DNA of 64,000 bases, from positions 250,038-314,037 of the forward strand of contig MHKS01000005.1 in the NCBI GenBank assembly GCA_001818495.1, written 5' to 3'. Positions 1-64,000 of the stretch are shown piece by piece (the stretch's first letter is position 1; the number at the start of each line of letters is the position of its first letter). Source of the DNA: Candidatus Komeilibacteria bacterium RIFOXYD1_FULL_37_29. GTDB lineage: Bacteria; Patescibacteriota; Patescibacteriia; UBA1558; GWA2-36-10. Both the position numbers and the translations under genes were made by a program. Below the pieces are notes generated by a model. It saw only the letters and a program-made list of their open reading frames with translations, was not told where the DNA came from and did not search any database.

Positions 1-1
1 A

Positions 2-3000
2 GCAACTATCTTTGCTGATAAAGTTTTTGCTCAAGAAGAATTTGGCATCAATGATTTAGCTGATGCTGGGATAGCCTTGGGCACCAGGTCGATTCAAGAG
101 ACCATTGCCGGAATTGTCAATGTATTTTTGGGATTTTTGGGGATACTGGCCACCTTGCTTATTTTGTACGCGGGCTATCTTTGGATGACATCTGCCGGTA
201 ATGCTGAAAAAGTAGCCAAAGCCAAATTATTAATAGCCAGTGCTGTTATTGGCTTGGTGATTATATTGTCGGCTTATGCTATTTCTAGATTTATATTGAG
301 TAGATTATATGAAGAGGCTGGACCAACTGGTCCGGGTGGTGATCCAGGACCTGGTCCGGGTGGATTACCCACTTGTGATGAGCCATTCAATTTAGAAGAT
401 CCTTTGGTCTGCTCTTTAAGTAGAGGTAGTGGACCAGTCGGCAGTGGTTTGACTATCCGCGGTTGGCATTTTGATACTGATAGTGATGGTAATCCTGGCG
501 TTGGTCGAGTAGAAATTGGTGGCGTGGTGGCTGAAGTAGTGGAGTGCGCCGGTTCAGCTATGTGGGATGATAGGCGAGTCAAGGTAAAAATTCCCGATGT
601 TTTAGATCCAGGAAATTATGAAGTTATTTTATATAATGATTTTGTACCAGGTTTAGCCAGTGTAGAAAATCCACATTTTGATTTTACGGTTCTGCCTGGA
701 GTAGCCTCTGTCAATATAGATTGTCTGGTGCCAGATGAAGAAGCTGTTTCAAACCTACCAATTAATGTTCAGATTTTAGGTAATGGTTTTACCGATACTC
801 AAGATAATGTATCTATGACCGCTTGGGTAGCGGGAGCAGAAACGCCAATTGATTTAGCTATTAATTCTTGGTCAGATTTGGAAATCAATGTGGCTGTGCC
901 AGTTGATGCTTTATCTAGTGATATAGTGGTTAGTGTGGGAGCTAGCTTTGACCAAGAATTTTTTAATGTTACTTGCGCTAATGATCCGGAGTGTTCTTCT
1001 GGCTGTTGTAGTGATAATTCTTGCGTTGATTTAGCGATTTGCCAAGGAGCTGATATCCCTGGAGCCAATGCCCCGGTCATACAATCCATATCTCCAGAAG
1101 ATGGAGAAGAAGGAAGTCTCGTTACTATTTTTGGTTATAATTTTGGTAATGACCCGGGGGCAGTTACTTTTGAAGGAGCCCCAGGAGATTTGCCATCGGT
1201 TTTAAGTGGTGGCGTTTGTATTGATGTTTGGACCAATGAATATATTGTGATGGGAGTACCAGCCGGAGCCAACGGAGTTTTAAATGTCGTAATTACTCAA
1301 GCAGCCGGGGCCGGAGGAGAAAGTAGCGATCCTTATCCTGGTTTTGATCGAAATGATATTGTCCGACCAGGTCTTTGTAGTCTTAGCACCGACGAGGGAC
1401 AATACGGCGATGTTTTAGCTATCAGTGGTATAAATTTTGCGGCGACTGACGAAGTTTATTTTGATACAGTCGTTAGTTATGATACCAATATAATTTCAGC
1501 CAACAATGCGACCGCTGAAGTGCCAAATGTAGTTGGTAATCTGGGTGTTAGTTTGCAAACAGTAGCTGATGTGGCTAGTAATTTTTTACCTTTTTCAGCC
1601 TTAGCGATTGGTGGGGGCGGACCAATTATTAGCGAGTTGTCTCCAGACAACGGACCGGTAGATTCTTATGTGACTATTATGGGTTCTAATTTTGGAGATA
1701 ACGTAGGTTTAGTTTTATTTGATCTAGACAATGACCCAGGCAATGGTAATGAAGTACCGGGTAGTTTTGATTTTCCGGTAGTTTGTGGTGATTATTGGTT
1801 TGACAATTATATTATTGTCAAAGTGCCGGCTGGTCCTTGGGTAATTGGTAATGATTATCCAATCAGAGTGCAAAGAAATCCCGACGGTGCTTTGAGTAAT
1901 GATTTTGATTTTACTATTACTGATGTTGAGCCGGGACCACAGATTTGTTCAGTCAGCCCAGACAATGGTCCAATAGGAAATTTGGTAACTATTTCGGGAG
2001 AAAATTTTGGACCAAATTTAGGTAACGTTTTATTTTATAATTCCGTACCAGCCGGAGCTATTGCTAATTGGAGCTCTAATCAGGTTTTTGGAGTAGAGAT
2101 TCCAGTCGGAGCAGTCACTGGCCCTTTGATAGTTAGAGATTCAGCCGGCAATGATAGCAACGGAGTAGCTTTTAGTGTTGGCGCTTGTAGCAATGACTTG
2201 CAATGCGGTGCGGATGTTTGTTGTCCTGGGGAAAATGGTAATTATTGTGCCGCATCCTGCGATATAGTTTTAAATGCTTGTGAATATACCTGGGAAGTTA
2301 GTACCCAAGCGGATCCTTTTGAACTTCATTATAACTATAGTTGTGTTAGTGGTCTTCAATCTCCAACTCCTTGGCCTGATGAGCATGAAGGCGTTGGTGC
2401 CGATGGATTTTTGGCTCCCCAATCATCTCTTGATGCTTTTATTGATACCAATATTTCCGCTTTATTTACTCGCAATGTGGAAGATGTAGATTTTAATACA
2501 AATAATGTAGAGGTGTGGGAGTGTGATGACGGCGCAGTATTTAATCCGGCTACTTGTACGGTTGAAATTTTTGACAATGATGGAATTTTGGAAATTATCA
2601 ATCACAATAGTGACCGAGAAGGTTTTACTTTTAATCCAGCTAATAATTTATTAGCCAATCATTGGTATCAAGTTCGTTTGGGAACATTTAATGCCGAAGT
2701 GGGGGCTGATAGCTGGACACCTGATCCAGTAAATGATGCTTGGCATTTTAAAACTAGGGACAGTGATGTAATGTGCGAGGTTTCTACAGTGGCTGTTACC
2801 CCACAGAGCCCACAGGCCAACATGTATCCTAGTCGAGAAAAGACTTTTACTGCTTCGCCTTTGGCTGATAATTGTAATATCTGCGGTGGAGATTATGATT
2901 GGCAGTGGTCTTTGGGTCCTGACCCAGCGCCGATAGCAGATTATGCTACTATTGTTGGGCCATTTATTAACATGAGTGTTAATCAGGGTTACACTAGGAT

Positions 3001-6000
3001 AGAAGGTGGTCCAATGTCCACACAGTTAGTCACTGATCCAAATCATATTACTTTAATAGCTGAGAATTCTAATTATGGAATATCCGGTGAGTCTTATCCA
3101 ATTATCTTGGCGCCAATTTTAAGAGTAGAAGATAATGTGCCATCTTGTAGTGACTCTTGTACCAATGTAGCAGTCTGGGCAGATTTTAATACAGTGTTGA
3201 GTGGACCATTAAATATAAATGATTTTGCTATCTATCAATGTCTGGATGCTGATTGTAGTGGCTGGGACATTGGTACAAATTATACTAATAATTTAGACTC
3301 TTACGAAGTGCCGGGTGATGGAGTATATCGGGTGGATATTTTGCACGATCCTTTACCAGCCAATGAAAACTATATTGTTATTATTGATGAAACAGTCACC
3401 AATGTTCATGGTTATCCATTGGGATTGGATTATACTTGGGATTTTGGTGTTAGTGATACTAATTGTAGCATCACGGGCGCAGATATTTTGCCAGATAATT
3501 ATACAGCCAACTCTTTAAGCAATATTAATTATCGGGGCTATGCTTTGGCCAATGCTGGCTCTTGCGGTACCCAAGCTATCCAATGTGAAAATTGTCTTTG
3601 GAATTGGAGCAGTAGTAATCCAGCTATCGCTACTATTTTACCAGGCGGAGCAGGAGAACGGACAGTGCCGGCTACGCCAATAGCCAATGGCAATACTAAT
3701 ATAAATTTGGAAATTGATGGTACTCTCTTGGGACTTGGCTCAGCCAACAACAGCACACCTTTGACAGTAGATGTAGCTGGAGCAGATGTAGATTTTACCG
3801 AATTATCCGTTGATAATTATTTCCCCAATTGTGGCGCTTGTACCAATTCTATTGCCGAAGTTTGGTTTAATTCCAATTTGCAATTAGCTACGGTTAATAA
3901 TAATAGCGTCAGAATTTTTGATATTACCGACGGAGTTTATGATAATTCTGGTGTAACAGTTATTGCTAATAGGCATGTGATTTTAGATCATGGGCTATTT
4001 GATTTAGGACATGATTATCGAATTGAAGTAACCGACACAGTTTTAAATAGTAGTAACGATAATATTTTAGGCGGTTGGCAATCGCCAGTGATTACTATTG
4101 AAAATGATGGTTGTCTAGCTGATGCAGCCTGGGTTGATCCAGTGGTGGCTACCGCTGGCGCCAGTGATGCTATAGCTTATCGGGCTGTCACTACGTATGA
4201 TTCTCCAACTTGCGGACCAGCGCCGGTTGATTGTGACAGCTGTACCTTTGATTGGTTAAACAACGCTTTGGGTAGTTTCAATCAAACTGATGTTCAGTAT
4301 CCTATTTTTATGACCTTGGCTAATGTCAATGATGGTGATAGTGCTGTGATGACTTTAAATGTTTGGGAAGGCGCCAACGTTTTGCCAGTCACTGACGGAA
4401 CATTAAATATAGATCTTAGTATTGATGGTGGTAATTCTTTAAATATTATAGATAGTTGGCCGGATTGTGACGGTGCTTGTGATAATTCTCAGGTGGGAGT
4501 CAGGTTTAATACAGCTATAGACGAAACTACTTTGGGCGGTCAATATTCTATCACCGATGTTACCATTGGGGCAGTAGTAACTAGTGGCTATACACTTACC
4601 GGAGGGGACAGAACTTTGATTATAGAACATTTACCTTTGGTTTTGGGTCATGATTATGCGGTGCTGGTTAGTCAGGGCATCGCCAATGTTGATGGTAATT
4701 CTTTGCCAGGGCCGTTTAGTTTTGATTTTACAGTTGGTGAGGCAGAATGTCAGATTACCTCAGTCAATGTTGAGCCGGCTAGTACTACAGCTGTAGCTAG
4801 CCAGGGCATTACTTATAATGTAGAAACTTTGGCCAATACTGTGGCTTGCGGTAATTTGCCAGTTTATTGTGATAGTTGTACTTACAGTTGGTCTGATTTA
4901 CCTGACTTGGGAGCTTTTAATAATGCTACTTTACAAAATCCAATTTTTACCACGTCTCCAGCAGTGGTTAATGGTGATATCATCACTATTGAAGCTGATG
5001 TAGTAGACCAAGGAACTTTGTTTGAAGACAGTGGACAAATAAATATAGTGATTGGTCCAGCAATAAATCCAACGGTTAACTTAATAGGATTTTTCCCGCC
5101 AGATGAAATCTTAATGTGTATCAATGCCGTCCCATATTTCGAATTTGATATTAGTAATGGTGATTTGGATAGGCAGAGTTTGATAGACCAGGCGATTTTC
5201 TTAGAGATAGATGGCACACCAGTTAGTTTTTCAGTGAGATTTTTAGAGTTAAATCCAGGCATTTTATCAGCTATTTACGAGCCAGCTAATGTTTTGGATA
5301 GGGGTACCATTTATTTTTTCGGTTTTATTAACTTAGGACAAGTCAGAGCCGAAGGTGGTGGGCCAGTGGGTGTCAATTTACCAGAACCTTTAAATAATCA
5401 TCTAGGTAATCTCGGCAGATTTTTAATGACCTTAGATGAGGAGTGTCCTATTCAGCATGTAGAAATTTATCCGGCAGCAGATTCTTTTACTTGTATAGAT
5501 AACAATGGTTGTGATGATGATGAGGGGGCTATGATCGGTAACCAGCATTTATACCAGAGTGTAGTCTATGATATTCAAAATAATATACTAGGACAAGCTC
5601 TTTCTACTTATGCTTGGTCCTCTAGTGATAATAATATAGTTGACCCAGAAAGTTTGAATGATCCGGAAATTTTAGGCACAGCTGGGGAAAATGGTATTGC
5701 CCATTTGAATTTAGAAGTTTTCCTAAATACTGATCCAGCTGATGTTTTTAATACTAATAATACAGTGGAGGTAAATACCTGTCAGAATCCTTGGCCAAAT
5801 TTGGCTACTTATCCCTGGAATGACAATACTTTGCCGGATATGAATTTCTCCACTTATTATTGTGAAGAATATGGAATACCAGGCGAAACGATTTTGCCAC
5901 ATATGGATATTCCAAATATTATAAATTCTCCAGATCCCAATGTCATTAGAGAATACATTACTACGATTGAATATCCAATGGCTTTAAATGGGGCTAGTTC

Positions 6001-9000
6001 TTATCTTGGTTCTTTGGCTTATAATGAAAAATCAAACGATGATTCTTGGGCCAAAAAGTTAGTAGCTTTATTTAAACCAGTCAGGGCTAACAGCCAAGGT
6101 AATCCGACAGTTGATATTATCGCTTTTAGAGTCATGAATAATTCAGAGCATCTTTCTATAATCGATTGGTATACCAAAAATGCTCCCAATCCAGAAGGTG
6201 GACAAACTATAACTATCAACGGTTACGAAGCCATGCAAGTCGGCGCTTCAATCTATATAGCGGCCACCAATATTGAAGGTGGAACAATTTATACCAATGT
6301 CTATATAATTGCTCATAATATTGGAGCCAATGCTACGACTTTAGAAATTTATAATCAGTTAGTTGAAAATTTCAAATTAAATGTTAATATTGGTACTACT
6401 TTGGCTGGTACCTGTAATGGTCAGACATCTTTATCGTGTTCTAGTGATTTTGACTGCCCAAATTATTGTGATAATTTTGCTGATAATAATCAGGCCGATT
6501 GTCTAGCCAGTGGCTCAAATTGGCTACCTGATAGTTGTGATGCCTCACTTCTAAAATTGCGTCGGGATACCAAGCGTCTCAGTGATTTGGTTAATATCAA
6601 TGAAGCTGTTTTAGCTTACGGAGAAATGCATAAAGCTTGTGCTAACAACAGCTTGATTTCTTGTCAAAATTCTTCCAATTGTCCGAGCGGGGCAGCTTGT
6701 GTGCCATATTATCCACCTTTAAATTCTGGAACGTATCTAAATGGATCTTCCAATACTCGCTGGCCGTCCTGGCAAGAAACTTTGTCCGGCACTTTGGGCT
6801 ATTCTTTGCCAGAAGATCCAATCAATTTATTTAATGGTTGTAATGATCCTTATAATCCTGAGACTTGTTGGGATGAACAGGCTTTGGAATTTATCTGTCC
6901 AGCCAATTCTTTGGTCTATATGTATAACATCGGGGGCATTGGACAGTCTTACTATTTGGGGGCAAAATTTGAATTTGATATGCAAAATCCTGCCCCGCCA
7001 GTTACTTTTGTTAATAATTTAAATAATCCAGTCACTATGGATTTGGATATCAATACTCCATATTGTGATGCTATTGTGTTAAATCCTCCGGGAGCTTCAG
7101 CTAGCCCCTATTGTGGTAACGGTGTGATTGATAATGATTACTGTACTGAGCCTGTTTATAATAATCAGGCCGCTTGTCTAGCCGCTGGTGCAGATTGGAT
7201 TGTCAGTGAAGAGTGTGATAACGAATTTTGGAGATTTGCTTGTTCAGAGTCTCCGCCAACTGCTAATCCAGCTATACCAACAGTCGGCAACCATGAATGG
7301 TGGAGAGAGCAGACCATTGGTTGTAATCCTCCTGGAACTATCAATAGTACCGGAGAATTGATTGAATGTACTTGGTATAGACCAAGTCCGCCAATTATTG
7401 CCTCTCAATGTGGCGGTTATTGCGGTGATGGAACTCGCCAGCCTTATTATGAAAGATGTGATGGAGGCTTACCAGCTGAACCTTATCATTGTGCTGAGGC
7501 CGGAGTAAACCCATATTGTGCCGATTGTCAGGTGCTTTGTAACAATGGCACAAATATTTATCCAGCTGCTTTATGTGGTGATGGTATTTGGTCACAACCA
7601 ACAGAACAATGTGATCCAACAGCCAACCCAAACGGTAATGCTGGTTGGGATTGTACGGATGGCGGTAACATTGGTTGTAGTAATAGTTGTCAAAGAACTT
7701 GTACAGTAGGTACTCCTTATCCAGGACTTTGTGGTGATGGTTCTTTTAATCCATTAAATGAAGAATGTGATTATTCTAACTACAGTGCACCACTACCAAT
7801 AAATTCTAGCGCCATAGCTAGTTACAGCTGTACTTTATTTTGTGAGATGAATGGTGAATTTTGTGGTGATGGTGTAGCTCAGTATGAATATCAAGAACTA
7901 TGTGATTGGAATGGAGGATCTTATACCAGTCCCACACCATTATTTTCTGATGAATTTCATCAATATGGTTGTCGGGAAAATGGTTTTTATACAGCTTTAA
8001 ATGGAGCAGACTATGGTGCTTGTACAGCTACTTTGGACGGTTGGTGCGGTGACGGTAATATTCAGGACGGTGTAACATTCCCAGATTATGGAGAAGAGTG
8101 TGATCCGGGAGCACCTTGGGATGAAATAGATCAAAACCCTCCACCACCACTGCCGGAAAATAGTAGTATCAACAATCAGTATTCTTGTGATATTGATTGT
8201 GTGGGCAGAATCGGTGGCTATTGTGGCGATAATGCGGCCAATGAACCATTTGAAATTTGTGACGGCTCAGATTATCCAACCAGGCCAATACCATTTTTCT
8301 CTGGACCAAACAATACTTATGCCTGTGATGCTGATTGTAGTGGTGGGGCAGTAGGTGGTGGCTGGTGTGGCGATGGTACCAAAAATAGCAATTATTACGA
8401 AGCCTGTGATTGGGGTATTGAGGGTGCTCAAGATGCAGACAATTATCCATGGCCCCGGGGAGCTAGCTTGAGTAATTTCTCCAGTGAAATGAATCAGTAT
8501 GTTTGTAGCTCCTGTGTAAATTTTGGTGGCTATTGCGGTAACGGTGTAGTGGATGGTGCTTGCACAGTCAATTGTACTGATTGCGATCAAAATAATAATA
8601 ATTGTCAGAGCTCAGTTGGCTGCACTGCCTTTCAGTGTACCTCCAAGAGTGGCACTTTCTTCCCTTATGAGCAGTGCGATAGCGGTTATGACCCGGCCTA
8701 TTTGGTCAATAAAAATGTCGATATTGTTTACATATTTGATACTTCTGGATCTATGAGTGGAGCGGCTGCCCAATTATGTCAATCTACTGCTACAGTAGTT
8801 AACACCTTAAATACTGAGCATCCAGATATAAATTATCGTATTACTATTTTCCCAATGGGCGATGGCGACGGTACAGATGGAGTGGGTTATGAACTGACAG
8901 CTACGGAAACTGATAATATTCAATATTTTTTTGAGTTAGAAAACGGAGAAGGTACTACAGAACCATGGTACGATGAAGTTTTCGATGCCTTGTATTCCAA

Positions 9001-10813
9001 TTGTCCGCAACTGGTCAATCCGGTTACGGGAGCCACTGTTGATCCAAAAATTAGATATCGTAGCTTATACGATGACGCTACCAACGATATTGATGACCCA
9101 GTTGATATCTATGCCGGTGATACAGTTAATGAATTTTGTCCAGCATATGATGCTACAGAGAATTGGGGTTATGATGTCAAGAGAATAGCCGAGGATTATA
9201 ATTGGCTAGAGGGTTATCATAGAATTATTGTACCGGTCAGCAATGAACACGCTGTTTGTGGAGGACAAGGGGGTGCCAGCGCCAACGAAAATTTTGTTGA
9301 GGTTGATGGAATTTATGATATTTTAGCTGAAGCAGTTAGAGCGGCTAAAATTGATCCATCTAATCCAGTCTTTATAAACCCAGTTTTATGGGGAGCTTCG
9401 GGTATTACGACCATTGGTAGCGCCATTGCTGATGCTACTGGTGGACAATTTACTAGCAATACAGCTGGCTGGGAAGTCCAAACCCTTCAAGTAATCAACT
9501 CTACTATTTGTGATGGCGTCGGCGGTGGTGCTGACGGCAATGATCCAGACGGTCATATGGATTGTGTTTTAGACGACACCTGGGTTCCAGCTGAACCGCC
9601 ACCAGCTCCACCTTGTCGTGTCGAAGGACAATCTTGTAGTTTTATTCCTTGTTGTGCTGGACCGGGACTATTTTGTAATGCTTCTCAAGTTTGTGAAGCG
9701 CCAGCTATACCGCCACCAATGATTACTAGTCCACTGACTGCTAGTGGAGCACCTAGTCAGCCATTTACTTATACTATCACCGCCACCAACAATCCCACTT
9801 CATATGGCGCGGCCAATTTACCAGCTGGTTTATCAATCAATACCACTACTGGCGTGATATCGGGCAGTACGGCTGTTTTGGGAACACGCCTAGTCACTAT
9901 CACGGCTACCAATGCTACTGCAACAGACAGCGAAACCCTCAATCTGACTATTGCCGCAGTCCCTGTTATTACTAGCCCCCTAGCTGCCACCGGAACAGCT
10001 AATCAGCCGTTTACTTATACTATTACCGCTACCAATAATCCTACTAGCTTTAACGCTGAGCCATTCTTACCTCAAGGATTATCTATAAATTTAGCCACCG
10101 GAGTAATTTCTGGTGCTACAGCGACTGTGGGGGTACACAATATTACTATTAGTGCCAGCAATAATATCGGTAGTGATTCAGAAACTTTGGTTATTACTAT
10201 TTTGGCGCCTATACCAGTTATTACTTCTCCTTTGACGGCTACTGTGCCAGTTGGCCAGGCTTTTACCTATACTATTACCGCTAGTGGTAACCCTACCAGT
10301 TTTAATGCCGTTGGTTTACCAGCCGGGCTATCTGTAAATACTACTAGTGGTGTAATATCAGGTACGCCAACCATCGCCGGAACCTACAATGTTACTATTA
10401 GCGCTACCAACGGCAGTGGCACCGGTTCAGCTACTTTGGTTTTGACTGTGACGTTAAGCGCGCCAGTCATTACTAGCGCCAATACAGCCACAGCCACACT
10501 AACCAGGTTTTTCGGTTATTTGATTACTGCTACCAACAGTCCAAGCACCTTTAATGCCGTTGGTTTACCAGCCGGACTATCTATTGATACTAATACTGGT
10601 GTAATATCAGGTATTCCGACAGCTACTGGTGTTTACAGTGTCACTATTAGTGCCACTAATGCCGCTGGTACTGGTACTAGCGTATTAACTATTACGGTTA
10701 ATAATTGTAGTGGTGCTAATCAAGCTTGTAGCGCTACTCAACTTTGTTGTTCAGGAACATCTTGTAGTGGTGGTACTTGTTCAATTGTTTCTGATCGAGA
10801 AAGCTCGTTCTAA
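2..10813 (+). CDS. Giant (>3578 aa) secreted/anchored multidomain surface protein. N-terminal T4SS-pilin-like (TrbC/VirB2, PF18895-type) double-TM anchor, Pro/Gly linker, IPT/TIG-like repeats, Cys-rich CGDG repeats, vWA domain, C-terminal tandem Ig-like (He_PIG-type) repeats. Truncated at the 5' edge of the window.
   Basis: The reading frame is open from nt 2 to the stop at 10813. The ORF-track start at 77 is a TTG. The segment 'VFAQEE...' at nt 20-40 looks like the end of a signal peptide, so the true start is upstream of the window. The N-terminus (LGTRSIQETIAGIVNVFLGFLGILATLLILYAGYLWMTSAGNAEKVAKAKLLIASAVIGLVIILSAYAI) matches the CPR pilin-like two-helix pattern. Repeated G..V.I.G.NFG motifs (TIG-like). 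A vWA MIDAS motif DIVYIFDTSGSMSG sits near nt 8715. Many CGDG...EECD Cys repeats at nt 7400-8700. Five or six roughly 95-aa repeats ITSPLTA.G..QPFTYTITATNNPTSFNA..LP.GLS at nt 9715-10690. Confidence 0.85.
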   Translation, partial: ATIFADKVFAQEEFGINDLADAGIALGTRSIQETIAGIVNVFLGFLGILATLLILYAGYLWMTSAGNAEKVAKAKLLIASAVIGLVIILSAYAISRFILSRLYEEAGPTGPGGDPGPGPGGLPTCDEPFNLEDPLVCSLSRGSGPVGSGLTIRGWHFDTDSDGNPGVGRVEIGGVVAEVVECAGSAMWDDRRVKVKIPDVLDPGNYEVILYNDFVPGLASVENPHFDFTVLPGVASVNIDCLVPDEEAVSNLPINVQILGNGFTDTQDNVSMTAWVAGAETPIDLAINSWSDLEINVAVPVDALSSDIVVSVGASFDQEFFNVTCANDPECSSGCCSDNSCVDLAICQGADIPGANAPVIQSISPEDGEEGSLVTIFGYNFGNDPGAVTFEGAPGDLPSVLSGGVCIDVWTNEYIVMGVPAGANGVLNVVITQAAGAGGESSDPYPGFDRNDIVRPGLCSLSTDEGQYGDVLAISGINFAATDEVYFDTVVSYDTNIISANNATAEVPNVVGNLGVSLQTVADVASNFLPFSALAIGGGGPIISELSPDNGPVDSYVTIMGSNFGDNVGLVLFDLDNDPGNGNEVPGSFDFPVVCGDYWFDNYIIVKVPAGPWVIGNDYPIRVQRNPDGALSNDFDFTITDVEPGPQICSVSPDNGPIGNLVTISGENFGPNLGNVLFYNSVPAGAIANWSSNQVFGVEIPVGAVTGPLIVRDSAGNDSNGVAFSVGACSNDLQCGADVCCPGENGNYCAASCDIVLNACEYTWEVSTQADPFELHYNYSCVSGLQSPTPWPDEHEGVGADGFLAPQSSLDAFIDTNISALFTRNVEDVDFNTNNVEVWECDDGAVFNPATCTVEIFDNDGILEIINHNSDREGFTFNPANNLLANHWYQVRLGTFNAEVGADSWTPDPVNDAWHFKTRDSDVMCEVSTVAVTPQSPQANMYPSREKTFTASPLADNCNICGGDYDWQWSLGPDPAPIADYATIVGPFINMSVNQGYTRIEGGPMSTQLVTDPNHITLIAENSNYGISGESYPIILAPILRVEDNVPSCSDSCTNVAVWADFNTVLSGPLNINDFAIYQCLDADCSGWDIGTNYTNNLDSYEVPGDGVYRVDILHDPLPANENYIVIIDETVTNVHGYPLGLDYTWDFGVSDTNCSITGADILPDNYTANSLSNINYRGYALANAGSCGTQAIQCENCLWNWSSSNPAIATILPGGAGERTVPATPIANGNTNINLEIDGTLLGLGSANNSTPLTVDVAGADVDFTELSVDNYFPNCGACTNSIAEVWFNSNLQLATVNNNSVRIFDITDGVYDNSGVTVIANRHVILDHGLFDLGHDYRIEVTDTVLNSSNDNILGGWQSPVITIENDGCLADAAWVDPVVATAGASDAIAYRAVTTYDSPTCGPAPVDCDSCTFDWLNNALGSFNQTDVQYPIFMTLANVNDGDSAVMTLNVWEGANVLPVTDGTLNIDLSIDGGNSLNIIDSWPDCDGACDNSQVGVRFNTAIDETTLGGQYSITDVTIGAVVTSGYTLTGGDRTLIIEHLPLVLGHDYAVLVSQGIANVDGNSLPGPFSFDFTVGEAECQITSVNVEPASTTAVASQGITYNVETLANTVACGNLPVYCDSCTYSWSDLPDLGAFNNATLQNPIFTTSPAVVNGDIITIEADVVDQGTLFEDSGQINIVIGPAINPTVNLIGFFPPDEILMCINAVPYFEFDISNGDLDRQSLIDQAIFLEIDGTPVSFSVRFLELNPGILSAIYEPANVLDRGTIYFFGFINLGQVRAEGGGPVGVNLPEPLNNHLGNLGRFLMTLDEECPIQHVEIYPAADSFTCIDNNGCDDDEGAMIGNQHLYQSVVYDIQNNILGQALSTYAWSSSDNNIVDPESLNDPEILGTAGENGIAHLNLEVFLNTDPADVFNTNNTVEVNTCQNPWPNLATYPWNDNTLPDMNFSTYYCEEYGIPGETILPHMDIPNIINSPDPNVIREYITTIEYPMALNGASSYLGSLAYNEKSNDDSWAKKLVALFKPVRANSQGNPTVDIIAFRVMNNSEHLSIIDWYTKNAPNPEGGQTITINGYEAMQVGASIYIAATNIEGGTIYTNVYIIAHNIGANATTLEIYNQLVENFKLNVNIGTTLAGTCNGQTSLSCSSDFDCPNYCDNFADNNQADCLASGSNWLPDSCDASLLKLRRDTKRLSDLVNINEAVLAYGEMHKACANNSLISCQNSSNCPSGAACVPYYPPLNSGTYLNGSSNTRWPSWQETLSGTLGYSLPEDPINLFNGCNDPYNPETCWDEQALEFICPANSLVYMYNIGGIGQSYYLGAKFEFDMQNPAPPVTFVNNLNNPVTMDLDINTPYCDAIVLNPPGASASPYCGNGVIDNDYCTEPVYNNQAACLAAGADWIVSEECDNEFWRFACSESPPTANPAIPTVGNHEWWREQTIGCNPPGTINSTGELIECTWYRPSPPIIASQCGGYCGDGTRQPYYERCDGGLPAEPYHCAEAGVNPYCADCQVLCNNGTNIYPAALCGDGIWSQPTEQCDPTANPNGNAGWDCTDGGNIGCSNSCQRTCTVGTPYPGLCGDGSFNPLNEECDYSNYSAPLPINSSAIASYSCTLFCEMNGEFCGDGVAQYEYQELCDWNGGSYTSPTPLFSDEFHQYGCRENGFYTALNGADYGACTATLDGWCGDGNIQDGVTFPDYGEECDPGAPWDEIDQNPPPPLPENSSINNQYSCDIDCVGRIGGYCGDNAANEPFEICDGSDYPTRPIPFFSGPNNTYACDADCSGGAVGGGWCGDGTKNSNYYEACDWGIEGAQDADNYPWPRGASLSNFSSEMNQYVCSSCVNFGGYCGNGVVDGACTVNCTDCDQNNNNCQSSVGCTAFQCTSKSGTFFPYEQCDSGYDPAYLVNKNVDIVYIFDTSGSMSGAAAQLCQSTATVVNTLNTEHPDINYRITIFPMGDGDGTDGVGYELTATETDNIQYFFELENGEGTTEPWYDEVFDALYSNCPQLVNPVTGATVDPKIRYRSLYDDATNDIDDPVDIYAGDTVNEFCPAYDATENWGYDVKRIAEDYNWLEGYHRIIVPVSNEHAVCGGQGGASANENFVEVDGIYDILAEAVRAAKIDPSNPVFINPVLWGASGITTIGSAIADATGGQFTSNTAGWEVQTLQVINSTICDGVGGGADGNDPDGHMDCVLDDTWVPAEPPPAPPCRVEGQSCSFIPCCAGPGLFCNASQVCEAPAIPPPMITSPLTASGAPSQPFTYTITATNNPTSYGAANLPAGLSINTTTGVISGSTAVLGTRLVTITATNATATDSETLNLTIAAVPVITSPLAATGTANQPFTYTITATNNPTSFNAEPFLPQGLSINLATGVISGATATVGVHNITISASNNIGSDSETLVITILAPIPVITSPLTATVPVGQAFTYTITASGNPTSFNAVGLPAGLSVNTTSGVISGTPTIAGTYNVTISATNGSGTGSATLVLTVTLSAPVITSANTATATLTRFFGYLITATNSPSTFNAVGLPAGLSIDTNTGVISGIPTATGVYSVTISATNAAGTGTSVLTITVNNCSGANQACSATQLCCSGTSCSGGTCSIVSDRESSF

Positions 10814-10834
10814 TATTAAGCTTTAATAATATTT

Positions 10835-11731
10835 ATGTTTGATGACTTAAAACAAGACAGTCCAATAAAATCAACTGCTCCCAATGGAGCGTCCAATACG
10901 AACAACTCGACAGTTCGTCAACCCCAAAGAGCGACTGGTATTGATGATATGTTTGATGATGTGGATCCGGTAGCTAGTGCAAGTAGCGGTGGACCAGTTG
11001 ATCCCAACAAACCTAGTGCTGTAAAGTCGGGTAAGATTAAGGTAGTTTCTCAAACCAACTTACCTACCAGCGCCCAGGCGGCTTCTCAGGTGGCTAGCTA
11101 TCCAGTTATACCACAGCCAGTTCGACCATCTAGCATGCCCACTATGTCACTAGATGATTCTATGGTTGTGACCGACGGAAGATCCAATGGCGTTATGAGA
11201 AAAATAATTATTACTTTTTTAGTCATTGTTCTTTTGGCCTTGGTCGGCGGGGGAGTTTATTATTTCTTTTTAAGAACTAATGGTTTGGACAATAACGCTC
11301 AGCCAAACGATAATGCCAATAATAATGTGGCTAATGAAAATAATAATCAAGTGGATGTATTTAATGAATCCGACCAAGAGCCGACAATCAATGAAGATGA
11401 ATTGGATGATGATTTTGATGGACTGAGCAATGGTTTAGAAAAGACCTATGGCACCAATCCTTTGGAAGTAGATAGTGATAATGACGGAGTTTTTGATCAA
11501 GATGAGGTCGAAACCCACAAGACTGATCCCTTAGCTGATGATAGTGATAGCGACGGACTTAGTGATTATCAGGAAATTATTATTTATAAGTCCGATCCCA
11601 ATGATCCCGATACAGATGGAGACACATTTTTAGACGGTGTGGAGGTGCTAAATGGTTATAATCCACTAGGTGCTGGTAAATTGGAAGAGGCTACTTCTAC
11701 TAGTAATTTAAATACTAACAATACTTTATAA
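10835..11731 (+). CDS. Single-pass membrane protein with an Asn-rich linker and thrombospondin type-3-like Ca-binding repeats
   Basis: TM helix IIITFLVIVLLALVGGGVYYFFL. Repeats DSDNDGVFDQDE, DDSDSDGLSDYQE and DPDTDGDTFLDG, all of D-x-D-x-DG-x-x-D-x-x-E type. Confidence 0.7.
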   Translation: MFDDLKQDSPIKSTAPNGASNTNNSTVRQPQRATGIDDMFDDVDPVASASSGGPVDPNKPSAVKSGKIKVVSQTNLPTSAQAASQVASYPVIPQPVRPSSMPTMSLDDSMVVTDGRSNGVMRKIIITFLVIVLLALVGGGVYYFFLRTNGLDNNAQPNDNANNNVANENNNQVDVFNESDQEPTINEDELDDDFDGLSNGLEKTYGTNPLEVDSDNDGVFDQDEVETHKTDPLADDSDSDGLSDYQEIIIYKSDPNDPDTDGDTFLDGVEVLNGYNPLGAGKLEEATSTSNLNTNNTL

Positions 11732-11735
11732 AATT

Positions 11736-12854
11736 ATGTTTAATGATCAGAATGTAAATAATCATTCGAGTGGCTTTGGTCGGGGCGATAATAACGGTTT
11801 TGGTAAAAAAAATAGCGCAGCTTTGGGCAATATTTTAGGTGTACAGAAAGAGGTGGTTAATGTCCATGCTATGCCATCCAAGTTTGTCACCACCACTCAG
11901 CGAACCGGCCATTTAACTACTGCTAGTGGAGCCAAAGGATCGGGGCGCAAATTATTATTAATTACTATTTCCTTGATTTTAGTAATCATTGTAGTAATTG
12001 GGGGAATTATGTATTTTGTTAATGGTGGAAAAGAAAAACTCAATTTTAGCCAACTATTTGGTCAAAATTTAGATTCTAATAATGTAGCCAATGAAAGTGT
12101 CAATCAGAATATAAATGACAACACAAACGACAACACCAATGAAGTAGTCAATGACAATACCAATCAGAATATAAACGACAACACCAACGACAACACCAAT
12201 GAAGTAGTCAATGACAATACCAATCAGAATATAAATGACAACACAAACGACAACACCAACGAAACTCCAAATTATCAGCCCGCTGTTGATACAGATGGAG
12301 ACGGTTTAACTACTGAAGAAGAATTGGTCTTTGGCACCAATCCGGATTTGGAGGACACCGATAAAGATGGTTATAAAGATGGACAAGAAATAACTAGTCT
12401 TTATAATCCTTTAGTACCAGCCCAAGATTTATTTTCTTCGGGCCTAGTTAAAAAATTTATTTCCTCCAATTATGGTTATACATTTTTTAGACCCAACACT
12501 TGGACAGCCAAGGTGGTCGGTACAGTTAGTAATATTATTATTTTGCCGGATTCTGAATCTGGTGAATCATTTAATATTGAAATAACGACTAATCCAGAAA
12601 ATAAAACACTTAGCCAGTTATTAGATGAAACGGGTAGTGTTTTTGTTGACGCTGAAAATTATAGTCTAGCTGGAGCACCGGCCTATCGTTCATTAGATGG
12701 CCGTAAAGTATCGGCTATCAGTAACGGTTTTTTATTCGTTATTTCTCACAATGTTAGTGGTTTAGGTGAAGTTAGTTTTGATAATATTTTTGAGATGATG
12801 TTAAAAAGTTTTACCTGGACGGAAATAGAGAGCCCCGATGTCAATGAATTATAA
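11736..12854 (+). CDS. Single-pass membrane protein with a tandem Asn/Asp/Thr repeat, TSP3-like repeats and a C-terminal globular domain
   Basis: TM helix LLLITISLILVIIVVIGGIMYFV. Three 20-aa peptide repeats NDNTNEVVNDNTNQNINDNT. TSP3-like motifs DTDGDGLTTEEE and DTDKDGYKDGQE. Same architecture as the upstream gene, which suggests paralogs. Confidence 0.7.
   Translation: MFNDQNVNNHSSGFGRGDNNGFGKKNSAALGNILGVQKEVVNVHAMPSKFVTTTQRTGHLTTASGAKGSGRKLLLITISLILVIIVVIGGIMYFVNGGKEKLNFSQLFGQNLDSNNVANESVNQNINDNTNDNTNEVVNDNTNQNINDNTNDNTNEVVNDNTNQNINDNTNDNTNETPNYQPAVDTDGDGLTTEEELVFGTNPDLEDTDKDGYKDGQEITSLYNPLVPAQDLFSSGLVKKFISSNYGYTFFRPNTWTAKVVGTVSNIIILPDSESGESFNIEITTNPENKTLSQLLDETGSVFVDAENYSLAGAPAYRSLDGRKVSAISNGFLFVISHNVSGLGEVSFDNIFEMMLKSFTWTEIESPDVNEL
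12110..12265. repeat. Intragenic 60-bp tandem repeat of about 2.6 copies (caatcagaatataaaYgacaacacMaacgacaacaccaatgaagtagtcaatgacaatac)
   Basis: A near-identical 60-bp unit is repeated in frame inside CDS 11736..12854. Confidence 0.8.
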
Positions 12855-13260
12855 GTTATTAAATTTGAATAAAGCCGGTCAGGTGGCTGATTTTTCTTGG
12901 TTGGGTAATCTGGAAAAGATAGTGAGAAATAAGTTTAAATTAAAAAAACAAATATCCATTGCTCTAATTGGAGAAAGGGAAATTAAAAATTTAAATCGTT
13001 TTTATCGGAAGAAAAATAAAATTACGGATGTCCTATCTTTTGGGGTAGCCAATGATTATATTTTAGGGGAAGTATTAATCTGTACCGATCAGGCGCGTCG
13101 GCAGGCTAAAACAAAAAAACAGACTTATCGAGCTGAATTACAGCTTCTGACAATTCATGGAATTTTACATCTTTTGGGTTATGATCATGAAAAGAGTATC
13201 AAAGAGCAAGTTCGTCAGGAGACCACGGAGAACAAAATATTAGTTGATTTAAATACATAA
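12838..13260 (+). CDS. ybeY: Endoribonuclease YbeY (rRNA maturation factor)
   Basis: Carries the diagnostic H-x-x-x-H-x-x-x-x-x-H metal site HGILHLLGYDHE. Size 140 aa. Overlaps the upstream gene by 17 nt. Confidence 0.85.
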   Translation: MSMNYKLLNLNKAGQVADFSWLGNLEKIVRNKFKLKKQISIALIGEREIKNLNRFYRKKNKITDVLSFGVANDYILGEVLICTDQARRQAKTKKQTYRAELQLLTIHGILHLLGYDHEKSIKEQVRQETTENKILVDLNT

Positions 13261-13262
13261 TA

Positions 13263-13604
13263 ATGAATTGGAATTTTTATAGAAATTTTAGATTTGCTTT
13301 TCGGGGCCTTAAAAATGTTTTTTATACAGAAAAAACTTTTCGTTTGCATACCTTGATTGCTCTTTTAGTCATTGCCTATTCTTGGTATCAGGGACTGGAA
13401 AAGATTTATTGGGTAGTAGTTTTGATGATTATTGCACTGGTTATGTCTTTGGAAATTTTTAATTCAGCCATTGAGAGACTAGTAGACATGTTGGCTCCGC
13501 GTACCCACAATTTTGCCAAAGAAATCAAAGATCTTTTGGCCGCTATGGTGCTTTTGGTCTCACTTTTTGCCGCGGCCATCGGTTTTATTGTATTTCTATG
13601 GTAG
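13263..13604 (+). CDS. dgkA: Diacylglycerol/undecaprenol kinase family membrane protein (DgkA-like)
   Basis: 113 aa with three hydrophobic helices and the DgkA-type motif EIFNSAIERLVDM. Confidence 0.6.
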   Translation: MNWNFYRNFRFAFRGLKNVFYTEKTFRLHTLIALLVIAYSWYQGLEKIYWVVVLMIIALVMSLEIFNSAIERLVDMLAPRTHNFAKEIKDLLAAMVLLVSLFAAAIGFIVFLW

Positions 13605-13699
13605 TTTATAAATAATTTGTATATTGAGAGTAAAAAAGGGTCTAATCAATTTGGCAAATATAGATAATTTAGTTATAATTAATAATCATAAGACATAAA

Positions 13700-14950
13700 A
13701 TGGTCAGTAACAGGGACATCATTACCGGTTTGGATATCGGCACTAACGCGATTAGGATAGTCATGGGGCAAAGAATGCCCGAGGGCCGTCTTAAGATTAT
13801 TGGTGCGGCTGACACTCCCTCGGAAGGGATTATTAGGGGTAGTATAAATTCTATCGAAGAGGCTGTTTCAGTCATATCCGAGACTATAGAAAAATGTGAA
13901 CGCATGACCGGCATGCGGATTGATAAGATTGTGGTGGGTATTTCTGGTTCACACATTAAAACTATTAGTAGTAAAGGTGTGGTAGCGGTGGCCAAGGCCA
14001 ATGAACAGGTAGAAGACTCAGATGTCGAGAGAGCTTTGGAGGTGGCAGAAAATACCACCACTTTGCCAAATTATGAGATACTACATGTTTTGCCAATTAG
14101 TTACAATTTGGATGATCAAAAGAACATTCGCGAGCCCCAAGGGATGAGTGGCGTGCGTTTGGAAGTAGAAACTCAAGTAGTGCTGGCTTTGTCTTCGCAG
14201 GTCAAAAATATGACCAAAGTTATTTATCGAACGGGAGTAGATATTGAGTTTATAGTTTTTTCTATTTTAGCTACAGCCGAAGCAGTTTTGACTGTCAAGC
14301 AAAAAGAATTGGGTGTGGCTGTAGTCAATATTGGTTCAGCCACCACTTCTTTGGCTGTTTTTGAAGAAGGCAATATTTTACACACCGCAGTTTTACCCGT
14401 TGGTGCTGGACATATCACCAACGATTTAGCGATTGGTCTGAAAACATCAGTGGAAGTAGCCGAGTCTGTCAAGATAGACCACGGTCAAGCCATTGATGAT
14501 GGAATTTCCAAAAGAGATGAAGTGGATTTACACAAATATTCCGAGGAAGAAAAGAAGGGTTCTTATGTTTATAAAAAAGACATTGTTGATATTGCTCAGG
14601 CCAGACTCGAAGAAATATTTTCTTTGGTTAAAGACGAGCTTAAAGCCATTGATCGCGATGGTAAATTGCCGGGCGGTATAATACTGACTGGTGGCGGAGC
14701 CAAGATGCCAATGATCGTTGATCTAGCTAAAGATGTTTTAGAACTGCCAGTTTTTTTGGGCATGCCAGTTGACAGCCATTTTCCCATTGATAAATTAAAC
14801 GATACAGAATATACTACAGCTCTCGGCTTGGTGCTGTGGGCCAATAAAAATATGGAAGGTGGCCGAGGTATCTTGGGTAATATATCCGCAATTTCCCAAA
14901 GTACCGATAGAATGAAACGTTGGTTCAAATCACTTTGGCCATCATCTTAA
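13700..14950 (+). CDS. ftsA: Cell division protein FtsA
   Basis: Actin-fold N-terminus ITGLDIGTNAIRIV. 416 aa. Lies immediately upstream of ftsZ. Confidence 0.85.
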   Translation: MVSNRDIITGLDIGTNAIRIVMGQRMPEGRLKIIGAADTPSEGIIRGSINSIEEAVSVISETIEKCERMTGMRIDKIVVGISGSHIKTISSKGVVAVAKANEQVEDSDVERALEVAENTTTLPNYEILHVLPISYNLDDQKNIREPQGMSGVRLEVETQVVLALSSQVKNMTKVIYRTGVDIEFIVFSILATAEAVLTVKQKELGVAVVNIGSATTSLAVFEEGNILHTAVLPVGAGHITNDLAIGLKTSVEVAESVKIDHGQAIDDGISKRDEVDLHKYSEEEKKGSYVYKKDIVDIAQARLEEIFSLVKDELKAIDRDGKLPGGIILTGGGAKMPMIVDLAKDVLELPVFLGMPVDSHFPIDKLNDTEYTTALGLVLWANKNMEGGRGILGNISAISQSTDRMKRWFKSLWPSS

Positions 14951-14977
14951 AAATTATATTTATTTAAATTTAAAATA

Positions 14978-16159
14978 ATGGTAAAAAAGAATATCAAAGA
15001 AGTTATGCCGCCGATAGAGACTTTTGCTAATATCAAAGTAATTGGTGTTGGTGGTTCTGGTGGATCAGCTGTCAATCGTATGGTTGCTTCCAAAATTAGA
15101 GGAGTTGATTTTATTGCTGTAAATACCGATGCCCAGGCTTTACATAGTTCTATTGCTCCTCGCAAAATTCATATTGGTAAAACTACCACCAAAGGATTGG
15201 GGGCTGGCATGGATCCAGATTTGGGCCTAAAGAGTGCCGAAGAAAATGAGCAGGATATCATGGAACATATTGCTGGAGCCGATATGGTGTTTATTACTTG
15301 CGGTTTGGGAGGGGGAACTGGTACTGGGGCGGCACCACTAATTGCTGATTTGGCTAGAGAAGCTGGAGCACTGACTGTCGCGGTAGTGACCAAACCATTT
15401 ACTTTTGAAGGGGTCCAAAGAAAAGCCATTGCTGAAAGAGGACTAGAAAGACTGATTGATAAAGTCGATACTATTATTACCATTCCCAATGATCGCTTAC
15501 TGCAAATTATTGATAAAAAAACTTCATTGCTTGAAGCTTTCTCTATTGTTGATGAGGTTTTAAAACAGGGTGTCCAGGGAATTTCGGAGGTCATTACTGT
15601 TCCGGGACTGGTCAATGTAGACTTTGCCGATGTCAAAGCGATTATGAGTTCAGCCGGTAGCGCTTTGATGGGCATTGGTACAGCTAGTGGTGAAAACAGA
15701 GCTCGGGATGCTGCTAAAGCTGCTATTGATAGTCCGCTTTTGGAGCTATCAATAAATGGCGCCACTGGTGTGCTATTTACTATTTCTGGTGCTAGCGATT
15801 TGACTATGTATGAGGTCAATGAAGCAGCCGAGGTGATTACTGGTAGCTGTGATCCAGAAGCAAAAATAATTTTTGGTACAGTGATTGATGAGGCCTTGGG
15901 TGATAAAGTAAAGGTAACGGTTATTGCCACCGGCTTTAAGGGCAATGATAATATGACTGTAAAGTCCAATGTTTCTTCTAGCCACAGTATGAGTCATCCG
16001 GAAAATTTTGCCAAAAAATCTGAAGAAAGAAAAATGAAGCAGGCTTTTGAAAAAGAAAGAGATGATAGAGTAGAAGAAGTAGTGGATGTGCCAAAAACTC
16101 AAAAAGAAGAAGAACTTGATATACCGGCATTTTTACGAAAAAAACTAAGGAACAGATAA
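14978..16159 (+). CDS. ftsZ: Cell division GTPase FtsZ
   Basis: Tubulin signature GLGGGTGTGAAP. N-terminal IKVIGVGGSGGSAVNRM. Charged C-terminal tail ending DIPAFLRKK. Confidence 0.95.
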   Translation: MVKKNIKEVMPPIETFANIKVIGVGGSGGSAVNRMVASKIRGVDFIAVNTDAQALHSSIAPRKIHIGKTTTKGLGAGMDPDLGLKSAEENEQDIMEHIAGADMVFITCGLGGGTGTGAAPLIADLAREAGALTVAVVTKPFTFEGVQRKAIAERGLERLIDKVDTIITIPNDRLLQIIDKKTSLLEAFSIVDEVLKQGVQGISEVITVPGLVNVDFADVKAIMSSAGSALMGIGTASGENRARDAAKAAIDSPLLELSINGATGVLFTISGASDLTMYEVNEAAEVITGSCDPEAKIIFGTVIDEALGDKVKVTVIATGFKGNDNMTVKSNVSSSHSMSHPENFAKKSEERKMKQAFEKERDDRVEEVVDVPKTQKEEELDIPAFLRKKLRNR

Positions 16160-16168
16160 AATGAATCC

Positions 16169-16230
16169 CGTTAGAAATTCAAATTGTATTACTAATGGGA
16201 TAATATAAACAAGTATAAATTTCTAACGGG
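16169..16230 (+). promoter_or_regulatory. Inverted repeat (12-bp arms CCCGTTAGAAAT / ATTTCTAACGGG, 38-nt spacer) between ftsZ and nrdR, abutting the nrdR start codon
   Basis: A perfect 12-bp inverted repeat is read directly. The 5' arm is the motif that recurs at 16985 and 63606. Confidence 0.5.
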
Positions 16231-16704
16231 ATGAACTGTCCGGTTTGTGCTAATAAAGATACTAAAGTAGTAGACTCTCGTCTGGGTGGCGAGGGTTTTA
16301 GTATTCGCCGTCGTCGTTTATGTGCCAAATGTAGTTTTCGTTTTTCTACAGTGGAAAAGATGGAAATCTTGGATTTGACCGTGATCAAACGCGATGGTCG
16401 TCGGGAAAATTATAATAAAGAAAAATTAATCAGAGGTCTTAGAACATCTTTAGAAAAAAGACAGTATTTGGAGGATGATTTTTATAAATTGATCAACGAG
16501 ATTGAAAAAGATATTCAAAAAGACGCTAAAAACGAGATAACTTCTAAAAAAATTGGTGAAATAGTCATGAAGCAGCTGAAATCTTTTGATCAGGTGGCTT
16601 ATATCCGCTATGCTTCAGTTTATCGGTCTTTTAAAGATGTCCAGACATTTCAAAAAGAACTCAATCAACTACTGAGAAAAAAGAAAATCAGGCCTCGCTT
16701 GTAG
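16231..16704 (+). CDS. nrdR: Transcriptional repressor NrdR (zinc ribbon + ATP-cone)
   Basis: MNCPVCANKDTKVVDSRLGGEGFSIRRRRLCAKCSFRFSTVE is the canonical NrdR N-terminus with a CxxC...CxxC ribbon. 157 aa. Confidence 0.95.
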   Translation: MNCPVCANKDTKVVDSRLGGEGFSIRRRRLCAKCSFRFSTVEKMEILDLTVIKRDGRRENYNKEKLIRGLRTSLEKRQYLEDDFYKLINEIEKDIQKDAKNEITSKKIGEIVMKQLKSFDQVAYIRYASVYRSFKDVQTFQKELNQLLRKKKIRPRL

Positions 16705-16764
16705 GCTACGGTCGAGGGAAAATAGTTATCCACTTGTGGGCTATTTTTTTTCATGTTAAGATCA

Positions 16765-16955
16765 TATTACTTTGACAATTCAATCAGGGAAGTGAGGTGT
16801 GAATCCTCTACAGTCCTAGCTACGGTAAGCTCCATGCAAGTATTATGGGGACAAGTCCGATACCTGAGATATTTGCTTTCTCCTAAGGAGAGAAGAGCTA
16901 AATTTATTAACCAATAACTTTAACTCTGCTTTTCTTAGGGCAGAGATTTTTTGTA
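16765..16955 (+). ncRNA. Cobalamin (B12) riboswitch aptamer with a downstream intrinsic terminator as expression platform
   Basis: Core GGGAAGTGAGGTGTGAATCCTCTACAGTCC...GCTACGGTAAG at 16787-16830 matches the conserved cobalamin-riboswitch core GGGAA..GGTG.GAATCC..C.G.C...GC.AC.GTAAG (compare E. coli btuB GGGAATCCAGTGCGAATCTGGAGCTGACGCGCAGCGGTAAGG). A B12-box-like AAGTCCGATACCTG lies at 16852-16866. A terminator hairpin CTCTGC-ttttcttagg-GCAGAG plus a T-run lies at 16925-16953. Confidence 0.75.
16925..16955 (+). terminator. Intrinsic terminator (riboswitch expression platform)
   Basis: Stem CTCTGC/GCAGAG with a 10-nt loop, followed by ATTTTTTG. Confidence 0.7.
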
Positions 16956-17037
16956 TATAATTTATAATTTAAAATATTATGAACCCCGTTAGAAATTCAT
17001 AAAATATAGCGGGGGAATAAAGAGTAAATATAATATT

Positions 17038-18837
17038 ATGAAAGTTACTAAAATTTTTAACGGGGCGAAAAAAATTATTCTTATTATTTTGGCCATAATT
17101 ACTTTGGTTATTCCCAGTTTGATTTTGGCAGACAATAATACCACCATTAGTTATTTAAAAGGACAAAATCAAAATGCCTGGATTAGTCAGGCTCTTACGG
17201 CTGCTTCAGTAGAAGAAGTGGATATTTCCTATCTAGACTATCAAACTACTGACTTGATGACAGCTGCTAAAAATATTTTGGTTTTAGCCGCTGTAAAATC
17301 TCCGGAAACAGTCAAAATAAATCAGCTAGTAGAAGTTATAGTTACTAGCAAAAATAATGGCCAATTTGGTTCAGTAGATTTATTAAATGATGATTTTTGG
17401 GCTATTTTAGCTTTGGCCTCAGTCAAGCATTTAGATAATACTCAAGATGTTAAAAATTTTATTTTAGAGCACCAAAACAGCGACGGTGGTTGGAGTTGGG
17501 CCAAAAATGGCGCCTCTGATAGCAACGACACAGCCGCCGCTATTATGGCTTTACTTGATTGGGGACTTACTAGCTCATCAACCGAGATCACCAGAGCTTT
17601 GGGTTATTTAAAGAGCGTTCAAAATGATGATGGTGGTTTTGCTTATGATATAGGTAGTCTATCTGATGGAGCTTCGACCGCTTGGATTATGGCGTCTTTA
17701 AATAAAGCAGAGATTAGCGCTAGTAGTTGGCAAAAAAATAATAATAACCCCGTAGCTTTTTTAGAAAATCTTAGACAAGATGACGGGTCATTTTTGTGGA
17801 TGCCGTCTGATGACCACGGTTCTAGTATGGTCACAGCTTATGCTTTATTAGCCCTAAGTGGCCAGAGCTATCCAGTAAATTATATAGACATAGGTACAGA
17901 AGACGAAGAACCGATTTCTGGTCATAGTTTGCGGATTGAAGGGCCAGAGGGCACTATTTGTTTGGCTAGTGGCTTACAGGCCCAAACAGTTTTGGATTTA
18001 TTGGAATTGGGCGCTGAGGTCTGTGATTTTGAATATGTGCTTCAAGACAGCTCTTATGGTACTTATGTTTCGGCTATTGGTGGCTTGAGTGGTCAGGGGA
18101 TGAATGGCTGGCAATATTTTGTCGATTGGCAACCGGCTATGGTAGCGGCTCCTGATTATATTTTAGAGGGTCATCAGGGTGTCTTGTGGGCTTATGGTGG
18201 TTGGCCTTTTTATCCGGTCAGAGTAGAAATAAATAATACCCGTTTTCAAACCGGAGATACTTTGCTAGCTAGTTTCAATTATTATGATGGAGAAAAGTGG
18301 CTACCGCTTGCCAGTCAAGCTGTGATTTTTGGTAGCGATACCTATCAAACAGATAATTTGGGTAAATTTATTTTTACTTTAAACACGGACGGCATTTGGC
18401 CGCTATTTTCTCAACAGTCCGATCAGTATGTTAGAAGTAATCGGGAGTATATTATTGTTGGTAGTGGAGTGTCTAAAGTAGTGGACTTATCAGTCAAAAT
18501 AGAATCTGGTAGTGGTGGAGTAGGTGATAATACTATTGCTTTTAGTATTGATAAATCTAGCATTGATTTTGGTACCTTAAAACCCGGCCAAGCAGCTGAC
18601 ACTATTGTTTCGCTGGTTAATACCGGCAATGTGGATATTCATATTGAAGCCAGTGTCTTGGGTGATCAGCTTTTTCAAAATTTTACTAGCTTAGATCAGA
18701 ATTTATGGGAAGATTATAATATAGCTTTGTCTAGCAGTGCTTCTCGTCCAGTCAATGTCGGATTGTCTGTCCCTACTACTTTTAATACCCCTGGTCAAAA
18801 GGCCGGTCAATTGATTTTTTGGGCCACTAGTCAATAA
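17038..18837 (+). CDS. Secreted/lipid-anchored transcobalamin-like cobalamin-binding protein. N-terminal alpha/alpha-toroid (prenyltransferase/squalene-cyclase-type) repeats, a DUF4430 (transcobalamin beta-domain-like) module, and C-terminal beta-rich domains.
   Basis: N-terminal signal/TM KKIILIILAIITLVIPSLILA. Repeats SDGGWSW, NDDGGFAY and QDDGSFLW typical of prenyltransferase-like alpha6/alpha6 barrels. The segment TVLDLLELGAEVCDFEYVLQDSSYGTYVSAIGGLSGQGMNGWQYFVDWQPAMVAAPDYILEGHQGVLWAYGGW aligns well by eye with the transcobalamin C-terminal beta-domain (recalled human TCII ...LLDVL...SWGPYITSVQGL...TYWELLSGGEPLSQGAGSYVVRNGENLEVRW). Preceded by a B12 riboswitch. Confidence 0.75.
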   Translation: MKVTKIFNGAKKIILIILAIITLVIPSLILADNNTTISYLKGQNQNAWISQALTAASVEEVDISYLDYQTTDLMTAAKNILVLAAVKSPETVKINQLVEVIVTSKNNGQFGSVDLLNDDFWAILALASVKHLDNTQDVKNFILEHQNSDGGWSWAKNGASDSNDTAAAIMALLDWGLTSSSTEITRALGYLKSVQNDDGGFAYDIGSLSDGASTAWIMASLNKAEISASSWQKNNNNPVAFLENLRQDDGSFLWMPSDDHGSSMVTAYALLALSGQSYPVNYIDIGTEDEEPISGHSLRIEGPEGTICLASGLQAQTVLDLLELGAEVCDFEYVLQDSSYGTYVSAIGGLSGQGMNGWQYFVDWQPAMVAAPDYILEGHQGVLWAYGGWPFYPVRVEINNTRFQTGDTLLASFNYYDGEKWLPLASQAVIFGSDTYQTDNLGKFIFTLNTDGIWPLFSQQSDQYVRSNREYIIVGSGVSKVVDLSVKIESGSGGVGDNTIAFSIDKSSIDFGTLKPGQAADTIVSLVNTGNVDIHIEASVLGDQLFQNFTSLDQNLWEDYNIALSSSASRPVNVGLSVPTTFNTPGQKAGQLIFWATSQ

Positions 18838-18839
18838 AT

Positions 18840-19406
18840 ATGCTAAAAATTTTCTCAGTTCTATTAGTCGTGTTGTTTGGACTACCTCTCACAGTCCAAG
18901 CCGTTGGTTTGTCTGTTTCGCCGTCTTCTCTGGATATTTTTTATCCGGATGTTTTAACACAAAAAATAAAAATACAAAATATTTCTAGTGAGCCTATAAA
19001 AATCTATGTGCGGGCTGATGATTTTTCAAAAGAGATTAGCTTAGAACCGTCGGAGTTTAATTTGTTACCCCAAGAGATTGCTCTGGTAAATATTTCAGCT
19101 GATTTTAAGCATTTATCAGCCGGTGTTAGAAAAACCAATATTTCTGTTTTGTCCCAAGCTCTAGATAAAAAGAGTTTCAATGCTATCTCTGGTATCAAGG
19201 TGCCAGTCAGTATTTATGTTACGGAAAGTTATTTCAAGTGGTCAGGACCAGCTGTCTTTGTCGTAGTGTTTTTGGGCTTGGGAGTTATTTTTATGCTTTG
19301 GTATTTATTGGTTTATATTTTCCGGCTTAAACCCAAGAAAAATAAATTAGCGGGTTTTAACTTTTTGTTACATCATAAGCGGAAAAAGTGGTATAAATGG
19401 TGGTAA
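18840..19406 (+). CDS. Hypothetical bitopic protein (signal peptide, beta-rich domain, C-terminal TM anchor with a basic tail). Probably co-transcribed with the B12-binding protein.
   Basis: Start is 3 nt after the upstream stop. N-terminal signal MLKIFSVLLVVLFGLPLTVQA. C-terminal TM VVVFLGLGVIFMLWYLLVYIF followed by RLKPKKNK. Confidence 0.5.
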   Translation: MLKIFSVLLVVLFGLPLTVQAVGLSVSPSSLDIFYPDVLTQKIKIQNISSEPIKIYVRADDFSKEISLEPSEFNLLPQEIALVNISADFKHLSAGVRKTNISVLSQALDKKSFNAISGIKVPVSIYVTESYFKWSGPAVFVVVFLGLGVIFMLWYLLVYIFRLKPKKNKLAGFNFLLHHKRKKWYKWW

Positions 19407-19426
19407 TTTGTTATGATATTTGGAGT

Positions 19427-19596
19427 AGGGAGAGGTAGCAGATCCCGCGTAGCGGGACCCCGCTTTGCGGGGGTGGTTTAGAAATAGTAAGTTGATAATT
19501 TCATTTAGTTTTGGAGAGGTGGCAGCTCCCGCGCAGCGGGACCCCGCTTTGCGGGGGTGGTTTAGAAATAGTAAGTTGATAATTTCATTTAGTTTT
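19427..19596. repeat. Two tandem copies of a roughly 84-bp unit, each beginning with the first 9 nt of the adjacent tRNA (GGAGAGGTG) and containing GC-rich hairpins (CCCGCgcaGCGGG; CCCCGCtttGCGGGG)
   Basis: Copy A is about 19430-19512 and copy B 19513-19596. They are roughly 92% identical and directly abut the 5' end of tRNA-Ser. Confidence 0.8.
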
Positions 19597-19686
19597 GGAG
19601 AGGTGCTAGAGTGGTTGAATAGGGTGCTCTCGAAAAGCACTAGTCCTGAAAGGGACTCGGGGGTTCAAATCCCTCCCTCTCCGCCA
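19597..19686 (+). tRNA. tRNA-Ser (anticodon CGA), type II with a long variable arm, 3' CCA encoded
   Basis: GGAGAGGTG...acceptor, with the pairing CCTCTCC-G-CCA at the 3' end. D-loop AGAGTGGTTGAA. Anticodon loop CTCGAAA. Long extra arm. T-arm GGTTCAAATCC. Confidence 0.85.
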
Positions 19687-20035
19687 TCCTTCGCTAAAGC
19701 TACGGAATGACTAGCCATATGTTATATTATACTTACATTTTATTAAGCTCAAAATCTCATATTTTTTATTTTGGTTCAACGAATAATTTAAAAAATAGAT
19801 TGGAGCTGCATAATAGCGGCAAGGTAACATCAACTAAATCGCATATACCTTGGAAATTAGTTTGGTATTGTGTATTTGAAACGGAAAAACAGGCAAGAGA
19901 TTTTGAGCTTTATTTAAAAACAGGGTCAGGAAAATCTTTTGCTTATAAAAGACTTATTTCCGTGGCTTTAGAGAAGGATTTCAGGGAAGGGAGAATAGGT
20001 AGTCCGAAGCGGAAGCCTTAGCTTTTGCGAAGGAT
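19687..20035. mobile_element. 349-bp GIY-YIG mini-element inserted at the 3' end of tRNA-Ser. It is bounded by 16-bp imperfect terminal inverted repeats (TCCTTCGCTAAAGCTA / TAGCTTTTGCGAAGGA) and flanked by a 16-bp direct repeat of the tRNA 3' end (CCCTCCCTCTCCGCCA at 19671-19686; ACCTCCCTCTCCGCCA at 20036-20051).
   Basis: Repeats are read directly. TIR match is 15/16 and DR match 15/16. The only gene inside is the GIY-YIG ORF. Confidence 0.6.
19707..20021 (+). CDS. GIY-YIG nuclease-domain protein (YhbQ/Slx1-like, UPF0213 family)
   Basis: YYTYILLSSKSHIFYFGSTNNLKNRLELHN...TK...PWKLVWYCVFETEKQARDFELYLK matches the GIY-YIG core (GIY / YIG / R / E / N). Confidence 0.8.
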   Translation: MTSHMLYYTYILLSSKSHIFYFGSTNNLKNRLELHNSGKVTSTKSHIPWKLVWYCVFETEKQARDFELYLKTGSGKSFAYKRLISVALEKDFREGRIGSPKRKP

Positions 20036-20190
20036 ACCTCCCTCTCCGCCAGATTACCAAGTTTGAACCCAAGCAAAATAAGGGTTTTGTGCTATTGAAA
20101 AGCCGGTGTCCGAATAAGGTGCTGATTTTTTAAAATCCTTATCAAATGAGTAAATTTTTGGTAAAATAGAGTTAATAAGAATAGAATTAT

Positions 20191-22020
20191 ATGTCTAAAA
20201 AAATTGATTACGACAACTGGTCAAAAGATGAGATAATCAAGGAGATTAGGCGAATCAAAGAAACTACATACGGACTTGTGTGGCATCGCGACTTACCTGA
20301 GGAAAAAATTGATATTCTTATAAACCCAGATGCTCGGACTCCAAATGAAATGTTCCCTAACGAAATGGCGGGCAAGCCATTTCCAGTTTTGAAAGAGGCA
20401 AAAACAAAAACAATTGAGACTGATAAAAATAAGCCGACAAATATTTTGATTGAGGGTGATAATTATCATTCTCTTGCCGTTTTGAATTTTACTCATCAAG
20501 AAGCAATTGATTTGATTTACATTGATCCGCCTTACAATACTGGCCACAACGATTTTGTTTACAATGATAAAATTAAAAGCGGTTATGTTGTTAAAGATGA
20601 TCCATTTAGGCATAGTAAATGGATTTCTTTCATGGAAAAAAGGTTAAAACTCGCAAAAAATTTATTGAAATCGTCGGGTGTTATTTTTATTAGTATTGAC
20701 GACAATGAATTTGCTCCATTAAAAATGCTGTGTGACGAGATTTTTGATGAAAGTAATTTCATCTCTATGTTGTCAATTGAAAATAATCCTAAGGGACGGA
20801 AAAACTCCGATTTTATATCTATTTGTAATGATTATTGTCTTATATACGCTAAAGACAAAGGTAAAAGTTATTTTGTTGAAAATATTCCCAAACAAGCTGA
20901 CGACTTAACGATTGATGATAATGGAGACTATGTACACAATAGCGGCAAACGGGTCCTTGTTGGAGAAAATAAATTTAATCCGCTTGTAGAAGATTTTGAA
21001 TCAGCTAAGCATTATAGTGTTTATTACAATCAGACTGATAATAAAATTAAAATAGAGGTGGAAAAAAATATTCACGAGGCAAACAAAGATTTATTAAAAA
21101 ACGGATATAAAAGATACTATTCTTATTTTGGAGACAGATTTGTCTTGAATACTTATACAAAATCAAAAATCATAGAGCTTTTCGAAGATGAGGCTCTCGA
21201 ATTCAAAAATGGGAGTATATATGAAAAAAATTTCAGCACAACAATTAGACTAAAAAGTCTTGTTATCAATAAAAAATATGAGGCAGTAATAAATAATGAA
21301 AAAGCAGAATATCAAATAGATGTTAAAACGACTTCAGCGAAGACTGAATTAAAGGATATTTTCAACACTGACCAAATTCCATTTGATAACCCCAAGAATA
21401 TTGGTTTGATAAAATTATTGGTAACATTATTTGAAAATAAATCAATAACTATTTTAGATTTTTTTGCAGGATCGGGAACGACCGGGCATGCAGTCCTTGG
21501 TCAAAATAAAGAAGATGGAGGAAATCGACAATTTATTCTGTGCACGAATAATGAAAATAATATATGCACTGATATCTGCTATCCCCGTCTTGGAAAAGTT
21601 ATAAAGGGATATAAAAATTCAAGAAATGAAAAAATTGATGGTTTGGGTGGAAACCTGAGATATTTTACTGCTTATGACTTTGTAGAAGCTAAGGAAACAG
21701 ATAGAAACAAAAGAAAACTAGTAAACCAATCAACAGAAATGCTTTGCATTAAGGAAAATGCTTTTGAGCTTGTGCAAGAAGTTGAAGATTATAAAATCTT
21801 CAAGAATCATGATAAATATTTGGGAATTATTTTTCATGAAGATTCTATATCGGACTATGTCAAAGCAATAAAAAAGATAAAAGGACACTTTAATACTTAT
21901 ACATTTTCAATGACGGATGATCCTCACAAAGAGGAATTTACTGATGTTGCGGACAAAGTAACTCTTTGTGCAATTCCAGAAATGATTTTGAAAGTATATC
22001 ATGAGATTTTCAAGGAATAA
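20191..22020 (+). CDS. mod: Type III restriction-modification system, Mod subunit (N6-adenine DNA methyltransferase)
   Basis: Motif IV DPPY within LIYIDPPYNTGHNDFVYND. Motif I FFAGSGTTGHAV. 609 aa. Overlaps res by 20 nt. Confidence 0.85.
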   Translation: MSKKIDYDNWSKDEIIKEIRRIKETTYGLVWHRDLPEEKIDILINPDARTPNEMFPNEMAGKPFPVLKEAKTKTIETDKNKPTNILIEGDNYHSLAVLNFTHQEAIDLIYIDPPYNTGHNDFVYNDKIKSGYVVKDDPFRHSKWISFMEKRLKLAKNLLKSSGVIFISIDDNEFAPLKMLCDEIFDESNFISMLSIENNPKGRKNSDFISICNDYCLIYAKDKGKSYFVENIPKQADDLTIDDNGDYVHNSGKRVLVGENKFNPLVEDFESAKHYSVYYNQTDNKIKIEVEKNIHEANKDLLKNGYKRYYSYFGDRFVLNTYTKSKIIELFEDEALEFKNGSIYEKNFSTTIRLKSLVINKKYEAVINNEKAEYQIDVKTTSAKTELKDIFNTDQIPFDNPKNIGLIKLLVTLFENKSITILDFFAGSGTTGHAVLGQNKEDGGNRQFILCTNNENNICTDICYPRLGKVIKGYKNSRNEKIDGLGGNLRYFTAYDFVEAKETDRNKRKLVNQSTEMLCIKENAFELVQEVEDYKIFKNHDKYLGIIFHEDSISDYVKAIKKIKGHFNTYTFSMTDDPHKEEFTDVADKVTLCAIPEMILKVYHEIFKE

Positions 22021-24262
22021 TTATATGTCATGGATTAATTTTAAAAATTATCAAGAAACTGCAATCGATGAAATACGCGACAAGATTAATGCCCTGCTCA
22101 AAAAAGAGGGTAATAGACTTTGCGTATTCAAAGCTCCGACTGGTTCGGGGAAAACTTTAATGATGGCGGAATGGATGATGAGGTTTTGTGACCCATATTC
22201 GCGAATTGATGGGAAAACTTTTTCTTTTGTATGGATAGCAGTAAATAAATTACATGATCAAAGCCATGACAGTTTAAAAAAGTTTTATGAGCTCAAAGGA
22301 GCGGGGCTTCGTTGTTCATATTTTCACGAACTTGAGGATAGAAAAATAAAACAGAACGAGATTTTATTTTTGAATTGGGCAAGTATCAATAATGAAGACA
22401 AGATTATTGTTCGCGCGAATGAAAGAGATAATAATCTCTCAACAATAATTGATCGGACCAAAGATGCCAGTCGGACAATTATTTTGATTATCGACGAAAG
22501 CCACCATACCGCAAAAAGTAAAAATTCAAAGGCTTTAATAAAAAATATTGACCCTAAAATTACGATCGAGGTTTCTGCTACACCAGAAATTTTTGATTTT
22601 GATGAGCGGGTAACCATTGATATTGAGGATGTACGAAGCGAGGAAATGATAAAGAAAGAAATTGTAGTGAACCCTGGCTTCAAAAATTACACAGTTGATC
22701 CAAAAAAGAACGATCAAACAGCAGACGAATTAATCTTGAAGTCTGCTTTGCAAAAAAGGATTGATTTGCGAAAAAAATTAGAAAAAGATGGTTCAAATGT
22801 CAATCCCTTATTACTTATTCAATTACCGGATACAAAAAAAGGAGTTCCTGATAAAAAAGAGGAGATTGAAACACTTCTTGCTAAATTTGGCTATACAACA
22901 AAAAATGGAAAGTTGGCTGTCTATCTTTCTGAAAAAGATAACAAAATAAATCTTGCTAATATTGAGAAAAATGAAAACGAAGTGGAGGTAATGATGTTCA
23001 AGCAAGCGATTGCACTTGGTTGGGATTGTCCAAGAGCTACAATTCTTGTGCTTTTCCGTCAATGGAAAGATGAAACGATAACATTCTCAATCCAAACATT
23101 GGGAAGAATCATGCGTATGCCTGAGCAAAAACATTATAAAGATCAAGAGTTGAATATTGCTTATCTTTATACTAGTTTACAAGACATTAATACTCGTATT
23201 TTGAAAGGTGCTTCGTCGGGAATAAAATCTCTTACGAGTTATCGCAATGAGAAATATAAAAATATTGACCTAATTTCATATCACTCAAAACGATTCCGTG
23301 AGGAAACTCGTTTGTCTTCTGATTTTGTGAAAATTTTTATCGAAGCCGCTAAAAAAACAAATTTAAAAGATGTTTCGCTAAAAGTCGGGATTGTGAAAAC
23401 AACAATGATCAAAGATGGACGCGTGGAAAATGCGGATAAAGAAATAACAAAGATTGAAAGTGATACTTTTTCTATACCCAAAACAGAGACGGAGCTGCAA
23501 TATACTTTTGATATGTTTGTGCTTGATAATCTTGATCCGTTTGAACATGAAGCCCGTTCTATAAAACGCATAAACGATTCAATTTATACTTTCTTTGGCG
23601 CACGACGCAAAGAAGATGAATGGCCTAAAATACAAGCCACGATACTTTCGTATGAAAAGAATCGCCAAGCTGTAATTGATGCTATTAATCTAGCAAAAGA
23701 TTTATATAAAACCGAAGTTGGAAAAGGCAAAAAAGAACTGATACAAAATGATGAGCCGTGGAATGTGCCAGAAGCTATTAATTTTGATCCGTCATTTGTA
23801 GAGCAAAATTATAAAAAATCTATAATGCAACCATATTACGCTCGTTCTCGGGATGGAGAAAACGGACGATTGTTTGAGGACAGTGAAATTGAAAATGATT
23901 TTATTAAATACCTAGAAAAAGCACAGAAAGTTGTTTGGTGGTTCAGAAATGGGAAACAAGACGGATCATTTTTTGCTGTCCCGCACATTGAACACGGACA
24001 AGAAAAGCCGTTTTATGTTGATTTTATAGTTATGATGAAAAATGGAACTGTTGGGCTTTTTGATACAAAATCAGGATATACTGCCGAACTAGCAAAATCT
24101 CGCTCTGATGGACTTGTAAAATATATTAATGAGCAGAAAAAGAAAAAAATTACTGGCGGAATTGTGAGATACGAAAAGAAAAGTTGGCTATATTTTACTA
24201 ACAAAGAATATAAATATAATCCGAATGATATAAAGGATTGGGAATTTTTGGATTTGAATTAA
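22001..24262 (+). CDS. res: Type III restriction enzyme, Res subunit (SF2 helicase-nuclease)
   Basis: Walker A FKAPTGSGKT. DEAH box IIDESHH. 753 aa. Translationally coupled to mod. Confidence 0.85.
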   Translation: MRFSRNNYMSWINFKNYQETAIDEIRDKINALLKKEGNRLCVFKAPTGSGKTLMMAEWMMRFCDPYSRIDGKTFSFVWIAVNKLHDQSHDSLKKFYELKGAGLRCSYFHELEDRKIKQNEILFLNWASINNEDKIIVRANERDNNLSTIIDRTKDASRTIILIIDESHHTAKSKNSKALIKNIDPKITIEVSATPEIFDFDERVTIDIEDVRSEEMIKKEIVVNPGFKNYTVDPKKNDQTADELILKSALQKRIDLRKKLEKDGSNVNPLLLIQLPDTKKGVPDKKEEIETLLAKFGYTTKNGKLAVYLSEKDNKINLANIEKNENEVEVMMFKQAIALGWDCPRATILVLFRQWKDETITFSIQTLGRIMRMPEQKHYKDQELNIAYLYTSLQDINTRILKGASSGIKSLTSYRNEKYKNIDLISYHSKRFREETRLSSDFVKIFIEAAKKTNLKDVSLKVGIVKTTMIKDGRVENADKEITKIESDTFSIPKTETELQYTFDMFVLDNLDPFEHEARSIKRINDSIYTFFGARRKEDEWPKIQATILSYEKNRQAVIDAINLAKDLYKTEVGKGKKELIQNDEPWNVPEAINFDPSFVEQNYKKSIMQPYYARSRDGENGRLFEDSEIENDFIKYLEKAQKVVWWFRNGKQDGSFFAVPHIEHGQEKPFYVDFIVMMKNGTVGLFDTKSGYTAELAKSRSDGLVKYINEQKKKKITGGIVRYEKKSWLYFTNKEYKYNPNDIKDWEFLDLN

Positions 24263-24265
24263 ATT

Positions 24266-25450
24266 ATGGCATTAGAATCAGAAAAATTGGAAGAAAAAAT
24301 AGTTGATAATTATTTTACTGATACTCTATATAGTAGTCGGGAATTTAAGGGTGGAGTAGGTAAATTTTTTACAATAGTATCTCAGGATGAAAATGATATC
24401 CCAAATGTAGTTGATGTTGAGCATTCGTATCCTATACGCAATAAAATAAAGACAACGCTGACATTTATCAAAAAAGAAAACGAAATTACAGCCATTTCCT
24501 TTAAGCGTTTTAAATATTATAAAAAAGAACATTGGGTTGAACAACCAGAAGAACAGATTACTTTTTCATACAGTCTTTTTAAAAAAATTATTGGGTATTT
24601 ACAGTTACTATCAGAATTAAATTTGTCGGCTATTAGTGAGCGAAGAATTGCTTTAGCCGATGACACATTACCGAATATTGACGATGAAACAAAAAAGAAG
24701 ATTAAAACATTGCTTTTACGCAAAGATGGGCAAAAAATTATTGAGGAATTAATAAATAGCGGAATAATTACATCAACCGATATTGTAAATATCGGGTATC
24801 GAAAAAAACAACTTGATGTTTTTGAGAAGCTCCTGACACAACCCGATTATTTTGCAACCTATATAACTGAAAGTAAAATTACAGATACTCGTCATGAGTC
24901 TGTTTGGCAACATTTCTTCCATTCTAATGATTGGATTTTTGGATATGGACTAGATTATCGCTTTCTTGGCATCCTGCAAAAAGAAGCTCATATTTCAAAT
25001 ACAGACGTCGCAGGAAAAGGGGCTGTTATAAATGATTTTCTACTCGGGTGCAATAAATTCACCGTTTTGGTTGAATTAAAAAAACACGACACACCATTAT
25101 TTGGAAAAGACAAAAACCGGTCAAACTCTTGGACACTTTCAGATGATTTAATATCTGGTCTATCTCAAATATTAGAGCAAAAAGCTAGTTGGCAGGTTTC
25201 GGCCGAGACAAATGCAAGTGGAAATTTTGACGATAAGGGTAATTTGATAAAACAAAAAACTATCGATCCAAAAAGTATCTTAGTTATCGGATCAACAAAG
25301 CAATTTGATGGTGATGATAAAGAAAATCAAATTAAAGCAAAAACCTTTGAACTTTTTAGACGAGATTCAAGAAATATAGAAATTCTTACTTATGACGAAC
25401 TGTATGAGAGAGCGAAGTTTATTGTTGAACATAAACAGAAAGACAACTAG
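24266..25450 (+). CDS. Putative defense-associated PD-(D/E)xK nuclease, Shedu (SduA/DUF4263)-like
   Basis: 394 aa. Core AVINDFLLGCNKFTVLVELKK gives D...ELK, a PD-(D/E)xK signature. C-terminal KSILVIGST...IEILTYDELYERA resembles DUF4263 ends. Immediately downstream of Type III R-M. Confidence 0.4.
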   Translation: MALESEKLEEKIVDNYFTDTLYSSREFKGGVGKFFTIVSQDENDIPNVVDVEHSYPIRNKIKTTLTFIKKENEITAISFKRFKYYKKEHWVEQPEEQITFSYSLFKKIIGYLQLLSELNLSAISERRIALADDTLPNIDDETKKKIKTLLLRKDGQKIIEELINSGIITSTDIVNIGYRKKQLDVFEKLLTQPDYFATYITESKITDTRHESVWQHFFHSNDWIFGYGLDYRFLGILQKEAHISNTDVAGKGAVINDFLLGCNKFTVLVELKKHDTPLFGKDKNRSNSWTLSDDLISGLSQILEQKASWQVSAETNASGNFDDKGNLIKQKTIDPKSILVIGSTKQFDGDDKENQIKAKTFELFRRDSRNIEILTYDELYERAKFIVEHKQKDN

Positions 25451-25793
25451 GTTTAAATAGAATAATCCACCTCATTTTTGCTCTTATCTGATTTTAGCTT
25501 CGGTGTCTCAAACCATTCTGGATGAACCTTGAACATAGCCCTTAATTCGCGTATACTTTTATCAATATCCTTAAATTTGAACCACTTTTTTGGTTCAAAC
25601 TTCGGGACATCGCCACCGCCACTCGATTCGCATTTTGCTTCGCAAAAAGCTCACTCGTGATCTACGGTGCTAAAGCACCTTCGACCATTCTAATTCTAGA
25701 ATCGAGTGTATTGAGCGAGCGTAGCGAGTCGAAAGGCACGCGCTATCGTGCTAGCATAAGTGTATTAAAAAATTTCTATATAGTTATTAAAAT

Positions 25794-26387
25794 ATGGATC
25801 AACAAACAATCAATACATACAACAGGATGTCACAAGAGTATGATGATGAAACAGCTGATTTTTGGGAGCGATTTCCTCGAACATTTCTTGATAAATTTAT
25901 TAAGCTATCCGGTAATAAAATACTTGATGTTGGGAGCGGACCAGGTAGAGATGGTTTGATACTTCAACAGGCCGGTAAAAATGTTGTCTGTGTGGATGCT
26001 TCTGCAGCAATGGTGAAATTGTCTTCAGACAGAGGTTTAAACTCTATAGTAGCCAGTTTCGACAATTTACCATTTGAAAATAATTCATTTGACGGCGTAT
26101 GGTCATATACTGCTCTTTTACATATTCCCAAAAAATCTATCGATACCCCTCTTCAAGAGATTTTTCGTATTATCAAACCTTCAGGTATTTTTGCTCTTGG
26201 TCTGATTGAAGGGGACACAGAAGGATACAAAGAAAGCTCTGAAGTGACTATGCCTCGTTGGTTTAGTTTCTATCAGAAAGACGAAGTTGAAAATTTATGC
26301 CAAAAGCACGGATTTGAGCTGGTTTACTTTGAGACTTTTAAACCAGGGTCCAAGCCCTATTTGAATTTTATTTTTCGAAAAATATAA
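25794..26387 (+). CDS. Class I SAM-dependent methyltransferase (Methyltransf_11-like)
   Basis: Motif I KILDVGSGPGRDGL. Acidic motif II VVCVDAS. 197 aa. Confidence 0.75.
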   Translation: MDQQTINTYNRMSQEYDDETADFWERFPRTFLDKFIKLSGNKILDVGSGPGRDGLILQQAGKNVVCVDASAAMVKLSSDRGLNSIVASFDNLPFENNSFDGVWSYTALLHIPKKSIDTPLQEIFRIIKPSGIFALGLIEGDTEGYKESSEVTMPRWFSFYQKDEVENLCQKHGFELVYFETFKPGSKPYLNFIFRKI

Positions 26388-26416
26388 TACTACTAGAACA
26401 TTTTTATCTATCTCAA

Positions 26417-26665
26417 TTTTCACTGTCTTTTCAGGCAGTTTTTTGGTATAATCAAAGCATTAATTAATAAAAATATTATGATTGACGAAGAAATAAAGCA
26501 AATTATTCAGGAAAATAAGGACACTTTGGCTAATATTGATAAAAGGATTGGTCGGATTGAGAAAAATTTTATTTGGAGTTCAATTTTTGGTTTTATAAAG
26601 ATTGTTATTATTGTAGCACCGATTGTTTTTGGTATTATTTATTTTACGCCATTTTTGAAAGATTT
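26417..26665. repeat. Left copy of a roughly 250-bp direct repeat (about 95% identical to 33399..33648). It carries an extended -10 promoter (TTTTGGTATAAT) and the 5' part of a small membrane-protein gene.
   Basis: Direct sequence comparison. Shared sequence runs from TTTTCACTGTCTTTTCAGGCAGTTTTTTGGTATAATCAAAG through ...TTTACGCCATTTTT. Confidence 0.9.
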
Positions 26666-26690
26666 AAATAAATTGGGTATTATTACATAA
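26478..26690 (+). CDS. Small membrane protein (70 aa). A truncated paralog/duplicate of 33461..33811.
   Basis: MIDEEIKQIIQENKDTLANIDKRIGRIEKNFIWSSIFGFIKIVII... is near-identical to the N-terminus of the 33461 ORF. It diverges where the DNA repeat ends. Confidence 0.6.
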   Translation: MIDEEIKQIIQENKDTLANIDKRIGRIEKNFIWSSIFGFIKIVIIVAPIVFGIIYFTPFLKDLNKLGIIT

Positions 26691-26707
26691 TTAAGAAATG
26701 GTAGTAT

Positions 26708-28426
26708 ATGAAAAAGTCAAAAGTCATATTAGGGATTACTGCCTTTAATCATGATTCTTCGGCGTGCTTAATTTATCAAGGTAGAGTAATTGCATTTTGT
26801 GAGGAGGAAAGATTCAATGGCATAAAACATACCGGAGATTTTCCGATAAAATCAATTTTATTTTGTTTAGAAAAAGCTGGTTTGTCATTAAATGATGTGA
26901 CTGATGTAGCTTTTTATTTTAATATTAAAAAATGTTTATTGAGTTATATAAAGAACAATAATCCACTCTATTATATTATTCATCCATCTTTATTTAAGAG
27001 GAAAAGATTTTATTATGAAATTATTTGGTTATTTAGTTTTATAAACAAAATTAATTCAATTAAAAAACTCCTTAATAATTATAAGATAAAGATTACTTAT
27101 GTAGATCATCATATGGCGCACGCTTGGTATGGGTATTTTTCTTCAAATTTTAAAAATTGCACGGTAGTTTCTAATGACAGCGTAGGCGAGAGTGTGAGTA
27201 GTTTAGCCGTAAAGATACAGAGAGAAGATAAAAAAATTATTTTTGGTAAGACATTCAGTCAAACAGACCCTCACTCTATTGGGTATTTGTATGGTGCTAT
27301 AACTGAATTTTTAGGATTCAAAAGAGGTCAAGACGAAGGAAAGGTTATGGCTATGGCGGCTTTAGGGAAAGATAAATATGTAAAATATTTTGATGACTTG
27401 ATTAGATATTTACCTAATGGGGAATTTAGAATAAGTAAGGAGTTGATTTCCTTACGTAATTTTCAGCCAAAATCACAAAGATTAAGCAATGATTTTTTAA
27501 AAAAATTTGGATATTATCGTCAACCCCAAGAACCATTTATCCAAAAGCATTATGATATTGCTTATGCAATACAAGGGGTAACGGAAAAAATTTTATATCA
27601 CCAATTAAAATATATTAATGATGATAATATAGTCATTACTGGTGGTATTGCTCAAAATAGTGTAGCCAACGGGAAACTCAACAATTTTTTTTATAAAAGA
27701 AATATATTTATTCCTCCGATTCCTAATGATGCCGGGTGTGGTATTGGCGCGGCGCTTTCTTTATATTATAAGTATTATGAAGATTTACCAGAGTTTGTGG
27801 ATACTGCGTTTTTAGGCCCAGAATTTTCTGATCATAAAATCATTAAAACATTAGAAAATAATAAAATAAATTTTAAAATTATAAAAAATCAGACGGAATT
27901 CATTATTAATGAGCTTTTGAAAAATAAGATTATCGCTATATATAGAAATGAGATGGAGTGTGGTCCTAGGGCATTAGGTAATAGGAGTATAATAGCCAAT
28001 CCAATTGATCCGGCGATGAAGAATTACATCAATGAAAAAATAAAACACCGTGAATTTTTTCAGCCATACGGCGGGTTGATTATTGATAAAAATGTTAAAG
28101 AAGTATTTGATTATAAGAATAAAAATATTTCCGGACCATATATGTCTTTTGTTTATCCAATTAAAGATAAATGGTTAAAAATGTTTCCATCTTTGGTTCA
28201 TTTTGATAAAACTTCTAGAATTCAAATAATAAAGAAGGAACAAAATTTTTTATATAGTCTCTTGGAAGAATTTTATAAAAAAACAGGTGTCCCCGTAATT
28301 ATAAATACTTCCCTTAATTTAAGAGGGCAGCCTATGGCAAGAAGCCATCAAGATGCTTTAAACACATTTTATAATTCGGGGATTCATTATATTTTATTTA
28401 ATAACAGTATTCTAGTTTCAAAATGA
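26708..28426 (+). CDS. NodU/CmcH-family carbamoyltransferase
   Basis: N-terminal KVILGITAFNHDSSACLIYQGRVIAFCEEERFNGIKHTGDFP matches the carbamoyltransferase N-domain (compare TobZ/NodU ...LG...HD.AAAL..DG.I.AA.EEERF.R.KH). A DHHMAHAWYGYF metal-binding motif is present. 572 aa. Confidence 0.85.
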   Translation: MKKSKVILGITAFNHDSSACLIYQGRVIAFCEEERFNGIKHTGDFPIKSILFCLEKAGLSLNDVTDVAFYFNIKKCLLSYIKNNNPLYYIIHPSLFKRKRFYYEIIWLFSFINKINSIKKLLNNYKIKITYVDHHMAHAWYGYFSSNFKNCTVVSNDSVGESVSSLAVKIQREDKKIIFGKTFSQTDPHSIGYLYGAITEFLGFKRGQDEGKVMAMAALGKDKYVKYFDDLIRYLPNGEFRISKELISLRNFQPKSQRLSNDFLKKFGYYRQPQEPFIQKHYDIAYAIQGVTEKILYHQLKYINDDNIVITGGIAQNSVANGKLNNFFYKRNIFIPPIPNDAGCGIGAALSLYYKYYEDLPEFVDTAFLGPEFSDHKIIKTLENNKINFKIIKNQTEFIINELLKNKIIAIYRNEMECGPRALGNRSIIANPIDPAMKNYINEKIKHREFFQPYGGLIIDKNVKEVFDYKNKNISGPYMSFVYPIKDKWLKMFPSLVHFDKTSRIQIIKKEQNFLYSLLEEFYKKTGVPVIINTSLNLRGQPMARSHQDALNTFYNSGIHYILFNNSILVSK

Positions 28427-29247
28427 TTAAAGATTTTCAAAAGATAGAGTTTTTAAAATCACTTTACAGTGATAAAGACTTAATATCGTTTCGTGGCAAT
28501 TTTTTAAAAAATAATTCCAACCGTAAATTCTCATTAAGATCTTTTATTATTAAACTTTTGCCGATGCTAAAGGATAAAAAAATATTAGACATTGGTTGCG
28601 GAGACGGGTCATTCCTCAATAAATTACATACGGTATATCCTCAAAATAAATATTTTGGTTTGGATGTAGTAGATAATGCTAAATGCCATAAATTGAAATT
28701 TCTTGACTACAAAATTTATGATGGTAAATCCAGGGTTTATTATACGGAAAAATTTGATGTGATATTTTGTATGCACACTGTTTATCATATCGAAGATTTA
28801 TTCACTTTTTTTACAACGATGAAAGACTATTTAAAGCCCCATGGCATTATTATCATTACTACGAAGTCTAAATTGACTTTTCCTAAAATAGAATCAATCT
28901 TTTTAAAGATTGTCGGTAAGCTTGACTTAAAAAAATATTTAAAAATTAGCAAACACAGAGAGGAATCAAAATTTTGTTTGGAGAACGGATTAAACAGATT
29001 AAAAAAACACTTCGCTAGGCGGTCATTTAGTATAAATGAGTATGTTTTAGAAACGCAGGTTTTTGTTAATGACAAAAAAGATCTTTTGAAATATGTTTTT
29101 TCTACAAATAGATATAATATTTTGAAAGATACTTTAAACAAAAAAATTGTTGAAAAATATACAAAACTTTGGTTTGAAGAAATTGATAAAGATCAGATAT
29201 TCATTGATAAATATACGGAGGCTGTTTATTTAATAAAAAAATTATGA
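28423..29247 (+). CDS. SAM-dependent methyltransferase
   Basis: Motif I KILDIGCGDGSFLNKL. D-x motif KYFGLDVVD. Start overlaps the upstream stop by 4 nt. Confidence 0.7.
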   Translation: MIKDFQKIEFLKSLYSDKDLISFRGNFLKNNSNRKFSLRSFIIKLLPMLKDKKILDIGCGDGSFLNKLHTVYPQNKYFGLDVVDNAKCHKLKFLDYKIYDGKSRVYYTEKFDVIFCMHTVYHIEDLFTFFTTMKDYLKPHGIIIITTKSKLTFPKIESIFLKIVGKLDLKKYLKISKHREESKFCLENGLNRLKKHFARRSFSINEYVLETQVFVNDKKDLLKYVFSTNRYNILKDTLNKKIVEKYTKLWFEEIDKDQIFIDKYTEAVYLIKKL

Positions 29248-30311
29248 AAATAGGTTATAGTTGCTGGGGATTTTTGGGTAACGGAATAAAGGATACACCG
29301 GATGGCGGGAGGAGTCACCGGTTGACTTTATTGAAAGAATTAATCCGTCAAGGAGTTGAAATAGTAATGTTGCAAAAGAATAGAGACCTCATTGAAGGCA
29401 ATCAAAGTTTTTCACGAAAGAATTTAATATTTAGTGGTGAGTTACCGGAAATAGATGCTCTATTTGTAGAATATAGATGGAAGATAGTAGGAAGGAATTA
29501 TAAGGTGAGAAAAAATAATCCAGCCTATACTCCGGATTTCGATAGACAGAGTGAATTAATTAATTTTTATAATAATAGAAATATTCCTATTATTATTTGG
29601 GATAAAGATCAGAAACTTGGTAAGAATGAAATAAAAGGCATTAAAAATTTGATTGTATTTGAACCTGCTTTAAAGCCAAGGTTTAATAGAAAAAGTTTAT
29701 TGTTTCCGATGGACAATCATAGAACAAAAATTGTCCTCAAATTGATAGGTAAGTATAAAAAAAATATTAAGAGCTCCAAGTTGTGTTACATTGGAAATCA
29801 ATATGAGAGAGATGGTAGTTTTAAAGAGTTTATTAATAAGCCAGCCAGTATGCTCGATACCAAAACACCAGTATTTGGTAATTGGAACAAATATCCAGAA
29901 AAGTATAAGCAAAATATGCAAAAATTTTCCAATGTTGAATTTAAAGGTAGGGTGCAGTTTAATAAAGTTAATAATATTTATAAAAAATCTTTTTCTACAG
30001 TTCTTATCGCGCCACGGAGATATTATATCACGGGTCATTTTACACAAAGATTATTTGAGGCAATGTGGGGCTTATGCATTCCTTTTACCCCGCAGCAATA
30101 TCATGGATGGCAGGGTTTAATAATAAAAGATTTTATAATTAGATCTGGCAAAGATTTAATAAATAAGATAAAAAAATTAGAAACAACGCCCGATTCAGAT
30201 ATAAGGAGAATGTTTGATAGACAGTTTGAGAAACTTAATTTATTTAATGCCAGTAAACAAGCCAGTATAATTATAAACGAAATCAATAATCATAATGGTA
30301 GACTCGGGTAA
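29244..30311 (+). CDS. T4 beta-glucosyl-HMC-transferase-like (BGT-family GT-B) putative DNA glycosyltransferase
   Basis: Comparison with the recalled T4 BGT sequence shows collinear matches. MKIGYSCWGFLGNG vs MKIAIINMGNNVIN. RLTLLKELIRQGVEIVMLQKN vs IYLFKVISEMGLNVDIISLKN. CYIGNQYERDGSF vs IYGGSFRSGQRE. TKTPVFGNWNKYP vs TKAPVFTGKIP. FTQRLFEAM vs ITLRVWETM. 355 aa versus 351 aa for T4 BGT. Confidence 0.55.
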   Translation: MKIGYSCWGFLGNGIKDTPDGGRSHRLTLLKELIRQGVEIVMLQKNRDLIEGNQSFSRKNLIFSGELPEIDALFVEYRWKIVGRNYKVRKNNPAYTPDFDRQSELINFYNNRNIPIIIWDKDQKLGKNEIKGIKNLIVFEPALKPRFNRKSLLFPMDNHRTKIVLKLIGKYKKNIKSSKLCYIGNQYERDGSFKEFINKPASMLDTKTPVFGNWNKYPEKYKQNMQKFSNVEFKGRVQFNKVNNIYKKSFSTVLIAPRRYYITGHFTQRLFEAMWGLCIPFTPQQYHGWQGLIIKDFIIRSGKDLINKIKKLETTPDSDIRRMFDRQFEKLNLFNASKQASIIINEINNHNGRLG

Positions 30312-31074
30312 TAAAAATAAATCTTTAGAAATTGTAATTGATTCTAAACACTATATTAAAAAAAGATATTCTGATATCCAACGTTTTTTTTGTGAATTAA
30401 AATATCTTAAATATTTTAAAGATGAAGATATCAATGTTCCTTTTATATATAAATTTGATAAAATCCAAAAAACAATAATAATAGATAAAATAAAGGGGAA
30501 AATCGGCGATTCATTAAATAATAGAGACACAAAACTATGCATTGATGTGCTTGTCAAAATAATTTTTATTTTTGGTTTGGAAAAGAAAAATAATAATGAA
30601 ATTGATAGGTATATTTCAAAAGTCAGGTCAAATATAATATGGTGGTGTGAAAATAATAATTATATAGTAGAAAAAGAAAAATTAAATATTTTACTTCAAA
30701 AGTTAAGAAAAGTGTGTTATATATCTTTATTCAAAGATGCCAAACCATCTAATTGGATTTTTCAAAAAGATAAAATATACGCAATAGACTTTGATTATGT
30801 AAAAAAATCATTTTTTTTAGCAGATTTAGCACAACTTTTAAGTTATATTTCATTAAGGAAAAAAATAAGTTATATTTTCTTTGTAAATTATTATCTAAAG
30901 CAAATATTCCCAAAAATGAAGGATTATGATAAATTTTATATACCTTTTAAATTAGCGCTTGTTAATTCCAACATTGCTTCTGAACTTCACAGAGAGAATT
31001 TAGGAGCCTATGTAAAAAGGGGTTTTGCCAAACAAAACAGGTTTATTTTGAGTGAATTTAAGATAATATTATAA
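30295..31074 (+). CDS. Atypical protein-kinase-like (Kdo/WaaP/RIO-type) small-molecule kinase
   Basis: Catalytic-loop-like FKDAKPSNWIF (D-x-K-P-x-N) and a metal-binding IYAIDFDYV (DFD) motif. 259 aa. Confidence 0.4.
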   Translation: MVDSGNKNKSLEIVIDSKHYIKKRYSDIQRFFCELKYLKYFKDEDINVPFIYKFDKIQKTIIIDKIKGKIGDSLNNRDTKLCIDVLVKIIFIFGLEKKNNNEIDRYISKVRSNIIWWCENNNYIVEKEKLNILLQKLRKVCYISLFKDAKPSNWIFQKDKIYAIDFDYVKKSFFLADLAQLLSYISLRKKISYIFFVNYYLKQIFPKMKDYDKFYIPFKLALVNSNIASELHRENLGAYVKRGFAKQNRFILSEFKIIL

Positions 31075-31955
31075 TGTCAATATCAATAACCGCCAAATCA
31101 GCTAATGAAGCATTCATTAAAATAGCTGATAAATTGTATAATAATCCGGAATATGTTTCTAGTCCTCGAAGCTGGGAAACAAGGGAGTTATTAGGGGCTT
31201 TTATTGTTATCAACAATCCCTATGATCGTTTTATAAATAATGTTCATAGGAAGATTTCTTTAAAGTATCTTATTGGTGAATGGTTATGGTATGAGCGAGG
31301 ATCCAATTCTTTAAATGAAATTAATTATTATGCAAAATTTTGGAGCAGTATTTCGGATGATAAAATAACTGCCAATTCAGCTTATGGTCATAGAATTTTA
31401 GGGATCAATAAGTTCGTGATTATTAATCAATGGAAGTGGGCCAAACGGCAAATAATAAAAGATAAGGAAACAAGGAGAGCCATCATTTTTATTGGATTGC
31501 CAAGTGATATGAAAAACGAAACGAAAGATTTTCCTTGCACTATGTCACTCCAGTTTTTAATAAGAAATAATGAGTTACATTTAATTTGCAATATGAGGAG
31601 CAATGATTTAGTATTGGGTTTTACTTATGATGTAGCTACCTTTACTTTATATCAAGAAAAAATGTTGTTGGAGTTGAAAAAATATTATCCAAAATTAAAG
31701 ATAGGTAAATATTTTCATATGGTAGGCAGTTTACACGTATATAAGAAAAACTATGAGATGATAAAAAAAGTGATAAATGATCAGGACAATAATTTGAAAA
31801 TTACCATGCCTCGCATGGGTGATTTAAAAGAAATAAAAAAACTCCAGTATAACGAGAGTATTATAAGAGAAAATAAAAATAAAAAGTTTAAAAAAATTGA
31901 AGATAGATTCTGTATCTGGTGTCAGAATATTTTATTAAATAAAATTAAATACTAA
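31074..31955 (+). CDS. Thymidylate-synthase-family pyrimidine-nucleotide C5 (hydroxy)methylase with predicted dCMP specificity (deoxycytidylate hydroxymethylase-like)
   Basis: Collinear with E. coli ThyA. KYLIGEWLWYERG vs RSIIHELLWFLQG. The YG loop is conserved. RRAII vs RRIIV. FPCTMSLQFLIRNNELHLICNMRSNDLVLGFTYDVATF vs [38 protein letters not shown]. The catalytic Cys is present. The Asn that reads O4/N3 of dUMP (E. coli N177) is Asp here, as in T4 dCMP hydroxymethylase (Asp179). Confidence 0.7.
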   Translation: MSISITAKSANEAFIKIADKLYNNPEYVSSPRSWETRELLGAFIVINNPYDRFINNVHRKISLKYLIGEWLWYERGSNSLNEINYYAKFWSSISDDKITANSAYGHRILGINKFVIINQWKWAKRQIIKDKETRRAIIFIGLPSDMKNETKDFPCTMSLQFLIRNNELHLICNMRSNDLVLGFTYDVATFTLYQEKMLLELKKYYPKLKIGKYFHMVGSLHVYKKNYEMIKKVINDQDNNLKITMPRMGDLKEIKKLQYNESIIRENKNKKFKKIEDRFCIWCQNILLNKIKY

Positions 31956-31956
31956 A

Positions 31957-32628
31957 ATGAAAGGCATAATTATAGACGGAGTTGTTTCTTCTGGTAAAAC
32001 GTCTATCTTAAAACATCTTCATCGTCTGATTTCAGAACAAAACCCTACTTCAACCAAGTTTTTTATTAGTGAACACTATACTGAGAGAATGTTGGAGCAT
32101 TTGAAAGATAAAGGTGAATTAGACGGTAGCCATATAAAAGCCCACGTTGATCAGTTAATCCATACTTTAGCTTCTTTTCAGTCTATGTTGGATAATTCTA
32201 AGTTTCGTGATAACCCGAAAGGAGCAGATTTGTTTGTTACTTTAGAAAGATTTATTCTAACCCATTTGTCCTCAGTGGACATAGGAGATAAATATAGTCT
32301 TGATGAAGTCAAAGCTCATTTTGAAATTTTAAACAAGCTAGGAGTAAAACAAGTAGCTTTAATAATTCCCGAATCAAGACTAAAAGAAAATATCATGTCG
32401 ACTCTGCAATATCGAAATGACGCCTGGTTGGATTATTTGTATTCTAGGGGTGGAGAAAAAGAAATTATAGAATATTATATCAATTGGCAGAATAATTTTT
32501 TAGAGTATATCAACAAATTTAAAGATATAATAGATACCTTAGTCATCGAAGTAAAAGATCAAGACTATCTTCAATATAGTAATACTATTTTTAATAGTTG
32601 TATTAAATCAGATATTCTCTCAAAATAA
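31957..32628 (+). CDS. P-loop nucleoside/deoxynucleoside monophosphate kinase-like protein
   Basis: N-terminal Walker A MKGIIIDGVVSSGKTSILKHL. 223 aa. The position after the ThyA-like gene mirrors phage dNMP kinases. Confidence 0.45.
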   Translation: MKGIIIDGVVSSGKTSILKHLHRLISEQNPTSTKFFISEHYTERMLEHLKDKGELDGSHIKAHVDQLIHTLASFQSMLDNSKFRDNPKGADLFVTLERFILTHLSSVDIGDKYSLDEVKAHFEILNKLGVKQVALIIPESRLKENIMSTLQYRNDAWLDYLYSRGGEKEIIEYYINWQNNFLEYINKFKDIIDTLVIEVKDQDYLQYSNTIFNSCIKSDILSK

Positions 32629-33114
32629 ATGTTTTTTAATTTTATGTTTTTTATACTTTACCCCGGCTAAATCAAAGAGTTTTTTAGAAACGATAAAATT
32701 ATTCGCATCTTTGTCTGATCTATCATCTTGATAGATTATATTTTTTATGCCGCTTTGGATAATAATTTTTGCACACTCATTGCAGGGGAAGAGTAAACAG
32801 TAAAGTTTTGCATTTTCGGCTGATTGATTAGTATTTAAAATGGCATTTACTTCAGCGTGAACAACATACGGATATTTTGTATTTAAGATATTTTTTTTGT
32901 TATGCCCGTAATTATTACTCCAAGAAAAATGCCCTTCCTTAATACCTCTAGGCCAACCGTTGTAGCCAACTCCTAAAACAACATTATTTTTATCAACCAC
33001 GACAGCTCCGGTTTGAGTTGATGGGTCTTTTGATCTCTGAGCTATAACTTGAGCCATTAGCATAAATGTTTCATCCCACGATAAATAGTTTTTTCTAGCT
33101 TTTATATTATCCAT
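32620..33114 (-). CDS. Deoxycytidylate (dCMP) deaminase
   Basis: Zinc site HAEVNAI and PCNECAKII (cytidine/deoxycytidylate deaminase signature). 164 aa. Convergent with the kinase gene. Confidence 0.85.
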   Translation of the reverse strand: MDNIKARKNYLSWDETFMLMAQVIAQRSKDPSTQTGAVVVDKNNVVLGVGYNGWPRGIKEGHFSWSNNYGHNKKNILNTKYPYVVHAEVNAILNTNQSAENAKLYCLLFPCNECAKIIIQSGIKNIIYQDDRSDKDANNFIVSKKLFDLAGVKYKKHKIKKHLF

Positions 33115-33398
33115 TTTTGTAGGTTAGATCACTTTATAAGAATATAATACCCCATACTTATCTTAAAAGTCAAAGATTATAACTATTATTTTTATGTCGA
33201 AACTAGTCAACAAACTAAAACCGAGAAAAATTTTTGGTTGTCAGAAAGAAGCTTGAATAATATAGGCAAGAAAGAGAGTTTTATTATAATGCTCGGAGGA
33301 GATATGTGAAATATTATGAACCAAACATTTAATTCGCAATGATTACTGGTTGTTCTATATAAAAAGATAGAGCCGTTAGTGTTAGTTGACGATTTCTG

Positions 33399-33648
33399 TT
33401 TTTCACTGTCTTTTCAGGCAGTTTTTTGGTATAATCAAAGCATTAATTAATAAAAATATTATGATTGACGAAGAAATAAAGCAAATTATTCAGGAAAATA
33501 AGGAAACTTTAGCTAATATTGATAAAAGAATTGGTCGGATTGAGAAAAATTTTATTTGGAGTTCAATTTTTGGTTTTGTAAAGATTGTTATTATTTTAGG
33601 GCCGATTATTTTTGGTATTATTTATTTTACGCCATTTTTAAAAGATTT
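33399..33648. repeat. Right copy of the roughly 250-bp direct repeat (see 26417..26665), including promoter TTTTGGTATAAT
   Basis: Direct comparison. Confidence 0.9.
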
Positions 33649-33811
33649 TATTCGTATTTATGAACCATTTTTCAAGAATCTACCGATTACTTTACAAAAT
33701 TTAAACAATCCTTCTTCGGACTCAAATATTCCAACTGGCGCTCAGGCTGGGTTAGAAAATTTTTGTGATCCACAAGTTCGCGAGGCCATGATCGATAGTC
33801 TTTGTAAATAA
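33461..33811 (+). CDS. Small membrane protein (117 aa). The full-length version of the duplicated gene.
   Basis: Starts MIDEEIKQIIQENKETLANIDKRIGRIEKNFIW... 12 nt after an A-rich stretch downstream of TGGTATAAT. The ORF track begins earlier at 33386, but the ATG at 33461 matches the paralog. Confidence 0.55.
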   Translation: MIDEEIKQIIQENKETLANIDKRIGRIEKNFIWSSIFGFVKIVIILGPIIFGIIYFTPFLKDFIRIYEPFFKNLPITLQNLNNPSSDSNIPTGAQAGLENFCDPQVREAMIDSLCK

Positions 33812-33817
33812 AAAATC

Positions 33818-34903
33818 ATGGAAGAATTACGCAGTAAAATAAAAACTTTATTTTTGGAGATTTCTAAATCTTTGAAAATTTTTGATTTAGAAAATAAAAA
33901 AAGTAAATTGGGAGAACTCAAAAACGAAATGACCAGACCAGACTTTTGGAATGACCAAGAACGAGCCAAAAATATTAGCTGGCAAGCCAGTGTTTTGGAG
34001 AAGGGTATCAATGACTGGCAGAATATAGCCAAGGAAGTAGCCGAGCTTAATGATTTGTCTCAAGATCAGCAGGCTGAGGAGTTATTAAAAGAATTGGAAA
34101 ATAAGTATAATATTCTTTATAATCAATTTACATCTTTGGCCGTTCAACTTTTTCTGCAAGGAAAATATGACGAGCTAGCCGCTATCATCACTGTCAATGC
34201 TGGAGCCGGAGGAGTAGATGCTCAAGACTGGGCGCAAATGATCGAAAGAATGTATTTACGACTAGCTGAGAAAAATAATTGGCAGGTCCATTTGATGTCG
34301 CGTTCAGTCGGCTCGGAAGCAGGGATTAAAAGTGTGATTTTTAAAGTCCAAGGTCCTTATGCTTATGGCTATTTAAAAAACGAAGCTGGAGTACATCGTT
34401 TGGTCCGTTTGTCGCCTTATGATGCTGATCACGCCCGGCATACTTCTTTTGCTATGTTAGAAGTTTTGCCGGAGATAATCAATCCGGAGATAGATATCAA
34501 AGAAGAAGATATCAAAGTTGATACTTTTCGGTCTTCTGGTAATGGCGGTCAGTCGGTCAATACTACTGATTCGGCTGTGCGGGTGACACATCTACCAACG
34601 GGAATTTCCGCTGGCTGTCAAAACGAGAGATCACAGATACAAAATAAAAAGCAAGCTCTCAGTCATCTCTACGCCAAATTGCAAAAATATTATGAGGCCG
34701 AGCAAGAAGACGAAAGAAAAATGATAAAGGGAGAATATACCGAAGCGGCTTGGGGCAATCAAATTCGCTCTTATGTTATTCATCCGTATAAAATGGTCAA
34801 AGACCATCGGACAAATTTTCAGTCCAAAGATCCAGACAGGGTCTTAGGTGGAGATTTAATGCCATTTATTAAGGCCAATTTGGAAAAAAATGTAGTGGCC
34901 TAA
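33818..34903 (+). CDS. prfB: Peptide chain release factor 2
   Basis: GGQ motif in SGNGGQSVNTTDSAVRVTHLPTGI. RF2-type SPF-like region. Single intact frame, no frameshift site needed. Confidence 0.85.
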   Translation: MEELRSKIKTLFLEISKSLKIFDLENKKSKLGELKNEMTRPDFWNDQERAKNISWQASVLEKGINDWQNIAKEVAELNDLSQDQQAEELLKELENKYNILYNQFTSLAVQLFLQGKYDELAAIITVNAGAGGVDAQDWAQMIERMYLRLAEKNNWQVHLMSRSVGSEAGIKSVIFKVQGPYAYGYLKNEAGVHRLVRLSPYDADHARHTSFAMLEVLPEIINPEIDIKEEDIKVDTFRSSGNGGQSVNTTDSAVRVTHLPTGISAGCQNERSQIQNKKQALSHLYAKLQKYYEAEQEDERKMIKGEYTEAAWGNQIRSYVIHPYKMVKDHRTNFQSKDPDRVLGGDLMPFIKANLEKNVVA

Positions 34904-34928
34904 ACAATTTTGTGCTATAATAGACTAT

Positions 34929-36407
34929 ATGTTTGAGCATTTGGGTCCAGCACCAGAAGTAGGAATGTATAGACCAGGACCAAAATACAAATTGTATTTG
35001 AGTCTGCTTTTTTTGGCTATCTTAGGATTTATTTTCTCGGCTGCTATTAGCCGTGGGCCCAGCTCTCGGGCTATGGAGCCGGAGATTTTATCATCCGAGG
35101 TGTTAGTTGACAGTAGTGATAAAAAAATTGTTTCTAGCGCCAAAAATTTTCCGATTTTTGATTTTGTAGTCGAGGTTGATAATGCCAATACCTCTCTTTA
35201 TAAGCTAAATATTTTAGTAGAAGGTATTTATGATTTGAATTTACTCAAAGATTTAAAGTTGTTTCATGAAAATGTCCAACTCGGTCAAATAGAGCAAATA
35301 GACAGCACTGGTAAAATATATTTTGATTTAAAAGAGTACCAGCTACCAGTGGGTCAGAATAGGTTTTCTTTATTTTTTAGCAGTGGCGATAGTCTCAAAG
35401 ACAGTCCAGTTTTAAAGTTTAGTATTCCCACCAAAGATGACATCTTTCTTATTAGCTCTGGTCAAGTTTTTAGACCACGGGCTGATTTTCCTGTTAGTAG
35501 CGGGCTCATTTCTATTTCTGATCAGGGGCAAATCATGGCTTCTAACAGTTATATTATTGATGATTTTATTGTTGATTCAGAGGTGCCTCAACCGGTTTCA
35601 TCTTTTGAGCTTAGGTCTATTGGTGAAAAAGCTGATTTAAAACAAATAATATTATCCTATCAAAATTTAAGTGACGGGGCTGATACAAAGGCAGATTTCT
35701 TTTTATCTTTAGAGGGAGCACCCATTGCTCAAGCGTCATCTCAAGATGGCCAGATTATTTTTGATATTAAAAAAGGTATACTGCTAGAAGAGTTGTCTAG
35801 AAAAATATTTGAGTTGCACACCTTTGCTTTACCAGAGGGAAGCTATCAGTTTTCTTTAGACAATGTTTCTGCTCAAGGTGTCTGGTCCGGAGCTGACATT
35901 GCACTGCCAGCGCCAATTGCTTTAAGCCAAGTGGAAGCTAGAGCCTATTTTATGCAGTTTCAAGCCAAGGAGTTGGATCAGCGATTAACAGAGGGTTGGA
36001 ATAAAATTTATAATTTACAAATTAGCGCCAGAGGGGCTAAGACACTTTATTTAAATAAATTTACTTGGAGTATTGCCCCACAAAATTTGGATATAACCGC
36101 TTTGGAAATTTGGTACAGTGGTCAGCCCTATATTGCCGATATCATCTTTGAAGACGGCCAAGTAATTGTTAAAACAGACGGTCAAGATCCTTTGCCGATT
36201 GGTCAAGAGCCAACTGAATTATTACTTTTAGCCAAGGTAGAAAATATCAAAAACAAAGCCAAAATAGAGGCCTTTATTTTACCAGATGATAGTCCACTTG
36301 ATCAGGAAAATATTTTTGGCCATATTATCTGGTCAGATGGGCAAGATTTTTATAACGGTTATAAAATGCCATATTTACCGCTTCAGCCGAGTATCTTAAA
36401 CAATTAA
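34929..36407 (+). CDS. Hypothetical membrane-anchored extracytoplasmic protein
   Basis: N-terminal TM LYLSLLFLAILGFIFSAAI followed by a roughly 440-aa beta-rich ectodomain. No recognisable motif. Confidence 0.4.
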   Translation: MFEHLGPAPEVGMYRPGPKYKLYLSLLFLAILGFIFSAAISRGPSSRAMEPEILSSEVLVDSSDKKIVSSAKNFPIFDFVVEVDNANTSLYKLNILVEGIYDLNLLKDLKLFHENVQLGQIEQIDSTGKIYFDLKEYQLPVGQNRFSLFFSSGDSLKDSPVLKFSIPTKDDIFLISSGQVFRPRADFPVSSGLISISDQGQIMASNSYIIDDFIVDSEVPQPVSSFELRSIGEKADLKQIILSYQNLSDGADTKADFFLSLEGAPIAQASSQDGQIIFDIKKGILLEELSRKIFELHTFALPEGSYQFSLDNVSAQGVWSGADIALPAPIALSQVEARAYFMQFQAKELDQRLTEGWNKIYNLQISARGAKTLYLNKFTWSIAPQNLDITALEIWYSGQPYIADIIFEDGQVIVKTDGQDPLPIGQEPTELLLLAKVENIKNKAKIEAFILPDDSPLDQENIFGHIIWSDGQDFYNGYKMPYLPLQPSILNN

Positions 36408-36485
36408 ATCCTGCCTTAGAGCAGGATTTTTTGACAAAGATGTTTTTCTTTGTTTAAATATAGCCAAGAAAAGTAAAAAGCGGTT

Positions 36486-37799
36486 TTGATGAGCAAAAGC
36501 AAAATATTTTTGTTGGTTAGTTTTATTTTTTTAGCTGGTAATTTTTTTTGGTTGTTATATTTTGAAGATAGGGGAAACCATAATTTTAATTATGGTTCTT
36601 TTTATAGTTTCACCGCCCAGGTAGTCAGAGTTGATAAAAAAATTAATGGTTATAATATTGTGGTCCGTCCCGAAGGACTGGCCGATTTTTTCGGTCAGAT
36701 TTTGTTGTATACGCCACTTTACCCGGAGTATTATTATGGCGATATTTTGCAAATCTCCGGCAAGATTTATCAGCCGGAAAAACTAGCTGGCGACGATGGT
36801 CAGGTTTTTGCTTATGATAAATATCTCGCCAAAGATAATATTTTTGGCACCAGCTTCCGGCCGATTTTAAAAAAAATTGGTCAGTCAAAAAATCTGACTT
36901 TTTATGTTTATCAGGCCAGGCATTATTTTTGGCAAAACCTCAATGATTATTTGAGAGAGCCAGCTTCGGCTTTGGCCAAGGCCATGTTTTTGTCTCCTCA
37001 GCGGGAAATCAGCCCAGAGCTTTGGGATGTTTTTGCCAAAGTCGGCGTCAGTCATATGATCTCTATTTCCGGTTCGCATATGGTGATTATTATTTGGTTG
37101 TTGCAGTCTTTTTTGATTGCCGTGGGGTTTAGCAGAAAATCAGCTTGGTGGTGGCTGGTGATTTTTTTGTTGTTTTATTTATATTTGATTGGTTTTATCA
37201 GTCCGGCGGTACGCTCGGCCGCCATGGCTATCATTTTATTGTCCGGGCCATTTGTGGGTCGTCAGACTGATTCAGTTTATAGTCTGTTTTTGGTGGCCGA
37301 TATTTTGGTAGCTTTAAATCCTTTTATTATTTTATATGATATTGGTTTTCAGTTGTCTTTTTTGGCGGTTTTGGGATTGGTGTATTATGCTAGATTTTTT
37401 AATAAAATTTTGATTTTTATTCCTAGTAAATTCAAATTGCGCGAAGTCTTGGCCATGACTTTGGCCTCACAAGTGTTTACTTGGCCAATTACTGTTTATA
37501 ATTTTGGTATATTTTCCATTGTGGCTCCTTTGGCCAATTTTTTGATTCTGCCACTACTTCCAGCAGTTTTAGTTTTGTCCATGGCTTTAAGTGTCTGTGG
37601 CTTTTGGCCGTTTTTAGCCGAGCTTATCTCCTGGTCATTATTTTTGCTTTTAAAAATCATTGTCTTGATCAGTCAGCTGTTATCGCAAGTGTCTTATGCT
37701 TCTGTTTATATCAAAGGTTTTGATATTTGGTCTTTGTTTTTGTCTTTATTTTTTATAGGTGTTATTACTTGGATTTTAAAGCCACGGTCTTATGAATAA
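36486..37799 (+). CDS. comEC: ComEC/Rec2 competence channel, membrane (competence) domain
   Basis: Polytopic. Conserved VGVSHMISISGSHMVII (ComEC H-x-x-SG-x-H motif). N-terminal OB-like region. Confidence 0.75.
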   Translation: MMSKSKIFLLVSFIFLAGNFFWLLYFEDRGNHNFNYGSFYSFTAQVVRVDKKINGYNIVVRPEGLADFFGQILLYTPLYPEYYYGDILQISGKIYQPEKLAGDDGQVFAYDKYLAKDNIFGTSFRPILKKIGQSKNLTFYVYQARHYFWQNLNDYLREPASALAKAMFLSPQREISPELWDVFAKVGVSHMISISGSHMVIIIWLLQSFLIAVGFSRKSAWWWLVIFLLFYLYLIGFISPAVRSAAMAIILLSGPFVGRQTDSVYSLFLVADILVALNPFIILYDIGFQLSFLAVLGLVYYARFFNKILIFIPSKFKLREVLAMTLASQVFTWPITVYNFGIFSIVAPLANFLILPLLPAVLVLSMALSVCGFWPFLAELISWSLFLLLKIIVLISQLLSQVSYASVYIKGFDIWSLFLSLFFIGVITWILKPRSYE

Positions 37800-38586
37800 A
37801 ATAATATTATTAATACTGGTTATTGGTGGAATTTTATTTTTTTCTTTATATTACGAAAAAAAACAACTTGAGATATATTTTTTAGATGTTGGCCAAGGCG
37901 ATGCTATTTTAATTCGTAGCCCCCAGGGACAAAATATACTGATTGATGGCGGTCCAGACAACCAATTGCTCTCCGAGCTTGGCCAAGTCCTGCCTTGGTG
38001 GGAAAGGCAAATTGATTATGTGATCGTTAGCCATTATCATGATGATCATTTGACCGGACTGATAGAATTGTTAAATAAGTACAAGATTAAAAATGTTTTA
38101 GTGACCGCTCATCAACCTGATGATTTTTTATATCAGGTTTGGGCAGATAAATTGTTAGCAAAAAATATTAAGCCAACAGTAGTTAAAGCCGGTGATAGTT
38201 TTGTTGCCTCTGATGGTCTCTCCTGGCAAGTTATTTTAGCTGACTCAGAGCATGAGGATTATAATGAGAATTCTTTGGTTATTAGACTGACTTATCATAA
38301 TAAAAGTTTTTTATTGACCGGAGATTTGGGCAAAGTCGGGGAGGATAAAATTTTATCTGCTGGCTTAGCCATTGATGCTGATTATCTCAAAGTCGGCCAT
38401 CACGGCAGCAAGTATTCTTCTTCGGCCGAGTTTTTAGAAGTAGTCAGTCCAGAGATTTGTATTATACAATCGGGAAAAGATAATAAGTTTGGTCATCCGC
38501 ATCTGGAGACACTCAAAAGATTGTCAGCGGTGGGTTGTCAGATTATGAACACCCAAGATTTGGGCACAATTAGCTTTAATTTTTAG
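37792..38586 (+). CDS. comEC: ComEC C-terminal metallo-beta-lactamase domain, encoded as a separate ORF overlapping the previous one by 8 nt
   Basis: HYHDDHLTGL (HxHxDH), DYLKVGHHGSKYSS, N-terminal TM. Confidence 0.75.
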   Translation: MNKIILLILVIGGILFFSLYYEKKQLEIYFLDVGQGDAILIRSPQGQNILIDGGPDNQLLSELGQVLPWWERQIDYVIVSHYHDDHLTGLIELLNKYKIKNVLVTAHQPDDFLYQVWADKLLAKNIKPTVVKAGDSFVASDGLSWQVILADSEHEDYNENSLVIRLTYHNKSFLLTGDLGKVGEDKILSAGLAIDADYLKVGHHGSKYSSSAEFLEVVSPEICIIQSGKDNKFGHPHLETLKRLSAVGCQIMNTQDLGTISFNF

Positions 38587-38599
38587 GGTTGTTATATTT

Positions 38600-38697
38600 A
38601 TTTTTTGGTATTATAATTTAACAAAGTCCACATATAGTATGTGGATTGTCGTACATATCAACCGATGCTTTATAAGCATCAGCAAGGAGTTTCTATT
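38600..38697 (+). promoter_or_regulatory. Promoter and leader of the small ORF. Extended -10 (TTTTTTGGTATTATAAT), then palindrome CCACATATAGTATGTGG, hairpin GATGCTTTATAAGCATC, and a strong SD (AAGGAG).
   Basis: Read directly. The -10 resembles the TGGTATAAT promoters at 26447 and 33431. Confidence 0.5.
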
Positions 38698-38799
38698 ATG
38701 AAACGCTTGAATCCACTTCGTATGAAGTGGCAAGAAGGTTTAGGCGGCAACAAGATCGAGAAGAACAAGGTCGTATCTGACCCGACAGACGGCCGCTAA
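38698..38799 (+). CDS. Orphan 33-aa ORF (MKRLNPLRMKWQEGLGGNKIEKNKVVSDPTDGR), GC-rich, with a perfect SD and its own terminator
   Basis: AAGGAG lies 8 nt upstream of the ATG. The codon usage is G/C-rich, unlike the neighbours. Followed by a terminator at 38822-38862. Confidence 0.45.
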   Translation: MKRLNPLRMKWQEGLGGNKIEKNKVVSDPTDGR

Positions 38800-38821
38800 C
38801 CAAGAAGGTCGCCGGTTCGCA

Positions 38822-38862
38822 GGGGGTCCAAAGTGTAGTCTTTGGCCCCCTTATTTATTTTC
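38822..38862 (+). terminator. Intrinsic terminator
   Basis: GGGGGTCCAAAG-tgtagt-CTTTGGCCCCC followed by TTATTTATTTTCTT. Confidence 0.75.
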
Positions 38863-38921
38863 TTGATTTTTGTATAGATTTGACCTATAATAAAGGCACT
38901 AAATCATTAAATTTTTGCTTT

Positions 38922-39308
38922 ATGGCCAGTGATAAGAAAATTAAAATTTTACTCATCGAAGACGAGGAAATGCTCGCCAATATGTACGAGGTCAAGTTTA
39001 AAAACGAAGGTTTTGACTTGGAAAAAGCTTTAGATGGAGCTGAGGGTTTGGCTAAAGCCAAGGCCAATGTGCCAGATTTTATATTGTTGGATATTATTAT
39101 GCCAAAAATGGACGGCTTTTCAGTCTTGAAAGCTCTCAAAGATGATCCAGCTACCAAAAATGTGCCAGTTATTTTACTGACCAATCTTGGTCAGGAAGAA
39201 GATGTTGAAAAGGGTAAAGAATTGGGAGCAGTTGGTTATTTGGTTAAGGCCAATATTACTCCTTCCGAAGTAGTGGCCGAAGTAAAGAAAAAGCTTGGCA
39301 AAAAATAA
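38922..39308 (+). CDS. Single-domain response regulator (CheY-like receiver)
   Basis: KILLIEDEE...DFILLDIIMPKMDGF...VPVILLTN contains the phosphoacceptor Asp and the conserved Thr/Lys. Confidence 0.8.
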   Translation: MASDKKIKILLIEDEEMLANMYEVKFKNEGFDLEKALDGAEGLAKAKANVPDFILLDIIMPKMDGFSVLKALKDDPATKNVPVILLTNLGQEEDVEKGKELGAVGYLVKANITPSEVVAEVKKKLGKK

Positions 39309-39381
39309 AATTTTTGTTAGTATATAGCCACCGCACCTCGCTTCGGCGGGGTGAGTTTAAATAATTAATAGTTTACGGAGT

Positions 39382-39960
39382 ATGAATTTTAAAGAGGAAA
39401 AAACATTTGTGATGATCAAGCCGGACGGTGTCCGCAAGAATCTGATTGGCGAAATTATTGCTCGTTTTGAACAACGCGATTTAAAAATAGTAGCTTTGGA
39501 AATGTTTCAGCCAACTGTTGCCCAGATTGATGAGCATTATCCCAAGGATAAGGCTTGGATCGCTCGCTTGGGTCAAAAAACTTTAAGTACTTATGAAAAA
39601 TACGGAGTTGATCCGATTAAAGAGCTGGGTACTGACAATGATTTTGAAATTGGTCAGATGGTCCGCAAGTGGTTGGTTGATTATATGACCTCTGCTCCTT
39701 TGGTTAGAATGGTGGTCCAAGGTATTCATGCGGTTGATATGGTTCGTAAAATTTGCGGTGTCACTATTCCCAATATGGCTGACATGGGTACTATTCGTGG
39801 TGATTTTTCCTCTGATTCTCCTTCAGTAGCTAATAGTGAAAAAAGAGCAGTAATGAATTTGATCCATGCGTCTGAAACTCCGCAAGAAGCTGAACACGAA
39901 ATGAAACATTGGTTTGGAAGCAGAAAGGTTATATTCAATTACGAGCGTTACCAAGATTAA
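39382..39960 (+). CDS. ndk: Nucleoside diphosphate kinase
   Basis: TFVMIKPDGV and the NxxHASD-like region NLIHASE. 192 aa. Confidence 0.85.
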   Translation: MNFKEEKTFVMIKPDGVRKNLIGEIIARFEQRDLKIVALEMFQPTVAQIDEHYPKDKAWIARLGQKTLSTYEKYGVDPIKELGTDNDFEIGQMVRKWLVDYMTSAPLVRMVVQGIHAVDMVRKICGVTIPNMADMGTIRGDFSSDSPSVANSEKRAVMNLIHASETPQEAEHEMKHWFGSRKVIFNYERYQD

Positions 39961-39967
39961 AAATTAA

Positions 39968-39999
39968 AAAGAGCTAGGTTTAGCTCTTTTTTTGTTTTA
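39968..39999 (+). terminator. Intrinsic terminator after ndk
   Basis: AAAAAGAGCTAggtTTAGCTCTTTTTTTG. Confidence 0.7.
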
Positions 40000-40362
40000 G
40001 TTTGCTAGGATATTTTTCCGGTGTTATAATGGCTTTGTAGCCTCTTCTTTTAAAAATATGTAACTCTACAACAATTGCTATCGGTGTTTTATATTAGCTT
40101 AGACCTTGGTCTTATGTTTGCGAACACCACCCTTTTAAATAGGGGTTATACATATAGGAAAGAATGCTACTTAGTCAATTTTATCAGTAACCAATCAAAC
40201 ATGCTGACATGTGACTAGCAAAAAGGTGTTTTATAAGTTTTGCACTATACAAACGCCTTTTTGTTTTGGTTTAAAAAATATTTTTGTCAATAAAAAAATC
40301 CAGTTGCCCTTAGTTGCTATATAAACATTAATTAGCAGGAGCCACTGGATTAAATAATAAAA

Positions 40363-40554
40363 TTATTTTGAAGTTTGTTTTTTCTTTAATTTGTTGAGAG
40401 TCTTTAAACAAGAAGTGCAAATAGTCATTCTAGCACCACCCAATTTTTTGGATTGCAAGTTGATTTTCATGGTTCGGCGGCTGGCCATATTGGAATGGCT
40501 GCGTGAATTACCACTTACTTTCCCTCGGTTACAGATATCACATACTTTGGCCAT
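40363..40554 (-). CDS. rpmB: 50S ribosomal protein L28
   Basis: MAKVCDICNRGKVSGNSRSHSNMASRRTMKINLQ is the L28 family signature. Confidence 0.85.
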   Translation of the reverse strand: MAKVCDICNRGKVSGNSRSHSNMASRRTMKINLQSKKLGGARMTICTSCLKTLNKLKKKQTSK

Positions 40555-40638
40555 ATGCTTGAATTTCTAATTAATTAAGCTATAATTATTAATACGACGT
40601 AGAATAATTTAGCATAAAAGTAACTTTTTGTCAAAGCT

Positions 40639-41268
40639 ATGTTAATATCAACTTTGTTTTCCGAGCCATCTCTATTTTTAATTGTTATATTGTCTATTAT
40701 TTATGCCTTAACGGTTCATGAGTTTTCTCATGCTCTAGCCGCCACTTATTTGGGGGATAATACAGCCAAATATAGCGGTCGGCTAAATTTAAATCCCTTA
40801 TCTCATCTGGAGATCTTTGGTACTTTGATGTTACTTTTTGCCGGCTTTGGCTGGGGTAAACCAGTGCCGGTCAATCCTTTTAATCTTCGTTTTAAACGAT
40901 GGGGGGAGGCCATAGTTTCTTTGGCTGGTCCGGTTTCAAATTTTATATCGGCGGCCATTTTTGTTGCTTTGGCTAGTTTACTGGTCAGATTTATGCCAGC
41001 TGGTAGTTTATTGTTTGATTTCTTGTTTTATTTGATTTTTATCAATTTTGTTTTAGGAGTTTTTAATCTTATTCCTATTCCGCCACTAGATGGCTCCAAG
41101 GTTCTTTTTGCCATATTGCCCGCCAATTTTGAAGGTTTTAAGCGTAGTTTTTCTGTTAATGGACCATGGGTACTGCTCGGTTTGATATTTTTGGATAATT
41201 TTGTTGGTGTCAACATTTTTGGTCATATTTTTCAGTTTTTCATAAATATAATATATTTGCTATTCTAA
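40639..41268 (+). CDS. Site-2 protease family (peptidase M50) membrane metalloprotease
   Basis: HExxH as TVHEFSHALAA. Polytopic. Confidence 0.7.
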   Translation: MLISTLFSEPSLFLIVILSIIYALTVHEFSHALAATYLGDNTAKYSGRLNLNPLSHLEIFGTLMLLFAGFGWGKPVPVNPFNLRFKRWGEAIVSLAGPVSNFISAAIFVALASLLVRFMPAGSLLFDFLFYLIFINFVLGVFNLIPIPPLDGSKVLFAILPANFEGFKRSFSVNGPWVLLGLIFLDNFVGVNIFGHIFQFFINIIYLLF

Positions 41269-41452
41269 AATTTATTCAAATCTTAGCTAAAGACCAGATT
41301 TGCCAAGATTATTTTGGCAAATTTTTATTTAAATAGTAGACAATCCTTGACTTTGTTAATTTTTTATGCTATTTTATTGGGGACTTTTCTTTGGAAACAA
41401 TGGGTTGTTTTTGGAGAAAAATTAGTCGCATTTTTATTTTTTTTAATACAAT

Positions 41453-41890
41453 ATGCCAACAGTCAATCAATTATTGAGACATCCTAGAAGAAAACAGAAA
41501 GCCAAGAGTTCTACACCGGCTTTACATACTGTTTTAAATAGCTTAAGAAGAAGAAAAAGAGAGCTTCCCGAAGGTGCTCCTTTTAAGCGTGGTGTTTGCA
41601 TTAAGGTAACTACCAGCACCCCCAAAAAACCGAACTCTGCTCTTCGTAAAATTGCTAGGGTTAGATTATCGAACGGTATGGAAGTAACTGCTTATATTCC
41701 CGGCGAAGGTCACAACTTACAAGAGCACAGCATTGTGTTAATTCGTGGTGGTAGGGTCAAAGATTTACCTGGTGTCCGTTATCATATTGTCCGTGGTGTT
41801 TATGACACCCAAGGTGTGGCTAGTAGAAAACAGGGCCGATCTTTGTATGGTACTAAAAAGGAAAAAGCTGCCAAAAAAAAAGTAAAATAA
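41453..41890 (+). CDS. rpsL: 30S ribosomal protein S12 (with a roughly 20-aa internal insertion)
   Basis: PTVNQLLR..., [58 protein letters not shown]. Confidence 0.95.
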
Positions 41891-41914
41891 TATTTCAATA
41901 AACCTAATCAAATT

Positions 41915-42379
41915 ATGAGAGGAAAAAGAAGTCCCAAGAGAGATATTTTGCCAGATCCTAAATTTCAAAGGATTGACATTGCTAAGTTGATCAACAAAGT
42001 AATGACCAGAGGTAAAAAAACTACCGCCCAAAAAGTTGTTTATGAGGCCTTTGAGTATATTTCTGAGAAAACCAAACAGGATCCGATTGGTATCTATGAC
42101 GCGGCTATTAGAAATGTTTCCCCCAGTCTAGAAGTAAAAGGTAAAAGAATTGGTGGCGCCAATTATCAGGTGCCGATTGTAGTGACTGGTGAAAGAAAAC
42201 TTATTTTAGCTTACCGTTGGATTTTGGAAGCGGCGCGCAGTCGCAAAGGTTCGGCTATGTATAAAAGATTGGGTGATGAGTTGATATCAGCGTCTACCGG
42301 AGAAGGAACAGCTATGAAAAAGCGTGAAGATGTCCAGAAAATGGCTGAATCAAACAAAGCCTTTGCTCACTTTGCTTAA
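41915..42379 (+). CDS. rpsG: 30S ribosomal protein S7
   Basis: MRGKRSPKRDILPDPKF... is the S7 signature. Confidence 0.95.
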   Translation: MRGKRSPKRDILPDPKFQRIDIAKLINKVMTRGKKTTAQKVVYEAFEYISEKTKQDPIGIYDAAIRNVSPSLEVKGKRIGGANYQVPIVVTGERKLILAYRWILEAARSRKGSAMYKRLGDELISASTGEGTAMKKREDVQKMAESNKAFAHFA

Positions 42380-42463
42380 ATTAAAAATTTTTAAATAAAA
42401 GGCAGACATTGTCTGCATTTTATTTTTAACCCATAAACCAATCCATTAAATCAAAACAATATT

Positions 42464-44560
42464 ATGGCCAGACAACCATTGGAAAAAGTAAGAAATATCG
42501 GAATTATCGCTCACATTGATGCTGGAAAGACCACAGTCACCGAGCGTATACTTTTTTATACTGGTAAAAAACATAAGATTGGAGAAGTGCACGAAGGTAA
42601 GGCTGAAATGGACTGGATGGAGCAGGAAAAAGAGCGCGGTATTACCATTACCTCGGCCGCTACGACTTGTTTTTGGCCATTACCAGATTGGTTGGGAGGC
42701 GACAAAGCCAACGTCAATATTATTGATACTCCTGGTCACGTGGACTTTACAGTGGAAGTAGAAAGATCATTGCGTGTGCTAGATGGCGGTGTCATTGTCT
42801 TTGACGGTGTAGCTGGTGTGGAACCACAATCAGAAACTGTTTGGCGTCAAGCTGATAAATATCATGTTCCTAGACTGGCCTTTATCAACAAGATGGACAG
42901 AATGGGAGCGGATTTTTATTTTGATATGAAGACCATCTATGAGAGATTGACCAAGCACGCTCATCCAGTACAGTTACCGATTGGAGCCGCTGAAACTTTT
43001 GTTGGTATAGTCAATTTATTGGAACGGGAAGCCTGGTATTATTTGGATGAAGATGGCAAACAATATGAAAAAAGAGATATTCCAGCCGATATGAAAGATA
43101 AGGTAGAGCAGTATCGCTCTCAGCTGATTGAAGCCGTGGTAGAGCACGATGACGTCTTGATGGAAAAATATCTAGCTGGCGAAGAATTAGCTATAAATGA
43201 TATTAAAAAAGTTTTACGTAAAGCTGTTATTAGTAATAAAATAGTGCCGATATTTTGCGGCTCAGCTTTGAAAAACAAAGGAGTCCAATTCTTATTGGAT
43301 GCTATTGTTTCTTATTTGCCGTCACCACTTGATGTACCACCAATTGAAGGTACTGAGCCAAGAAATGAAGAAAATAAAATCAAAGTAAAAATTGGAGATA
43401 ATGAGCCATTTGTTGGCCTAGCTTTTAAAGTAGCTACCGATCCTTATGTCGGACGACTCACTTATGTGCGTGTTTATGCCGGTACCCTAAAATCCGGATC
43501 TTATGTCTATAATGCTAACACCGAAAAGAAAGAAAGAATCGGTCGTATTTTGAGAATGCACGCCAATGCTCGAGAAGAAGTACAGGAAATTTTTAGTGGA
43601 GATATAGTGGCTGTAGTGGGACTAAAAGATACTACCACTGGTCATTCTTTGTGTGATCCAGATCATCCAGTAGTTTTGGAAAGTATGGATTTTCCTGATC
43701 CAGTAATTTTTGTGGCTGTCGAGCCAAAGACCAAAGCTGACCAAGAAAAGATGGGTATGGCCTTAGCCAAATTGACCGAAGAAGATCCTACCTTTACTGT
43801 TAGGTCAGATGAAGAAACCAATCAAACTGTTCTTGGTGGTATGGGAGAATTACATTTGGATATCATTGTCGATCGTATGAAACGAGAGTTTTCTGTTGAG
43901 GCCAATGTCGGTGCTCCACAGGTAGCCTATAAAGAAACTATTATGGGTACGGCTGAAGCGGAAGGAAAATATATCAAACAATCCGGTGGTCGCGGTCAAT
44001 ACGGACATTGTTGGCTTCGTTTAGAGCCACAAGAACGCGGTAAGGGCTTTGAATTTATTGATGAAATTAAAGGTGGAGCTATTCCTCGAGAATATATTCC
44101 AGCTATTCAAAAAGGTGTTAAGGAAACTATGGACAATGGTATTTTGGCTGGTTATCAAATTCAGGATATCAAGGTAGCTGTCTATGATGGATCTTTCCAT
44201 GATGTTGATTCATCTGAAGCTGCTTTTAAAGTAGCTGGCTCTATGGCTTTTAAAGCTGCTTTTAGGTTGGCTAAGCCGGTTATTTTGGAGCCGATTATGA
44301 AAGTAGAAGCTGTTACTCCGGAACAATACATGGGTGATGTAATTGGTGATTTAAATTCCAAGAGAGGACAAGTATCAGAAATGAGTGATCGGGCTGGTGT
44401 CAAAGTAATTGCTGCTGAAGTGCCTTTATCAGAAATGTTTGGTTATGCTACGGCCCTTCGCTCAATGACTCAAGGCAGAGCTAGTTATAGTATGGAATTT
44501 TCCAAATATCAGGAAGTGCCTCGTAGTGTTGCTGAAGCCATCATCAGTAAAAAAGCTTAA
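42464..44560 (+). CDS. fusA: Elongation factor G
   Basis: [22 protein letters not shown]. 698 aa. Confidence 0.95.
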
Positions 44561-44574
44561 TGATTATAATTTTA

Positions 44575-44608
44575 TCCCGCCGCGTTTGACGCGGCGGGAT
44601 TTTTTTAA
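44575..44608. terminator. Bidirectional intrinsic terminator (CCCGCCGCGTTTGACGCGGCGGG flanked by A/T runs)
   Basis: Hairpin read directly. There is a T-run on the + strand and an A-run/T-rich context for the convergent minus-strand gene. Confidence 0.75.
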
Positions 44609-44670
44609 TTTTAAGAAGCGCCTCAGTGGAGACGCTTCTTTTTACAGGGAGGGAGGGGGAGCAACACAGG

Positions 44671-45114
44671 TTATTCTGTGATATCGTCGACAAGCTTGTG
44701 GTAGCCGACACTGATATGATCCTGATTTGGCAGGTTCCACCAGAAAGCCAGGCCGTAGCGGCCGACTTCGATTAGAGCTTTGTCTATGAGTTCAGGGAAC
44801 TCCATGCGCAGATACAGCTTCATTAAGCTGCGGAGTAGAAAGAGCCGATCTTCCAGCGGAGAAACAAAGTCGTTGTAGAATTCGTTGCTCTCATCTGATT
44901 TGCACGGCAGTTTTTTATGTCTCCTTTTGAGATCTTTGAGTGCCCATTCAGTTTCCTGAATCAGGCGATAGAACTTCTTGATCAGCGGGCTAGCAGTACC
45001 CACTACGACTTGATGGGGACCGATTTTTATGTTCGGCCACAACATTGATTTTTTCAAATCAACTGCCTTTACCTCTTCAATGAGTTCTAGTGCCAGATCT
45101 TTTTCTGCTGTCAA
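44671..45114 (-). CDS. Hypothetical 147-aa protein, visibly G+C-richer than its surroundings (foreign-looking)
   Basis: Long ORF on the minus strand, convergent with fusA. Its composition departs from the flanking AT-rich DNA. No recognisable motif. Confidence 0.45.
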   Translation of the reverse strand: MTAEKDLALELIEEVKAVDLKKSMLWPNIKIGPHQVVVGTASPLIKKFYRLIQETEWALKDLKRRHKKLPCKSDESNEFYNDFVSPLEDRLFLLRSLMKLYLRMEFPELIDKALIEVGRYGLAFWWNLPNQDHISVGYHKLVDDITE

Positions 45115-45461
45115 AATATCCTCCTTGTGAGTGATTGTTAATTCTCTTCCAGTGAGAAGAAATGGAGGCGAAGAGCTAGGGTTTTGACCGTGGTCACCGC
45201 TAACCAGATAAATATACCGAAGTAATCAAGCTAAAGCCCAATTAAATCTGGCTAAGCTTATCTGTTTCGCTGCTCCAATTCTCCTCACTGGAAAAAGTAA
45301 TTGTAAATAACTTTTATAATGATAAATCATAGCATATATTTAAATTATTGTCAATAGTTACTGCTCTTGTTTTTGTTTGACAAAATAAAGCTTTTTGCTA
45401 TAAAATACCAACACTTTCCCCATTGAATGGGGTGCAGTAATTTACCTAAAAGCGTAATAAT

Positions 45462-45836
45462 ATGCCAAATTATAAGCAAATGGAAAGGGTGTTAGATTTA
45501 GCCGCTAAGACTGGCGATAAAGTGATTGTTTTATCAGATCATCATGATCCTTATGTTTTGATGACTATCAAGGAATATGAGGCTCTATTACACGGTCCGT
45601 CTTCAGTCAAAAATTTATCAGAAGATGAATTGCTTAGTAAAATTAACCGCGATATAGCCATTTGGAAAGCCTCCCAGGAGAGTTTAAGTGACTATAGTTT
45701 AGAGGATTTTAAGGTGGATAGCATTAGAAAAGATGAAAAAAAGCCTGAAATATCTAAGAAAAATGCCGATAAGCCTATTGTTGATAAGTCAGTTAATCCA
45801 GAGGAAGATAGGTATTATATTGAGCCAGTAGATTAA
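45462..45836 (+). CDS. Hypothetical protein with a Phd/YefM-antitoxin-like N-terminal region and a Lys/Glu-rich tail
   Basis: ERVLDLAAKTGDKVIVLSDHHDPYVLMTIKEYEALL resembles the Phd/YefM fold pattern (..pV.I.......vlmsieeYe.L). Confidence 0.35.
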   Translation: MPNYKQMERVLDLAAKTGDKVIVLSDHHDPYVLMTIKEYEALLHGPSSVKNLSEDELLSKINRDIAIWKASQESLSDYSLEDFKVDSIRKDEKKPEISKKNADKPIVDKSVNPEEDRYYIEPVD

Positions 45837-46031
45837 AATATTGGCTAATATTAGATAAAAGATTTGATAAATCAAAGCGGGTCCCTTAGGGGCTTGTCAA
45901 ATTTTTAAAACAGTGCTATAATCTGTTTGTTTTAAAAAAACAATATATAGATAATTAATAAATAATTTTTAAGATAGCTGGTTTACAAACCCCTGTATTT
46001 AAGGAGGGCTATCACGAAGGAGAAAAATAAA

Positions 46032-47219
46032 ATGGCAAATGTTTTCAAACGTGAAAAGCCGCACGTAAATATTGGCACCATTGGTCATGTAGACCATGGT
46101 AAAACTACTCTCACTGCAGCTATTTTAAAAGTATTATCCGCCGCCGGTGGTGTAGCTCAACAGAAGGACGTTGATCAAATTGATAATGCTCCAGAAGAAA
46201 GAGAACGTGGTATTACTATTGCTACATCTCATGTTGAGTATGAATCAGATAAGAGACACTATGCACACGTTGACTGTCCCGGTCATGCTGACTATGTCAA
46301 AAACATGATTACTGGTGCAGCTCAAATGGATGGTGCTATTTTAGTGGTATCCGCCGCTGATGGTCCAATGCCTCAAACCAGAGAACACATTCTATTAGCT
46401 CGTCAGGTTGGCGTGCCTTATATTGTTGTTTTCTTAAACAAAATGGATCAAGTAGACGATCCAGAATTGGTTGATCTAGTAGAAGAAGAAATCAGAGATT
46501 TACTTAAAAAATACGAATTCCCTGGAGACAAAACTCCAATTATTCGTGGTAGTGCTTTAAAAGCTTTGGAAAATCCAATTGGCGAATATGCCAAACCTAT
46601 TTTAGATCTTATTAAAGCCGTTGATGAATATATTCCTGAACCAAAACGTGATACTGATAAACCATTTTTGATGCCGATTGAAGACATCTTCTCAATTGAA
46701 GGTCGTGGTACTGTAGTAACCGGCCGTATTGACAGAGGTATTGTCAAACTAAACGATGAAGTAGCCTTAGTTGGTATCCATGACACTACTAAAACAGTAG
46801 TGACTGGTATTGAGATGTTTAACAAACAATTGGACGAAGGTAGAGCTGGTGATAATGCTGGACTACTTTTACGCGGTACTAAGAAAGAAGAAGTTGAGCG
46901 CGGTCAAGTTTTGGCCAAGCCAGGTTCTATTACTCCTCATACCGAATTTGAAGCTGAAACTTATGTTTTAAGCAAAGAAGAAGGTGGTCGTCATACCCCA
47001 TTTTTCAAAGGTTATAAACCACAGTTCTATATCCGTACTACAGATATTACTGGTGAAGTAGAACTTCCAGAAGGTACTGAGATGGTTATGCCAGGGGACA
47101 CCATCAATTTAAAAATTAAATTGATTGCTCCAGTCGCCCTTGAAGAGAAATCCAAGTTTGCTATCCGCGAAGGCGGACGCACTGTTGGTGCTGGTGTAGT
47201 AACCAAGATTATCAAATAA
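46032..47219 (+). CDS. tuf: Elongation factor Tu
   Basis: [26 protein letters not shown]. 395 aa. Confidence 0.97.
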
Positions 47220-47231
47220 ATTTACATTTAC

Positions 47232-47262
47232 CCAGCCGCGTCAAACGCGGCTGGGTAAAGGG
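47232..47262 (+). terminator. Intrinsic terminator after tuf (CCCAGCCGCGTCAAACGCGGCTGGG)
   Basis: Hairpin read directly. Its core is the reverse complement of the fusA terminator core. Confidence 0.6.
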
Positions 47263-47300
47263 GTTTAAATAATTTAAGTAAATTAACAATTCACAATTTC

Positions 47301-47630
47301 ATGCCAGTCAAAGCTAAAGAAGATACTCAGTCAAGAATTCGTATCAAGATTAGAGCCTATGATCACAAAATCATTGATCAGTCTACCAAGACTATCATTG
47401 AGACTGTTGATCGTAGTGGAGCTAAGATTATCGGACCCATTCCGCTGCCTACCGAAAAAAAGAAATTCACGGTTCTTCGTTCAACTTTTGTTCACAAAGA
47501 TGCCCGTGATCAGTATGAAATGAGAGTTCACAAAAGACTTTTGGATATTATTGATCCTACTCCGCAAACTGTTGATGCTTTACAGAGCCTCAATTTACCA
47601 GCCGGTGTAGATTTGGAAATAAAAATGTAA
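47301..47630 (+). CDS. rpsJ: 30S ribosomal protein S10
   Basis: [40 protein letters not shown]. Confidence 0.95.
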
Positions 47631-47959
47631 TCATTGCTTGTTCATTGGGTAATTAAAAATTCTTTGTTTGTTTAGACAACCCCAATCCCATAATCTATCT
47701 AGATTATTTGCTTGGGAAGTGTATAGATAGATAAAGTTTTGTAAGAAGGATAAAAATAGTAAAATTGTTTAAACACTACTGCTAATCAGGCAGTAGCCAT
47801 AAAGCGAAAAAATTAGCCCGAGGCTAATAGTCGCGATTTTATCCTTAAAAGTATTTTGTCAGTATTTTTGAAGATAGAATCGCGATTTTTTTCACCTACA
47901 TAAATTTATATAAAAAAGGTGATCCCGCTCTGCGGGGTAAAAGAGTAGATTTAAATTAT

Positions 47960-48736
47960 ATGGCCAAGTTTATCTTAGGAAGAAAATTGAATATGACCCA
48001 AAAGTTTTTGGCAGACGGTCGTTTGGTCCCAGTTACAGTAGTAGAAGCTGGTCCTTGTACAGTTGTTCAAGTAAAGAGCAAAGATAAGGAAAAATACACT
48101 TCTATTCAGGTGGGATTTGCCCAAAAACCCCAGGTCAATAAACCACTGGCAGGTCATCTAAAAGGATTGGAAAATTTTAGATACTTGAAAGAATTTAGAT
48201 TAGATAATATTGAGAATTTCACCAAAGGGAAAGTTTTTGATGTTACTAGTTTTTCAGCTGGTGATAATTTGAAAATTACCGCTACATCCAAAGGAAAGGG
48301 TTTTCAAGGCGTGGTAAAAAGACACGGTTTTCACGGTTCTCCAGCTAGTCATGGTCACAAAGACCAGCTTAGAATGTCTGGTTCTGTCGGAGCAACCGAC
48401 CCAGCTAGAGTTTTTAAAGGCACTCGCATGGGTGGACGCATGGGTTCAGATACAGTGACTGTTAACAATCTGGAATTAATCGAAGTAGATGTAGCTAAAA
48501 ATTTGCTTTATATTAAAGGAGCTGTGCCCGGTTCTAGAAATGCTTTGGTAACTATTTGGTCCGATGGTGGTCAAATTGTTTTTGTAGAAAAGCCAAAGGA
48601 AGTGGTAAAAACAGAAGTTGTTAAAGAAGCAGTGGCTGCCAAACCAGCCGGAGAAGTAAAAACCGAACTAGCTGTTGAGCCAAAAGAGCTTGAAAAAAAA
48701 GCAGTCAAACAAGAAGAAAATAAGGAAGAGAAATAA
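47960..48736 (+). CDS. rplC: 50S ribosomal protein L3 (with a Lys/Glu-rich C-terminal extension)
   Basis: GKGFQGVVKRHGF, L3 core. Confidence 0.95.
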   Translation: MAKFILGRKLNMTQKFLADGRLVPVTVVEAGPCTVVQVKSKDKEKYTSIQVGFAQKPQVNKPLAGHLKGLENFRYLKEFRLDNIENFTKGKVFDVTSFSAGDNLKITATSKGKGFQGVVKRHGFHGSPASHGHKDQLRMSGSVGATDPARVFKGTRMGGRMGSDTVTVNNLELIEVDVAKNLLYIKGAVPGSRNALVTIWSDGGQIVFVEKPKEVVKTEVVKEAVAAKPAGEVKTELAVEPKELEKKAVKQEENKEEK

Positions 48737-48741
48737 ATTAT

Positions 48742-49377
48742 ATGGCAGAGATTAAAGTAAAATTATATGATTTTCAGGGTAAGGAGCTAGGAGAAGAAAT
48801 TCTAGATTCCAAACTTTTTGGTGTAGCCGTTGATCCCCAGATTATCCAGGAAATAGTTGTTTCCCAAAGAAAAAATGCTCGGGAAGTATTGGCTCATACC
48901 AAAGGAAGATCAGAAGTTCGCGGTGGTGGTAAAAAACCATGGAAGCAAAAAGGAACCGGTCGGGCTCGTCATGGTTCTATCCGTTCTCCACTTTGGATTG
49001 GTGGTGGTATTACTTTTGGTCCAACTAGAGAAAGAAATTTTTCTGTCAAAGTTAATAAAAAAGTCAAAAAGAAAGCCATGGCCATGGTCTTATCTGATAA
49101 AGTAGCTAATAGTAAATTAGTTTTAGTAGAATCATACAATCTTCCAGAAGCCAAAACCAAGCTTTTACAAACTGCTTTTACAAAATTACCAAATAAGAAT
49201 AAATCAACTTTGGTAGTTACTAAGAGTGCTGAGGAAAATATTGTCCGAGCTTCAAAAAATTTACCAAAAGTGCATACTATCAATTATGGTAGTTTGAATT
49301 TGGTAGATTTGATGAAAAATGAATATTTGGTTCTTAATAAGGAATTACTTAAAAAAGTAAGCGAACATTATTTATAA
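48742..49377 (+). CDS. rplD: 50S ribosomal protein L4
   Basis: Operon position plus the L4 pattern (RGGGKKPWKQKGTGRAR). Confidence 0.93.
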   Translation: MAEIKVKLYDFQGKELGEEILDSKLFGVAVDPQIIQEIVVSQRKNAREVLAHTKGRSEVRGGGKKPWKQKGTGRARHGSIRSPLWIGGGITFGPTRERNFSVKVNKKVKKKAMAMVLSDKVANSKLVLVESYNLPEAKTKLLQTAFTKLPNKNKSTLVVTKSAEENIVRASKNLPKVHTINYGSLNLVDLMKNEYLVLNKELLKKVSEHYL

Positions 49378-49381
49378 ACAT

Positions 49382-49861
49382 ATGGGTTTGTTCAGTAAAA
49401 AAAATAAAGAAGTAGCTAAGGACACGGTTAGTCAAACCGCTAAAGATTCTGTGTCTAGTCAGGCCAGTAGCCAGCTTAAGGTAGTTGATAAAAAAGTTAA
49501 GGCTTTGAAAAACAGTCAACCCAAAAGTAAAAAAGTTACTGATAAAAAAGATGGCCATAAGTTCGGTGGACAAAATGCCCAAGCGCATCGATTTTTACTT
49601 AGACCAGTTATTTCTGAAAAGGCCACCATTAGTGTCAGCGACGGAAAATATACTTTTGAAGTATCTGGCGATTCTAATAAAGTAGCTATTAAAAAAGCGA
49701 TTGAAGAAATATATGGAGTCAGGCCAATCGGAGTAAATATTATCAACCAATGCGGTAAAAATGTTCGTTTTGGTAGAAAATTTGGACAAACCAAAAATGT
49801 TAAAAAAGCCATTGTTACTCTGAAAAAGGGTGATAGTATAAAACTATACGAGGGTATTTAA
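49382..49861 (+). CDS. rplW: 50S ribosomal protein L23 (with a roughly 65-aa Lys-rich N-terminal extension)
   Basis: Core ...RFLLRPVISEKAT... Operon position. Confidence 0.85.
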   Translation: MGLFSKKNKEVAKDTVSQTAKDSVSSQASSQLKVVDKKVKALKNSQPKSKKVTDKKDGHKFGGQNAQAHRFLLRPVISEKATISVSDGKYTFEVSGDSNKVAIKKAIEEIYGVRPIGVNIINQCGKNVRFGRKFGQTKNVKKAIVTLKKGDSIKLYEGI

Positions 49862-49872
49862 TATAGATCTAT

Positions 49873-50721
49873 ATGCCAATTAAAGTTTACAAACCAACCA
49901 CACCAGCTCGCCGTAAAACCAGCGTTTTGATAAATAAAAATTTATCTAAAAAACGTCCGGAGAAATCTTTGGTTATTATTAGAAAAGAACAAGCTGGTCG
50001 TAACAACCAAGGCCGTATTTCTGTCAGACACAAGGGTGGTGGAGAAAAAAGATATATCAGATTGATTGACTTTAAACAATCTAAATTTGATATGCCCGCT
50101 AAAGTAACAGCCGTAGAGTATGACCCAAATAGAAACGCTGATATTGCTTTAGTTGTTTATCCAGACGGTGTAAAGAGTTATATTGTTGCCGCCGAAGGAA
50201 TGGCTGTTGGTCACGAAGTATTGTCTTCCGAGAAAAAAATTGATATTAAAGTTGGCAATCGTTTAGTTTTAAAAAATATTCCTACCGGTACGATTGTTTA
50301 TAATGTAGAAATGGTTCCGGGTAAAGGCGGTCAATTGGCTCGCAGTGCTGGAAATGGTTTAGTGTTGATGGCTATTTATGATGGTAAAGCTCAACTAAAG
50401 ATGCCAAGTGGAGAAATCAGAGTTGTCCCAGAAAATTGTATGGCTTCTATTGGTATGCCTAGCAATTCTGAACACAGAAATATCCGTTATGGTAAAGCTG
50501 GCCGGAAGCGTCATATGGGTATCAGACCAACTGTTCGTGGTAAAGTTATGAACCCGGTCGATCACCCTCATGGTGGTGGAGAAGGTCATAATCCGATTGG
50601 TATGAAACATCCTAAGACCTACAAAGGTAAACCGGCTTATGGTGTCAAAACTAGAAAGAGAAATAAGAGGAGTGATCGGATGATTATCAAACGTCGTTTA
50701 TCTAGAACGGGTAGAAAATAA
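49873..50721 (+). CDS. rplB: 50S ribosomal protein L2
   Basis: [24 protein letters not shown]. Confidence 0.97.
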
Positions 50722-50741
50722 TTGGTAAATATTTATAAATT

Positions 50742-51026
50742 ATGTCAAGAAGTTTAAAAAAAGGTCCGTTTACAGATCCAAAGTTGCTCAAAAAAGTAGC
50801 CGGTCTAAAACCAGAAAGCGGTTCAGTGATCAAAACTTGGTCACGTTCTTCAGTTATTACACCGGAGATGGTTGGTTTTACTTTTGGAGTGCATAATGGT
50901 CGGATTCATTCCAACGTTTATGTAGTGGAAAACATGGTTGGACATCGTTTGGGAGAATTTGCTCCAACCAGAAAATTTGTTGTTCACGGTGGTAAAATGG
51001 CCAAGAGTCAAACCCAGGAAAGTTAA
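50742..51026 (+). CDS. rpsS: 30S ribosomal protein S19
   Basis: [12 protein letters not shown]...[11 protein letters not shown]. Confidence 0.95.
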
Positions 51027-51049
51027 TTTAGGTAAATTATTTATATTGT

Positions 51050-51571
51050 ATGGTTGAATCAAAAGCACAATTGAAAAATCTTCGCATCTCCTACAAGAAA
51101 GTCGGTTTGGTAGCCGGCGCTATTCGTGGTTTGGATGTCAGTGTTGCTTTGGCTAAACTTCAGATTGTTTTTAAAAAATCTTCTCCAGAAATTGAGAAAT
51201 TGCTTAAATCAGCTGTCGCCAATGCTATTGATAGATACAGTGTTAAAGAAGAGGACTTGAAGATTAAGAGCATTATAGTTAATAAAGCCATGGATCTAAA
51301 GCGTTGGAAACCAGCGGCTTTTGGTCGGGCCCATCCTTTCCGCAAGGCTTCTTGTCATGTAGCCATTATTTTGCAAACCAAAGAAGGAGTCAAAGTTGTG
51401 GCTAAAGAAAAGGTTAAAAAAGTCATAGACACGGTTGATTTGACCAAAACTGATAAGAAATTGGGTTCTCGGGTTGATAGCAAAAAAGTCAATAGTAATA
51501 TAAGCAAGAAAACAGTTAAGGAATCTACGACTGGTGCAGCCAAAGATAAATCTAAAGTAAAAAAGGGTTAA
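51050..51571 (+). CDS. rplV: 50S ribosomal protein L22 (with a Lys-rich C-terminal extension)
   Basis: L22 core plus operon position. Confidence 0.9.
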   Translation: MVESKAQLKNLRISYKKVGLVAGAIRGLDVSVALAKLQIVFKKSSPEIEKLLKSAVANAIDRYSVKEEDLKIKSIIVNKAMDLKRWKPAAFGRAHPFRKASCHVAIILQTKEGVKVVAKEKVKKVIDTVDLTKTDKKLGSRVDSKKVNSNISKKTVKESTTGAAKDKSKVKKG

Positions 51572-51575
51572 TTAT

Positions 51576-52367
51576 ATGGGAAAAAAGGTAAATCCAAGAG
51601 TATTTAGATTAGGCTTGAGTGAGAAATGGAGATCTCGCTGGTATTCTGGTAGGGATTTTTCTAAATTTTTACAACAAGATGTTTGTCTCAGAAGGGGTCT
51701 AAATCATGAATTAAAAGAAGCCGGTATTGATCGGATTGAGATTGAAAGAAATAGAGGCGAAATTATTGTCAATATTTTGGCTGCCAAACCAGGTATTATC
51801 ATCGGTCGTGGTGGTAGTGGTATTGAAGATCTAAAGAAAAAGATTAAAAGTAAATATTTAGACAAGGATATTAAGTTGAGTGTTAATATTAGAGAAGTCG
51901 CCATTCCTAATCAATCAGCCAATATCATTGTTGATGCGGTCAGAGTTGATTTGGAAAAGCGTATTCCTTTTAGACGAGTACTGAAGCAAAATGTAGATAA
52001 GGTTATGAAAGCTGGCGCTAAGGGAGTAAAGATTTTGGTTGCCGGTCGTTTAAACGGAGTAGATATTGCCCGTCGTGAAAAAATCGTCCAAGGTAAAATT
52101 CCTCTACAAACTTTAAGATCAAATATTGATTATAGTCGTGGCGTTGCTCAGACTATGTATGGAGTGATTGGTATTAAAGTGTGGGTTTATAAGGGAGAAT
52201 ATTTTACTAAAAAAGAAGAAAAAGAAGCTACCAAGAAACTGGCTCCGGTTAAAAGCGCCAAGCTATTTTCCGGCGATGATATGAAGCGAAGACCAATAGA
52301 AAAACCTAGCACCAGTCGACGTGAAACCGGCACTCGTGTTCATCCTAGAGCAAAAACCAAGAAATAA
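51576..52367 (+). CDS. rpsC: 30S ribosomal protein S3
   Basis: MGKKVNPRVFRLG..., KH domain. Confidence 0.95.
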   Translation: MGKKVNPRVFRLGLSEKWRSRWYSGRDFSKFLQQDVCLRRGLNHELKEAGIDRIEIERNRGEIIVNILAAKPGIIIGRGGSGIEDLKKKIKSKYLDKDIKLSVNIREVAIPNQSANIIVDAVRVDLEKRIPFRRVLKQNVDKVMKAGAKGVKILVAGRLNGVDIARREKIVQGKIPLQTLRSNIDYSRGVAQTMYGVIGIKVWVYKGEYFTKKEEKEATKKLAPVKSAKLFSGDDMKRRPIEKPSTSRRETGTRVHPRAKTKK

Positions 52368-52397
52368 TATTTCAAATAATTTCCACATAATAAATAT

Positions 52398-52814
52398 ATG
52401 TTAGCACCAAAGAAAGTAAAACATAGAAAATGGCATAGAGGAGATCAAATAAAAGGTAAGGCTACCCGTATGAATAGGGTGAGCTTTGGCGACTATGGTT
52501 TGAAAAGTTTACAGACCGGTTGGATTACTGCTCGTCAAATTGAATCTGCTCGTCGAGCTGTGGTTGGACATATGCAACGCGGTGGGGAAATGTTTATTCG
52601 TATTTTTCCAGATAAGCCTATTACCGCCAAAGGTAGCGAGATGCCGATGGGTAAAGGTAAAGGAGCTGTTGATCATTATGTAGCGACAGTTAAGCCAGGC
52701 ACCATTATGTTGGAAATTGGTGGAGTAGATGCAGAAACCGCTAAGCGTTCTTTACAATTAGCCGGTTACAAATTGCCAGTCAAAACAAAATTGGTCAGCA
52801 AGGAATTATTATAA
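52398..52814 (+). CDS. rplP: 50S ribosomal protein L16
   Basis: MLAPKKVKHRK.., RMNRVSFGDYGLK. Confidence 0.95.
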   Translation: MLAPKKVKHRKWHRGDQIKGKATRMNRVSFGDYGLKSLQTGWITARQIESARRAVVGHMQRGGEMFIRIFPDKPITAKGSEMPMGKGKGAVDHYVATVKPGTIMLEIGGVDAETAKRSLQLAGYKLPVKTKLVSKELL

Positions 52815-52819
52815 AATAT

Positions 52820-53035
52820 ATGAAAATTTCAGAATTAAGAAAATTAGATATAGAAAAGCTAAACGACACATTGGCAGAATTGCGTAATAAAAATCGTGAG
52901 CTTAGGTTTTCTATTACTAATAATCAATTGAAGAATGTCAGACAGGCCCGAGTAGTTAAAAAGGAGATTGCTAAAATTTTGACAGCTTTAAATGAAAAAA
53001 GAACAGTGGCTGAAGATTTGAAACAAGAAAAATAA
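52820..53035 (+). CDS. rpmC: 50S ribosomal protein L29
   Basis: LRKLDIEKLNDTLAELRNKNRELRF. Confidence 0.9.
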   Translation: MKISELRKLDIEKLNDTLAELRNKNRELRFSITNNQLKNVRQARVVKKEIAKILTALNEKRTVAEDLKQEK

Positions 53036-53046
53036 TTTGAAATAAG

Positions 53047-53295
53047 ATGGAAAAGACATTAATAAAAAAGAAATTAGAGGGTCAGGTAGTCAGCGATAAG
53101 ATGGATAAAACCGTTGTAGTTTTGGTGACGACCATAAAAACCCACCCTAAGTATGGTAAACAATTCAAGGCATCTAAAAAATACAAAGCTCATGATGAAA
53201 AAAATGAGTATAAAGTAGGTGACCAAGTATTGCTCCAGGCCTGTCGTCCACTATCTAAAGATAAAAGATGGCGAGTAATTAAAAAAGTAAAGTAA
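53047..53295 (+). CDS. rpsQ: 30S ribosomal protein S17
   Basis: [16 protein letters not shown]..., operon position. Confidence 0.9.
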
Positions 53296-53305
53296 ACATA
53301 CAGAT

Positions 53306-53677
53306 ATGATTCAACACATGTCACTATTAAAAGTCGCAGATAATTCTGGTGCAAAATTGGTAAAATGCATTAGGGTTTTAGGTGGCTATAAAAAAAGATA
53401 TGCTCGTGTTGGCGATTTGATTACGGTAGCTGTCAGAAGCGCCCAGCCTCATAGTGCTGTTAAAAAAGGTCAGGTACTACATGCGGTCATTGTCAGACAA
53501 AGAAAAGAAATTCGTAGAATCAACGGTACTTATATTCGTTTTGACGATAACGCTGTGGTCATTGTGGATAAGAAAAATAAAGAGTTAAAAGGTACTCGTA
53601 TTTTTGGGCCAGTCGCTCGCGAGCTTCGAGCCGCCGGCTATACCAAGCTTATTTCATTAGCCCCAGAAGTTTTATAA
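53306..53677 (+). CDS. rplN: 50S ribosomal protein L14
   Basis: [17 protein letters not shown]... Confidence 0.97.
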
Positions 53678-53681
53678 ACAT

Positions 53682-54008
53682 ATGAACATCAAGATAAAAG
53701 TAAATGATAAAGTACAAGTGCTGTCCGGCAAGGATAAGGGTAAAACTGGTAAAGTTTTACAGATTTTGCCTGGCCTAAACAAAGCAGTGGTTGAAGGTAT
53801 CAATACTATGTACAAGCACATTAAGTCACGTAAAAAAGGGGAGAAGGGCCAAAGAGTTCAATTTAATGGTCCAGTGATTGGCAGTAACTTGATGTTGGTT
53901 TGTCCAAAATGCAACAAACCTAGTCGCTTGGGAGTGAAGATTTCCGAAATGGCCAATAAAAAAACCAAAGTAAGATTTTGTAAAAAATGTAAGGAAGTAA
54001 TTGATTAG
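53682..54008 (+). CDS. rplX: 50S ribosomal protein L24, with a Cys4 zinc-ribbon-like C-terminal region
   Basis: KIKVNDKVQVLSGKDKGKTGKV (KOW). The C-terminus has CPKCNKP...CKKCKE. Confidence 0.9.
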   Translation: MNIKIKVNDKVQVLSGKDKGKTGKVLQILPGLNKAVVEGINTMYKHIKSRKKGEKGQRVQFNGPVIGSNLMLVCPKCNKPSRLGVKISEMANKKTKVRFCKKCKEVID

Positions 54009-54040
54009 GTTTTACTAGATGTAGTTAAATATATAAAAAT

Positions 54041-54592
54041 ATGAGCAGATTAGCAGACAAATATAAAAAAGATTTAAAGCCTCAATTGGCCAAAACTTTG
54101 GGTTTAAAAAATCTAATGGCCGCTCCCAAAGTAGAAAAAGTGGTACTTAATATTGGTATTGGAAAAGCCACCCAAGACAAACAATGGATTGATTTGGCTA
54201 CTTCTATTTTAGGTCGGATTACCGGTCAAAAAGCCGTTACTACTAAATCTAGAAAATCAATTTCTAATTTTAAAGTACGTAAAGGTATGGTAGTGGGAGC
54301 CAAAGTAACCTTACGCGGTGAGAAGATGTATGATTTTTTGGATAGATTGGTCAATGTCACTATTCCACGATTGCGAGATTTTTTTGGCTTAGATCTTAAA
54401 AAGGGCTTTGACAAGCACGGAAATTATACTATTGGTTTTAAAGAACACATTGTTTTTCCGGAGATTGGTATGGACGATTTGGATAAAATACATGGGTTAG
54501 AACTCACCGTAGTTACTTCTGCTAAAAATGATCAAGATACTTTAGAATTGCTCAAGGTCTTGGGATTTCCTTTTAAAAAAAGTAAAAAATAA
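54041..54592 (+). CDS. rplE: 50S ribosomal protein L5
   Basis: L5 core plus operon position. Confidence 0.93.
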
Positions 54593-54609
54593 TTGTAAAA
54601 ATTCTTAAT

Positions 54610-54795
54610 ATGGCAACATCAGCACAAATTGCAAAATCAAACAGAACACCAAAGTATTCAACACGAATTACCCGTCGTTGTTGGCGATGTGGCAGACACC
54701 GTTCTTATATGAGAAGATTCGACCTTTGTCGCATTTGTTTTAGGGAGTTAGCTGATAAAGGCGAAATTCCGGGAATTAAAAAATCAAGTTGGTAA
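54610..54795 (+). CDS. rpsN: 30S ribosomal protein S14, type Z (zinc-binding, 61 aa)
   Basis: [23 protein letters not shown]. Confidence 0.93.
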
Positions 54796-54815
54796 TTAAT
54801 TATAATTAAAATATC

Positions 54816-55205
54816 ATGACAGATCCTATTGCAGACATGTTAACAAGAATAAGGAATGCCGCAGCCGTTAAAAAGGTGGAGGTAGTTTTGCCTTATTCAA
54901 AGTTAAAGTTTAATATAGCCAAGATTTTGGAAAAAGAAAGTTATATATCCAAAGTAGAAAAGATCAAGACTGGAAAGTTTGATGAACTTAAAATTGAATT
55001 GAAATACACCAGTCATGGTCCAGCCATTAGGCATATTAAGAGAATTTCTAAACCTGGTCAGAGAATTTATTCTGCTGGAAAAGAATTGCCCCGTGTTTTA
55101 AACGGCTATGGCTTGGCTATCCTTTCTACTTCCAAAGGAATTATGACTAATAAGGAAGCAAAAAGTCAGAATATAGGTGGAGAATTAGTTTGTGAAATTT
55201 GGTAA
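54816..55205 (+). CDS. rpsH: 30S ribosomal protein S8
   Basis: MTDPIADMLTRIRNA... Confidence 0.97.
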   Translation: MTDPIADMLTRIRNAAAVKKVEVVLPYSKLKFNIAKILEKESYISKVEKIKTGKFDELKIELKYTSHGPAIRHIKRISKPGQRIYSAGKELPRVLNGYGLAILSTSKGIMTNKEAKSQNIGGELVCEIW

Positions 55206-55214
55206 TAAAAAATT

Positions 55215-55769
55215 ATGTCAAGAGTTGGAAAAAAACCAATAGAAATACCCAAAGGCGTTGAAGTAAAAATAAACGCCGAAAAAATGGGTTATCAAGTAGG
55301 CATTAAAGGACCGAAAGGATCTTTGAATGTTGCTTTACCACAGGGAGTGGTTGTTGAACAAAAAGATAATCAGCTTGTTTTAAGTGTACAGAATTCTGAA
55401 GATGGGCATGAAAAGGCTCTCTGGGGTCTATCTAGATCATTGATCAACAATGCTGTTTTAGGAGTGACTGGTGGATTTTCTAAAGAATTAGAAATCAACG
55501 GTGTCGGTTTTAAAGTGGCTTTGCAAGGAAAGAAATTGGTATTAAATGTTGGATTTTCTCATCCAGTAGAATATGCTTTACCCGATGGTATCGTGGCGGT
55601 TGTAGAAAAAAATAACATTAAAATATCAGGTATTGATAAGCAGCTATTGGGCCAGGTCACCGCTGAAATCAGGGCTATTAAAAAACCAGAGCCATATAAA
55701 GGTAAAGGTATTAAATATATTGACGAACATATTCGCAGAAAAGCTGGTAAAGTTGTCAAAGCTGCCTAA
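55215..55769 (+). CDS. rplF: 50S ribosomal protein L6
   Basis: MSRVGKKPIEIPKGVEV... Confidence 0.97.
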   Translation: MSRVGKKPIEIPKGVEVKINAEKMGYQVGIKGPKGSLNVALPQGVVVEQKDNQLVLSVQNSEDGHEKALWGLSRSLINNAVLGVTGGFSKELEINGVGFKVALQGKKLVLNVGFSHPVEYALPDGIVAVVEKNNIKISGIDKQLLGQVTAEIRAIKKPEPYKGKGIKYIDEHIRRKAGKVVKAA

Positions 55770-55789
55770 GTCCATTAATATAAAATATT

Positions 55790-56146
55790 ATGAAGGATAA
55801 AAATAAAGTAAAACTAAGCAATATTATCAGACGACAGCGTCGAACCAGGGCTAAAATTAGTGGTACTGCTGTTCGGCCGAGAGTTTCTGTTTTCAAGAGT
55901 TTGATGCATACTAGCGTTCAAGCGATTGATGATGTAGCCAGAAAGACTTTGGCTGCTATGACTGATAAAACTCTTAAAGTTAAGGGTACCAAATCAGACA
56001 AAGCAGCTGCTTTGGGCGAGGAGTTTGGTAAAAAATTGAAAACTCTTAAGATTGAGGCCATCATTTTTGATAAAGGAGCTTATAAATACCACGGCCGAGT
56101 AAAAGCTTTAGCCGACGGCATTAGAAAAGCAGGTATAAATTTTTAA
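55790..56146 (+). CDS. rplR: 50S ribosomal protein L18
   Basis: L18 core plus operon position. Confidence 0.9.
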   Translation: MKDKNKVKLSNIIRRQRRTRAKISGTAVRPRVSVFKSLMHTSVQAIDDVARKTLAAMTDKTLKVKGTKSDKAAALGEEFGKKLKTLKIEAIIFDKGAYKYHGRVKALADGIRKAGINF

Positions 56147-56150
56147 TATT

Positions 56151-56888
56151 ATGGAAGAAAAAAATATAAAAGAAATTGAGCCTAAGGTTTTGGAACAAAG
56201 TAGCGATGATTTACAAGTCATTGATGATTTGGTCAAAACCCCCGCTGATCAAAAAGTTTTTACCAAAGTAAAGGTTAACTTTAGACGGGCTCCTATTAAG
56301 AGACGACAGTCAGATAAACCAAAAGATGATTTTGAACAAAAAGTTTTGGATTTAGCTAGAGTTACTCGTGTGATGGCCGGTGGTAAGAGAATGAAATTTA
56401 GAGCCACTATGGTTATTGGTGATAAAAAAGGTAAAGTTGGTATCGGCATTGCTAAAGGTATGGATGTTTCTATGGCTATTTCTAAAGCAGTGTCTAAAGC
56501 CAGGAAAAATTTGGTGGAAGTACCGATTATTGATGGTACAGTACCTCATCAGGTACGGATCAATGATCATTCAGCTAAACTGATGATTCGTCCAGCTCGT
56601 TCTGGTAGTGGTATCAAAGCTGGTGGTGTAATGCGTATTGTTTTTGAGTTAGCTGGAATCAAGGACGTAGTAGCCAAAATTTTGGGTACCAGTAATAAAG
56701 TAAACAACGCCAAAGCTACTGTTAAGGCTTTAAATTCTTTTATTCCTCAGGCTGTTGAAGCAGCTCGAGCTAGTAAAAAAGCGCCAGCTCAGCCAGCCAC
56801 TTATAGTGCTCATAATCAAAATAGGGGAGCTTTTGTTAGAAAAGATAAACCCACCGGTCACAAAAAAGACCGAGGAGAAAGTAAATAA
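56151..56888 (+). CDS. rpsE: 30S ribosomal protein S5 (with an N-terminal extension)
   Basis: VTRVMAGGKRMKFRATMVIGDKKGKVGIGIAKG. Confidence 0.95.
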   Translation: MEEKNIKEIEPKVLEQSSDDLQVIDDLVKTPADQKVFTKVKVNFRRAPIKRRQSDKPKDDFEQKVLDLARVTRVMAGGKRMKFRATMVIGDKKGKVGIGIAKGMDVSMAISKAVSKARKNLVEVPIIDGTVPHQVRINDHSAKLMIRPARSGSGIKAGGVMRIVFELAGIKDVVAKILGTSNKVNNAKATVKALNSFIPQAVEAARASKKAPAQPATYSAHNQNRGAFVRKDKPTGHKKDRGESK

Positions 56889-56890
56889 AT

Positions 56891-57412
56891 ATGTTGAATC
56901 TACACAGTCTAAAAAAATCAAAAGGAACCAAAAGAAAGAGAGAAAGATTGGGACGCGGTAATGCTACTGGCAGTGGAAATTATTCTACTCGTGGTATGAA
57001 GGGTCAGCGCGCTCGTTCTGGCGGTAAATCTGGTTTGGCTTTACGCAGTATCAGAAGCTATCTTTTGGCTGTACCAAAAGTTAGGGGTTTTAAATCTCTA
57101 AGTATTCCTCGATCAGTTGTTAATGTGGGTGATTTGGAAAAGAATTTCTCTAGCGGTGAGAAAGTTAATATTAGAGCAATGCTTAAGGCCGGATTAATTA
57201 TGACCATTTCTGGCGGCGTTAAAGTATTGTCTTTGGGTAAAATTAGTAAAAATTTAATTGTTGAGGCCAATGCTTTTTCAGCTGAAGCTAAAGGAAAGAT
57301 TGAAGCAGCTGGTGGTAAGGCTATTGTAGTTTACGGTAGTAAGCGGGCCAAAGAATTATCGGCCAAAGCTGGTCAAAAAGATGATCAGGCCACAGCAGAA
57401 ATTAAGGCTTAA
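56891..57412 (+). CDS. rplO: 50S ribosomal protein L15 (directly follows rpsE, with no L30 gene between)
   Basis: MLNLHSLKKSKGTKRKRERLGRGNATGSG... Confidence 0.93.
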   Translation: MLNLHSLKKSKGTKRKRERLGRGNATGSGNYSTRGMKGQRARSGGKSGLALRSIRSYLLAVPKVRGFKSLSIPRSVVNVGDLEKNFSSGEKVNIRAMLKAGLIMTISGGVKVLSLGKISKNLIVEANAFSAEAKGKIEAAGGKAIVVYGSKRAKELSAKAGQKDDQATAEIKA

Positions 57413-57429
57413 GAAATAAATAAAAATTT

Positions 57430-58707
57430 ATGTTAGCCAAACTACAACAAATTTTCAAGGCTAAGGATATTAGAAACAATATTCTCTTTGTTTTGGCTCT
57501 CTTGATAGTATTTAGAATAGCCGCTCATATTCCAGTACCAGGAGTTAATGTCATGGATTTGCAGGCATATTTTTCTGGCAATCAGGTTTTAGGATTGTTG
57601 GATTTATTTTCCGGCGGGGCCATGCAAAATTTTTCTATTGTAATGTTGGGAGTTGGTCCTTATATCACTGCTTCCATTATTTTTCAATTATTGGTCATGA
57701 TTGTCCCAAAACTAGAAGCTATGTCTAAAGAGGGAGAATACGGTCGTCAAAAAATCAATCAATATACTAGAATCGCTACTGTGCCCTTGGCCATAATCCA
57801 GGGTTACAGCTTTCTTAAACTTTTATCCAATCAGACTAATGGTCAGTTATTAGCCAATATTACTTCTATGCAACTTATTGCCACTTTACTGATAGTGACC
57901 GCCGGTACTATATTTTTGATGTGGATTGGAGAACTTATTAGCGAACGTCATATTGGAAATGGTGTATCACTTATTATCTTTGCTGGTATTGTCAGCGGTT
58001 TGCCCCAGTCAATTAGAAATACTTTTATATCAGTGGATAATACTATGGTATTAAATTTGGTAATATTTGCCGTGATTGCTTTAATTACCATTGCCGCCAT
58101 TGTGCTTATTACTGAAGGTACTAGAAATATCCCAGTTTCTTATGCTCGGCATGTGGTGGGACAGAAAAATCTGGGTGGAGTCAAAACTCATTTACCACTT
58201 CGTGTTAATCAAGCCGGAGTAATTCCAATTATCTTTGCTATTTCAGTGATTATTTTTCCACCAATGGTAGCCCAGTTTTTTATCCGTTCGCAAGTAAATT
58301 GGATTGCTGATTCTTCCCAATGGATTATTGATATTTTTGCCAATCAAACTTTTTATGCTATTTTTTATTTTTTAATGGTAGTATTTTTTACCTATTTTTA
58401 CACTTCCGTCATTTTCAAACCAACAGAAATAGCTGAAAATCTTCAAAAACAAGGAGGCTTTATTCCAGGCATTAGACCAGGTAAAAATACTTCGGATTAT
58501 TTAAATTTTACTATGAACCGAGTGGTTTTTGCTGGAGCAGTATTTTTGGGTCTCGTCGCCATATTACCGCTTATCGTTGGTCCGGTGACTGGTATTGCTA
58601 CTATCAATATTGGTGGTACTAGTCTGCTCATTACCGTAGCCGTGGTTATTGAAACAGTCAAACAAATTGATGCCCAATTAGTTATGAGAGACTACGAAGG
58701 ATTTTAA
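57430..58707 (+). CDS. secY: Preprotein translocase subunit SecY
   Basis: 10-TM pattern, ...GEGYGRQKINQYTR..., operon position. Confidence 0.95.
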   Translation: MLAKLQQIFKAKDIRNNILFVLALLIVFRIAAHIPVPGVNVMDLQAYFSGNQVLGLLDLFSGGAMQNFSIVMLGVGPYITASIIFQLLVMIVPKLEAMSKEGEYGRQKINQYTRIATVPLAIIQGYSFLKLLSNQTNGQLLANITSMQLIATLLIVTAGTIFLMWIGELISERHIGNGVSLIIFAGIVSGLPQSIRNTFISVDNTMVLNLVIFAVIALITIAAIVLITEGTRNIPVSYARHVVGQKNLGGVKTHLPLRVNQAGVIPIIFAISVIIFPPMVAQFFIRSQVNWIADSSQWIIDIFANQTFYAIFYFLMVVFFTYFYTSVIFKPTEIAENLQKQGGFIPGIRPGKNTSDYLNFTMNRVVFAGAVFLGLVAILPLIVGPVTGIATINIGGTSLLITVAVVIETVKQIDAQLVMRDYEGF

Positions 58708-58814
58708 TTTTTACATTTATTTTTAATCAAAACCCCTTCCAAAATATCTCTGGCGGGGGTTTTGATTTTAAGTAGTTAATTTGCTATAATCTTATTGACA
58801 ATATAAGGAATAAT

Positions 58815-59465
58815 ATGGCACAACAAATGAAAAGAATAGTACTTTTAGGGCCACAAGCTTCTGGCAAAAGTACTCAATCTAAAGTCATTACGGATTTTTT
58901 AAAAATACCCCTGGTTTCAGCTAGTCATAGTTTACGTAAGATGATAGGGCGTGGTACTGTTTTGGGTAAAAAAATCAAAGAACTGATGGACCAAGGGTCC
59001 TTGGTGCCAGATGATCAGATGATCAGTTTGATTTTGGGAGAGTTGGGCAGTGAATATTGTCTGAATGGTTATTTATTAGATGGTTTTCCTAGAAATATAC
59101 GTCAAGCTCAAGTTTTGGATAGCAGTTGTGGGGTAGATAAGGTTTTTAATATTGAAATATCTGATGAAGAGGCTATTAAGCGCATGGCTGGTAGGCGGAT
59201 GTGTTCCAATGGTCATGTTTTTCATATTAAGTTTAAGCCTTCTGGCAAAGGGGATATTTGTGATATCTGTGACCAAGAGCTTTATCAGCGTGAAGATGAT
59301 AAGGAAGAAATAGTTAAAAAAAGATTGGGTATTTATCGAAGAGACACTTCCAAGTTATTGGATTATTATGATAAGCAAAATAAATTAGTCAGTTTTGATG
59401 GGGAAAAAGATATTAGTGAAGTTTCAGAGGATATTTTAAATTATTTAAAAGCCAATGTTGGATAA
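58815..59465 (+). CDS. adk: Adenylate kinase (zinc-lid form)
   Basis: LLGPQASGKSTQ P-loop. Lid CSNGHVFHIKF...CDICD. Confidence 0.93.
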   Translation: MAQQMKRIVLLGPQASGKSTQSKVITDFLKIPLVSASHSLRKMIGRGTVLGKKIKELMDQGSLVPDDQMISLILGELGSEYCLNGYLLDGFPRNIRQAQVLDSSCGVDKVFNIEISDEEAIKRMAGRRMCSNGHVFHIKFKPSGKGDICDICDQELYQREDDKEEIVKKRLGIYRRDTSKLLDYYDKQNKLVSFDGEKDISEVSEDILNYLKANVG

Positions 59466-60201
59466 AAAAACTCCCGAGGAAATCAAAATTTTAAGAGAAG
59501 GCGGTAAAAAACTAGGTCAGATTTTGCGTCAGCTTGTTGAAGAGACAGTAGTGGGAAATACCGGTCGAAAATTAAATGACCGGGCGGAAAAATTAATCAA
59601 ACAAGCTGGTGGTGTTCCATCTTTTAAGAATTATCAAGGTTTTCCAGCGGCTTTATGTGTATCGATAAATGATGTGGTAGTGCATGGCATACCGACCGAT
59701 GAATCTTTTCAAGAAGGTGATCTAGTAGGGCTTGATTTGGGTATGCAATACAAAGGCCTTTATACCGATACAGCTATTACCGTAGGGGTTGGTCGGATCA
59801 GTTCAGCCGCTGAAAAGCTTCTTTTTGCTACTAAAAAGTCTTTAGATTTAGCCATTTCTCAACTTAAAGTCGGTGGCTATATTTCTGATATTGGTCAAAC
59901 TATTGAGCAATTTATCAAGCCTTATGGCTATGGGATAGTCAGAGATTTAGCTGGTCATGGTGTTGGTCGGCAGGTGCACGAAAATCCTAGTATCCCCAAT
60001 TATTACATTGGCCGAAATTCAGTAAAAATATTTGATGGTATGGTCATTGCTATTGAGCCAATGTTGATTATAAATAACAATTGGAGAATAAAGATCAAAA
60101 ATAATAAATGGGATGTTGTTTCTCAAGACGGCAGTTTAACCGCTCATTTTGAACATTCGGTCGCTATTACTCAGGATGGGCCAATTATTTTGACAGAATA
60201 A
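59455..60201 (+). CDS. map: Methionine aminopeptidase type I
   Basis: Pita-bread fold motifs VVHGIP, GHGVGR, FTIEP-like. Confidence 0.9.
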   Translation: MLDKKTPEEIKILREGGKKLGQILRQLVEETVVGNTGRKLNDRAEKLIKQAGGVPSFKNYQGFPAALCVSINDVVVHGIPTDESFQEGDLVGLDLGMQYKGLYTDTAITVGVGRISSAAEKLLFATKKSLDLAISQLKVGGYISDIGQTIEQFIKPYGYGIVRDLAGHGVGRQVHENPSIPNYYIGRNSVKIFDGMVIAIEPMLIINNNWRIKIKNNKWDVVSQDGSLTAHFEHSVAITQDGPIILTE

Positions 60202-60207
60202 ATAATC

Positions 60208-60594
60208 ATGACGAAGAAAAAATTTTTAGGCATTGATTTTGGAGATAAAAGAGTCGGTTTGGCTTTGGCAGAGGACAAAGGACCGGCTCTGCCTTTTAAA
60301 GTGATTCCCAATGATTCCAAATTAGTGGCTTCTTTACAAGAGATTATCAAGCAAGAAAATATCACCGCTGTAGTGGTAGGCTTACCACATAGTTTTTCTG
60401 GCCAAGAAAATGAGCGAATGTTTTTGACTAAAAAATTTGTCGAAATATTACAGCATAATTTGAGTATAGAAGTCTATACTATTGATGAACAATTTACTTC
60501 TAAGCTTTATGAGAAAATGGGTGTGACTAAAGATTTAGACAAACATGCCGCTACCGCTATTTTAGATACTTATTTGATTAAAAATGATTTTTAA
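60208..60594 (+). CDS. ruvX: Putative pre-16S rRNA nuclease / Holliday-junction resolvase-like YqgF (RuvX)
   Basis: KFLGIDFGDKRVGLALAE..., RNase H-like. 128 aa. Confidence 0.8.
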   Translation: MTKKKFLGIDFGDKRVGLALAEDKGPALPFKVIPNDSKLVASLQEIIKQENITAVVVGLPHSFSGQENERMFLTKKFVEILQHNLSIEVYTIDEQFTSKLYEKMGVTKDLDKHAATAILDTYLIKNDF

Positions 60595-61654
60595 TATTCC
60601 CAAATTTATTTTTGTTTTTATCTTGGCTCTAGTTTTATCTGGGGTCTTGGTAAAATTGGTCATGATTTTAGCGCGCCGTTTAAAGATTTTAGATTATCCC
60701 AATACTGATCGAAAGATTCATCAAAAACCCATACCGCTTTTAGGGGGCTTGGCTATCTACGGAGCTTTCTTACTAACGGTGTTTATTTTATGGCAACAGA
60801 AGCTACTACTAGATGGCCGAGTAGATTTGTCTATCATTGTCTGGTTTTTGCTAGCAGGCCTGGTTTTAATGATTAATGGCTATTTGGATGATAAATACTC
60901 CTTAGCCCCTAAAATAAGCATTGGGGGGCCTATTTTGGCCTCTCTGATAGTGATTGTCGGGGGTTTAAAGATTGCGTACATTACTAATCCGAGTGGTGGG
61001 GTATTATATCTAGATGGTTTGTTTAATTGGGATTTTATTGGGTTGGCTATTACATTTTTGTGGCTGATGGGGATTACTTATACTACCAAACTTTTAGATG
61101 GTATTGACGGCCTGACTTCCAGTATTGGACTGATTGCTAGCTTGGTTATCTTTGGCGTTAGTATGAGTTGGGATGTAGCTGGCTCAAGTACTTCTCTTTT
61201 ATCTTTAGCTTTGGCTGGTTCTATTCTTGGTTTTTTGATTTTTAATTGGCATCCCGCTAAGATATTTTTGGGAGAAGCTGGTAGTACATTTATTGGTTTT
61301 GCTCTCGGTGTTTTATCGATTATTTCTGGTTCTAAAATAGCTACAGCTCTTTTAGTTATGGGGCTACCGGTTTTGGATATTTTTTGGGTAATTATAAAAA
61401 GAATTAAGCGCGGTCAGGTTTTTTGGCATAGCGATCAGGAACACTTACATTTTCGACTGTTAAAAAGCGGGTTTTCCCAAAAACAGATTGTTTTATTTCT
61501 CAGCGCCGTTTCTTTGTCATTTGGAATAATTTCCATATTCTTTACTACTAAAATTAAAATCAGTGCTTTACTTATTGTAATAATTTTAATGATTATATTA
61601 AGTAGTTGGATAAATTATCGTTTAAGAGAACAAGATGAAAAAACAAAAATTTAA
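60584..61654 (+). CDS. Glycosyltransferase family 4 polyprenyl-phosphate sugar-1-phosphate transferase (MraY/WecA family)
   Basis: YLDDKYSL (DDxxD). Cytoplasmic loop IHQKPIPLLGGLAIYGAF. Ten or more TM segments. Confidence 0.75.
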   Translation: MIFNIPKFIFVFILALVLSGVLVKLVMILARRLKILDYPNTDRKIHQKPIPLLGGLAIYGAFLLTVFILWQQKLLLDGRVDLSIIVWFLLAGLVLMINGYLDDKYSLAPKISIGGPILASLIVIVGGLKIAYITNPSGGVLYLDGLFNWDFIGLAITFLWLMGITYTTKLLDGIDGLTSSIGLIASLVIFGVSMSWDVAGSSTSLLSLALAGSILGFLIFNWHPAKIFLGEAGSTFIGFALGVLSIISGSKIATALLVMGLPVLDIFWVIIKRIKRGQVFWHSDQEHLHFRLLKSGFSQKQIVLFLSAVSLSFGIISIFFTTKIKISALLIVIILMIILSSWINYRLREQDEKTKI

Positions 61655-62099
61655 ATTAGTTATCTTGATAGCCGTCTTGGGCCTATTGACTATTGCTTAT
61701 TACAGTTTTGCTTATTTTAATAATAAGCCAACGGTGACTATCAATGGCCATGTCTTTGAGGTTGATGTGGCCGAAGAGGCTGATGATATAGAAAGAGGTT
61801 TGTCTGGGCGTAAAGATTTGGCTGATGACCAGGCTATGCTTTTTATTTTTCCTAGGAAGCAGGAATTAGCTTTTTGGATGCATGGCATGAATTTTAATGT
61901 TGATCTTTTATGGATAGATGGTAATAAGGTATTAGATTATGAAAAAAATATGCCAGCTCCAGGTGATAATACAGCCATTAGAGATTTGCCTAGATTTTTT
62001 CCGTCTCAGCCAGTTGATAAGGTTTTGGAAATAAAAGCCGGGCTGATTGATTTATTGGGTATAAAAATAGGGGACTCAGTTGATATAAATATTGACTAG
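61635..62099 (+). CDS. DUF192-domain secreted protein
   Basis: N-terminal signal. DUF192 pattern VDVAEEADDIERGLSGRKDL...AMLFIF...AFWMHGMNFNVDLLWID...LEIKAG. Confidence 0.65.
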   Translation: MKKQKFKLVILIAVLGLLTIAYYSFAYFNNKPTVTINGHVFEVDVAEEADDIERGLSGRKDLADDQAMLFIFPRKQELAFWMHGMNFNVDLLWIDGNKVLDYEKNMPAPGDNTAIRDLPRFFPSQPVDKVLEIKAGLIDLLGIKIGDSVDINID

Positions 62100-62448
62100 T
62101 GTTAATTTATCAGGTAAGAGGTTTAAATATATGACAGCAGAGCGTTGGCAGGAGATAAAATTTCATATTAAGGAAAATTTTGGCATAGAAGACGAGTATG
62201 AAGAAGATTTAGATCCGGGGTTGGCTGAAGTTATACAATTTACCGGACCGCGGGGAAAAATGTTGGCCCGTTTTGTTACTCGGCCAAAATTATTGGATAA
62301 AAAGACTAGTTTTTCCAATCGAGTTGGCTCAAATGTCAAGGTGGATTATGTTTATTCGCCTGATGAGACAGCCTCTCATGTGGAAATGTATAGTTGGTCA
62401 GAACAGAAAGATGATTGGGTAAAACTGGATTCGGAGTCTTTATTGTAA
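62092..62448 (+). CDS. Hypothetical protein
   Basis: ORF only. Translationally coupled to neighbours. Confidence 0.4.
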   Translation: MTSVNLSGKRFKYMTAERWQEIKFHIKENFGIEDEYEEDLDPGLAEVIQFTGPRGKMLARFVTRPKLLDKKTSFSNRVGSNVKVDYVYSPDETASHVEMYSWSEQKDDWVKLDSESLL

Positions 62449-62461
62449 GTATTTAATAAGT

Positions 62462-62872
62462 ATGCAACAGACAAAACGTGTTTTAATGTTGATCCTAGCT
62501 TTTGCGGGGCTTGGTTTAGTGGCTGTATTTTTTACTCATGAAGCAGCTAAGCCGAGTGAATTAGTTTCTATGGAAAATTATGTTATTCATGTCGAACCGT
62601 GGATTAGTCAAGCCCACCGCGATCAATCTCTGGCCAATATAACAGTCGTAAGAGATAATTTTTTAAATTTTAAAGGTTCTGATCATTCTATGGGGGCAAC
62701 CCATCTAGCTCTATTTTTAGCTTTTGATGCTTGGCAGAGATTTTTAATAACTGGTGATAATAATAATATAAATCAGTCCCTCAAACATTTTTCTGTAGCC
62801 AAGGATTTGTTACCGGAACTGAGAGTAGAAATAGAAAATTTGGAAAATTTATTAAGACAAAAAAATGCTTAA
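62462..62872 (+). CDS. Hypothetical protein with an N-terminal signal/TM
   Basis: ORF only. Confidence 0.4.
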   Translation: MQQTKRVLMLILAFAGLGLVAVFFTHEAAKPSELVSMENYVIHVEPWISQAHRDQSLANITVVRDNFLNFKGSDHSMGATHLALFLAFDAWQRFLITGDNNNINQSLKHFSVAKDLLPELRVEIENLENLLRQKNA

Positions 62873-63590
62873 ATACTTAACAATTTTTATCAGCTCACTG
62901 TTACTGCTAGCTGGATTTTGGTCTTTATTTTATAGTCAAAAAAATATACATTATTGGTTAGTGGCCATAGCGGTGGCGGTGATTTTATTGTCTGGGCGTA
63001 TTTTATCCCGAAATAGATTTTTTCGTTTTAAGATATTGTGGCTCAATCTTATTTTTGTTTACATATCTCAGTTATTATTTCTTTTACTCTTGATTTCTGA
63101 AGAATGGCGATATCTTTTATCTCTGGTTTTGTCTTTATTATGGATGTTGATTTGGTGGCTCTTGGCCAAGTATTTTGAAAATATAGATAATATAGAAAAT
63201 AGCAATTATTTGGTAGTTAATAAGTTTTTTTATTATTTAGCTTTTTGGTTTTTAGCCACTAGTTTGTATTCCTTAGTTATTTTTATACACTTTCCCTTGC
63301 TTTATGCTTATTTGATCTGTATTGTTTTTACATTTTTTTGGTTAGTTGATATTGTCCGATATCAGGATAATTTTAGTTGGGTTAATCTAATTTTTTCCCT
63401 ATTTATTTTAAGCCAAATTTTGGTGGCAGTTTATTTATTGCCAGTTAGTTTTTATGTGGCTGGTACTATTGCAACTTTATGGTTTTTCTTTATAATAGAT
63501 AATACGGCCAATACTTTGAGGTCTTTTAAGCTATACTTAGGCCTATTTTTATTGATAACGATACTTTTATTAACTACTTCTATAATATAA
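62865..63590 (+). CDS. Hypothetical polytopic membrane protein
   Basis: Six or more hydrophobic helices. Confidence 0.45.
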   Translation: MLKYLTIFISSLLLLAGFWSLFYSQKNIHYWLVAIAVAVILLSGRILSRNRFFRFKILWLNLIFVYISQLLFLLLLISEEWRYLLSLVLSLLWMLIWWLLAKYFENIDNIENSNYLVVNKFFYYLAFWFLATSLYSLVIFIHFPLLYAYLICIVFTFFWLVDIVRYQDNFSWVNLIFSLFILSQILVAVYLLPVSFYVAGTIATLWFFFIIDNTANTLRSFKLYLGLFLLITILLLTTSII

Positions 63591-63655
63591 TAAAATATAC
63601 GTGCTCGGTTAGAAATTTGTGGTAATAACCGGGCTAACAATTAATTTGATACTTT

Positions 63656-64000
63656 ATGCTTGATAATAAAATTTCTAATAGGACAGAAGATAGACACAAA
63701 CATTTTGAAAGGCCCACTACACAGCGGCCACCGTCCATGTTTAACCTGACTTTATGGGCTATTTTTGTCAGTCTAGCGGCTGGTTTTGGGGGTTATTTAT
63801 TGGCCAATTATATACTGCCGAGCAGTAATACCAATTATTTTAGCGTCGATAATTTAGGTCGAAATATCAATGTTGATATTGATCAACCTATGGTAGATAT
63901 TGGTAATCAACATCAAAAAAGCATAGCGGGAGTTTATAAAAAAGTAGCTACGGCTACTAGTATTGGCCAGACTATTTTTTCCCAAGAAGATTTTTTGGGA
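63656..64000 (+). CDS. Hypothetical protein, 3'-truncated by the window end (N-terminal TM after a roughly 30-aa cytoplasmic segment)
   Basis: ATG at 63656 and open to the window end. MLDNKISNRTEDRHKHFERP...LWAIFVSLAAGFGGYLLANYIL. Confidence 0.4.
   Translation, partial: MLDNKISNRTEDRHKHFERPTTQRPPSMFNLTLWAIFVSLAAGFGGYLLANYILPSSNTNYFSVDNLGRNINVDIDQPMVDIGNQHQKSIAGVYKKVATATSIGQTIFSQEDFLG

What the first reader, a model, noticed from the sequence alone, without database searches (positions are those of the whole stretch)
20191..25450. Defense island beside the tRNA: Type III R-M (mod/res overlapping by 20 nt) followed by a Shedu/DUF4263-like PD-(D/E)xK nuclease
Mod carries DPPY and FxGxG motifs. 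Res carries a Walker A motif and a DEAH box. The third gene has a D...ELK nuclease core and a DUF4263-like C-terminus. Co-localisation of R-M with a Shedu-like gene next to a tRNA and a mobile mini-element is typical of horizontally acquired defense islands. These genes are even more AT-rich than the surroundings.
Basis: partly seen in the sequence, partly recalled or inferred. Interest (0 to 1): 0.5.

Follow-up and report, generated by a model that had tools for sequence, protein, structure and literature searches.

The report
Restriction system plus Shedu nuclease island
Three tightly packed genes in a groundwater candidate-phyla-radiation bacterium encode an ordinary Type III restriction-modification system followed by a Shedu anti-phage nuclease, sitting in a 14-kb inserted segment; the only mildly notable point is that this Shedu lineage is almost always found embedded in restriction-modification operons of many kinds.

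Summary
There are three intact, same-strand ORFs: Mod 20191-22020, Res 22025-24262 and SduA 24266-25450.

- **Mod** is a beta-class Type III methyltransferase (PADLOC MTase_III 1.9e-76; EcoP15I Mod 4.8e-35).
- **Res** is a divergent ResIII-type SF2 ATPase with an invariant C-terminal D...DxK motif. The EcoP15I Res structure is the best fold match.
- **The third gene** is a full-length Shedu SduA (PADLOC SduA 1.7e-154) with all catalytic residues present.

Three details need correcting:
- The 20-nt mod/res overlap comes from taking the first ATG. The likely start is 22025, which leaves a 4-nt gap.
- The helicase box is DESH, not DEAH.
- The block is more AT-rich than the upstream DNA but not than the downstream DNA.

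Syntenic relatives lack 19407-33460, so the genes lie in an inserted or variable segment.

Two points go beyond the finding:
- Relatives of this SduA sit directly after R-M genes (Type I, II or III) in about 24 of 28 distinct loci.
- The closest Mod-Res operons carry other genes, or none, in the third position.

The R-M/Shedu association is already published (Gu et al. 2023). This is a new member of known kinds and of modest interest.

The parts
20191..22020 (+). mod: Type III (beta-class, motif IV before motif I) N6-adenine DNA methyltransferase, 609 aa. DPPY is at nt 20524-20535 and FAGSG at nt 21463-21477. The central target-recognition domain is about aa 196-385.
   Evidence: Pfam N6_N4_Mtase 4.6e-29. 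PADLOC MTase_III 1.9e-76. PDB Mbo45V 1.5e-53, H. pylori Mod 1.1e-41 and EcoP15I Mod 4.8e-35. The gene is a mosaic against the closest alleles: N-terminal part 84%, TRD 12%, C-terminal part 80% identity.
22025..24262 (+). res: Type III-like restriction subunit, 745 aa (753 aa if started at ATG 22001). It has an SF2 ATPase motor: PTGSGKT at 22136-22156, DESH at 22493-22504, SATP at 22574-22585 and QTLGRIMR at 23093-23116. It also has a C-terminal PD-(D/E)xK-type motif, FYVD...DTK, at 24011-24070.
   Evidence: Pfam ResIII 6.7e-21, DEAD 9e-10 and a weak Helicase_C match. PADLOC REase_III 4.7e-20. All motifs are invariant in 16 homologs down to 29% identity. In the AF2 model (pLDDT 72) the best PDB fold match is EcoP15I Res 4zcf_C at E 5e-8. 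The start at 22025 is supported.
24266..25450 (+). sduA: Shedu immune nuclease, 394 aa. An N-terminal beta-sheet-plus-helix domain (about aa 1-120) and a helical linker precede a C-terminal DUF4263 PD-(D/E)xK domain. The catalytic residues are E211, D257, E270, K272 and Q301.
   Evidence: PADLOC SduA PDLC00392 1.7e-154 over aa 9-393. Pfam SduA_C 9.9e-30. B. cereus SduA 8ti8 3.7e-13. The catalytic residues are invariant in 57 homologs. Foldseek matches only B. cereus and E. coli SduA structures.
19597..19686 (+). tRNA-Ser(CGA), at the left edge of the inserted segment.
   Evidence: ARAGORN. Rfam tRNA 52 bits. No tRNA is present in the syntenic loci L104 and L105.
19669..20051 (+). GIY-YIG mini-element: a 104-aa GIY-YIG ORF (19707-20021) bracketed by an 18-nt direct repeat of the tRNA 3' end (19669-19686 and 20034-20051).
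   Evidence: Pfam GIY-YIG 1.5e-16. The repeat occurs twice in the window against 0.04 expected by chance (family D9).
19407..33460 (.). A 14-kb low-GC segment that is absent from syntenic relatives. Its left part (19407 to about 26416) holds the tRNA, the GIY-YIG element, mod-res-sduA and a 197-aa methyltransferase. Its right part (about 26666-33399) is a carbamoyltransferase/methyltransferase cluster bracketed by a 249-nt direct repeat.
   Evidence: L104 and L105 have the 187-aa gene followed after 61 nt by the 117-aa gene and RF. The window's orthologs of these lie at 18843-19388 and 33461-33808. The 249-nt repeat is at 26417-26665 and 33400-33648, 96% identical.

Best explanation
The locus is a three-gene, probably co-transcribed defence operon. 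It lies in a horizontally acquired or variable 14-kb segment of a Patescibacteria (CPR) chromosome.

**Genes 1 and 2** form a Type III restriction-modification system.
- Mod recognises a short asymmetric site through its central TRD and methylates one adenine (N6).
- Res joins Mod and uses ATP through its SF2 motor to leave the site and travel along DNA.
- Res cuts unmethylated foreign DNA with its C-terminal PD-(D/E)xK domain.

**Gene 3** is a Shedu nuclease, SduA. By analogy with solved homologs it is a tetramer. Its DUF4263 PD-(D/E)xK domain is held inactive by the N-terminal domain until a phage-associated DNA feature is sensed. That feature is free DNA ends in E. coli SduA, and probably single-stranded nucleic acid for the class that includes B. 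cereus SduA.

**Relationship between the two systems.** SduA is a separate cassette that rides at the 3' end of R-M operons. It is not a dedicated partner of this Res.

**Shown here:** the family memberships, intact catalytic motifs, gene order and spacing, TRD mosaicism, the insertion relative to syntenic relatives, and the recurrent R-M-embedded position of this SduA clade.

**Inferred:** the enzymatic activities, co-transcription, and any synergy, for example SduA acting on the DNA ends made by restriction.
For: **Family assignments**
- Searches give the HMM and PDB sequence matches for all three proteins.
- One search shows the Res motifs are invariant in homologs down to 29% identity.
- One search shows the SduA catalytic residues are invariant in 57 sequences.
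- Searches give the Res model and its top fold match, EcoP15I Res.
- Searches show the SduA model matches only Shedu structures.

**Operon structure**
- The gaps are 4 nt (mod to res) and 3 nt (res to sduA).
- A terminator-like hairpin at 20104-20124 precedes promoter-like hexamers at 20139-20187, just upstream of mod (weak evidence).

**A working specificity system**
- Mod is 80-84% identical to its nearest alleles outside the TRD and 12% identical inside it.

**SduA as a cassette**
- SduA is 82-90% identical in loci whose Res is only 30-32% identical (L014, L019).
- The same clade follows a Type I HsdR (L002), AlwI-type enzymes (L024, L041), N6/N4 or C5 methylases (L021, L029, L026), HsdM or HsdS (L071, L074, L077, L091, L095) and REase-ARP (L064).
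- The closest Mod-Res operons (Res 66-89% identical) have nothing, DUF6119 or an AAA_21 ATPase in the third position.

**Insertion**
- Searches give the synteny comparison and the flanking repeat.

**Literature**
- Gu et al. 2023 (10.1101/2023.08.10.552793) found 602 of 5,499 Shedu genes inside R-M systems of Types I-IV.
- Loeff et al. 2023 (10.1101/2023.08.10.552762) describe DNA-end sensing by SduA.
Against: - Res is far from canonical Type III Res at the sequence level. A family profile finds no EcoP15I Res in the PDB.
- hhalign against EcoP1I Res aligns only helicase motifs V/VI (E 1.3e-4, probability 54%).
- The Res C-terminal domain has no Pfam match. Its nuclease assignment therefore rests on an invariant motif and the model's alpha-beta-beta-beta-alpha-beta topology.
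- Foldseek TM-scores for the whole-chain match are low (0.24-0.28), and generic SF2 helicases score nearly as well.
- The SduA model is only moderately confident (pLDDT 64), so its N-terminal fold class is not settled.
- Promoter and terminator scans are at chance level.
- No methylation, expression or phage-challenge data exist.
Confidence: 0.88

Rival explanations
1. Functional coupling. SduA is a second-stage effector of the R-M system rather than an independent defence. Restriction of unmethylated phage DNA makes free double-strand ends. The SduA tetramer binds and nicks or degrades these ends. This destroys the restriction fragments and blocks recombinational rescue, which may matter in CPR genomes that could lack RecBCD/AddAB.
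For: - About 24 of 28 distinct loci with a tightly spaced upstream neighbour on the same strand have an R-M component directly before sduA (gap 2-32 nt). The partners are of Types I, II and III.
- This is much higher than the roughly 11% reported for Shedu overall.
- A trigger generic to all R-M types, namely DNA ends, would explain why one conserved SduA tolerates partners that are only 30% identical or of another type.
- E. coli SduA senses free dsDNA ends.
Against: - Some members of the clade stand next to non-R-M genes: SAM_HAT in L001/L022, EamA in L072, and none identified in L044 and L065.
- The N-terminal domain here has no sequence similarity to the E. coli end-sensing clamp. E. coli SduA is matched only by fold search, more weakly than B. 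cereus SduA.
- Shedu protects as a single gene in published assays.
- Clustering in operons is also what simple defence-island hitch-hiking and shared regulation would produce.
- The locus sample is a convenience sample of metagenome contigs, not a phylogenetically corrected count.
Confidence: 0.25
2. Guard model. SduA is a back-up that fires when the R-M system is disabled by phage anti-restriction proteins or DNA mimics. Being embedded in the operon ensures matched expression.
For: The evidence is contextual only. The clade is persistently embedded in R-M operons. The variable third slot of the closest Mod-Res operons is filled by other candidate defence genes, DUF6119 and an AAA_21 ATPase.
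Against: - A guard that reads the state of its partner would be expected to co-evolve with it. Here SduA is 82-90% identical next to Res proteins that are 30% identical, and also next to Type I and Type II systems.
- No Shedu is known to sense proteins.
- Nothing in the sequence suggests a protein-binding sensor.
Confidence: 0.05
3. The Mod-Res pair is not a classical Type III system. It would instead be another helicase-methylase defence module, for example a Type ISP-like, PbeA-like or otherwise non-canonical ResIII system, with a different cleavage logic.
For: - Res does not match EcoP15I or EcoP1I Res by sequence profile.
- Res has a secondary PADLOC hit to PbeA at 6e-12.
- Res is about 220 aa shorter than EcoP1I Res (745 aa against 970 aa).
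Against: - Mod is a clear homolog of solved Type III Mods over both conserved lobes.
- The gene order is mod then res, with a 4-nt gap.
- The best PADLOC hit for Res is REase_III.
- The best fold match is EcoP15I Res.
- The architecture, an N-terminal SF2 motor followed by a C-terminal D...DxK motif, is the Type III one. It is not the Type I or ISP architecture, in which the nuclease is N-terminal.
- Sources annotate family members as 'type III restriction enzyme'.
Confidence: 0.08

Closest known systems
Type III restriction-modification systems (EcoP15I, EcoP1I; Mod homologs Mbo45V and H. pylori Mod)
   Same: - The mod-res operon order is the same.
- Mod is a beta-class N6_N4 methyltransferase with a central TRD, and it is homologous to solved Type III Mods (1.5e-53 to 4.8e-35).
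- Res has an N-terminal SF2 DExH ATPase and a C-terminal PD-(D/E)xK-type motif.
- EcoP15I Res is the best structural match.
- TRD swapping between alleles occurs, as in other Type III mod genes.
   Different: - Res is 745 aa, against 970 aa for EcoP1I.
- Res is not detectably similar to EcoP15I or EcoP1I Res by sequence outside helicase motifs V/VI.
- It belongs to a large family, with more than 6,700 database hits, whose listed and named members are mostly from Patescibacteria.
- There are no simple-sequence repeats in mod, so there is no sign of phase variation.
Shedu (SduA; B. cereus 8TI8/8TI9, E. coli 8PS4/8PS5; PADLOC model PDLC00392)
   Same: - It matches an existing PADLOC SduA model over its full length (1.7e-154).
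- It has the DUF4263 domain with motifs I-IV: E211, D257, E270/K272 and Q301.
- It has the two-domain layout: an N-terminal regulatory domain, a helical linker and a nuclease domain.
   Different: - The N-terminal domain has no sequence match to either solved SduA.
- Its predicted five-strand sheet plus helix gives only non-significant hints of the PC4/Whirly-like fold of Type 1A Shedu (E about 1).
- This clade is embedded in R-M operons far more regularly than Shedu as a whole.
Shedu genes encoded within R-M or BREX operons (Gu et al. 2023/2025)
   Same: This is the same phenomenon. Gu et al. reported 602 of 5,499 Shedu genes within Type I, II, III or IV R-M systems and suggested that Shedu complements R-M.
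   Different: Two points are added here. First, for one SduA clade centred on CPR bacteria, the R-M-embedded position is close to the rule, and the cassette is exchanged between unrelated R-M operons. Second, the third slot of this particular Mod-Res family is itself variable: SduA, DUF6119, AAA_21 or empty.

Membership tests
Type III R-M | Mod subunit: a beta-class (motif IV DPPY before motif I FxGxG) N6-adenine methyltransferase with a central TRD, homologous to EcoP15I/EcoP1I Mod | tested here: met
   DPPY at aa 112-115 and FAGSG at aa 425-429. PADLOC MTase_III 1.9e-76. PDB EcoP15I Mod 4.8e-35 and Mbo45V 1.5e-53. The variable TRD is shown.
Type III R-M | Res subunit with SF2 helicase-like ATPase motifs (Walker A, DExH, motifs III and VI) | tested here: met
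   Pfam ResIII 6.7e-21. PADLOC REase_III 4.7e-20. PTGSGKT, DESH, SATP and QxxGRxxR are invariant in the family.
Type III R-M | Res C-terminal PD-(D/E)xK endonuclease domain | tested here: inconclusive
   E623 and the FYxD666...D680-x-K682 motif are invariant, and the model has alpha-beta-beta-beta-alpha-beta topology at pLDDT 81-95. However, the domain has no Pfam hit, and there is no sequence-level alignment to the EcoP15I or EcoP1I nuclease domain.
Type III R-M | mod upstream of res in one operon | tested here: met
   Same strand, with a 4-nt gap (or a 20-nt overlap if the first ATG is used). The same order is seen in L003, L005, L014, L099, L101 and L102.
Type III R-M | Hemimethylation of an asymmetric site, and ATP-dependent cleavage requiring two inversely oriented unmethylated sites | not testable with these tools
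   This needs methylome sequencing and biochemistry.
Shedu (SduA) | DUF4263 / SduA_C domain above the curated threshold | tested here: met
   Pfam PF14082: 104.2 bits against a cut-off of 27. PADLOC SduA 1.7e-154 over the full length.
Shedu (SduA) | Complete PD-(D/E)xK active site (motif I E, motif II D, motif III ExK, motif IV Q, as defined for B. cereus Shedu) | tested here: met
   E211, D257, E270, K272 and Q301 align with the B. cereus residues. They are invariant in 57 homologs. The motif definitions come from Gu et al..
Shedu (SduA) | Type 1 architecture: an N-terminal regulatory domain plus a linker before the nuclease | tested here: met
   About 200 residues precede the DUF4263 domain. 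The model shows strands at 20-101, a helix at 102-117 and linker helices at 140-225. The sub-class (1A, 1B or 1X) is not resolved.
Shedu (SduA) | Homotetramer, with nuclease activity required for phage defence | not testable with these tools
   This needs biochemistry and phage assays.
tRNA-targeted integrative genomic island | Direct repeat of the tRNA 3' end at the far boundary of the island, plus an integrase | tested here: not met
   The tRNA 3'-end repeat has only two copies, 365 nt apart, and they bracket the GIY-YIG ORF only. No integrase was found among the genes scanned between 19.4 and 31.1 kb; the ORFs from 31.1 to 33.5 kb were not scanned. The insertion is shown by synteny instead.

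The most novel reading that the evidence does not exclude
This SduA clade is not a free-standing defence. It would be a portable 'post-restriction' module that depends on the DNA ends made by whatever R-M system it is attached to (Type I, II or III). It would finish off restricted DNA in lineages with reduced recombination and repair machinery, such as CPR bacteria. That would make R-M plus Shedu a two-step composite system and would define the physiological trigger of one Shedu class.
Probability: 0.2. Interest if true: 0.6.

Novelty: new member of a known kind. Interest (0 to 1): 0.3.

Why it matters
As it stands, this is a routine annotation: a Type III R-M system plus Shedu in a variable region of a CPR genome.

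It has modest value in three ways:
- It is a clean example of defence genes packed at operon scale in ultra-small genomes.
- It shows one Shedu lineage being shuffled between unrelated R-M operons.
- It shows a Mod-Res family whose third position acts as an exchangeable slot (SduA, DUF6119, AAA_21 ATPase).

If the association reflects real coupling, with Shedu acting on restriction-generated ends, it would give a testable trigger for a Shedu class and an example of cooperation between defence systems. Gu et al. have already proposed that idea in general terms.

Tried and rejected
- **Res family profile against the PDB.** It found only generic Walker-A matches and no EcoP15I Res.
- **hhalign of the Res profile against EcoP1I Res from phage P1.** Only motifs V/VI aligned, so sequence-level homology of the nuclease domains could not be shown.
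- **hhalign of the Res family against the SduA family.** This tested whether the two nucleases in the operon are related. There was no signal (probability 0.2%).
- **Pfam on the isolated Res C-terminus and the SduA N-terminus.** Nothing significant was found.
- **Search for a third copy of the tRNA 3'-end repeat to delimit the defence block.** None exists.
- **A 14-nt inverted repeat flanking the block (20059-20072 and 25589-25602, pair I11).** It was judged likely to be chance. The right arm is part of a local hairpin.
- **Promoter and terminator scan.** Counts were at the level of shuffled sequence and can be used only as weak hints.
- **Simple-sequence repeats in mod that would indicate phase variation.** None were found.
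- **Rfam on the 84-nt tandem units and on the sduA-downstream spacer.** There were no hits beyond the tRNA.
- **Classifying the SduA N-terminal fold.** The AF2 model confidence (pLDDT 64) was too low. PC4/Pur-alpha matches were at E about 1.
Full report
**1. What is in the sequence**

Between 20191 and 25450 there are three long ORFs on the + strand: 20191-22020 (609 aa), 22001-24262 (753 aa from the first ATG) and 24266-25450 (394 aa). tRNA-Ser(CGA) lies just upstream at 19597-19686.

- Mod has DPPY (aa 112-115) and FAGSG (aa 425-429).
- Res has PTGSGKT, but its motif II is DESH, not DEAH.
- SduA has D257...E270-L-K272.

The stated 20-nt overlap depends on using ATG 22001. Three things favour ATG 22025, which leaves a 4-nt gap after the mod stop:
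- Public gene calls on identical contigs start Res at the next ATG, giving 745 aa.
- More than 100 homologs are 743-749 aa long.
- AAGGA lies 9 nt upstream of 22025.

sduA starts 3 nt after the res stop.

**2. Family assignments**

*Mod*
- Pfam N6_N4_Mtase 4.6e-29 and PADLOC MTase_III 1.9e-76.
- Solved Type III Mods match: Mbo45V 1.5e-53, H. pylori Mod 1.1e-41 and EcoP15I Mod 4.8e-35.
- Motif IV precedes motif I, which is the beta-class order.
- Against the closest alleles (L099, L101), Mod is 83-84% identical in aa 1-195 and 79-80% in aa 386-609, but only 12-15% in aa 196-385. This is a TRD swap, as expected for a specificity subunit under diversifying exchange.

*Res*
- Pfam ResIII 6.7e-21, DEAD 9e-10 and a weak Helicase_C match. 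PADLOC REase_III 4.7e-20, with PbeA 6e-12 as a secondary hit.
- In an alignment reaching down to 29% identity, several motifs are invariant: Walker A, DExH, (S)ATP, QxxGRxxR, and a C-terminal E623 / FYxD666 / D680-x-K682 pattern.
- Sequence searches do not connect it to canonical Res. A family profile finds no EcoP15I Res in the PDB. hhalign against EcoP1I Res from phage P1 aligns only motifs V/VI (E 1.3e-4).
- An AF2 model (mean pLDDT 72; C-terminal 125 residues at 81-95) shows alpha-beta-beta-beta-alpha-beta topology around the motif.
- Its best PDB fold match is EcoP15I Res 4zcf_C (E 5e-8), followed by other SF2 helicases, including the Type I HsdR subunit.
- I therefore treat Res as a divergent Type III Res. 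The nuclease domain is supported by motif and topology, but not by independent homology.

*SduA*
- PADLOC SduA model PDLC00392 matches at 1.7e-154 over aa 9-393. Pfam SduA_C matches at 9.9e-30. B. cereus SduA matches at 3.7e-13 over the nuclease domain.
- Gu et al. defined four catalytic motifs for B. cereus Shedu. They align to E211, D257, E270/K272 and Q301, and all are invariant in 57 homologs.
- An AF2 model (pLDDT 64) matches only Shedu structures: 8ti8, 8ti9, 8ps4 and 8ps5.
- The N-terminal domain is predicted as five strands plus a helix. Similarity to PC4/Pur-alpha folds is not significant, so the Type 1 sub-class remains open.

**3. Genomic setting**

The flanking genes are housekeeping genes. 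Upstream are YbeY, DAGK, FtsA, FtsZ, NrdR, a prenyltransferase-like protein and a 188-aa membrane protein. From 33.8 kb onward come RF, ComEC and a Lactamase_B gene.

Two related Patescibacteria genomes (L104, L105) keep exactly this order, with flanking proteins 52-90% identical to the window's. In L104 the 187-aa gene is followed after 61 nt by the 117-aa gene and RF. L105 has the same gene order. In the window, 19407-33460 (14 kb) lies between those two genes. This segment coincides with the low-GC stretch: 0.25-0.35, against 0.36-0.43 outside it.

- **Left part.** It holds two 84-nt tandem units, tRNA-Ser, a GIY-YIG mini-element bracketed by an 18-nt repeat of the tRNA 3' end, mod-res-sduA, and a 197-aa methyltransferase.
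- **Right part.** It is a carbamoyltransferase/methyltransferase cluster bracketed by a 249-nt direct repeat (26417-26665 and 33400-33648, 96% identical). The repeat includes the first ~63 codons of the 117-aa gene.

The claim of an acquired island is therefore supported by synteny. Three qualifications apply:
- The tRNA-end repeat does not delimit the defence genes.
- No integrase was found among the genes scanned in the segment. The ORFs between 31.1 and 33.5 kb were not scanned.
- No further defence genes flank the trio.

The block is more AT-rich than the upstream DNA but not than the adjacent downstream cluster.

**4. Is the pairing with Shedu meaningful?**

I collected 98 loci around relatives of this SduA from genomes and metagenomes. 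I then classified the gene immediately upstream.

Among relatives at least 63% identical to this SduA, the upstream gene is on the same strand with a 2-25 nt gap, and it is:
- a homolog of this Res in L003, L005, L014/15, L016-18 (a 494-aa form lacking RecA1), L019/20, L028, L030, L031-33, L040 and L042
- a Type I HsdR in L002
- an AlwI-type endonuclease in L024 and L041
- an N6_N4 methylase in L021 and L029

A NucS_C-domain protein precedes sduA in L006, and a C5 methylase lies 148 nt upstream in L026.

More distant relatives (43-45% identical) follow HsdM, HsdS or REase-ARP. In L091 and L095 an HsdR gene lies further downstream, so there the gene sits inside a Type I operon.

In all, about 24 of 28 distinct loci with a tight same-strand upstream neighbour have an R-M component there. 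The exceptions include SAM_HAT (L001/L022) and EamA (L072).

SduA is 82-90% identical in loci where Res is only 30-32% identical. The cassette has therefore moved between unrelated R-M operons.

Conversely, the closest relatives of this Mod-Res pair carry something else in the third position:
- nothing (L099; Res 87% identical, with an HTH gene upstream)
- DUF6119 (L101; 89%)
- a 944-aa AAA_21 ATPase plus integrases (L102; 66%)

An annotated Shinella plasmid shows a 54%-identical SduA beside a BsuBI/PstI Type II R-M system.

**5. Mechanism**

The best-supported reading is two defence modules that are mechanistically separate and share one transcription unit.
- The Type III enzyme marks self DNA and cuts unmethylated DNA after ATP-dependent communication between sites. 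This follows from established knowledge of EcoP15I.
- Shedu is an auto-inhibited tetrameric PD-(D/E)xK nuclease that is released by a phage DNA feature (Loeff et al. and Gu et al.).

The strong positional bias allows a tighter model, in which SduA acts on ends created by restriction. One conserved SduA tolerates very different R-M partners. That argues against a specific protein-protein partnership and for a generic DNA-level signal, if any coupling exists. I give this model about 0.2-0.25. A guard model is less likely (about 0.05).

**6. Novelty and verdict**

Both systems are known. This SduA subfamily already has a PADLOC model. The embedding of Shedu in R-M operons of Types I-IV has been published, with 602 of 5,499 cases.

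This locus is a new member of known kinds. The added observations are clade-level regularity, cassette exchange, the variable third slot and the defined 14-kb insertion. They are useful but incremental. Interest is 0.3.

Noticed in passing
window 19669-20051: A 104-aa GIY-YIG ORF (19707-20021) is bracketed by an 18-nt direct repeat of the tRNA-Ser 3' end (19669-19686 and 20034-20051, 17 of 18 identical). It looks like a roughly 365-nt mini-element inserted at the tRNA 3' end with target duplication. There is no second GIY-YIG copy in the window.
   Followed up: partly
window 19429-19596: Two tandem 84-nt units (96% identical) lie immediately upstream of tRNA-Ser. Each begins with the tRNA's first 8 nt (GGAGAGGT) and contains GC-rich hairpins (CCCGCG.AGCGGG and CCCCGC-TTTG-CGGGGG). 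There is no Rfam match, and the units occur elsewhere only in the identical public contig L010.
   Followed up: partly
window 26417-26665 and 33400-33648: A 249-nt direct repeat (96% identical) covers a hairpin/promoter region and the first ~63 codons of a conserved 117-aa membrane-protein gene. It brackets a 7-kb, very low-GC (0.25-0.30) carbamoyltransferase/methyltransferase cluster. The 70-aa ORF at 26478-26690 is the truncated copy.
   Followed up: partly
window 25453-25650, minus strand: A start-less ORF remnant of about 65 codons (...DVPKFEPKKWFKFKDIDKSIRELRAMFKVHPEWFETPKLKSDKSKNEVDYSI*) converges on the end of sduA. It may be a gene relic. A hairpin, TTTGAACC-N7-GGTTCAAA, lies at 25575-25598. 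There is no Rfam hit.
   Followed up: no
window 77-10813: A single 3,578-aa ORF lies here. Its ortholog in relative L104 carries T4SS_pilin, Big_5 and He_PIG Pfam hits, so it is a giant surface or pilus-associated protein of the kind common in CPR genomes.
   Followed up: no
L016:289-4283 (also L017, L018): An SduA 84% identical to the window's is preceded by a 494-aa Res-like protein. This protein aligns only to Res aa 292-744, so it has no Walker A or DExH lobe. A divergently transcribed ParB_N-N6_N4 methylase lies next to it. This may be a reduced or non-canonical R-M-like partner.
   Followed up: partly
L101:492-6034 and L102:4284-13942: The closest relatives of this Mod-Res pair carry a different third gene 0-4 nt after res. 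In L101 it is DUF6119 (526 aa). In L102 it is an AAA_21/SMC_N-like ATPase (944 aa), followed by two tyrosine recombinases. The 3' end of this operon family behaves as an exchangeable slot.
   Followed up: partly
L030:1924-4734: A 936-aa protein directly upstream of an SduA (70% identical) combines an HSDR_N nuclease N-terminus and a ResIII motor with a C-terminal region homologous to the window Res C-terminus (aa 583-744). It is a hybrid of Type I-like and Type III-like Res architecture.
   Followed up: no

What the first reader, a model, noticed from the sequence alone, without database searches (positions are those of the whole stretch)
26417..33648. Roughly 7-kb gene cassette bounded by about 250-bp direct repeats that duplicate a promoter and the 5' end of a small membrane-protein gene
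The repeats are about 95% identical. The left copy ends in a truncated 70-aa ORF, and the right copy continues into the full 117-aa gene upstream of prfB. So the native arrangement was probably promoter, small gene, then prfB. Seven genes were inserted, and their operon is now driven by the duplicated TGGTATAAT promoter. Repeat-mediated deletion would excise the cassette cleanly, i.e. it behaves as a recombination-mobilisable module.
Basis: seen in the sequence. Interest (0 to 1): 0.6.

Follow-up and report, generated by a model that had tools for sequence, protein, structure and literature searches.

The report
Repeat-flanked phage-like cytosine-modification gene cassette
A 7-kb block of genes resembling a bacteriophage pathway for decorating DNA cytosines has been inserted, between duplicated copies of a promoter, just upstream of an essential gene in a tiny groundwater bacterium. 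Relatives of the block turn out to be widespread but undescribed in bacteria.

Summary
Two 249-254-nt direct repeats, 96% identical, lie 6983 nt apart and occur exactly twice in the window (0 expected by chance).

Diverged relatives have small gene then prfB with no cassette. Each repeat starts with a conserved hairpin and a TGnTATAAT promoter.

Corrections:
- The small gene is 116 aa.
- The 70-aa ORF is an in-frame chimera of the small gene and the cassette's own leader ORF, joined at an ~18-nt microhomology.
- Only six genes can use the duplicated promoter. The dCMP deaminase is antisense.

The kinase-GT-TS-deaminase core recurs beside the DNA polymerase of phage contigs. A TS-carbamoyltransferase-GT trio is conserved in 75 of the 80 best loci (306 matches in species-representative genomes).

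Evidence for mobility:
- A sister lineage carries the same cassette at another locus, again between promoter repeats.
- Gene order is circularly permuted across lineages.
- Two metagenome contigs show the reciprocal deletion and circle/tandem junctions, although these could be mis-assemblies.

The product and its target are inferred, not shown.

The parts
26417..26670 (+). Left direct-repeat copy. It contains the terminator-like hairpin (26422-26439), the extended -10 TGGTATAAT (26444-26452) and the first ~63 codons of the small-protein gene.
   Evidence: The hairpin and promoter are conserved in relatives.
26478..26690 (+). 70-aa chimeric ORF. The small-protein N-terminus (about 63 codons) is fused in frame to the tail of the cassette's own leader ORF (...DLNKLGIIT*). 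Its stop codon lies 17 nt before the carbamoyltransferase ATG.
   Evidence: The three-way alignment A6 shows the switch from small-gene sequence to cassette-leader sequence inside an ~18-nt microhomology at about 26649-26668. The sister-lineage leader is MQTLLFEDYAKFLDDLDRLKIIK*.
26651..33108 (+). Cassette core: the segment shared (83.8% nt identity, same 7 genes in the same order) with a sister lineage, where it sits at a different locus.
   Evidence: blastn of L102/L103 against the window; gene tables.
26708..28426 (+). O-carbamoyltransferase (NodU/CmcH/TobZ family, 572 aa).
   Evidence: Pfam Carbam_trans_N and Carbam_trans_C; phrog_1601. Closest PDB entries are 7xb6, GdmN, NovN and TobZ. 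It is only 22% identical to the phage 5hmC carbamoyltransferase. At TobZ positions 408/421/423 it has I/G/R.
28423..29247 (+). Class I SAM-dependent methyltransferase (274 aa).
   Evidence: Pfam Methyltransf_23/31/11. It is syntenic in other CPR-type cassettes.
29244..30311 (+). GT-B glycosyltransferase homologous to phage T4 DNA beta-glucosyltransferase (355 aa).
   Evidence: T4 BGT is the only significant PDB match of the family profile (E = 1.3e-8). T4 R195/R269/E272 align with family-invariant R189/R269/E272. The AF2 model has pLDDT 93.9, and its top four Foldseek hits are T4 BGT. There are 258 homologues, and the family occurs beside TS homologues in phage contigs.
30295..31074 (+). Bud32/APH-like (protein-kinase-fold) small-molecule kinase (259 aa).
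   Evidence: Weak Pfam APH and NCBIfam Bud32 hits. It is naturally fused to the GT in P0011, P0015 and P0019. An APH-family kinase occupies the equivalent place in the Streptomyces operon.
31074..31955 (+). Thymidylate-synthase homologue predicted to be a dCMP C5-hydroxymethylase (293 aa). 5-hydroxylase activity is not excluded.
   Evidence: Closest PDB entries are MilA (1.5e-30) and T4 gp42 (1.3e-17). In ThyA numbering it has E58 Y94 R126 R127 L143D C146 H147T R166 S167 D169 N177D H207 Y209. Residue meanings are taken from PMC5175136, PMC8670742 and PMC13326640.
31957..32628 (+). Nucleoside-monophosphate-kinase-fold P-loop protein (223 aa), a candidate (modified) dNMP kinase.
   Evidence: No Pfam or PDB sequence hit. 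The AF2 model has pLDDT 90, and Foldseek top hits are adenylate and thymidylate kinases. A Tmk-like gene sits beside the GT in phage contig L114.
32620..33114 (-). dCMP deaminase (164 aa), antisense to the other six genes.
   Evidence: Pfam dCMP_cyt_deam_1 and phrog_174. A deaminase also follows the TS gene in L023, L024 and phage L114.
33115..33399 (.). Right-end spacer, unique to this locus (not shared with the sister lineage). It carries the best promoter-like site of the region for the deaminase (minus strand, 33310-33283, TTCACA-16-TATAAT).
33400..33653 (+). Right direct-repeat copy. It has the same hairpin (33405-33422) and TGGTATAAT (33427-33435) and continues into the intact small gene.
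33461..33811 (+). Intact small hydrophobic protein gene (116 aa). It is a lineage-restricted orphan and the native upstream neighbour of prfB.
   Evidence: Only 5 homologues among 5.8 billion proteins. Contexts L018-L021.
33818..34903 (+). prfB (peptide chain release factor 2, 361 aa), the gene downstream of the insertion site.
   Evidence: Pfam PCRF and RF-1. The same order is seen in relative L020.
19597..19686 (+). tRNA-Ser(CGA), marking the left end of the ~14-kb variable island (GIY-YIG, Type III R-M, Shedu, methyltransferase, cassette). The repeat-bounded cassette is the last module of this island.
   Evidence: ARAGORN and Rfam. The island is inferred from L021, where the orthologue of window 18840-19406 directly abuts the small gene.

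Best explanation
What it is. The region is a horizontally acquired 6.5-kb cassette with no promoter-like site of its own at its left end (core 26651-33108). It was inserted into the 5' part of a small orphan gene that natively sits between a variable, tRNA-linked defence island and prfB, in a Candidatus Komeilibacteria (CPR) chromosome.

How it was inserted (inferred). The left junction was made by illegitimate joining at an ~18-nt microhomology between codons ~58-64 of the small gene and the cassette's leader ORF. On the right, a second copy of hairpin + promoter + 5' small gene restores an intact small gene and prfB. The result is a 250-nt direct duplication. The left promoter copy is placed to drive chimeric leader ORF, carbamoyltransferase, methyltransferase, glycosyltransferase, kinase, TS homologue, NMP kinase. 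The right copy keeps the small gene and prfB expressed. The most economical route is homology-facilitated illegitimate recombination of incoming DNA from a sibling lineage that already had the cassette upstream of this gene. A Campbell-type single crossover of a circle carrying the homologous segment is equally compatible.

What happens afterwards (inferred). The 105-nt perfectly identical block allows RecA-type repeat-by-repeat exchange. That exchange gives a cassette-less chromosome plus a circle, or a tandem copy.

The TS homologue converts dCMP to 5-hydroxymethyl-dCMP. The NMP-kinase-like protein takes this towards the triphosphate for incorporation at replication. The dCMP deaminase rebalances the pools. 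The T4-BGT-like enzyme glycosylates the 5-hydroxymethylcytosine in DNA. The carbamoyltransferase, methyltransferase and Bud32/APH-like kinase decorate the sugar. In short, this would be a phage-type cytosine hypermodification pathway operating on a bacterial chromosome, next to a Type III R-M system and Shedu.
For: Structure and origin:
- Repeat anatomy.
- Relatives have small gene then prfB without the cassette. The sequence upstream of the hairpin differs in every lineage.
- L021 places the orthologue of window 18840-19406 directly against the small gene.
- Low GC between the repeats.
- The sister lineage has the same cassette core at another locus, again between ~50-nt promoter-bearing direct repeats.
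- Chimeric leader and microhomology junction.
- No integrase or transposase was detected in the cassette.
- The truncated left copy keeps about 6 of 9 polarisable ancestral alleles, while the intact right copy is the derived one. That is the opposite of in-situ duplication followed by decay.

Mobility:
- Three cyclic permutations of the same six-gene order occur in independent lineages.
- Reciprocal junction contigs L013 and L108.

Function:
- TS homologue residues L143D, H147T, S167, R126 and N177D, with all catalytic residues kept (PMC5175136, PMC8670742, PMC13326640).
- The GT resembles T4 BGT by profile and by fold, with UDP-binding residues conserved.
- NMP-kinase fold of the P-loop protein.
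- Natural GT-kinase fusions.
- A deaminase recurs in other versions of the cassette.
- In phage contig L114, Tmk-like kinase, GT, TS and dCMP deaminase sit between the replication genes and the DNA polymerase. 11 of 16 viral GT loci carry a TS homologue with the same active-site signature.
- The co-occurrence of carbamoyltransferase, Asp177-type TS and dCMP deaminase is the published signature of cytosine-modified phage DNA (PMC8670742).
Against: - No chemistry or expression was measured, so product and target are inferred.
- The carbamoyltransferase is not in the characterised 5hmC-carbamoyltransferase clade (22% identity; G and R at two of three discriminating positions).
- There is no dCTPase or other means of excluding dCTP, so any replacement of C would be partial.
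- The Actinobacterial relatives add a histidine phosphatase and sugar-nucleotide enzymes, and about half have Gly at TS position 167. That would also suit a free nucleoside or nucleotide product.
- The GT's TM-score to BGT is only ~0.6, and generic GT-B enzymes follow closely.
- TS homologues of this type can also be flavin-dependent 5-hydroxylases (PMC13326640).
- Every near-identical population sampled (>=99.6% identity, more than 10 assemblies) carries the cassette. The only 'excised' and 'circle' junctions are single short contigs that could be assembler mis-joins.
- Promoter-like hexamer matches in this AT-rich region are no more frequent than in shuffles.
Confidence: 0.55

Rival explanations
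1. The cassette makes a free small molecule, such as a decorated 5-hydroxymethyl-cytosine nucleoside or nucleotide (an antimetabolite or antibiotic in the manner of mildiomycin or bacimethrin), rather than modifying DNA.
For: MilA (mildiomycin CMP hydroxymethylase) is the closest solved relative of the TS homologue. The carbamoyltransferase is closest to natural-product O-carbamoyltransferases: GdmN, NovN and TobZ. APH-type kinases and methyltransferases are typical tailoring or self-resistance enzymes (own knowledge). The Actinobacterial operon adds a histidine phosphatase, an NDP-sugar epimerase/dehydratase and a cytidylyltransferase. Other versions add a sulfotransferase, PAPS synthesis and UDP-glucose dehydrogenase.
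Against: The window TS homologue has the deoxyribo-type S167/R126, not the ribo-type Ala/Lys of MilA and BcmA (PMC5175136). No MilB/BcmB-type N-glycosidase was detected in the cassette. The GT's only PDB sequence relative is a DNA glucosyltransferase. The kinase-GT-TS-deaminase core sits in phage replication modules. An NMP kinase and a dCMP deaminase point to dNTP supply. No exporter is present in the cassette.
Confidence: 0.22
2. The cassette is an anti-phage defence module that makes a modified deoxynucleotide which poisons or depletes phage DNA synthesis. The logic would resemble prokaryotic viperins or dCTP deaminase defence. It would not be a self-DNA modifier.
For: It lies in a defence island directly after Type III R-M and Shedu. 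The deaminase gives partial matches (below family cut-offs) to models of anti-phage dCTP deaminase / dCTPase. It contains nucleotide kinases. Its distribution is accessory and patchy.
Against: PADLOC gives no system-level match. The deaminase is an ordinary short dCMP deaminase of 164 aa, far below the NCBIfam cut-off for the anti-phage enzyme (83.9 vs 400 bits). The GT, carbamoyltransferase and methyltransferase have no obvious role in a depletion mechanism. The defence neighbours are not conserved with the cassette elsewhere.
Confidence: 0.1
3. The direct repeats are a by-product of a local tandem duplication or of a one-off insertion, with no ongoing mobility. The 'deletion' (L013) and 'circle/tandem' (L108) junctions are assembly chimeras, and the cassette is now fixed.
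For: All contigs at >=99.6% identity from more than 10 assemblies show the duplicated arrangement. The two odd junctions are exactly the in/out swap that a de Bruijn graph can produce across a 105-nt identical block. No contig shows the complete methyltransferase-to-full-small-gene junction. Other CPR loci carrying the cassette have no long flanking repeats.
Against: L013 comes from a k=127 assembly, which spans the 105-nt block together with flank and SNPs. The two odd junctions come from different samples and are reciprocal. The sister lineage has the same cassette elsewhere, again between promoter repeats. The cyclic permutation of gene order across lineages needs a circular or tandem stage at some time. 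The SNP polarity does not fit in-situ duplication followed by decay of the dead copy.
Confidence: 0.3
4. The block is ordinary pyrimidine metabolism (thymidylate synthase + thymidylate kinase + dCMP deaminase) that happens to sit next to unrelated glycan genes.
For: Pfam and NCBIfam name the TS homologue 'thymidylate synthase' and PHROGs agrees. The P-loop protein has a dTMP-kinase-like fold.
Against: All NCBIfam ThyA scores are far below cut-off (62.7 vs 327 bits). N177D, L143D and H147T are incompatible with dUMP methylation (PMC8670742, PMC13326640). The TS, carbamoyltransferase and GT are co-linear in 75 of the 80 best loci from the genome scan.
Confidence: 0.03

Closest known systems
Phage T4 hydroxymethylcytosine pathway (gp42 dCMP hydroxymethylase, gp1 dNMP kinase, cd dCMP deaminase, beta-glucosyltransferase)
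   Same: It has the same four enzyme types. The TS homologue has the cytosine- and hydroxymethylase-type residues. The GT is a detectable sequence and fold homologue of T4 BGT with the UDP-binding Arg/Arg/Glu conserved. The same four-gene core sits beside the DNA polymerase in uncultured phage contigs.
   Different: It is located in a bacterial chromosome with no phage replication or structural genes. It has no dCTPase (gp56) and no dC-DNA nucleases. It carries three additional tailoring enzymes. The TS homologue is nearer to MilA than to gp42, and identity to BGT is only ~15%.
Phage 5-carbamoyloxymethylcytosine system (5hmC carbamoyltransferase; Yang et al. 2021, eLife, PMC8670742)
   Same: A NodU/TobZ-type carbamoyltransferase co-occurs with an Asp177-type TS homologue and a dCMP deaminase. 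That is the published co-occurrence signature of cytosine-modified phage contigs.
   Different: The window enzyme is 22% identical to the characterised enzyme. It has TobZ-like G421/R423 where the phage enzyme has C/T. Here a glycosyltransferase is always present between the TS and carbamoyl steps, so the carbamoyl acceptor is more likely the sugar. The host is a bacterium.
Mildiomycin / bacimethrin pathways (MilA/BcmA CMP hydroxymethylase followed by N-glycosidase and tailoring)
   Same: MilA is the closest solved structure to the TS homologue. Methyltransferase and kinase tailoring genes are present.
   Different: The ribo-specific Ala176/Lys133 are replaced by Ser/Arg. No MilB/BcmB N-glycosidase was detected. 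An NMP kinase, a dCMP deaminase and a BGT-like GT are present.
Bacterial genomic islands that hypermodify host DNA beside restriction functions (dpd 7-deazaguanine island; dnd/ssp phosphorothioation). This comparison rests on own knowledge.
   Same: It is an accessory multi-gene cassette, horizontally acquired and low in GC, lying in a defence island and predicted to modify the cell's own DNA.
   Different: The chemistry is unrelated (a pyrimidine C5 route through the nucleotide pool). No dedicated modification-sensing nuclease is conserved with the cassette. Modification has not been demonstrated.
Campbell-type single-crossover integration, or homology-facilitated illegitimate recombination during natural transformation (own knowledge of the mechanisms)
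   Same: The insert is flanked by a direct duplication of the homologous target segment. One junction lies at a short microhomology. No recombinase gene was detected in the cassette. ComEC is encoded 2.7 kb downstream. Repeat-by-repeat exchange predicts the deletion and circle/tandem junctions seen in L013 and L108.
   Different: The event was not observed. The donor configuration is hypothetical. A second lineage shows a promoter duplication at another locus, which suggests a recurrent (or selected) outcome rather than a single accident.

Membership tests
Cytosine-specific TS-superfamily hydroxymethylases (T4 gp42 / MilA type) | TS fold with the catalytic Cys146, Glu58, Tyr94, Arg166, Asp169, His207 and Tyr209 | tested here: met
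   All are conserved in the MAFFT alignment with E. coli ThyA. Pfam Thymidylat_synt E = 5e-22.
Cytosine-specific TS-superfamily hydroxymethylases (T4 gp42 / MilA type) | Asp instead of Asn177 (cytosine rather than uracil), and an acidic residue instead of Leu143 (water access; hydroxymethylase or hydroxylase rather than methylase) | tested here: met
   N177D and L143D. Residue meanings are from PMC8670742 and PMC13326640.
Cytosine-specific TS-superfamily hydroxymethylases (T4 gp42 / MilA type) | Deoxyribo versus ribo substrate: Ser167/Arg126' (dCMP) versus Ala/Lys (CMP; MilA, BcmA) | tested here: met
   The window protein has S167 and R126, the dCMP type (PMC5175136). 34 of 76 homologues from the genome-scan loci have G167 instead.
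Cytosine-specific TS-superfamily hydroxymethylases (T4 gp42 / MilA type) | Product is 5-hydroxymethyl (folate-dependent) rather than 5-hydroxy (flavin-dependent) or 5-methyl | not testable with these tools
   The 5hodCMP synthases share N177D and L143E (PMC13326640). No discriminating sequence rule was available.
T4 DNA beta-glucosyltransferase family (GT-B DNA glycosyltransferases) | Detectable sequence homology to BGT | tested here: met
   Profile A3 against PDB: BGT is the only significant hit, E = 1.3e-8, over profile positions 137-336.
T4 DNA beta-glucosyltransferase family (GT-B DNA glycosyltransferases) | GT-B two-Rossmann fold closest to BGT | tested here: met
   AF2 pLDDT 93.9. Foldseek ranks 1-4 are T4 BGT entries (E = 9e-11 to 2e-9, TM 0.60-0.63), followed closely by BshA, AviGT4 and others.
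T4 DNA beta-glucosyltransferase family (GT-B DNA glycosyltransferases) | UDP-sugar binding residues (T4 Arg195, Arg269, Glu272) | tested here: met
   They align with family-invariant R189, R269 and E272. The roles of the T4 residues are from own knowledge of the BGT structures.
T4 DNA beta-glucosyltransferase family (GT-B DNA glycosyltransferases) | Catalytic base Asp100 and activity on flipped-out 5hmC in duplex DNA | tested here: inconclusive
   The N-terminal domain was not aligned by HMMER. An invariant D98 exists in the family, but equivalence to Asp100 was not established. Activity is not testable here.
5hmC carbamoyltransferase of Yang et al. 2021 | Carbam_trans_N + Carbam_trans_C architecture, and co-occurrence with an Asp177-type TS homologue and a dCMP deaminase | tested here: met
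5hmC carbamoyltransferase of Yang et al. 2021 | Membership of the modification-associated clade (discriminating positions TobZ W408, G421, R423; close similarity to the characterised enzyme) | tested here: not met
   22% identity, E = 7e-13. The window enzyme has I/G/R and the characterised enzyme I/C/T. It is closer to 7xb6, GdmN, NovN and TobZ.
Site-specific integrative elements (integrase-borne islands, integron cassettes, transposons) | A recombinase or transposase gene, and short att / attC / terminal inverted repeats | tested here: not met
   No integrase, transposase or resolvase domain was found in any of the 7 cassette proteins. No inverted terminal repeats were found. The repeats are 250 nt of target gene. 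A rve transposase abuts the cassette only in L023.
Repeat-mediated (RecA-type) excision/amplification module | Direct orientation and an uninterrupted identity block long enough for homologous exchange | tested here: met
   A 105-nt perfect block at the start of both copies.
Repeat-mediated (RecA-type) excision/amplification module | Reciprocal recombinant junctions present in natural populations | tested here: inconclusive
   L013 (left flank + R alleles) and L108 (cassette end + L alleles + cassette start) exist, but cannot be told apart from assembly mis-joins without reads. Two metagenome scans for a census returned nothing.
Canonical thymidylate synthase ThyA | Asn177, Leu143 and His147, and a score above the NCBIfam equivalog cut-off | tested here: not met
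   The residues are D, D and T. Best NCBIfam score is 62.7 bits against a cut-off of 327.

The most novel reading that the evidence does not exclude
Cellular organisms, namely ultra-small CPR bacteria, several obligate host-associated or predatory lineages, and hundreds of Actinomycete species, replace part of their own chromosomal cytosine with a glycosylated 5-hydroxymethylcytosine. The sugar would be further carbamoylated, methylated, phosphorylated or sulfated. The pathway would be homologous to that of T4-like phages. In the CPR lineages it would ride on a recombinase-free cassette that inserts behind a host promoter by duplicating it, and that can leave again as a circle. This would be the first pyrimidine hypermodification of a bacterial genome, and a plausible way for nucleic-acid-scavenging symbionts to tell self DNA from host DNA.
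Probability: 0.3. Interest if true: 0.88.

Novelty: new variant of a known kind. Interest (0 to 1): 0.7.

Why it matters
If the inferred function is right, complex C5-cytosine hypermodification is not confined to viruses. It would be an accessory trait of bacterial chromosomes, and the same gene core was detected at 306 places in a scan of species-representative genomes. That would affect how restriction, Shedu-type nucleases, CRISPR and sequencing chemistries behave on such DNA. It would also offer new glycosyl-, carbamoyl- and sulfo-transferases acting on DNA.

The idea is directly testable, because many carriers are culturable Streptomyces, Kitasatospora and Micromonospora strains.

If instead the product is a free nucleoside, this is a very widespread and uncharacterised nucleoside-type biosynthetic cluster, which is also of interest.

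Independently of function, the locus is a clean natural example of how a promoterless operon can be installed upstream of an essential gene without a dedicated recombinase. The target promoter and gene start are duplicated, so both the newcomer and the resident stay expressed. The same signature recurs at a second locus in a sister lineage.

Tried and rejected
1. Cassette-less junction among near-identical genomes. Exact-protein look-ups with prfB, the 197-aa methyltransferase, the 116-aa gene and the 70-aa ORF returned only cassette-bearing contigs or contigs broken at the repeat, apart from L013 and L108.

2. My first look-up of the small gene used a start one codon too early (33458) and found nothing. 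This was corrected to 33461.

3. Single-protein scans of IMG/VR with the carbamoyltransferase, the TS homologue and the GT found no relatives. Only the profile-based scan worked.

4. A census of junction types in JGI metagenome contigs failed. Both a degenerate 147-nt pattern and a plain 71-nt core gave 0 matches, even for the normal junctions. That collection does not hold these samples.

5. PADLOC gave no defence-system assignment for the cassette.

6. The P-loop protein and the GT had no Pfam, PHROG or NCBIfam hit. They were resolved only by profile and structure.

7. Iyer et al. 2013 (NAR), the paper most likely to contain a prior prediction, is not in the held library. Four literature searches found no description of the bacterial operon.

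8. Rejected readings: ordinary thyA/tmk/dcd metabolism (residues and scores); an integron, transposon or integrase island (no recombinase, no att-like ends); part of a larger segmental duplication (flanks unrelated); a prophage (no phage genes were detected among the island genes annotated; the neighbours are FtsZ, NrdR, ComEC and the ribosomal operon).

9. Flanking long direct repeats were looked for in five other CPR-type loci and not found. Only L026 has an 83-nt repeat.

Full report
OBSERVATION. The repeat is real and sharply bounded. The repeat finder reports 26417-26665 and 33400-33648 (249 nt, 96% identical, spacing 6983). Aligning both copies with 170-nt flanks shows that similarity starts abruptly at 26417/33400 and ends at about 26670/33653. 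The sequence on either side is unrelated, so this is not the visible part of a larger segmental duplication. A 42-nt core occurs exactly twice in the window, with none in 100 shuffles. The first 105 nt are identical between copies. The remainder carries 9-11 copy-specific differences. Each copy contains a terminator-like hairpin ACTGTCTTTTCAGGCAGT followed by T6, an extended -10 TGGTATAAT, and the first ~63 codons of a small hydrophobic protein. The intact gene is 33461-33811 and encodes 116 aa, not 117. It ends 6 nt before prfB.

SETTING. NCBI names carried by identical proteins assign the sequence to Candidatus Komeilibacteria bacterium RIFOXYC1_FULL_37_11, a CPR/Patescibacteria organism. 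More than ten groundwater metagenome assemblies contain the same organism at 99.6-100% nt identity. The window is core chromosome: FtsZ, NrdR, ComEC, NDK and the S12/S7/EF-G ribosomal region. Between 19.4 and 33.4 kb lie a tRNA-Ser(CGA) (19597-19686), a GIY-YIG gene, a Type III R-M Mod and Res, a Shedu SduA nuclease (PADLOC E = 1.7e-154), a SAM methyltransferase, and then the repeat-bounded block. GC is 25-31% across the block and 35-43% in the flanking core.

NATIVE ARRANGEMENT. The small protein is a lineage-restricted orphan. A search of 5.8 billion proteins found only five hits: itself, the truncated copy, and three diverged homologues at 75%, 59% and 52% identity.
- In L020 the order is small gene, prfB (71% identity), then the homologue of the 492-aa gene that follows prfB in the window.
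- In L019 the genes upstream are a GT1 glycosyltransferase and two small ORFs.
- In L018 the upstream gene is unrelated to anything in the window.
- In L021 the upstream gene is a full-length homologue (42% identity) of window 18840-19406, the last core gene before the tRNA.

So small gene then prfB is ancestral, and the sequence immediately upstream is a variable hotspot. The entire 19.4-33.4 kb stretch of the window is island, and the repeat-bounded cassette is its last module. In the nucleotide alignment the hairpin and TGnTATAAT are conserved in L019, and the TGnTATAAT also in L021. Similarity to the window begins exactly where the repeat begins. The promoter assignment rests on this conservation, because hexamer-type promoter matches in this AT-rich DNA are no commoner than in shuffles (50 found, 50 expected).

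WHAT THE CASSETTE ENCODES.

(i) 31074-31955 is a thymidylate-synthase homologue that is not a ThyA. NCBIfam scores are 63 bits or less against cut-offs above 100-300. Its closest solved relatives are MilA CMP 5-hydroxymethylase (1.5e-30) and T4 dCMP hydroxymethylase (1.3e-17). Aligned to E. coli ThyA, it keeps E58, Y94, R126, R127, C146, R166, D169, H207 and Y209, and carries L143D, H147T and N177D with S167. From the literature:
- N177D switches the pyrimidine from uracil to cytosine (PMC8670742).
- An acidic residue at position 143 marks hydroxymethylases and the newly found 5-hydroxylases (PMC13326640).
- Ser167/Arg126' versus Ala/Lys separates dCMP from CMP users, and the MilA A176S/K133R mutant flips to dCMP (PMC5175136).

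The prediction is a dCMP C5-hydroxymethylase. 5-hydroxylase activity is not excluded.

(ii) 29244-30311 has no Pfam, PHROG or NCBIfam hit, but it has 258 homologues. A profile of 36 of them hits only T4 DNA beta-glucosyltransferase in the whole PDB (E = 1.3e-8). T4 R195/R269/E272 fall on family-invariant R189/R269/E272. The AlphaFold model (pLDDT 93.9) has T4 BGT as its four best Foldseek matches (TM ~0.62), ahead of generic GT-B enzymes.

(iii) 31957-32628, also unannotated, folds (pLDDT 90) as a nucleoside-monophosphate kinase. Thymidylate and adenylate kinases dominate the matches.

(iv) 32620-33114, on the minus strand, is a dCMP deaminase.

(v) 26708-28426 is a NodU/TobZ-type O-carbamoyltransferase.

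(vi) 28423-29247 is a SAM methyltransferase.

(vii) 30295-31074 is a Bud32/APH-like kinase. In three homologues it is fused to the C-terminus of the GT, which ties these two activities to one substrate.

COMPARATIVE CONTEXT. A scan of one genome per species with the GT profile found 306 loci. In the best 80, the TS homologue, carbamoyltransferase and GT are co-linear in 75. These include dozens of Streptomyces, Kitasatospora and Micromonospora. There the operon continues with a small Walker-A protein, a SAM methyltransferase, an APH kinase, a histidine phosphatase, an NDP-sugar epimerase/dehydratase and a cytidylyltransferase. CPR and other small-genome lineages carry the window's six-gene set at 27-56% identity: Paceibacterota, Saccharibacteria, Woesebacteria, a Rickettsiales MAG and a Bdellovibrionales MAG. 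Their accessory genes include a dCMP deaminase right after the TS gene (L023, L024), a sulfotransferase (L022, L024), PAPS synthesis and UDP-glucose dehydrogenase (L025).

The GT family is also present on 16 IMG/VR contigs. In 11 of them a TS homologue with the same active-site signature lies within the locus, and in seven it is immediately downstream. In phage contig L114 the order is helicase, primase, exonuclease, unknown, Tmk-like kinase, GT, TS homologue, dCMP deaminase, DNA polymerase, UvsX. This four-gene core, embedded in a viral replication module, is the strongest argument that the family's substrate is DNA made from a modified dCTP pool, as in T4.

The published co-occurrence signature of cytosine-modified phage DNA (carbamoyltransferase + Asp177-type TS + dCMP deaminase; PMC8670742) is also matched. 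However, the window carbamoyltransferase is only 22% identical to the characterised 5hmC carbamoyltransferase. It has TobZ-like G421/R423 where that enzyme has C/T. I therefore do not file it in that clade, and I infer that it carbamoylates the sugar added by the GT.

I found no description of the bacterial operon in the searchable literature. The one paper most likely to have predicted it (Iyer et al. 2013) is not held.

HOW THE REPEATS AROSE. A sister lineage (GT 86% identical; L102, L103) has the same seven genes in the same order. Nucleotide homology to the window runs only from 26651 to 33108 (83.8%), which defines the cassette core. Its right-hand neighbour is a 155-aa gene, not the small gene and prfB, so the cassette occupies a different locus. 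It is again bracketed by a direct repeat, here about 50 nt (GAACCTTTGATAATAATTTAGTTGTGGTATAATAAAA, two mismatches in the 37-nt core). The right copy precedes the 155-aa gene. The left copy precedes a 23-aa leader ORF and the carbamoyltransferase.

A three-way alignment shows that the window's left repeat copy follows the small gene up to CATTTTTGAAAGATTTAA. It then follows the cassette leader, whose tail reads ...DLNKLGIIT* in the window and ...DLDRLKIIK* in the sister. In both, the stop codon lies 17 nt before the carbamoyltransferase start. The '70-aa truncated ORF' is therefore an in-frame chimera made at an ~18-nt microhomology (13 of 18 positions shared between the small gene and the leader).

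No recombinase was detected in the cassette. With three outgroups, the truncated left copy keeps the ancestral allele at about 6 of 9 polarisable sites. The intact right copy holds the derived states, including amino-acid changes. That is the opposite of in-situ duplication followed by decay of the dead copy.

The simplest model (inferred) involves DNA from a sibling lineage carrying leader, cassette, spacer, promoter and small gene. It recombined homologously on its right. On its left it joined illegitimately, at the microhomology inside the recipient's small gene. The outcome is a recipient-type left copy and a donor-type right copy. A Campbell-type crossover of a circular copy is equally compatible. 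ComEC lies 2.7 kb downstream, so uptake of DNA is plausible. Selection explains why only promoter-duplicating outcomes are seen. The cassette lacks a promoter of its own at its left end, and prfB, just downstream, is presumably essential.

IS IT STILL MOBILE? Three observations bear on this.

(a) Gene order is cyclically permuted between lineages, always co-directional and contiguous:
- Window: CarbT-MT-GT-Kin-TS-NMPK.
- Saccharibacteria and Woesebacteria: NMPK-CarbT-MT-GT-Kin-TS.
- Rickettsiales MAG: GT-Kin-TS-NMPK-CarbT-MT. The Bdellovibrionales MAG shows GT-Kin-TS-NMPK up to its contig end.

Cyclic permutation is the footprint of a circular or tandem-array stage.

(b) L013, a k=127 MEGAHIT contig from a different groundwater project, joins the left flank to a repeat carrying the right-copy alleles at offsets 105 and 111. 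It stops at offset 127.

(c) L108 (2406 nt, no Ns) runs from the NMP-kinase gene through the deaminase and right spacer (to 33399) into a repeat with all 17 left-copy alleles, and on into the carbamoyltransferase at 100% identity.

Observations (b) and (c) are the two reciprocal products of an exchange within the 105-nt identical block: a cassette-less chromosome, and a circle or tandem junction. They are also exactly the swap an assembler can make across that block. They are 2 of about 27 repeat-crossing contigs, and no contig shows the complete deletion junction. Two attempts at a wider census returned nothing. I therefore treat current excision as plausible but unproven. All near-identical populations sampled retain the cassette.

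VERDICT. The cassette is one module of a larger island, one of the seven genes is antisense, and the left ORF is a chimera that reveals the junction mechanism. The cassette's content is the most interesting part.

My best explanation (confidence 0.55) is a recombinase-free, promoter-duplicating insertion of a phage-type cytosine hypermodification pathway. The pathway would run from dCMP to 5hm-dCMP, to the triphosphate, into DNA, then glycosylation, then carbamoyl, methyl and phosphate decoration of the sugar.

The main rival is a free nucleoside product (0.22). It is favoured by the natural-product affinities of the carbamoyltransferase and by the extra genes of the Actinobacterial operon. 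It is disfavoured by the deoxyribo-type TS residues, the BGT homology, the NMP kinase and deaminase, and the phage replication-module context.

Novelty: the chemistry and the recombination principle are both known kinds. Their occurrence as a conserved, widespread bacterial chromosomal operon, and the recurrent promoter-duplication mode of installation, appear to be undescribed. I rate it a new variant of a known kind, with interest 0.7.

Noticed in passing
window 19429-19686: An 84-nt tandem repeat (2.1 copies, 96% matches) lies immediately upstream of, and overlaps, the 5' end of the window's only tRNA (tRNA-Ser-CGA, 19597-19686). Each unit begins with the tRNA's first ~9 nt (GGAGAGGTG). It may be a scar of repeated integration or excision at the island's left end.
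   Followed up: partly
window 19707-25450: A defence island lies upstream of the cassette: a GIY-YIG nuclease-domain gene (19707-20021), a Type III R-M Mod (20191-22020) and Res (22001-24262), and Shedu SduA (24266-25450, PADLOC E = 1.7e-154). A stand-alone SAM methyltransferase follows (25794-26387). None of these is conserved with the cassette in other genomes.
   Followed up: partly
window 77-10813: A single giant ORF of 3578 aa on the + strand occupies the first 10.7 kb of the window. It was not analysed.
   Followed up: no
window 33818-34903: prfB is a single uninterrupted 361-aa ORF, with no sign of the programmed +1 frameshift site common in bacterial prfB genes. In one assembly (L007/L014) the gene is split into 259-aa and 108-aa products by an indel near 34520-34530, probably an assembly error.
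   Followed up: no
L026 5035-5117 and 11062-11144 (Amoebophilaceae MAG JAIETQ010000076.1): An 83-nt direct repeat (89% identical) duplicates the 3' end of mutL. It brackets a 6-kb insert that contains a decayed version of the cassette (methyltransferase + GT only), plus a TLC ATP/ADP-transporter fragment, an ABC transporter and an ATP-grasp fragment. No recombinase was detected. This is a second case of a gene-end duplication around an insert carrying this GT.
   Followed up: partly
P0011, P0015, P0019 (592-618 aa; metagenomic): These are natural fusions of the BGT-like glycosyltransferase with the Bud32/APH-like kinase, implying that the two enzymes act on the same substrate.
   Followed up: partly
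L078 4913-18366 (Streptomyces sp. BBFR51 chromosome) and about 70 other Actinobacterial loci: A conserved operon reads: 805-aa unknown, TS homologue, carbamoyltransferase, BGT-like GT, small Walker-A protein, SAM methyltransferase, APH kinase, histidine phosphatase, NDP-sugar epimerase/dehydratase fusion, AdoHcy-hydrolase-like protein, then further on a cytidylyltransferase. Streptomyces tanashiensis JCM 4086 has two copies (L080, L099). No description was found in the searchable literature.
   Followed up: partly
L023 13111-14118 (Saccharibacteria MAG CAUVHH010000001.1): A rve-family (IS-type) transposase gene abuts the end of the cassette, and a tRNA-Glu lies 1.3 kb further on. Different lineages may move the cassette by different means.
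   Followed up: no
L022 11811-12971, L024 11821-12963, L025 7362-8932 and 195-1007: Some versions of the cassette include a sulfotransferase, CysN/CysC-type PAPS synthesis and UDP-glucose dehydrogenase. This suggests sulfated and/or uronic-acid sugars in the product.
   Followed up: no
L102 6640-6800 / L103 4420-4580: A GC-rich palindromic element (GGGCGGGCAAAAATTTCTGGGGGTCTGGGGG...GCCCGCCC, CGCCCGCCAGAGGCGGGCG) sits in the otherwise 29%-GC right-end spacer of the sister lineage's cassette. A related GC-rich stem follows the 155-aa gene. It may be a REP-like or terminator element.
   Followed up: no
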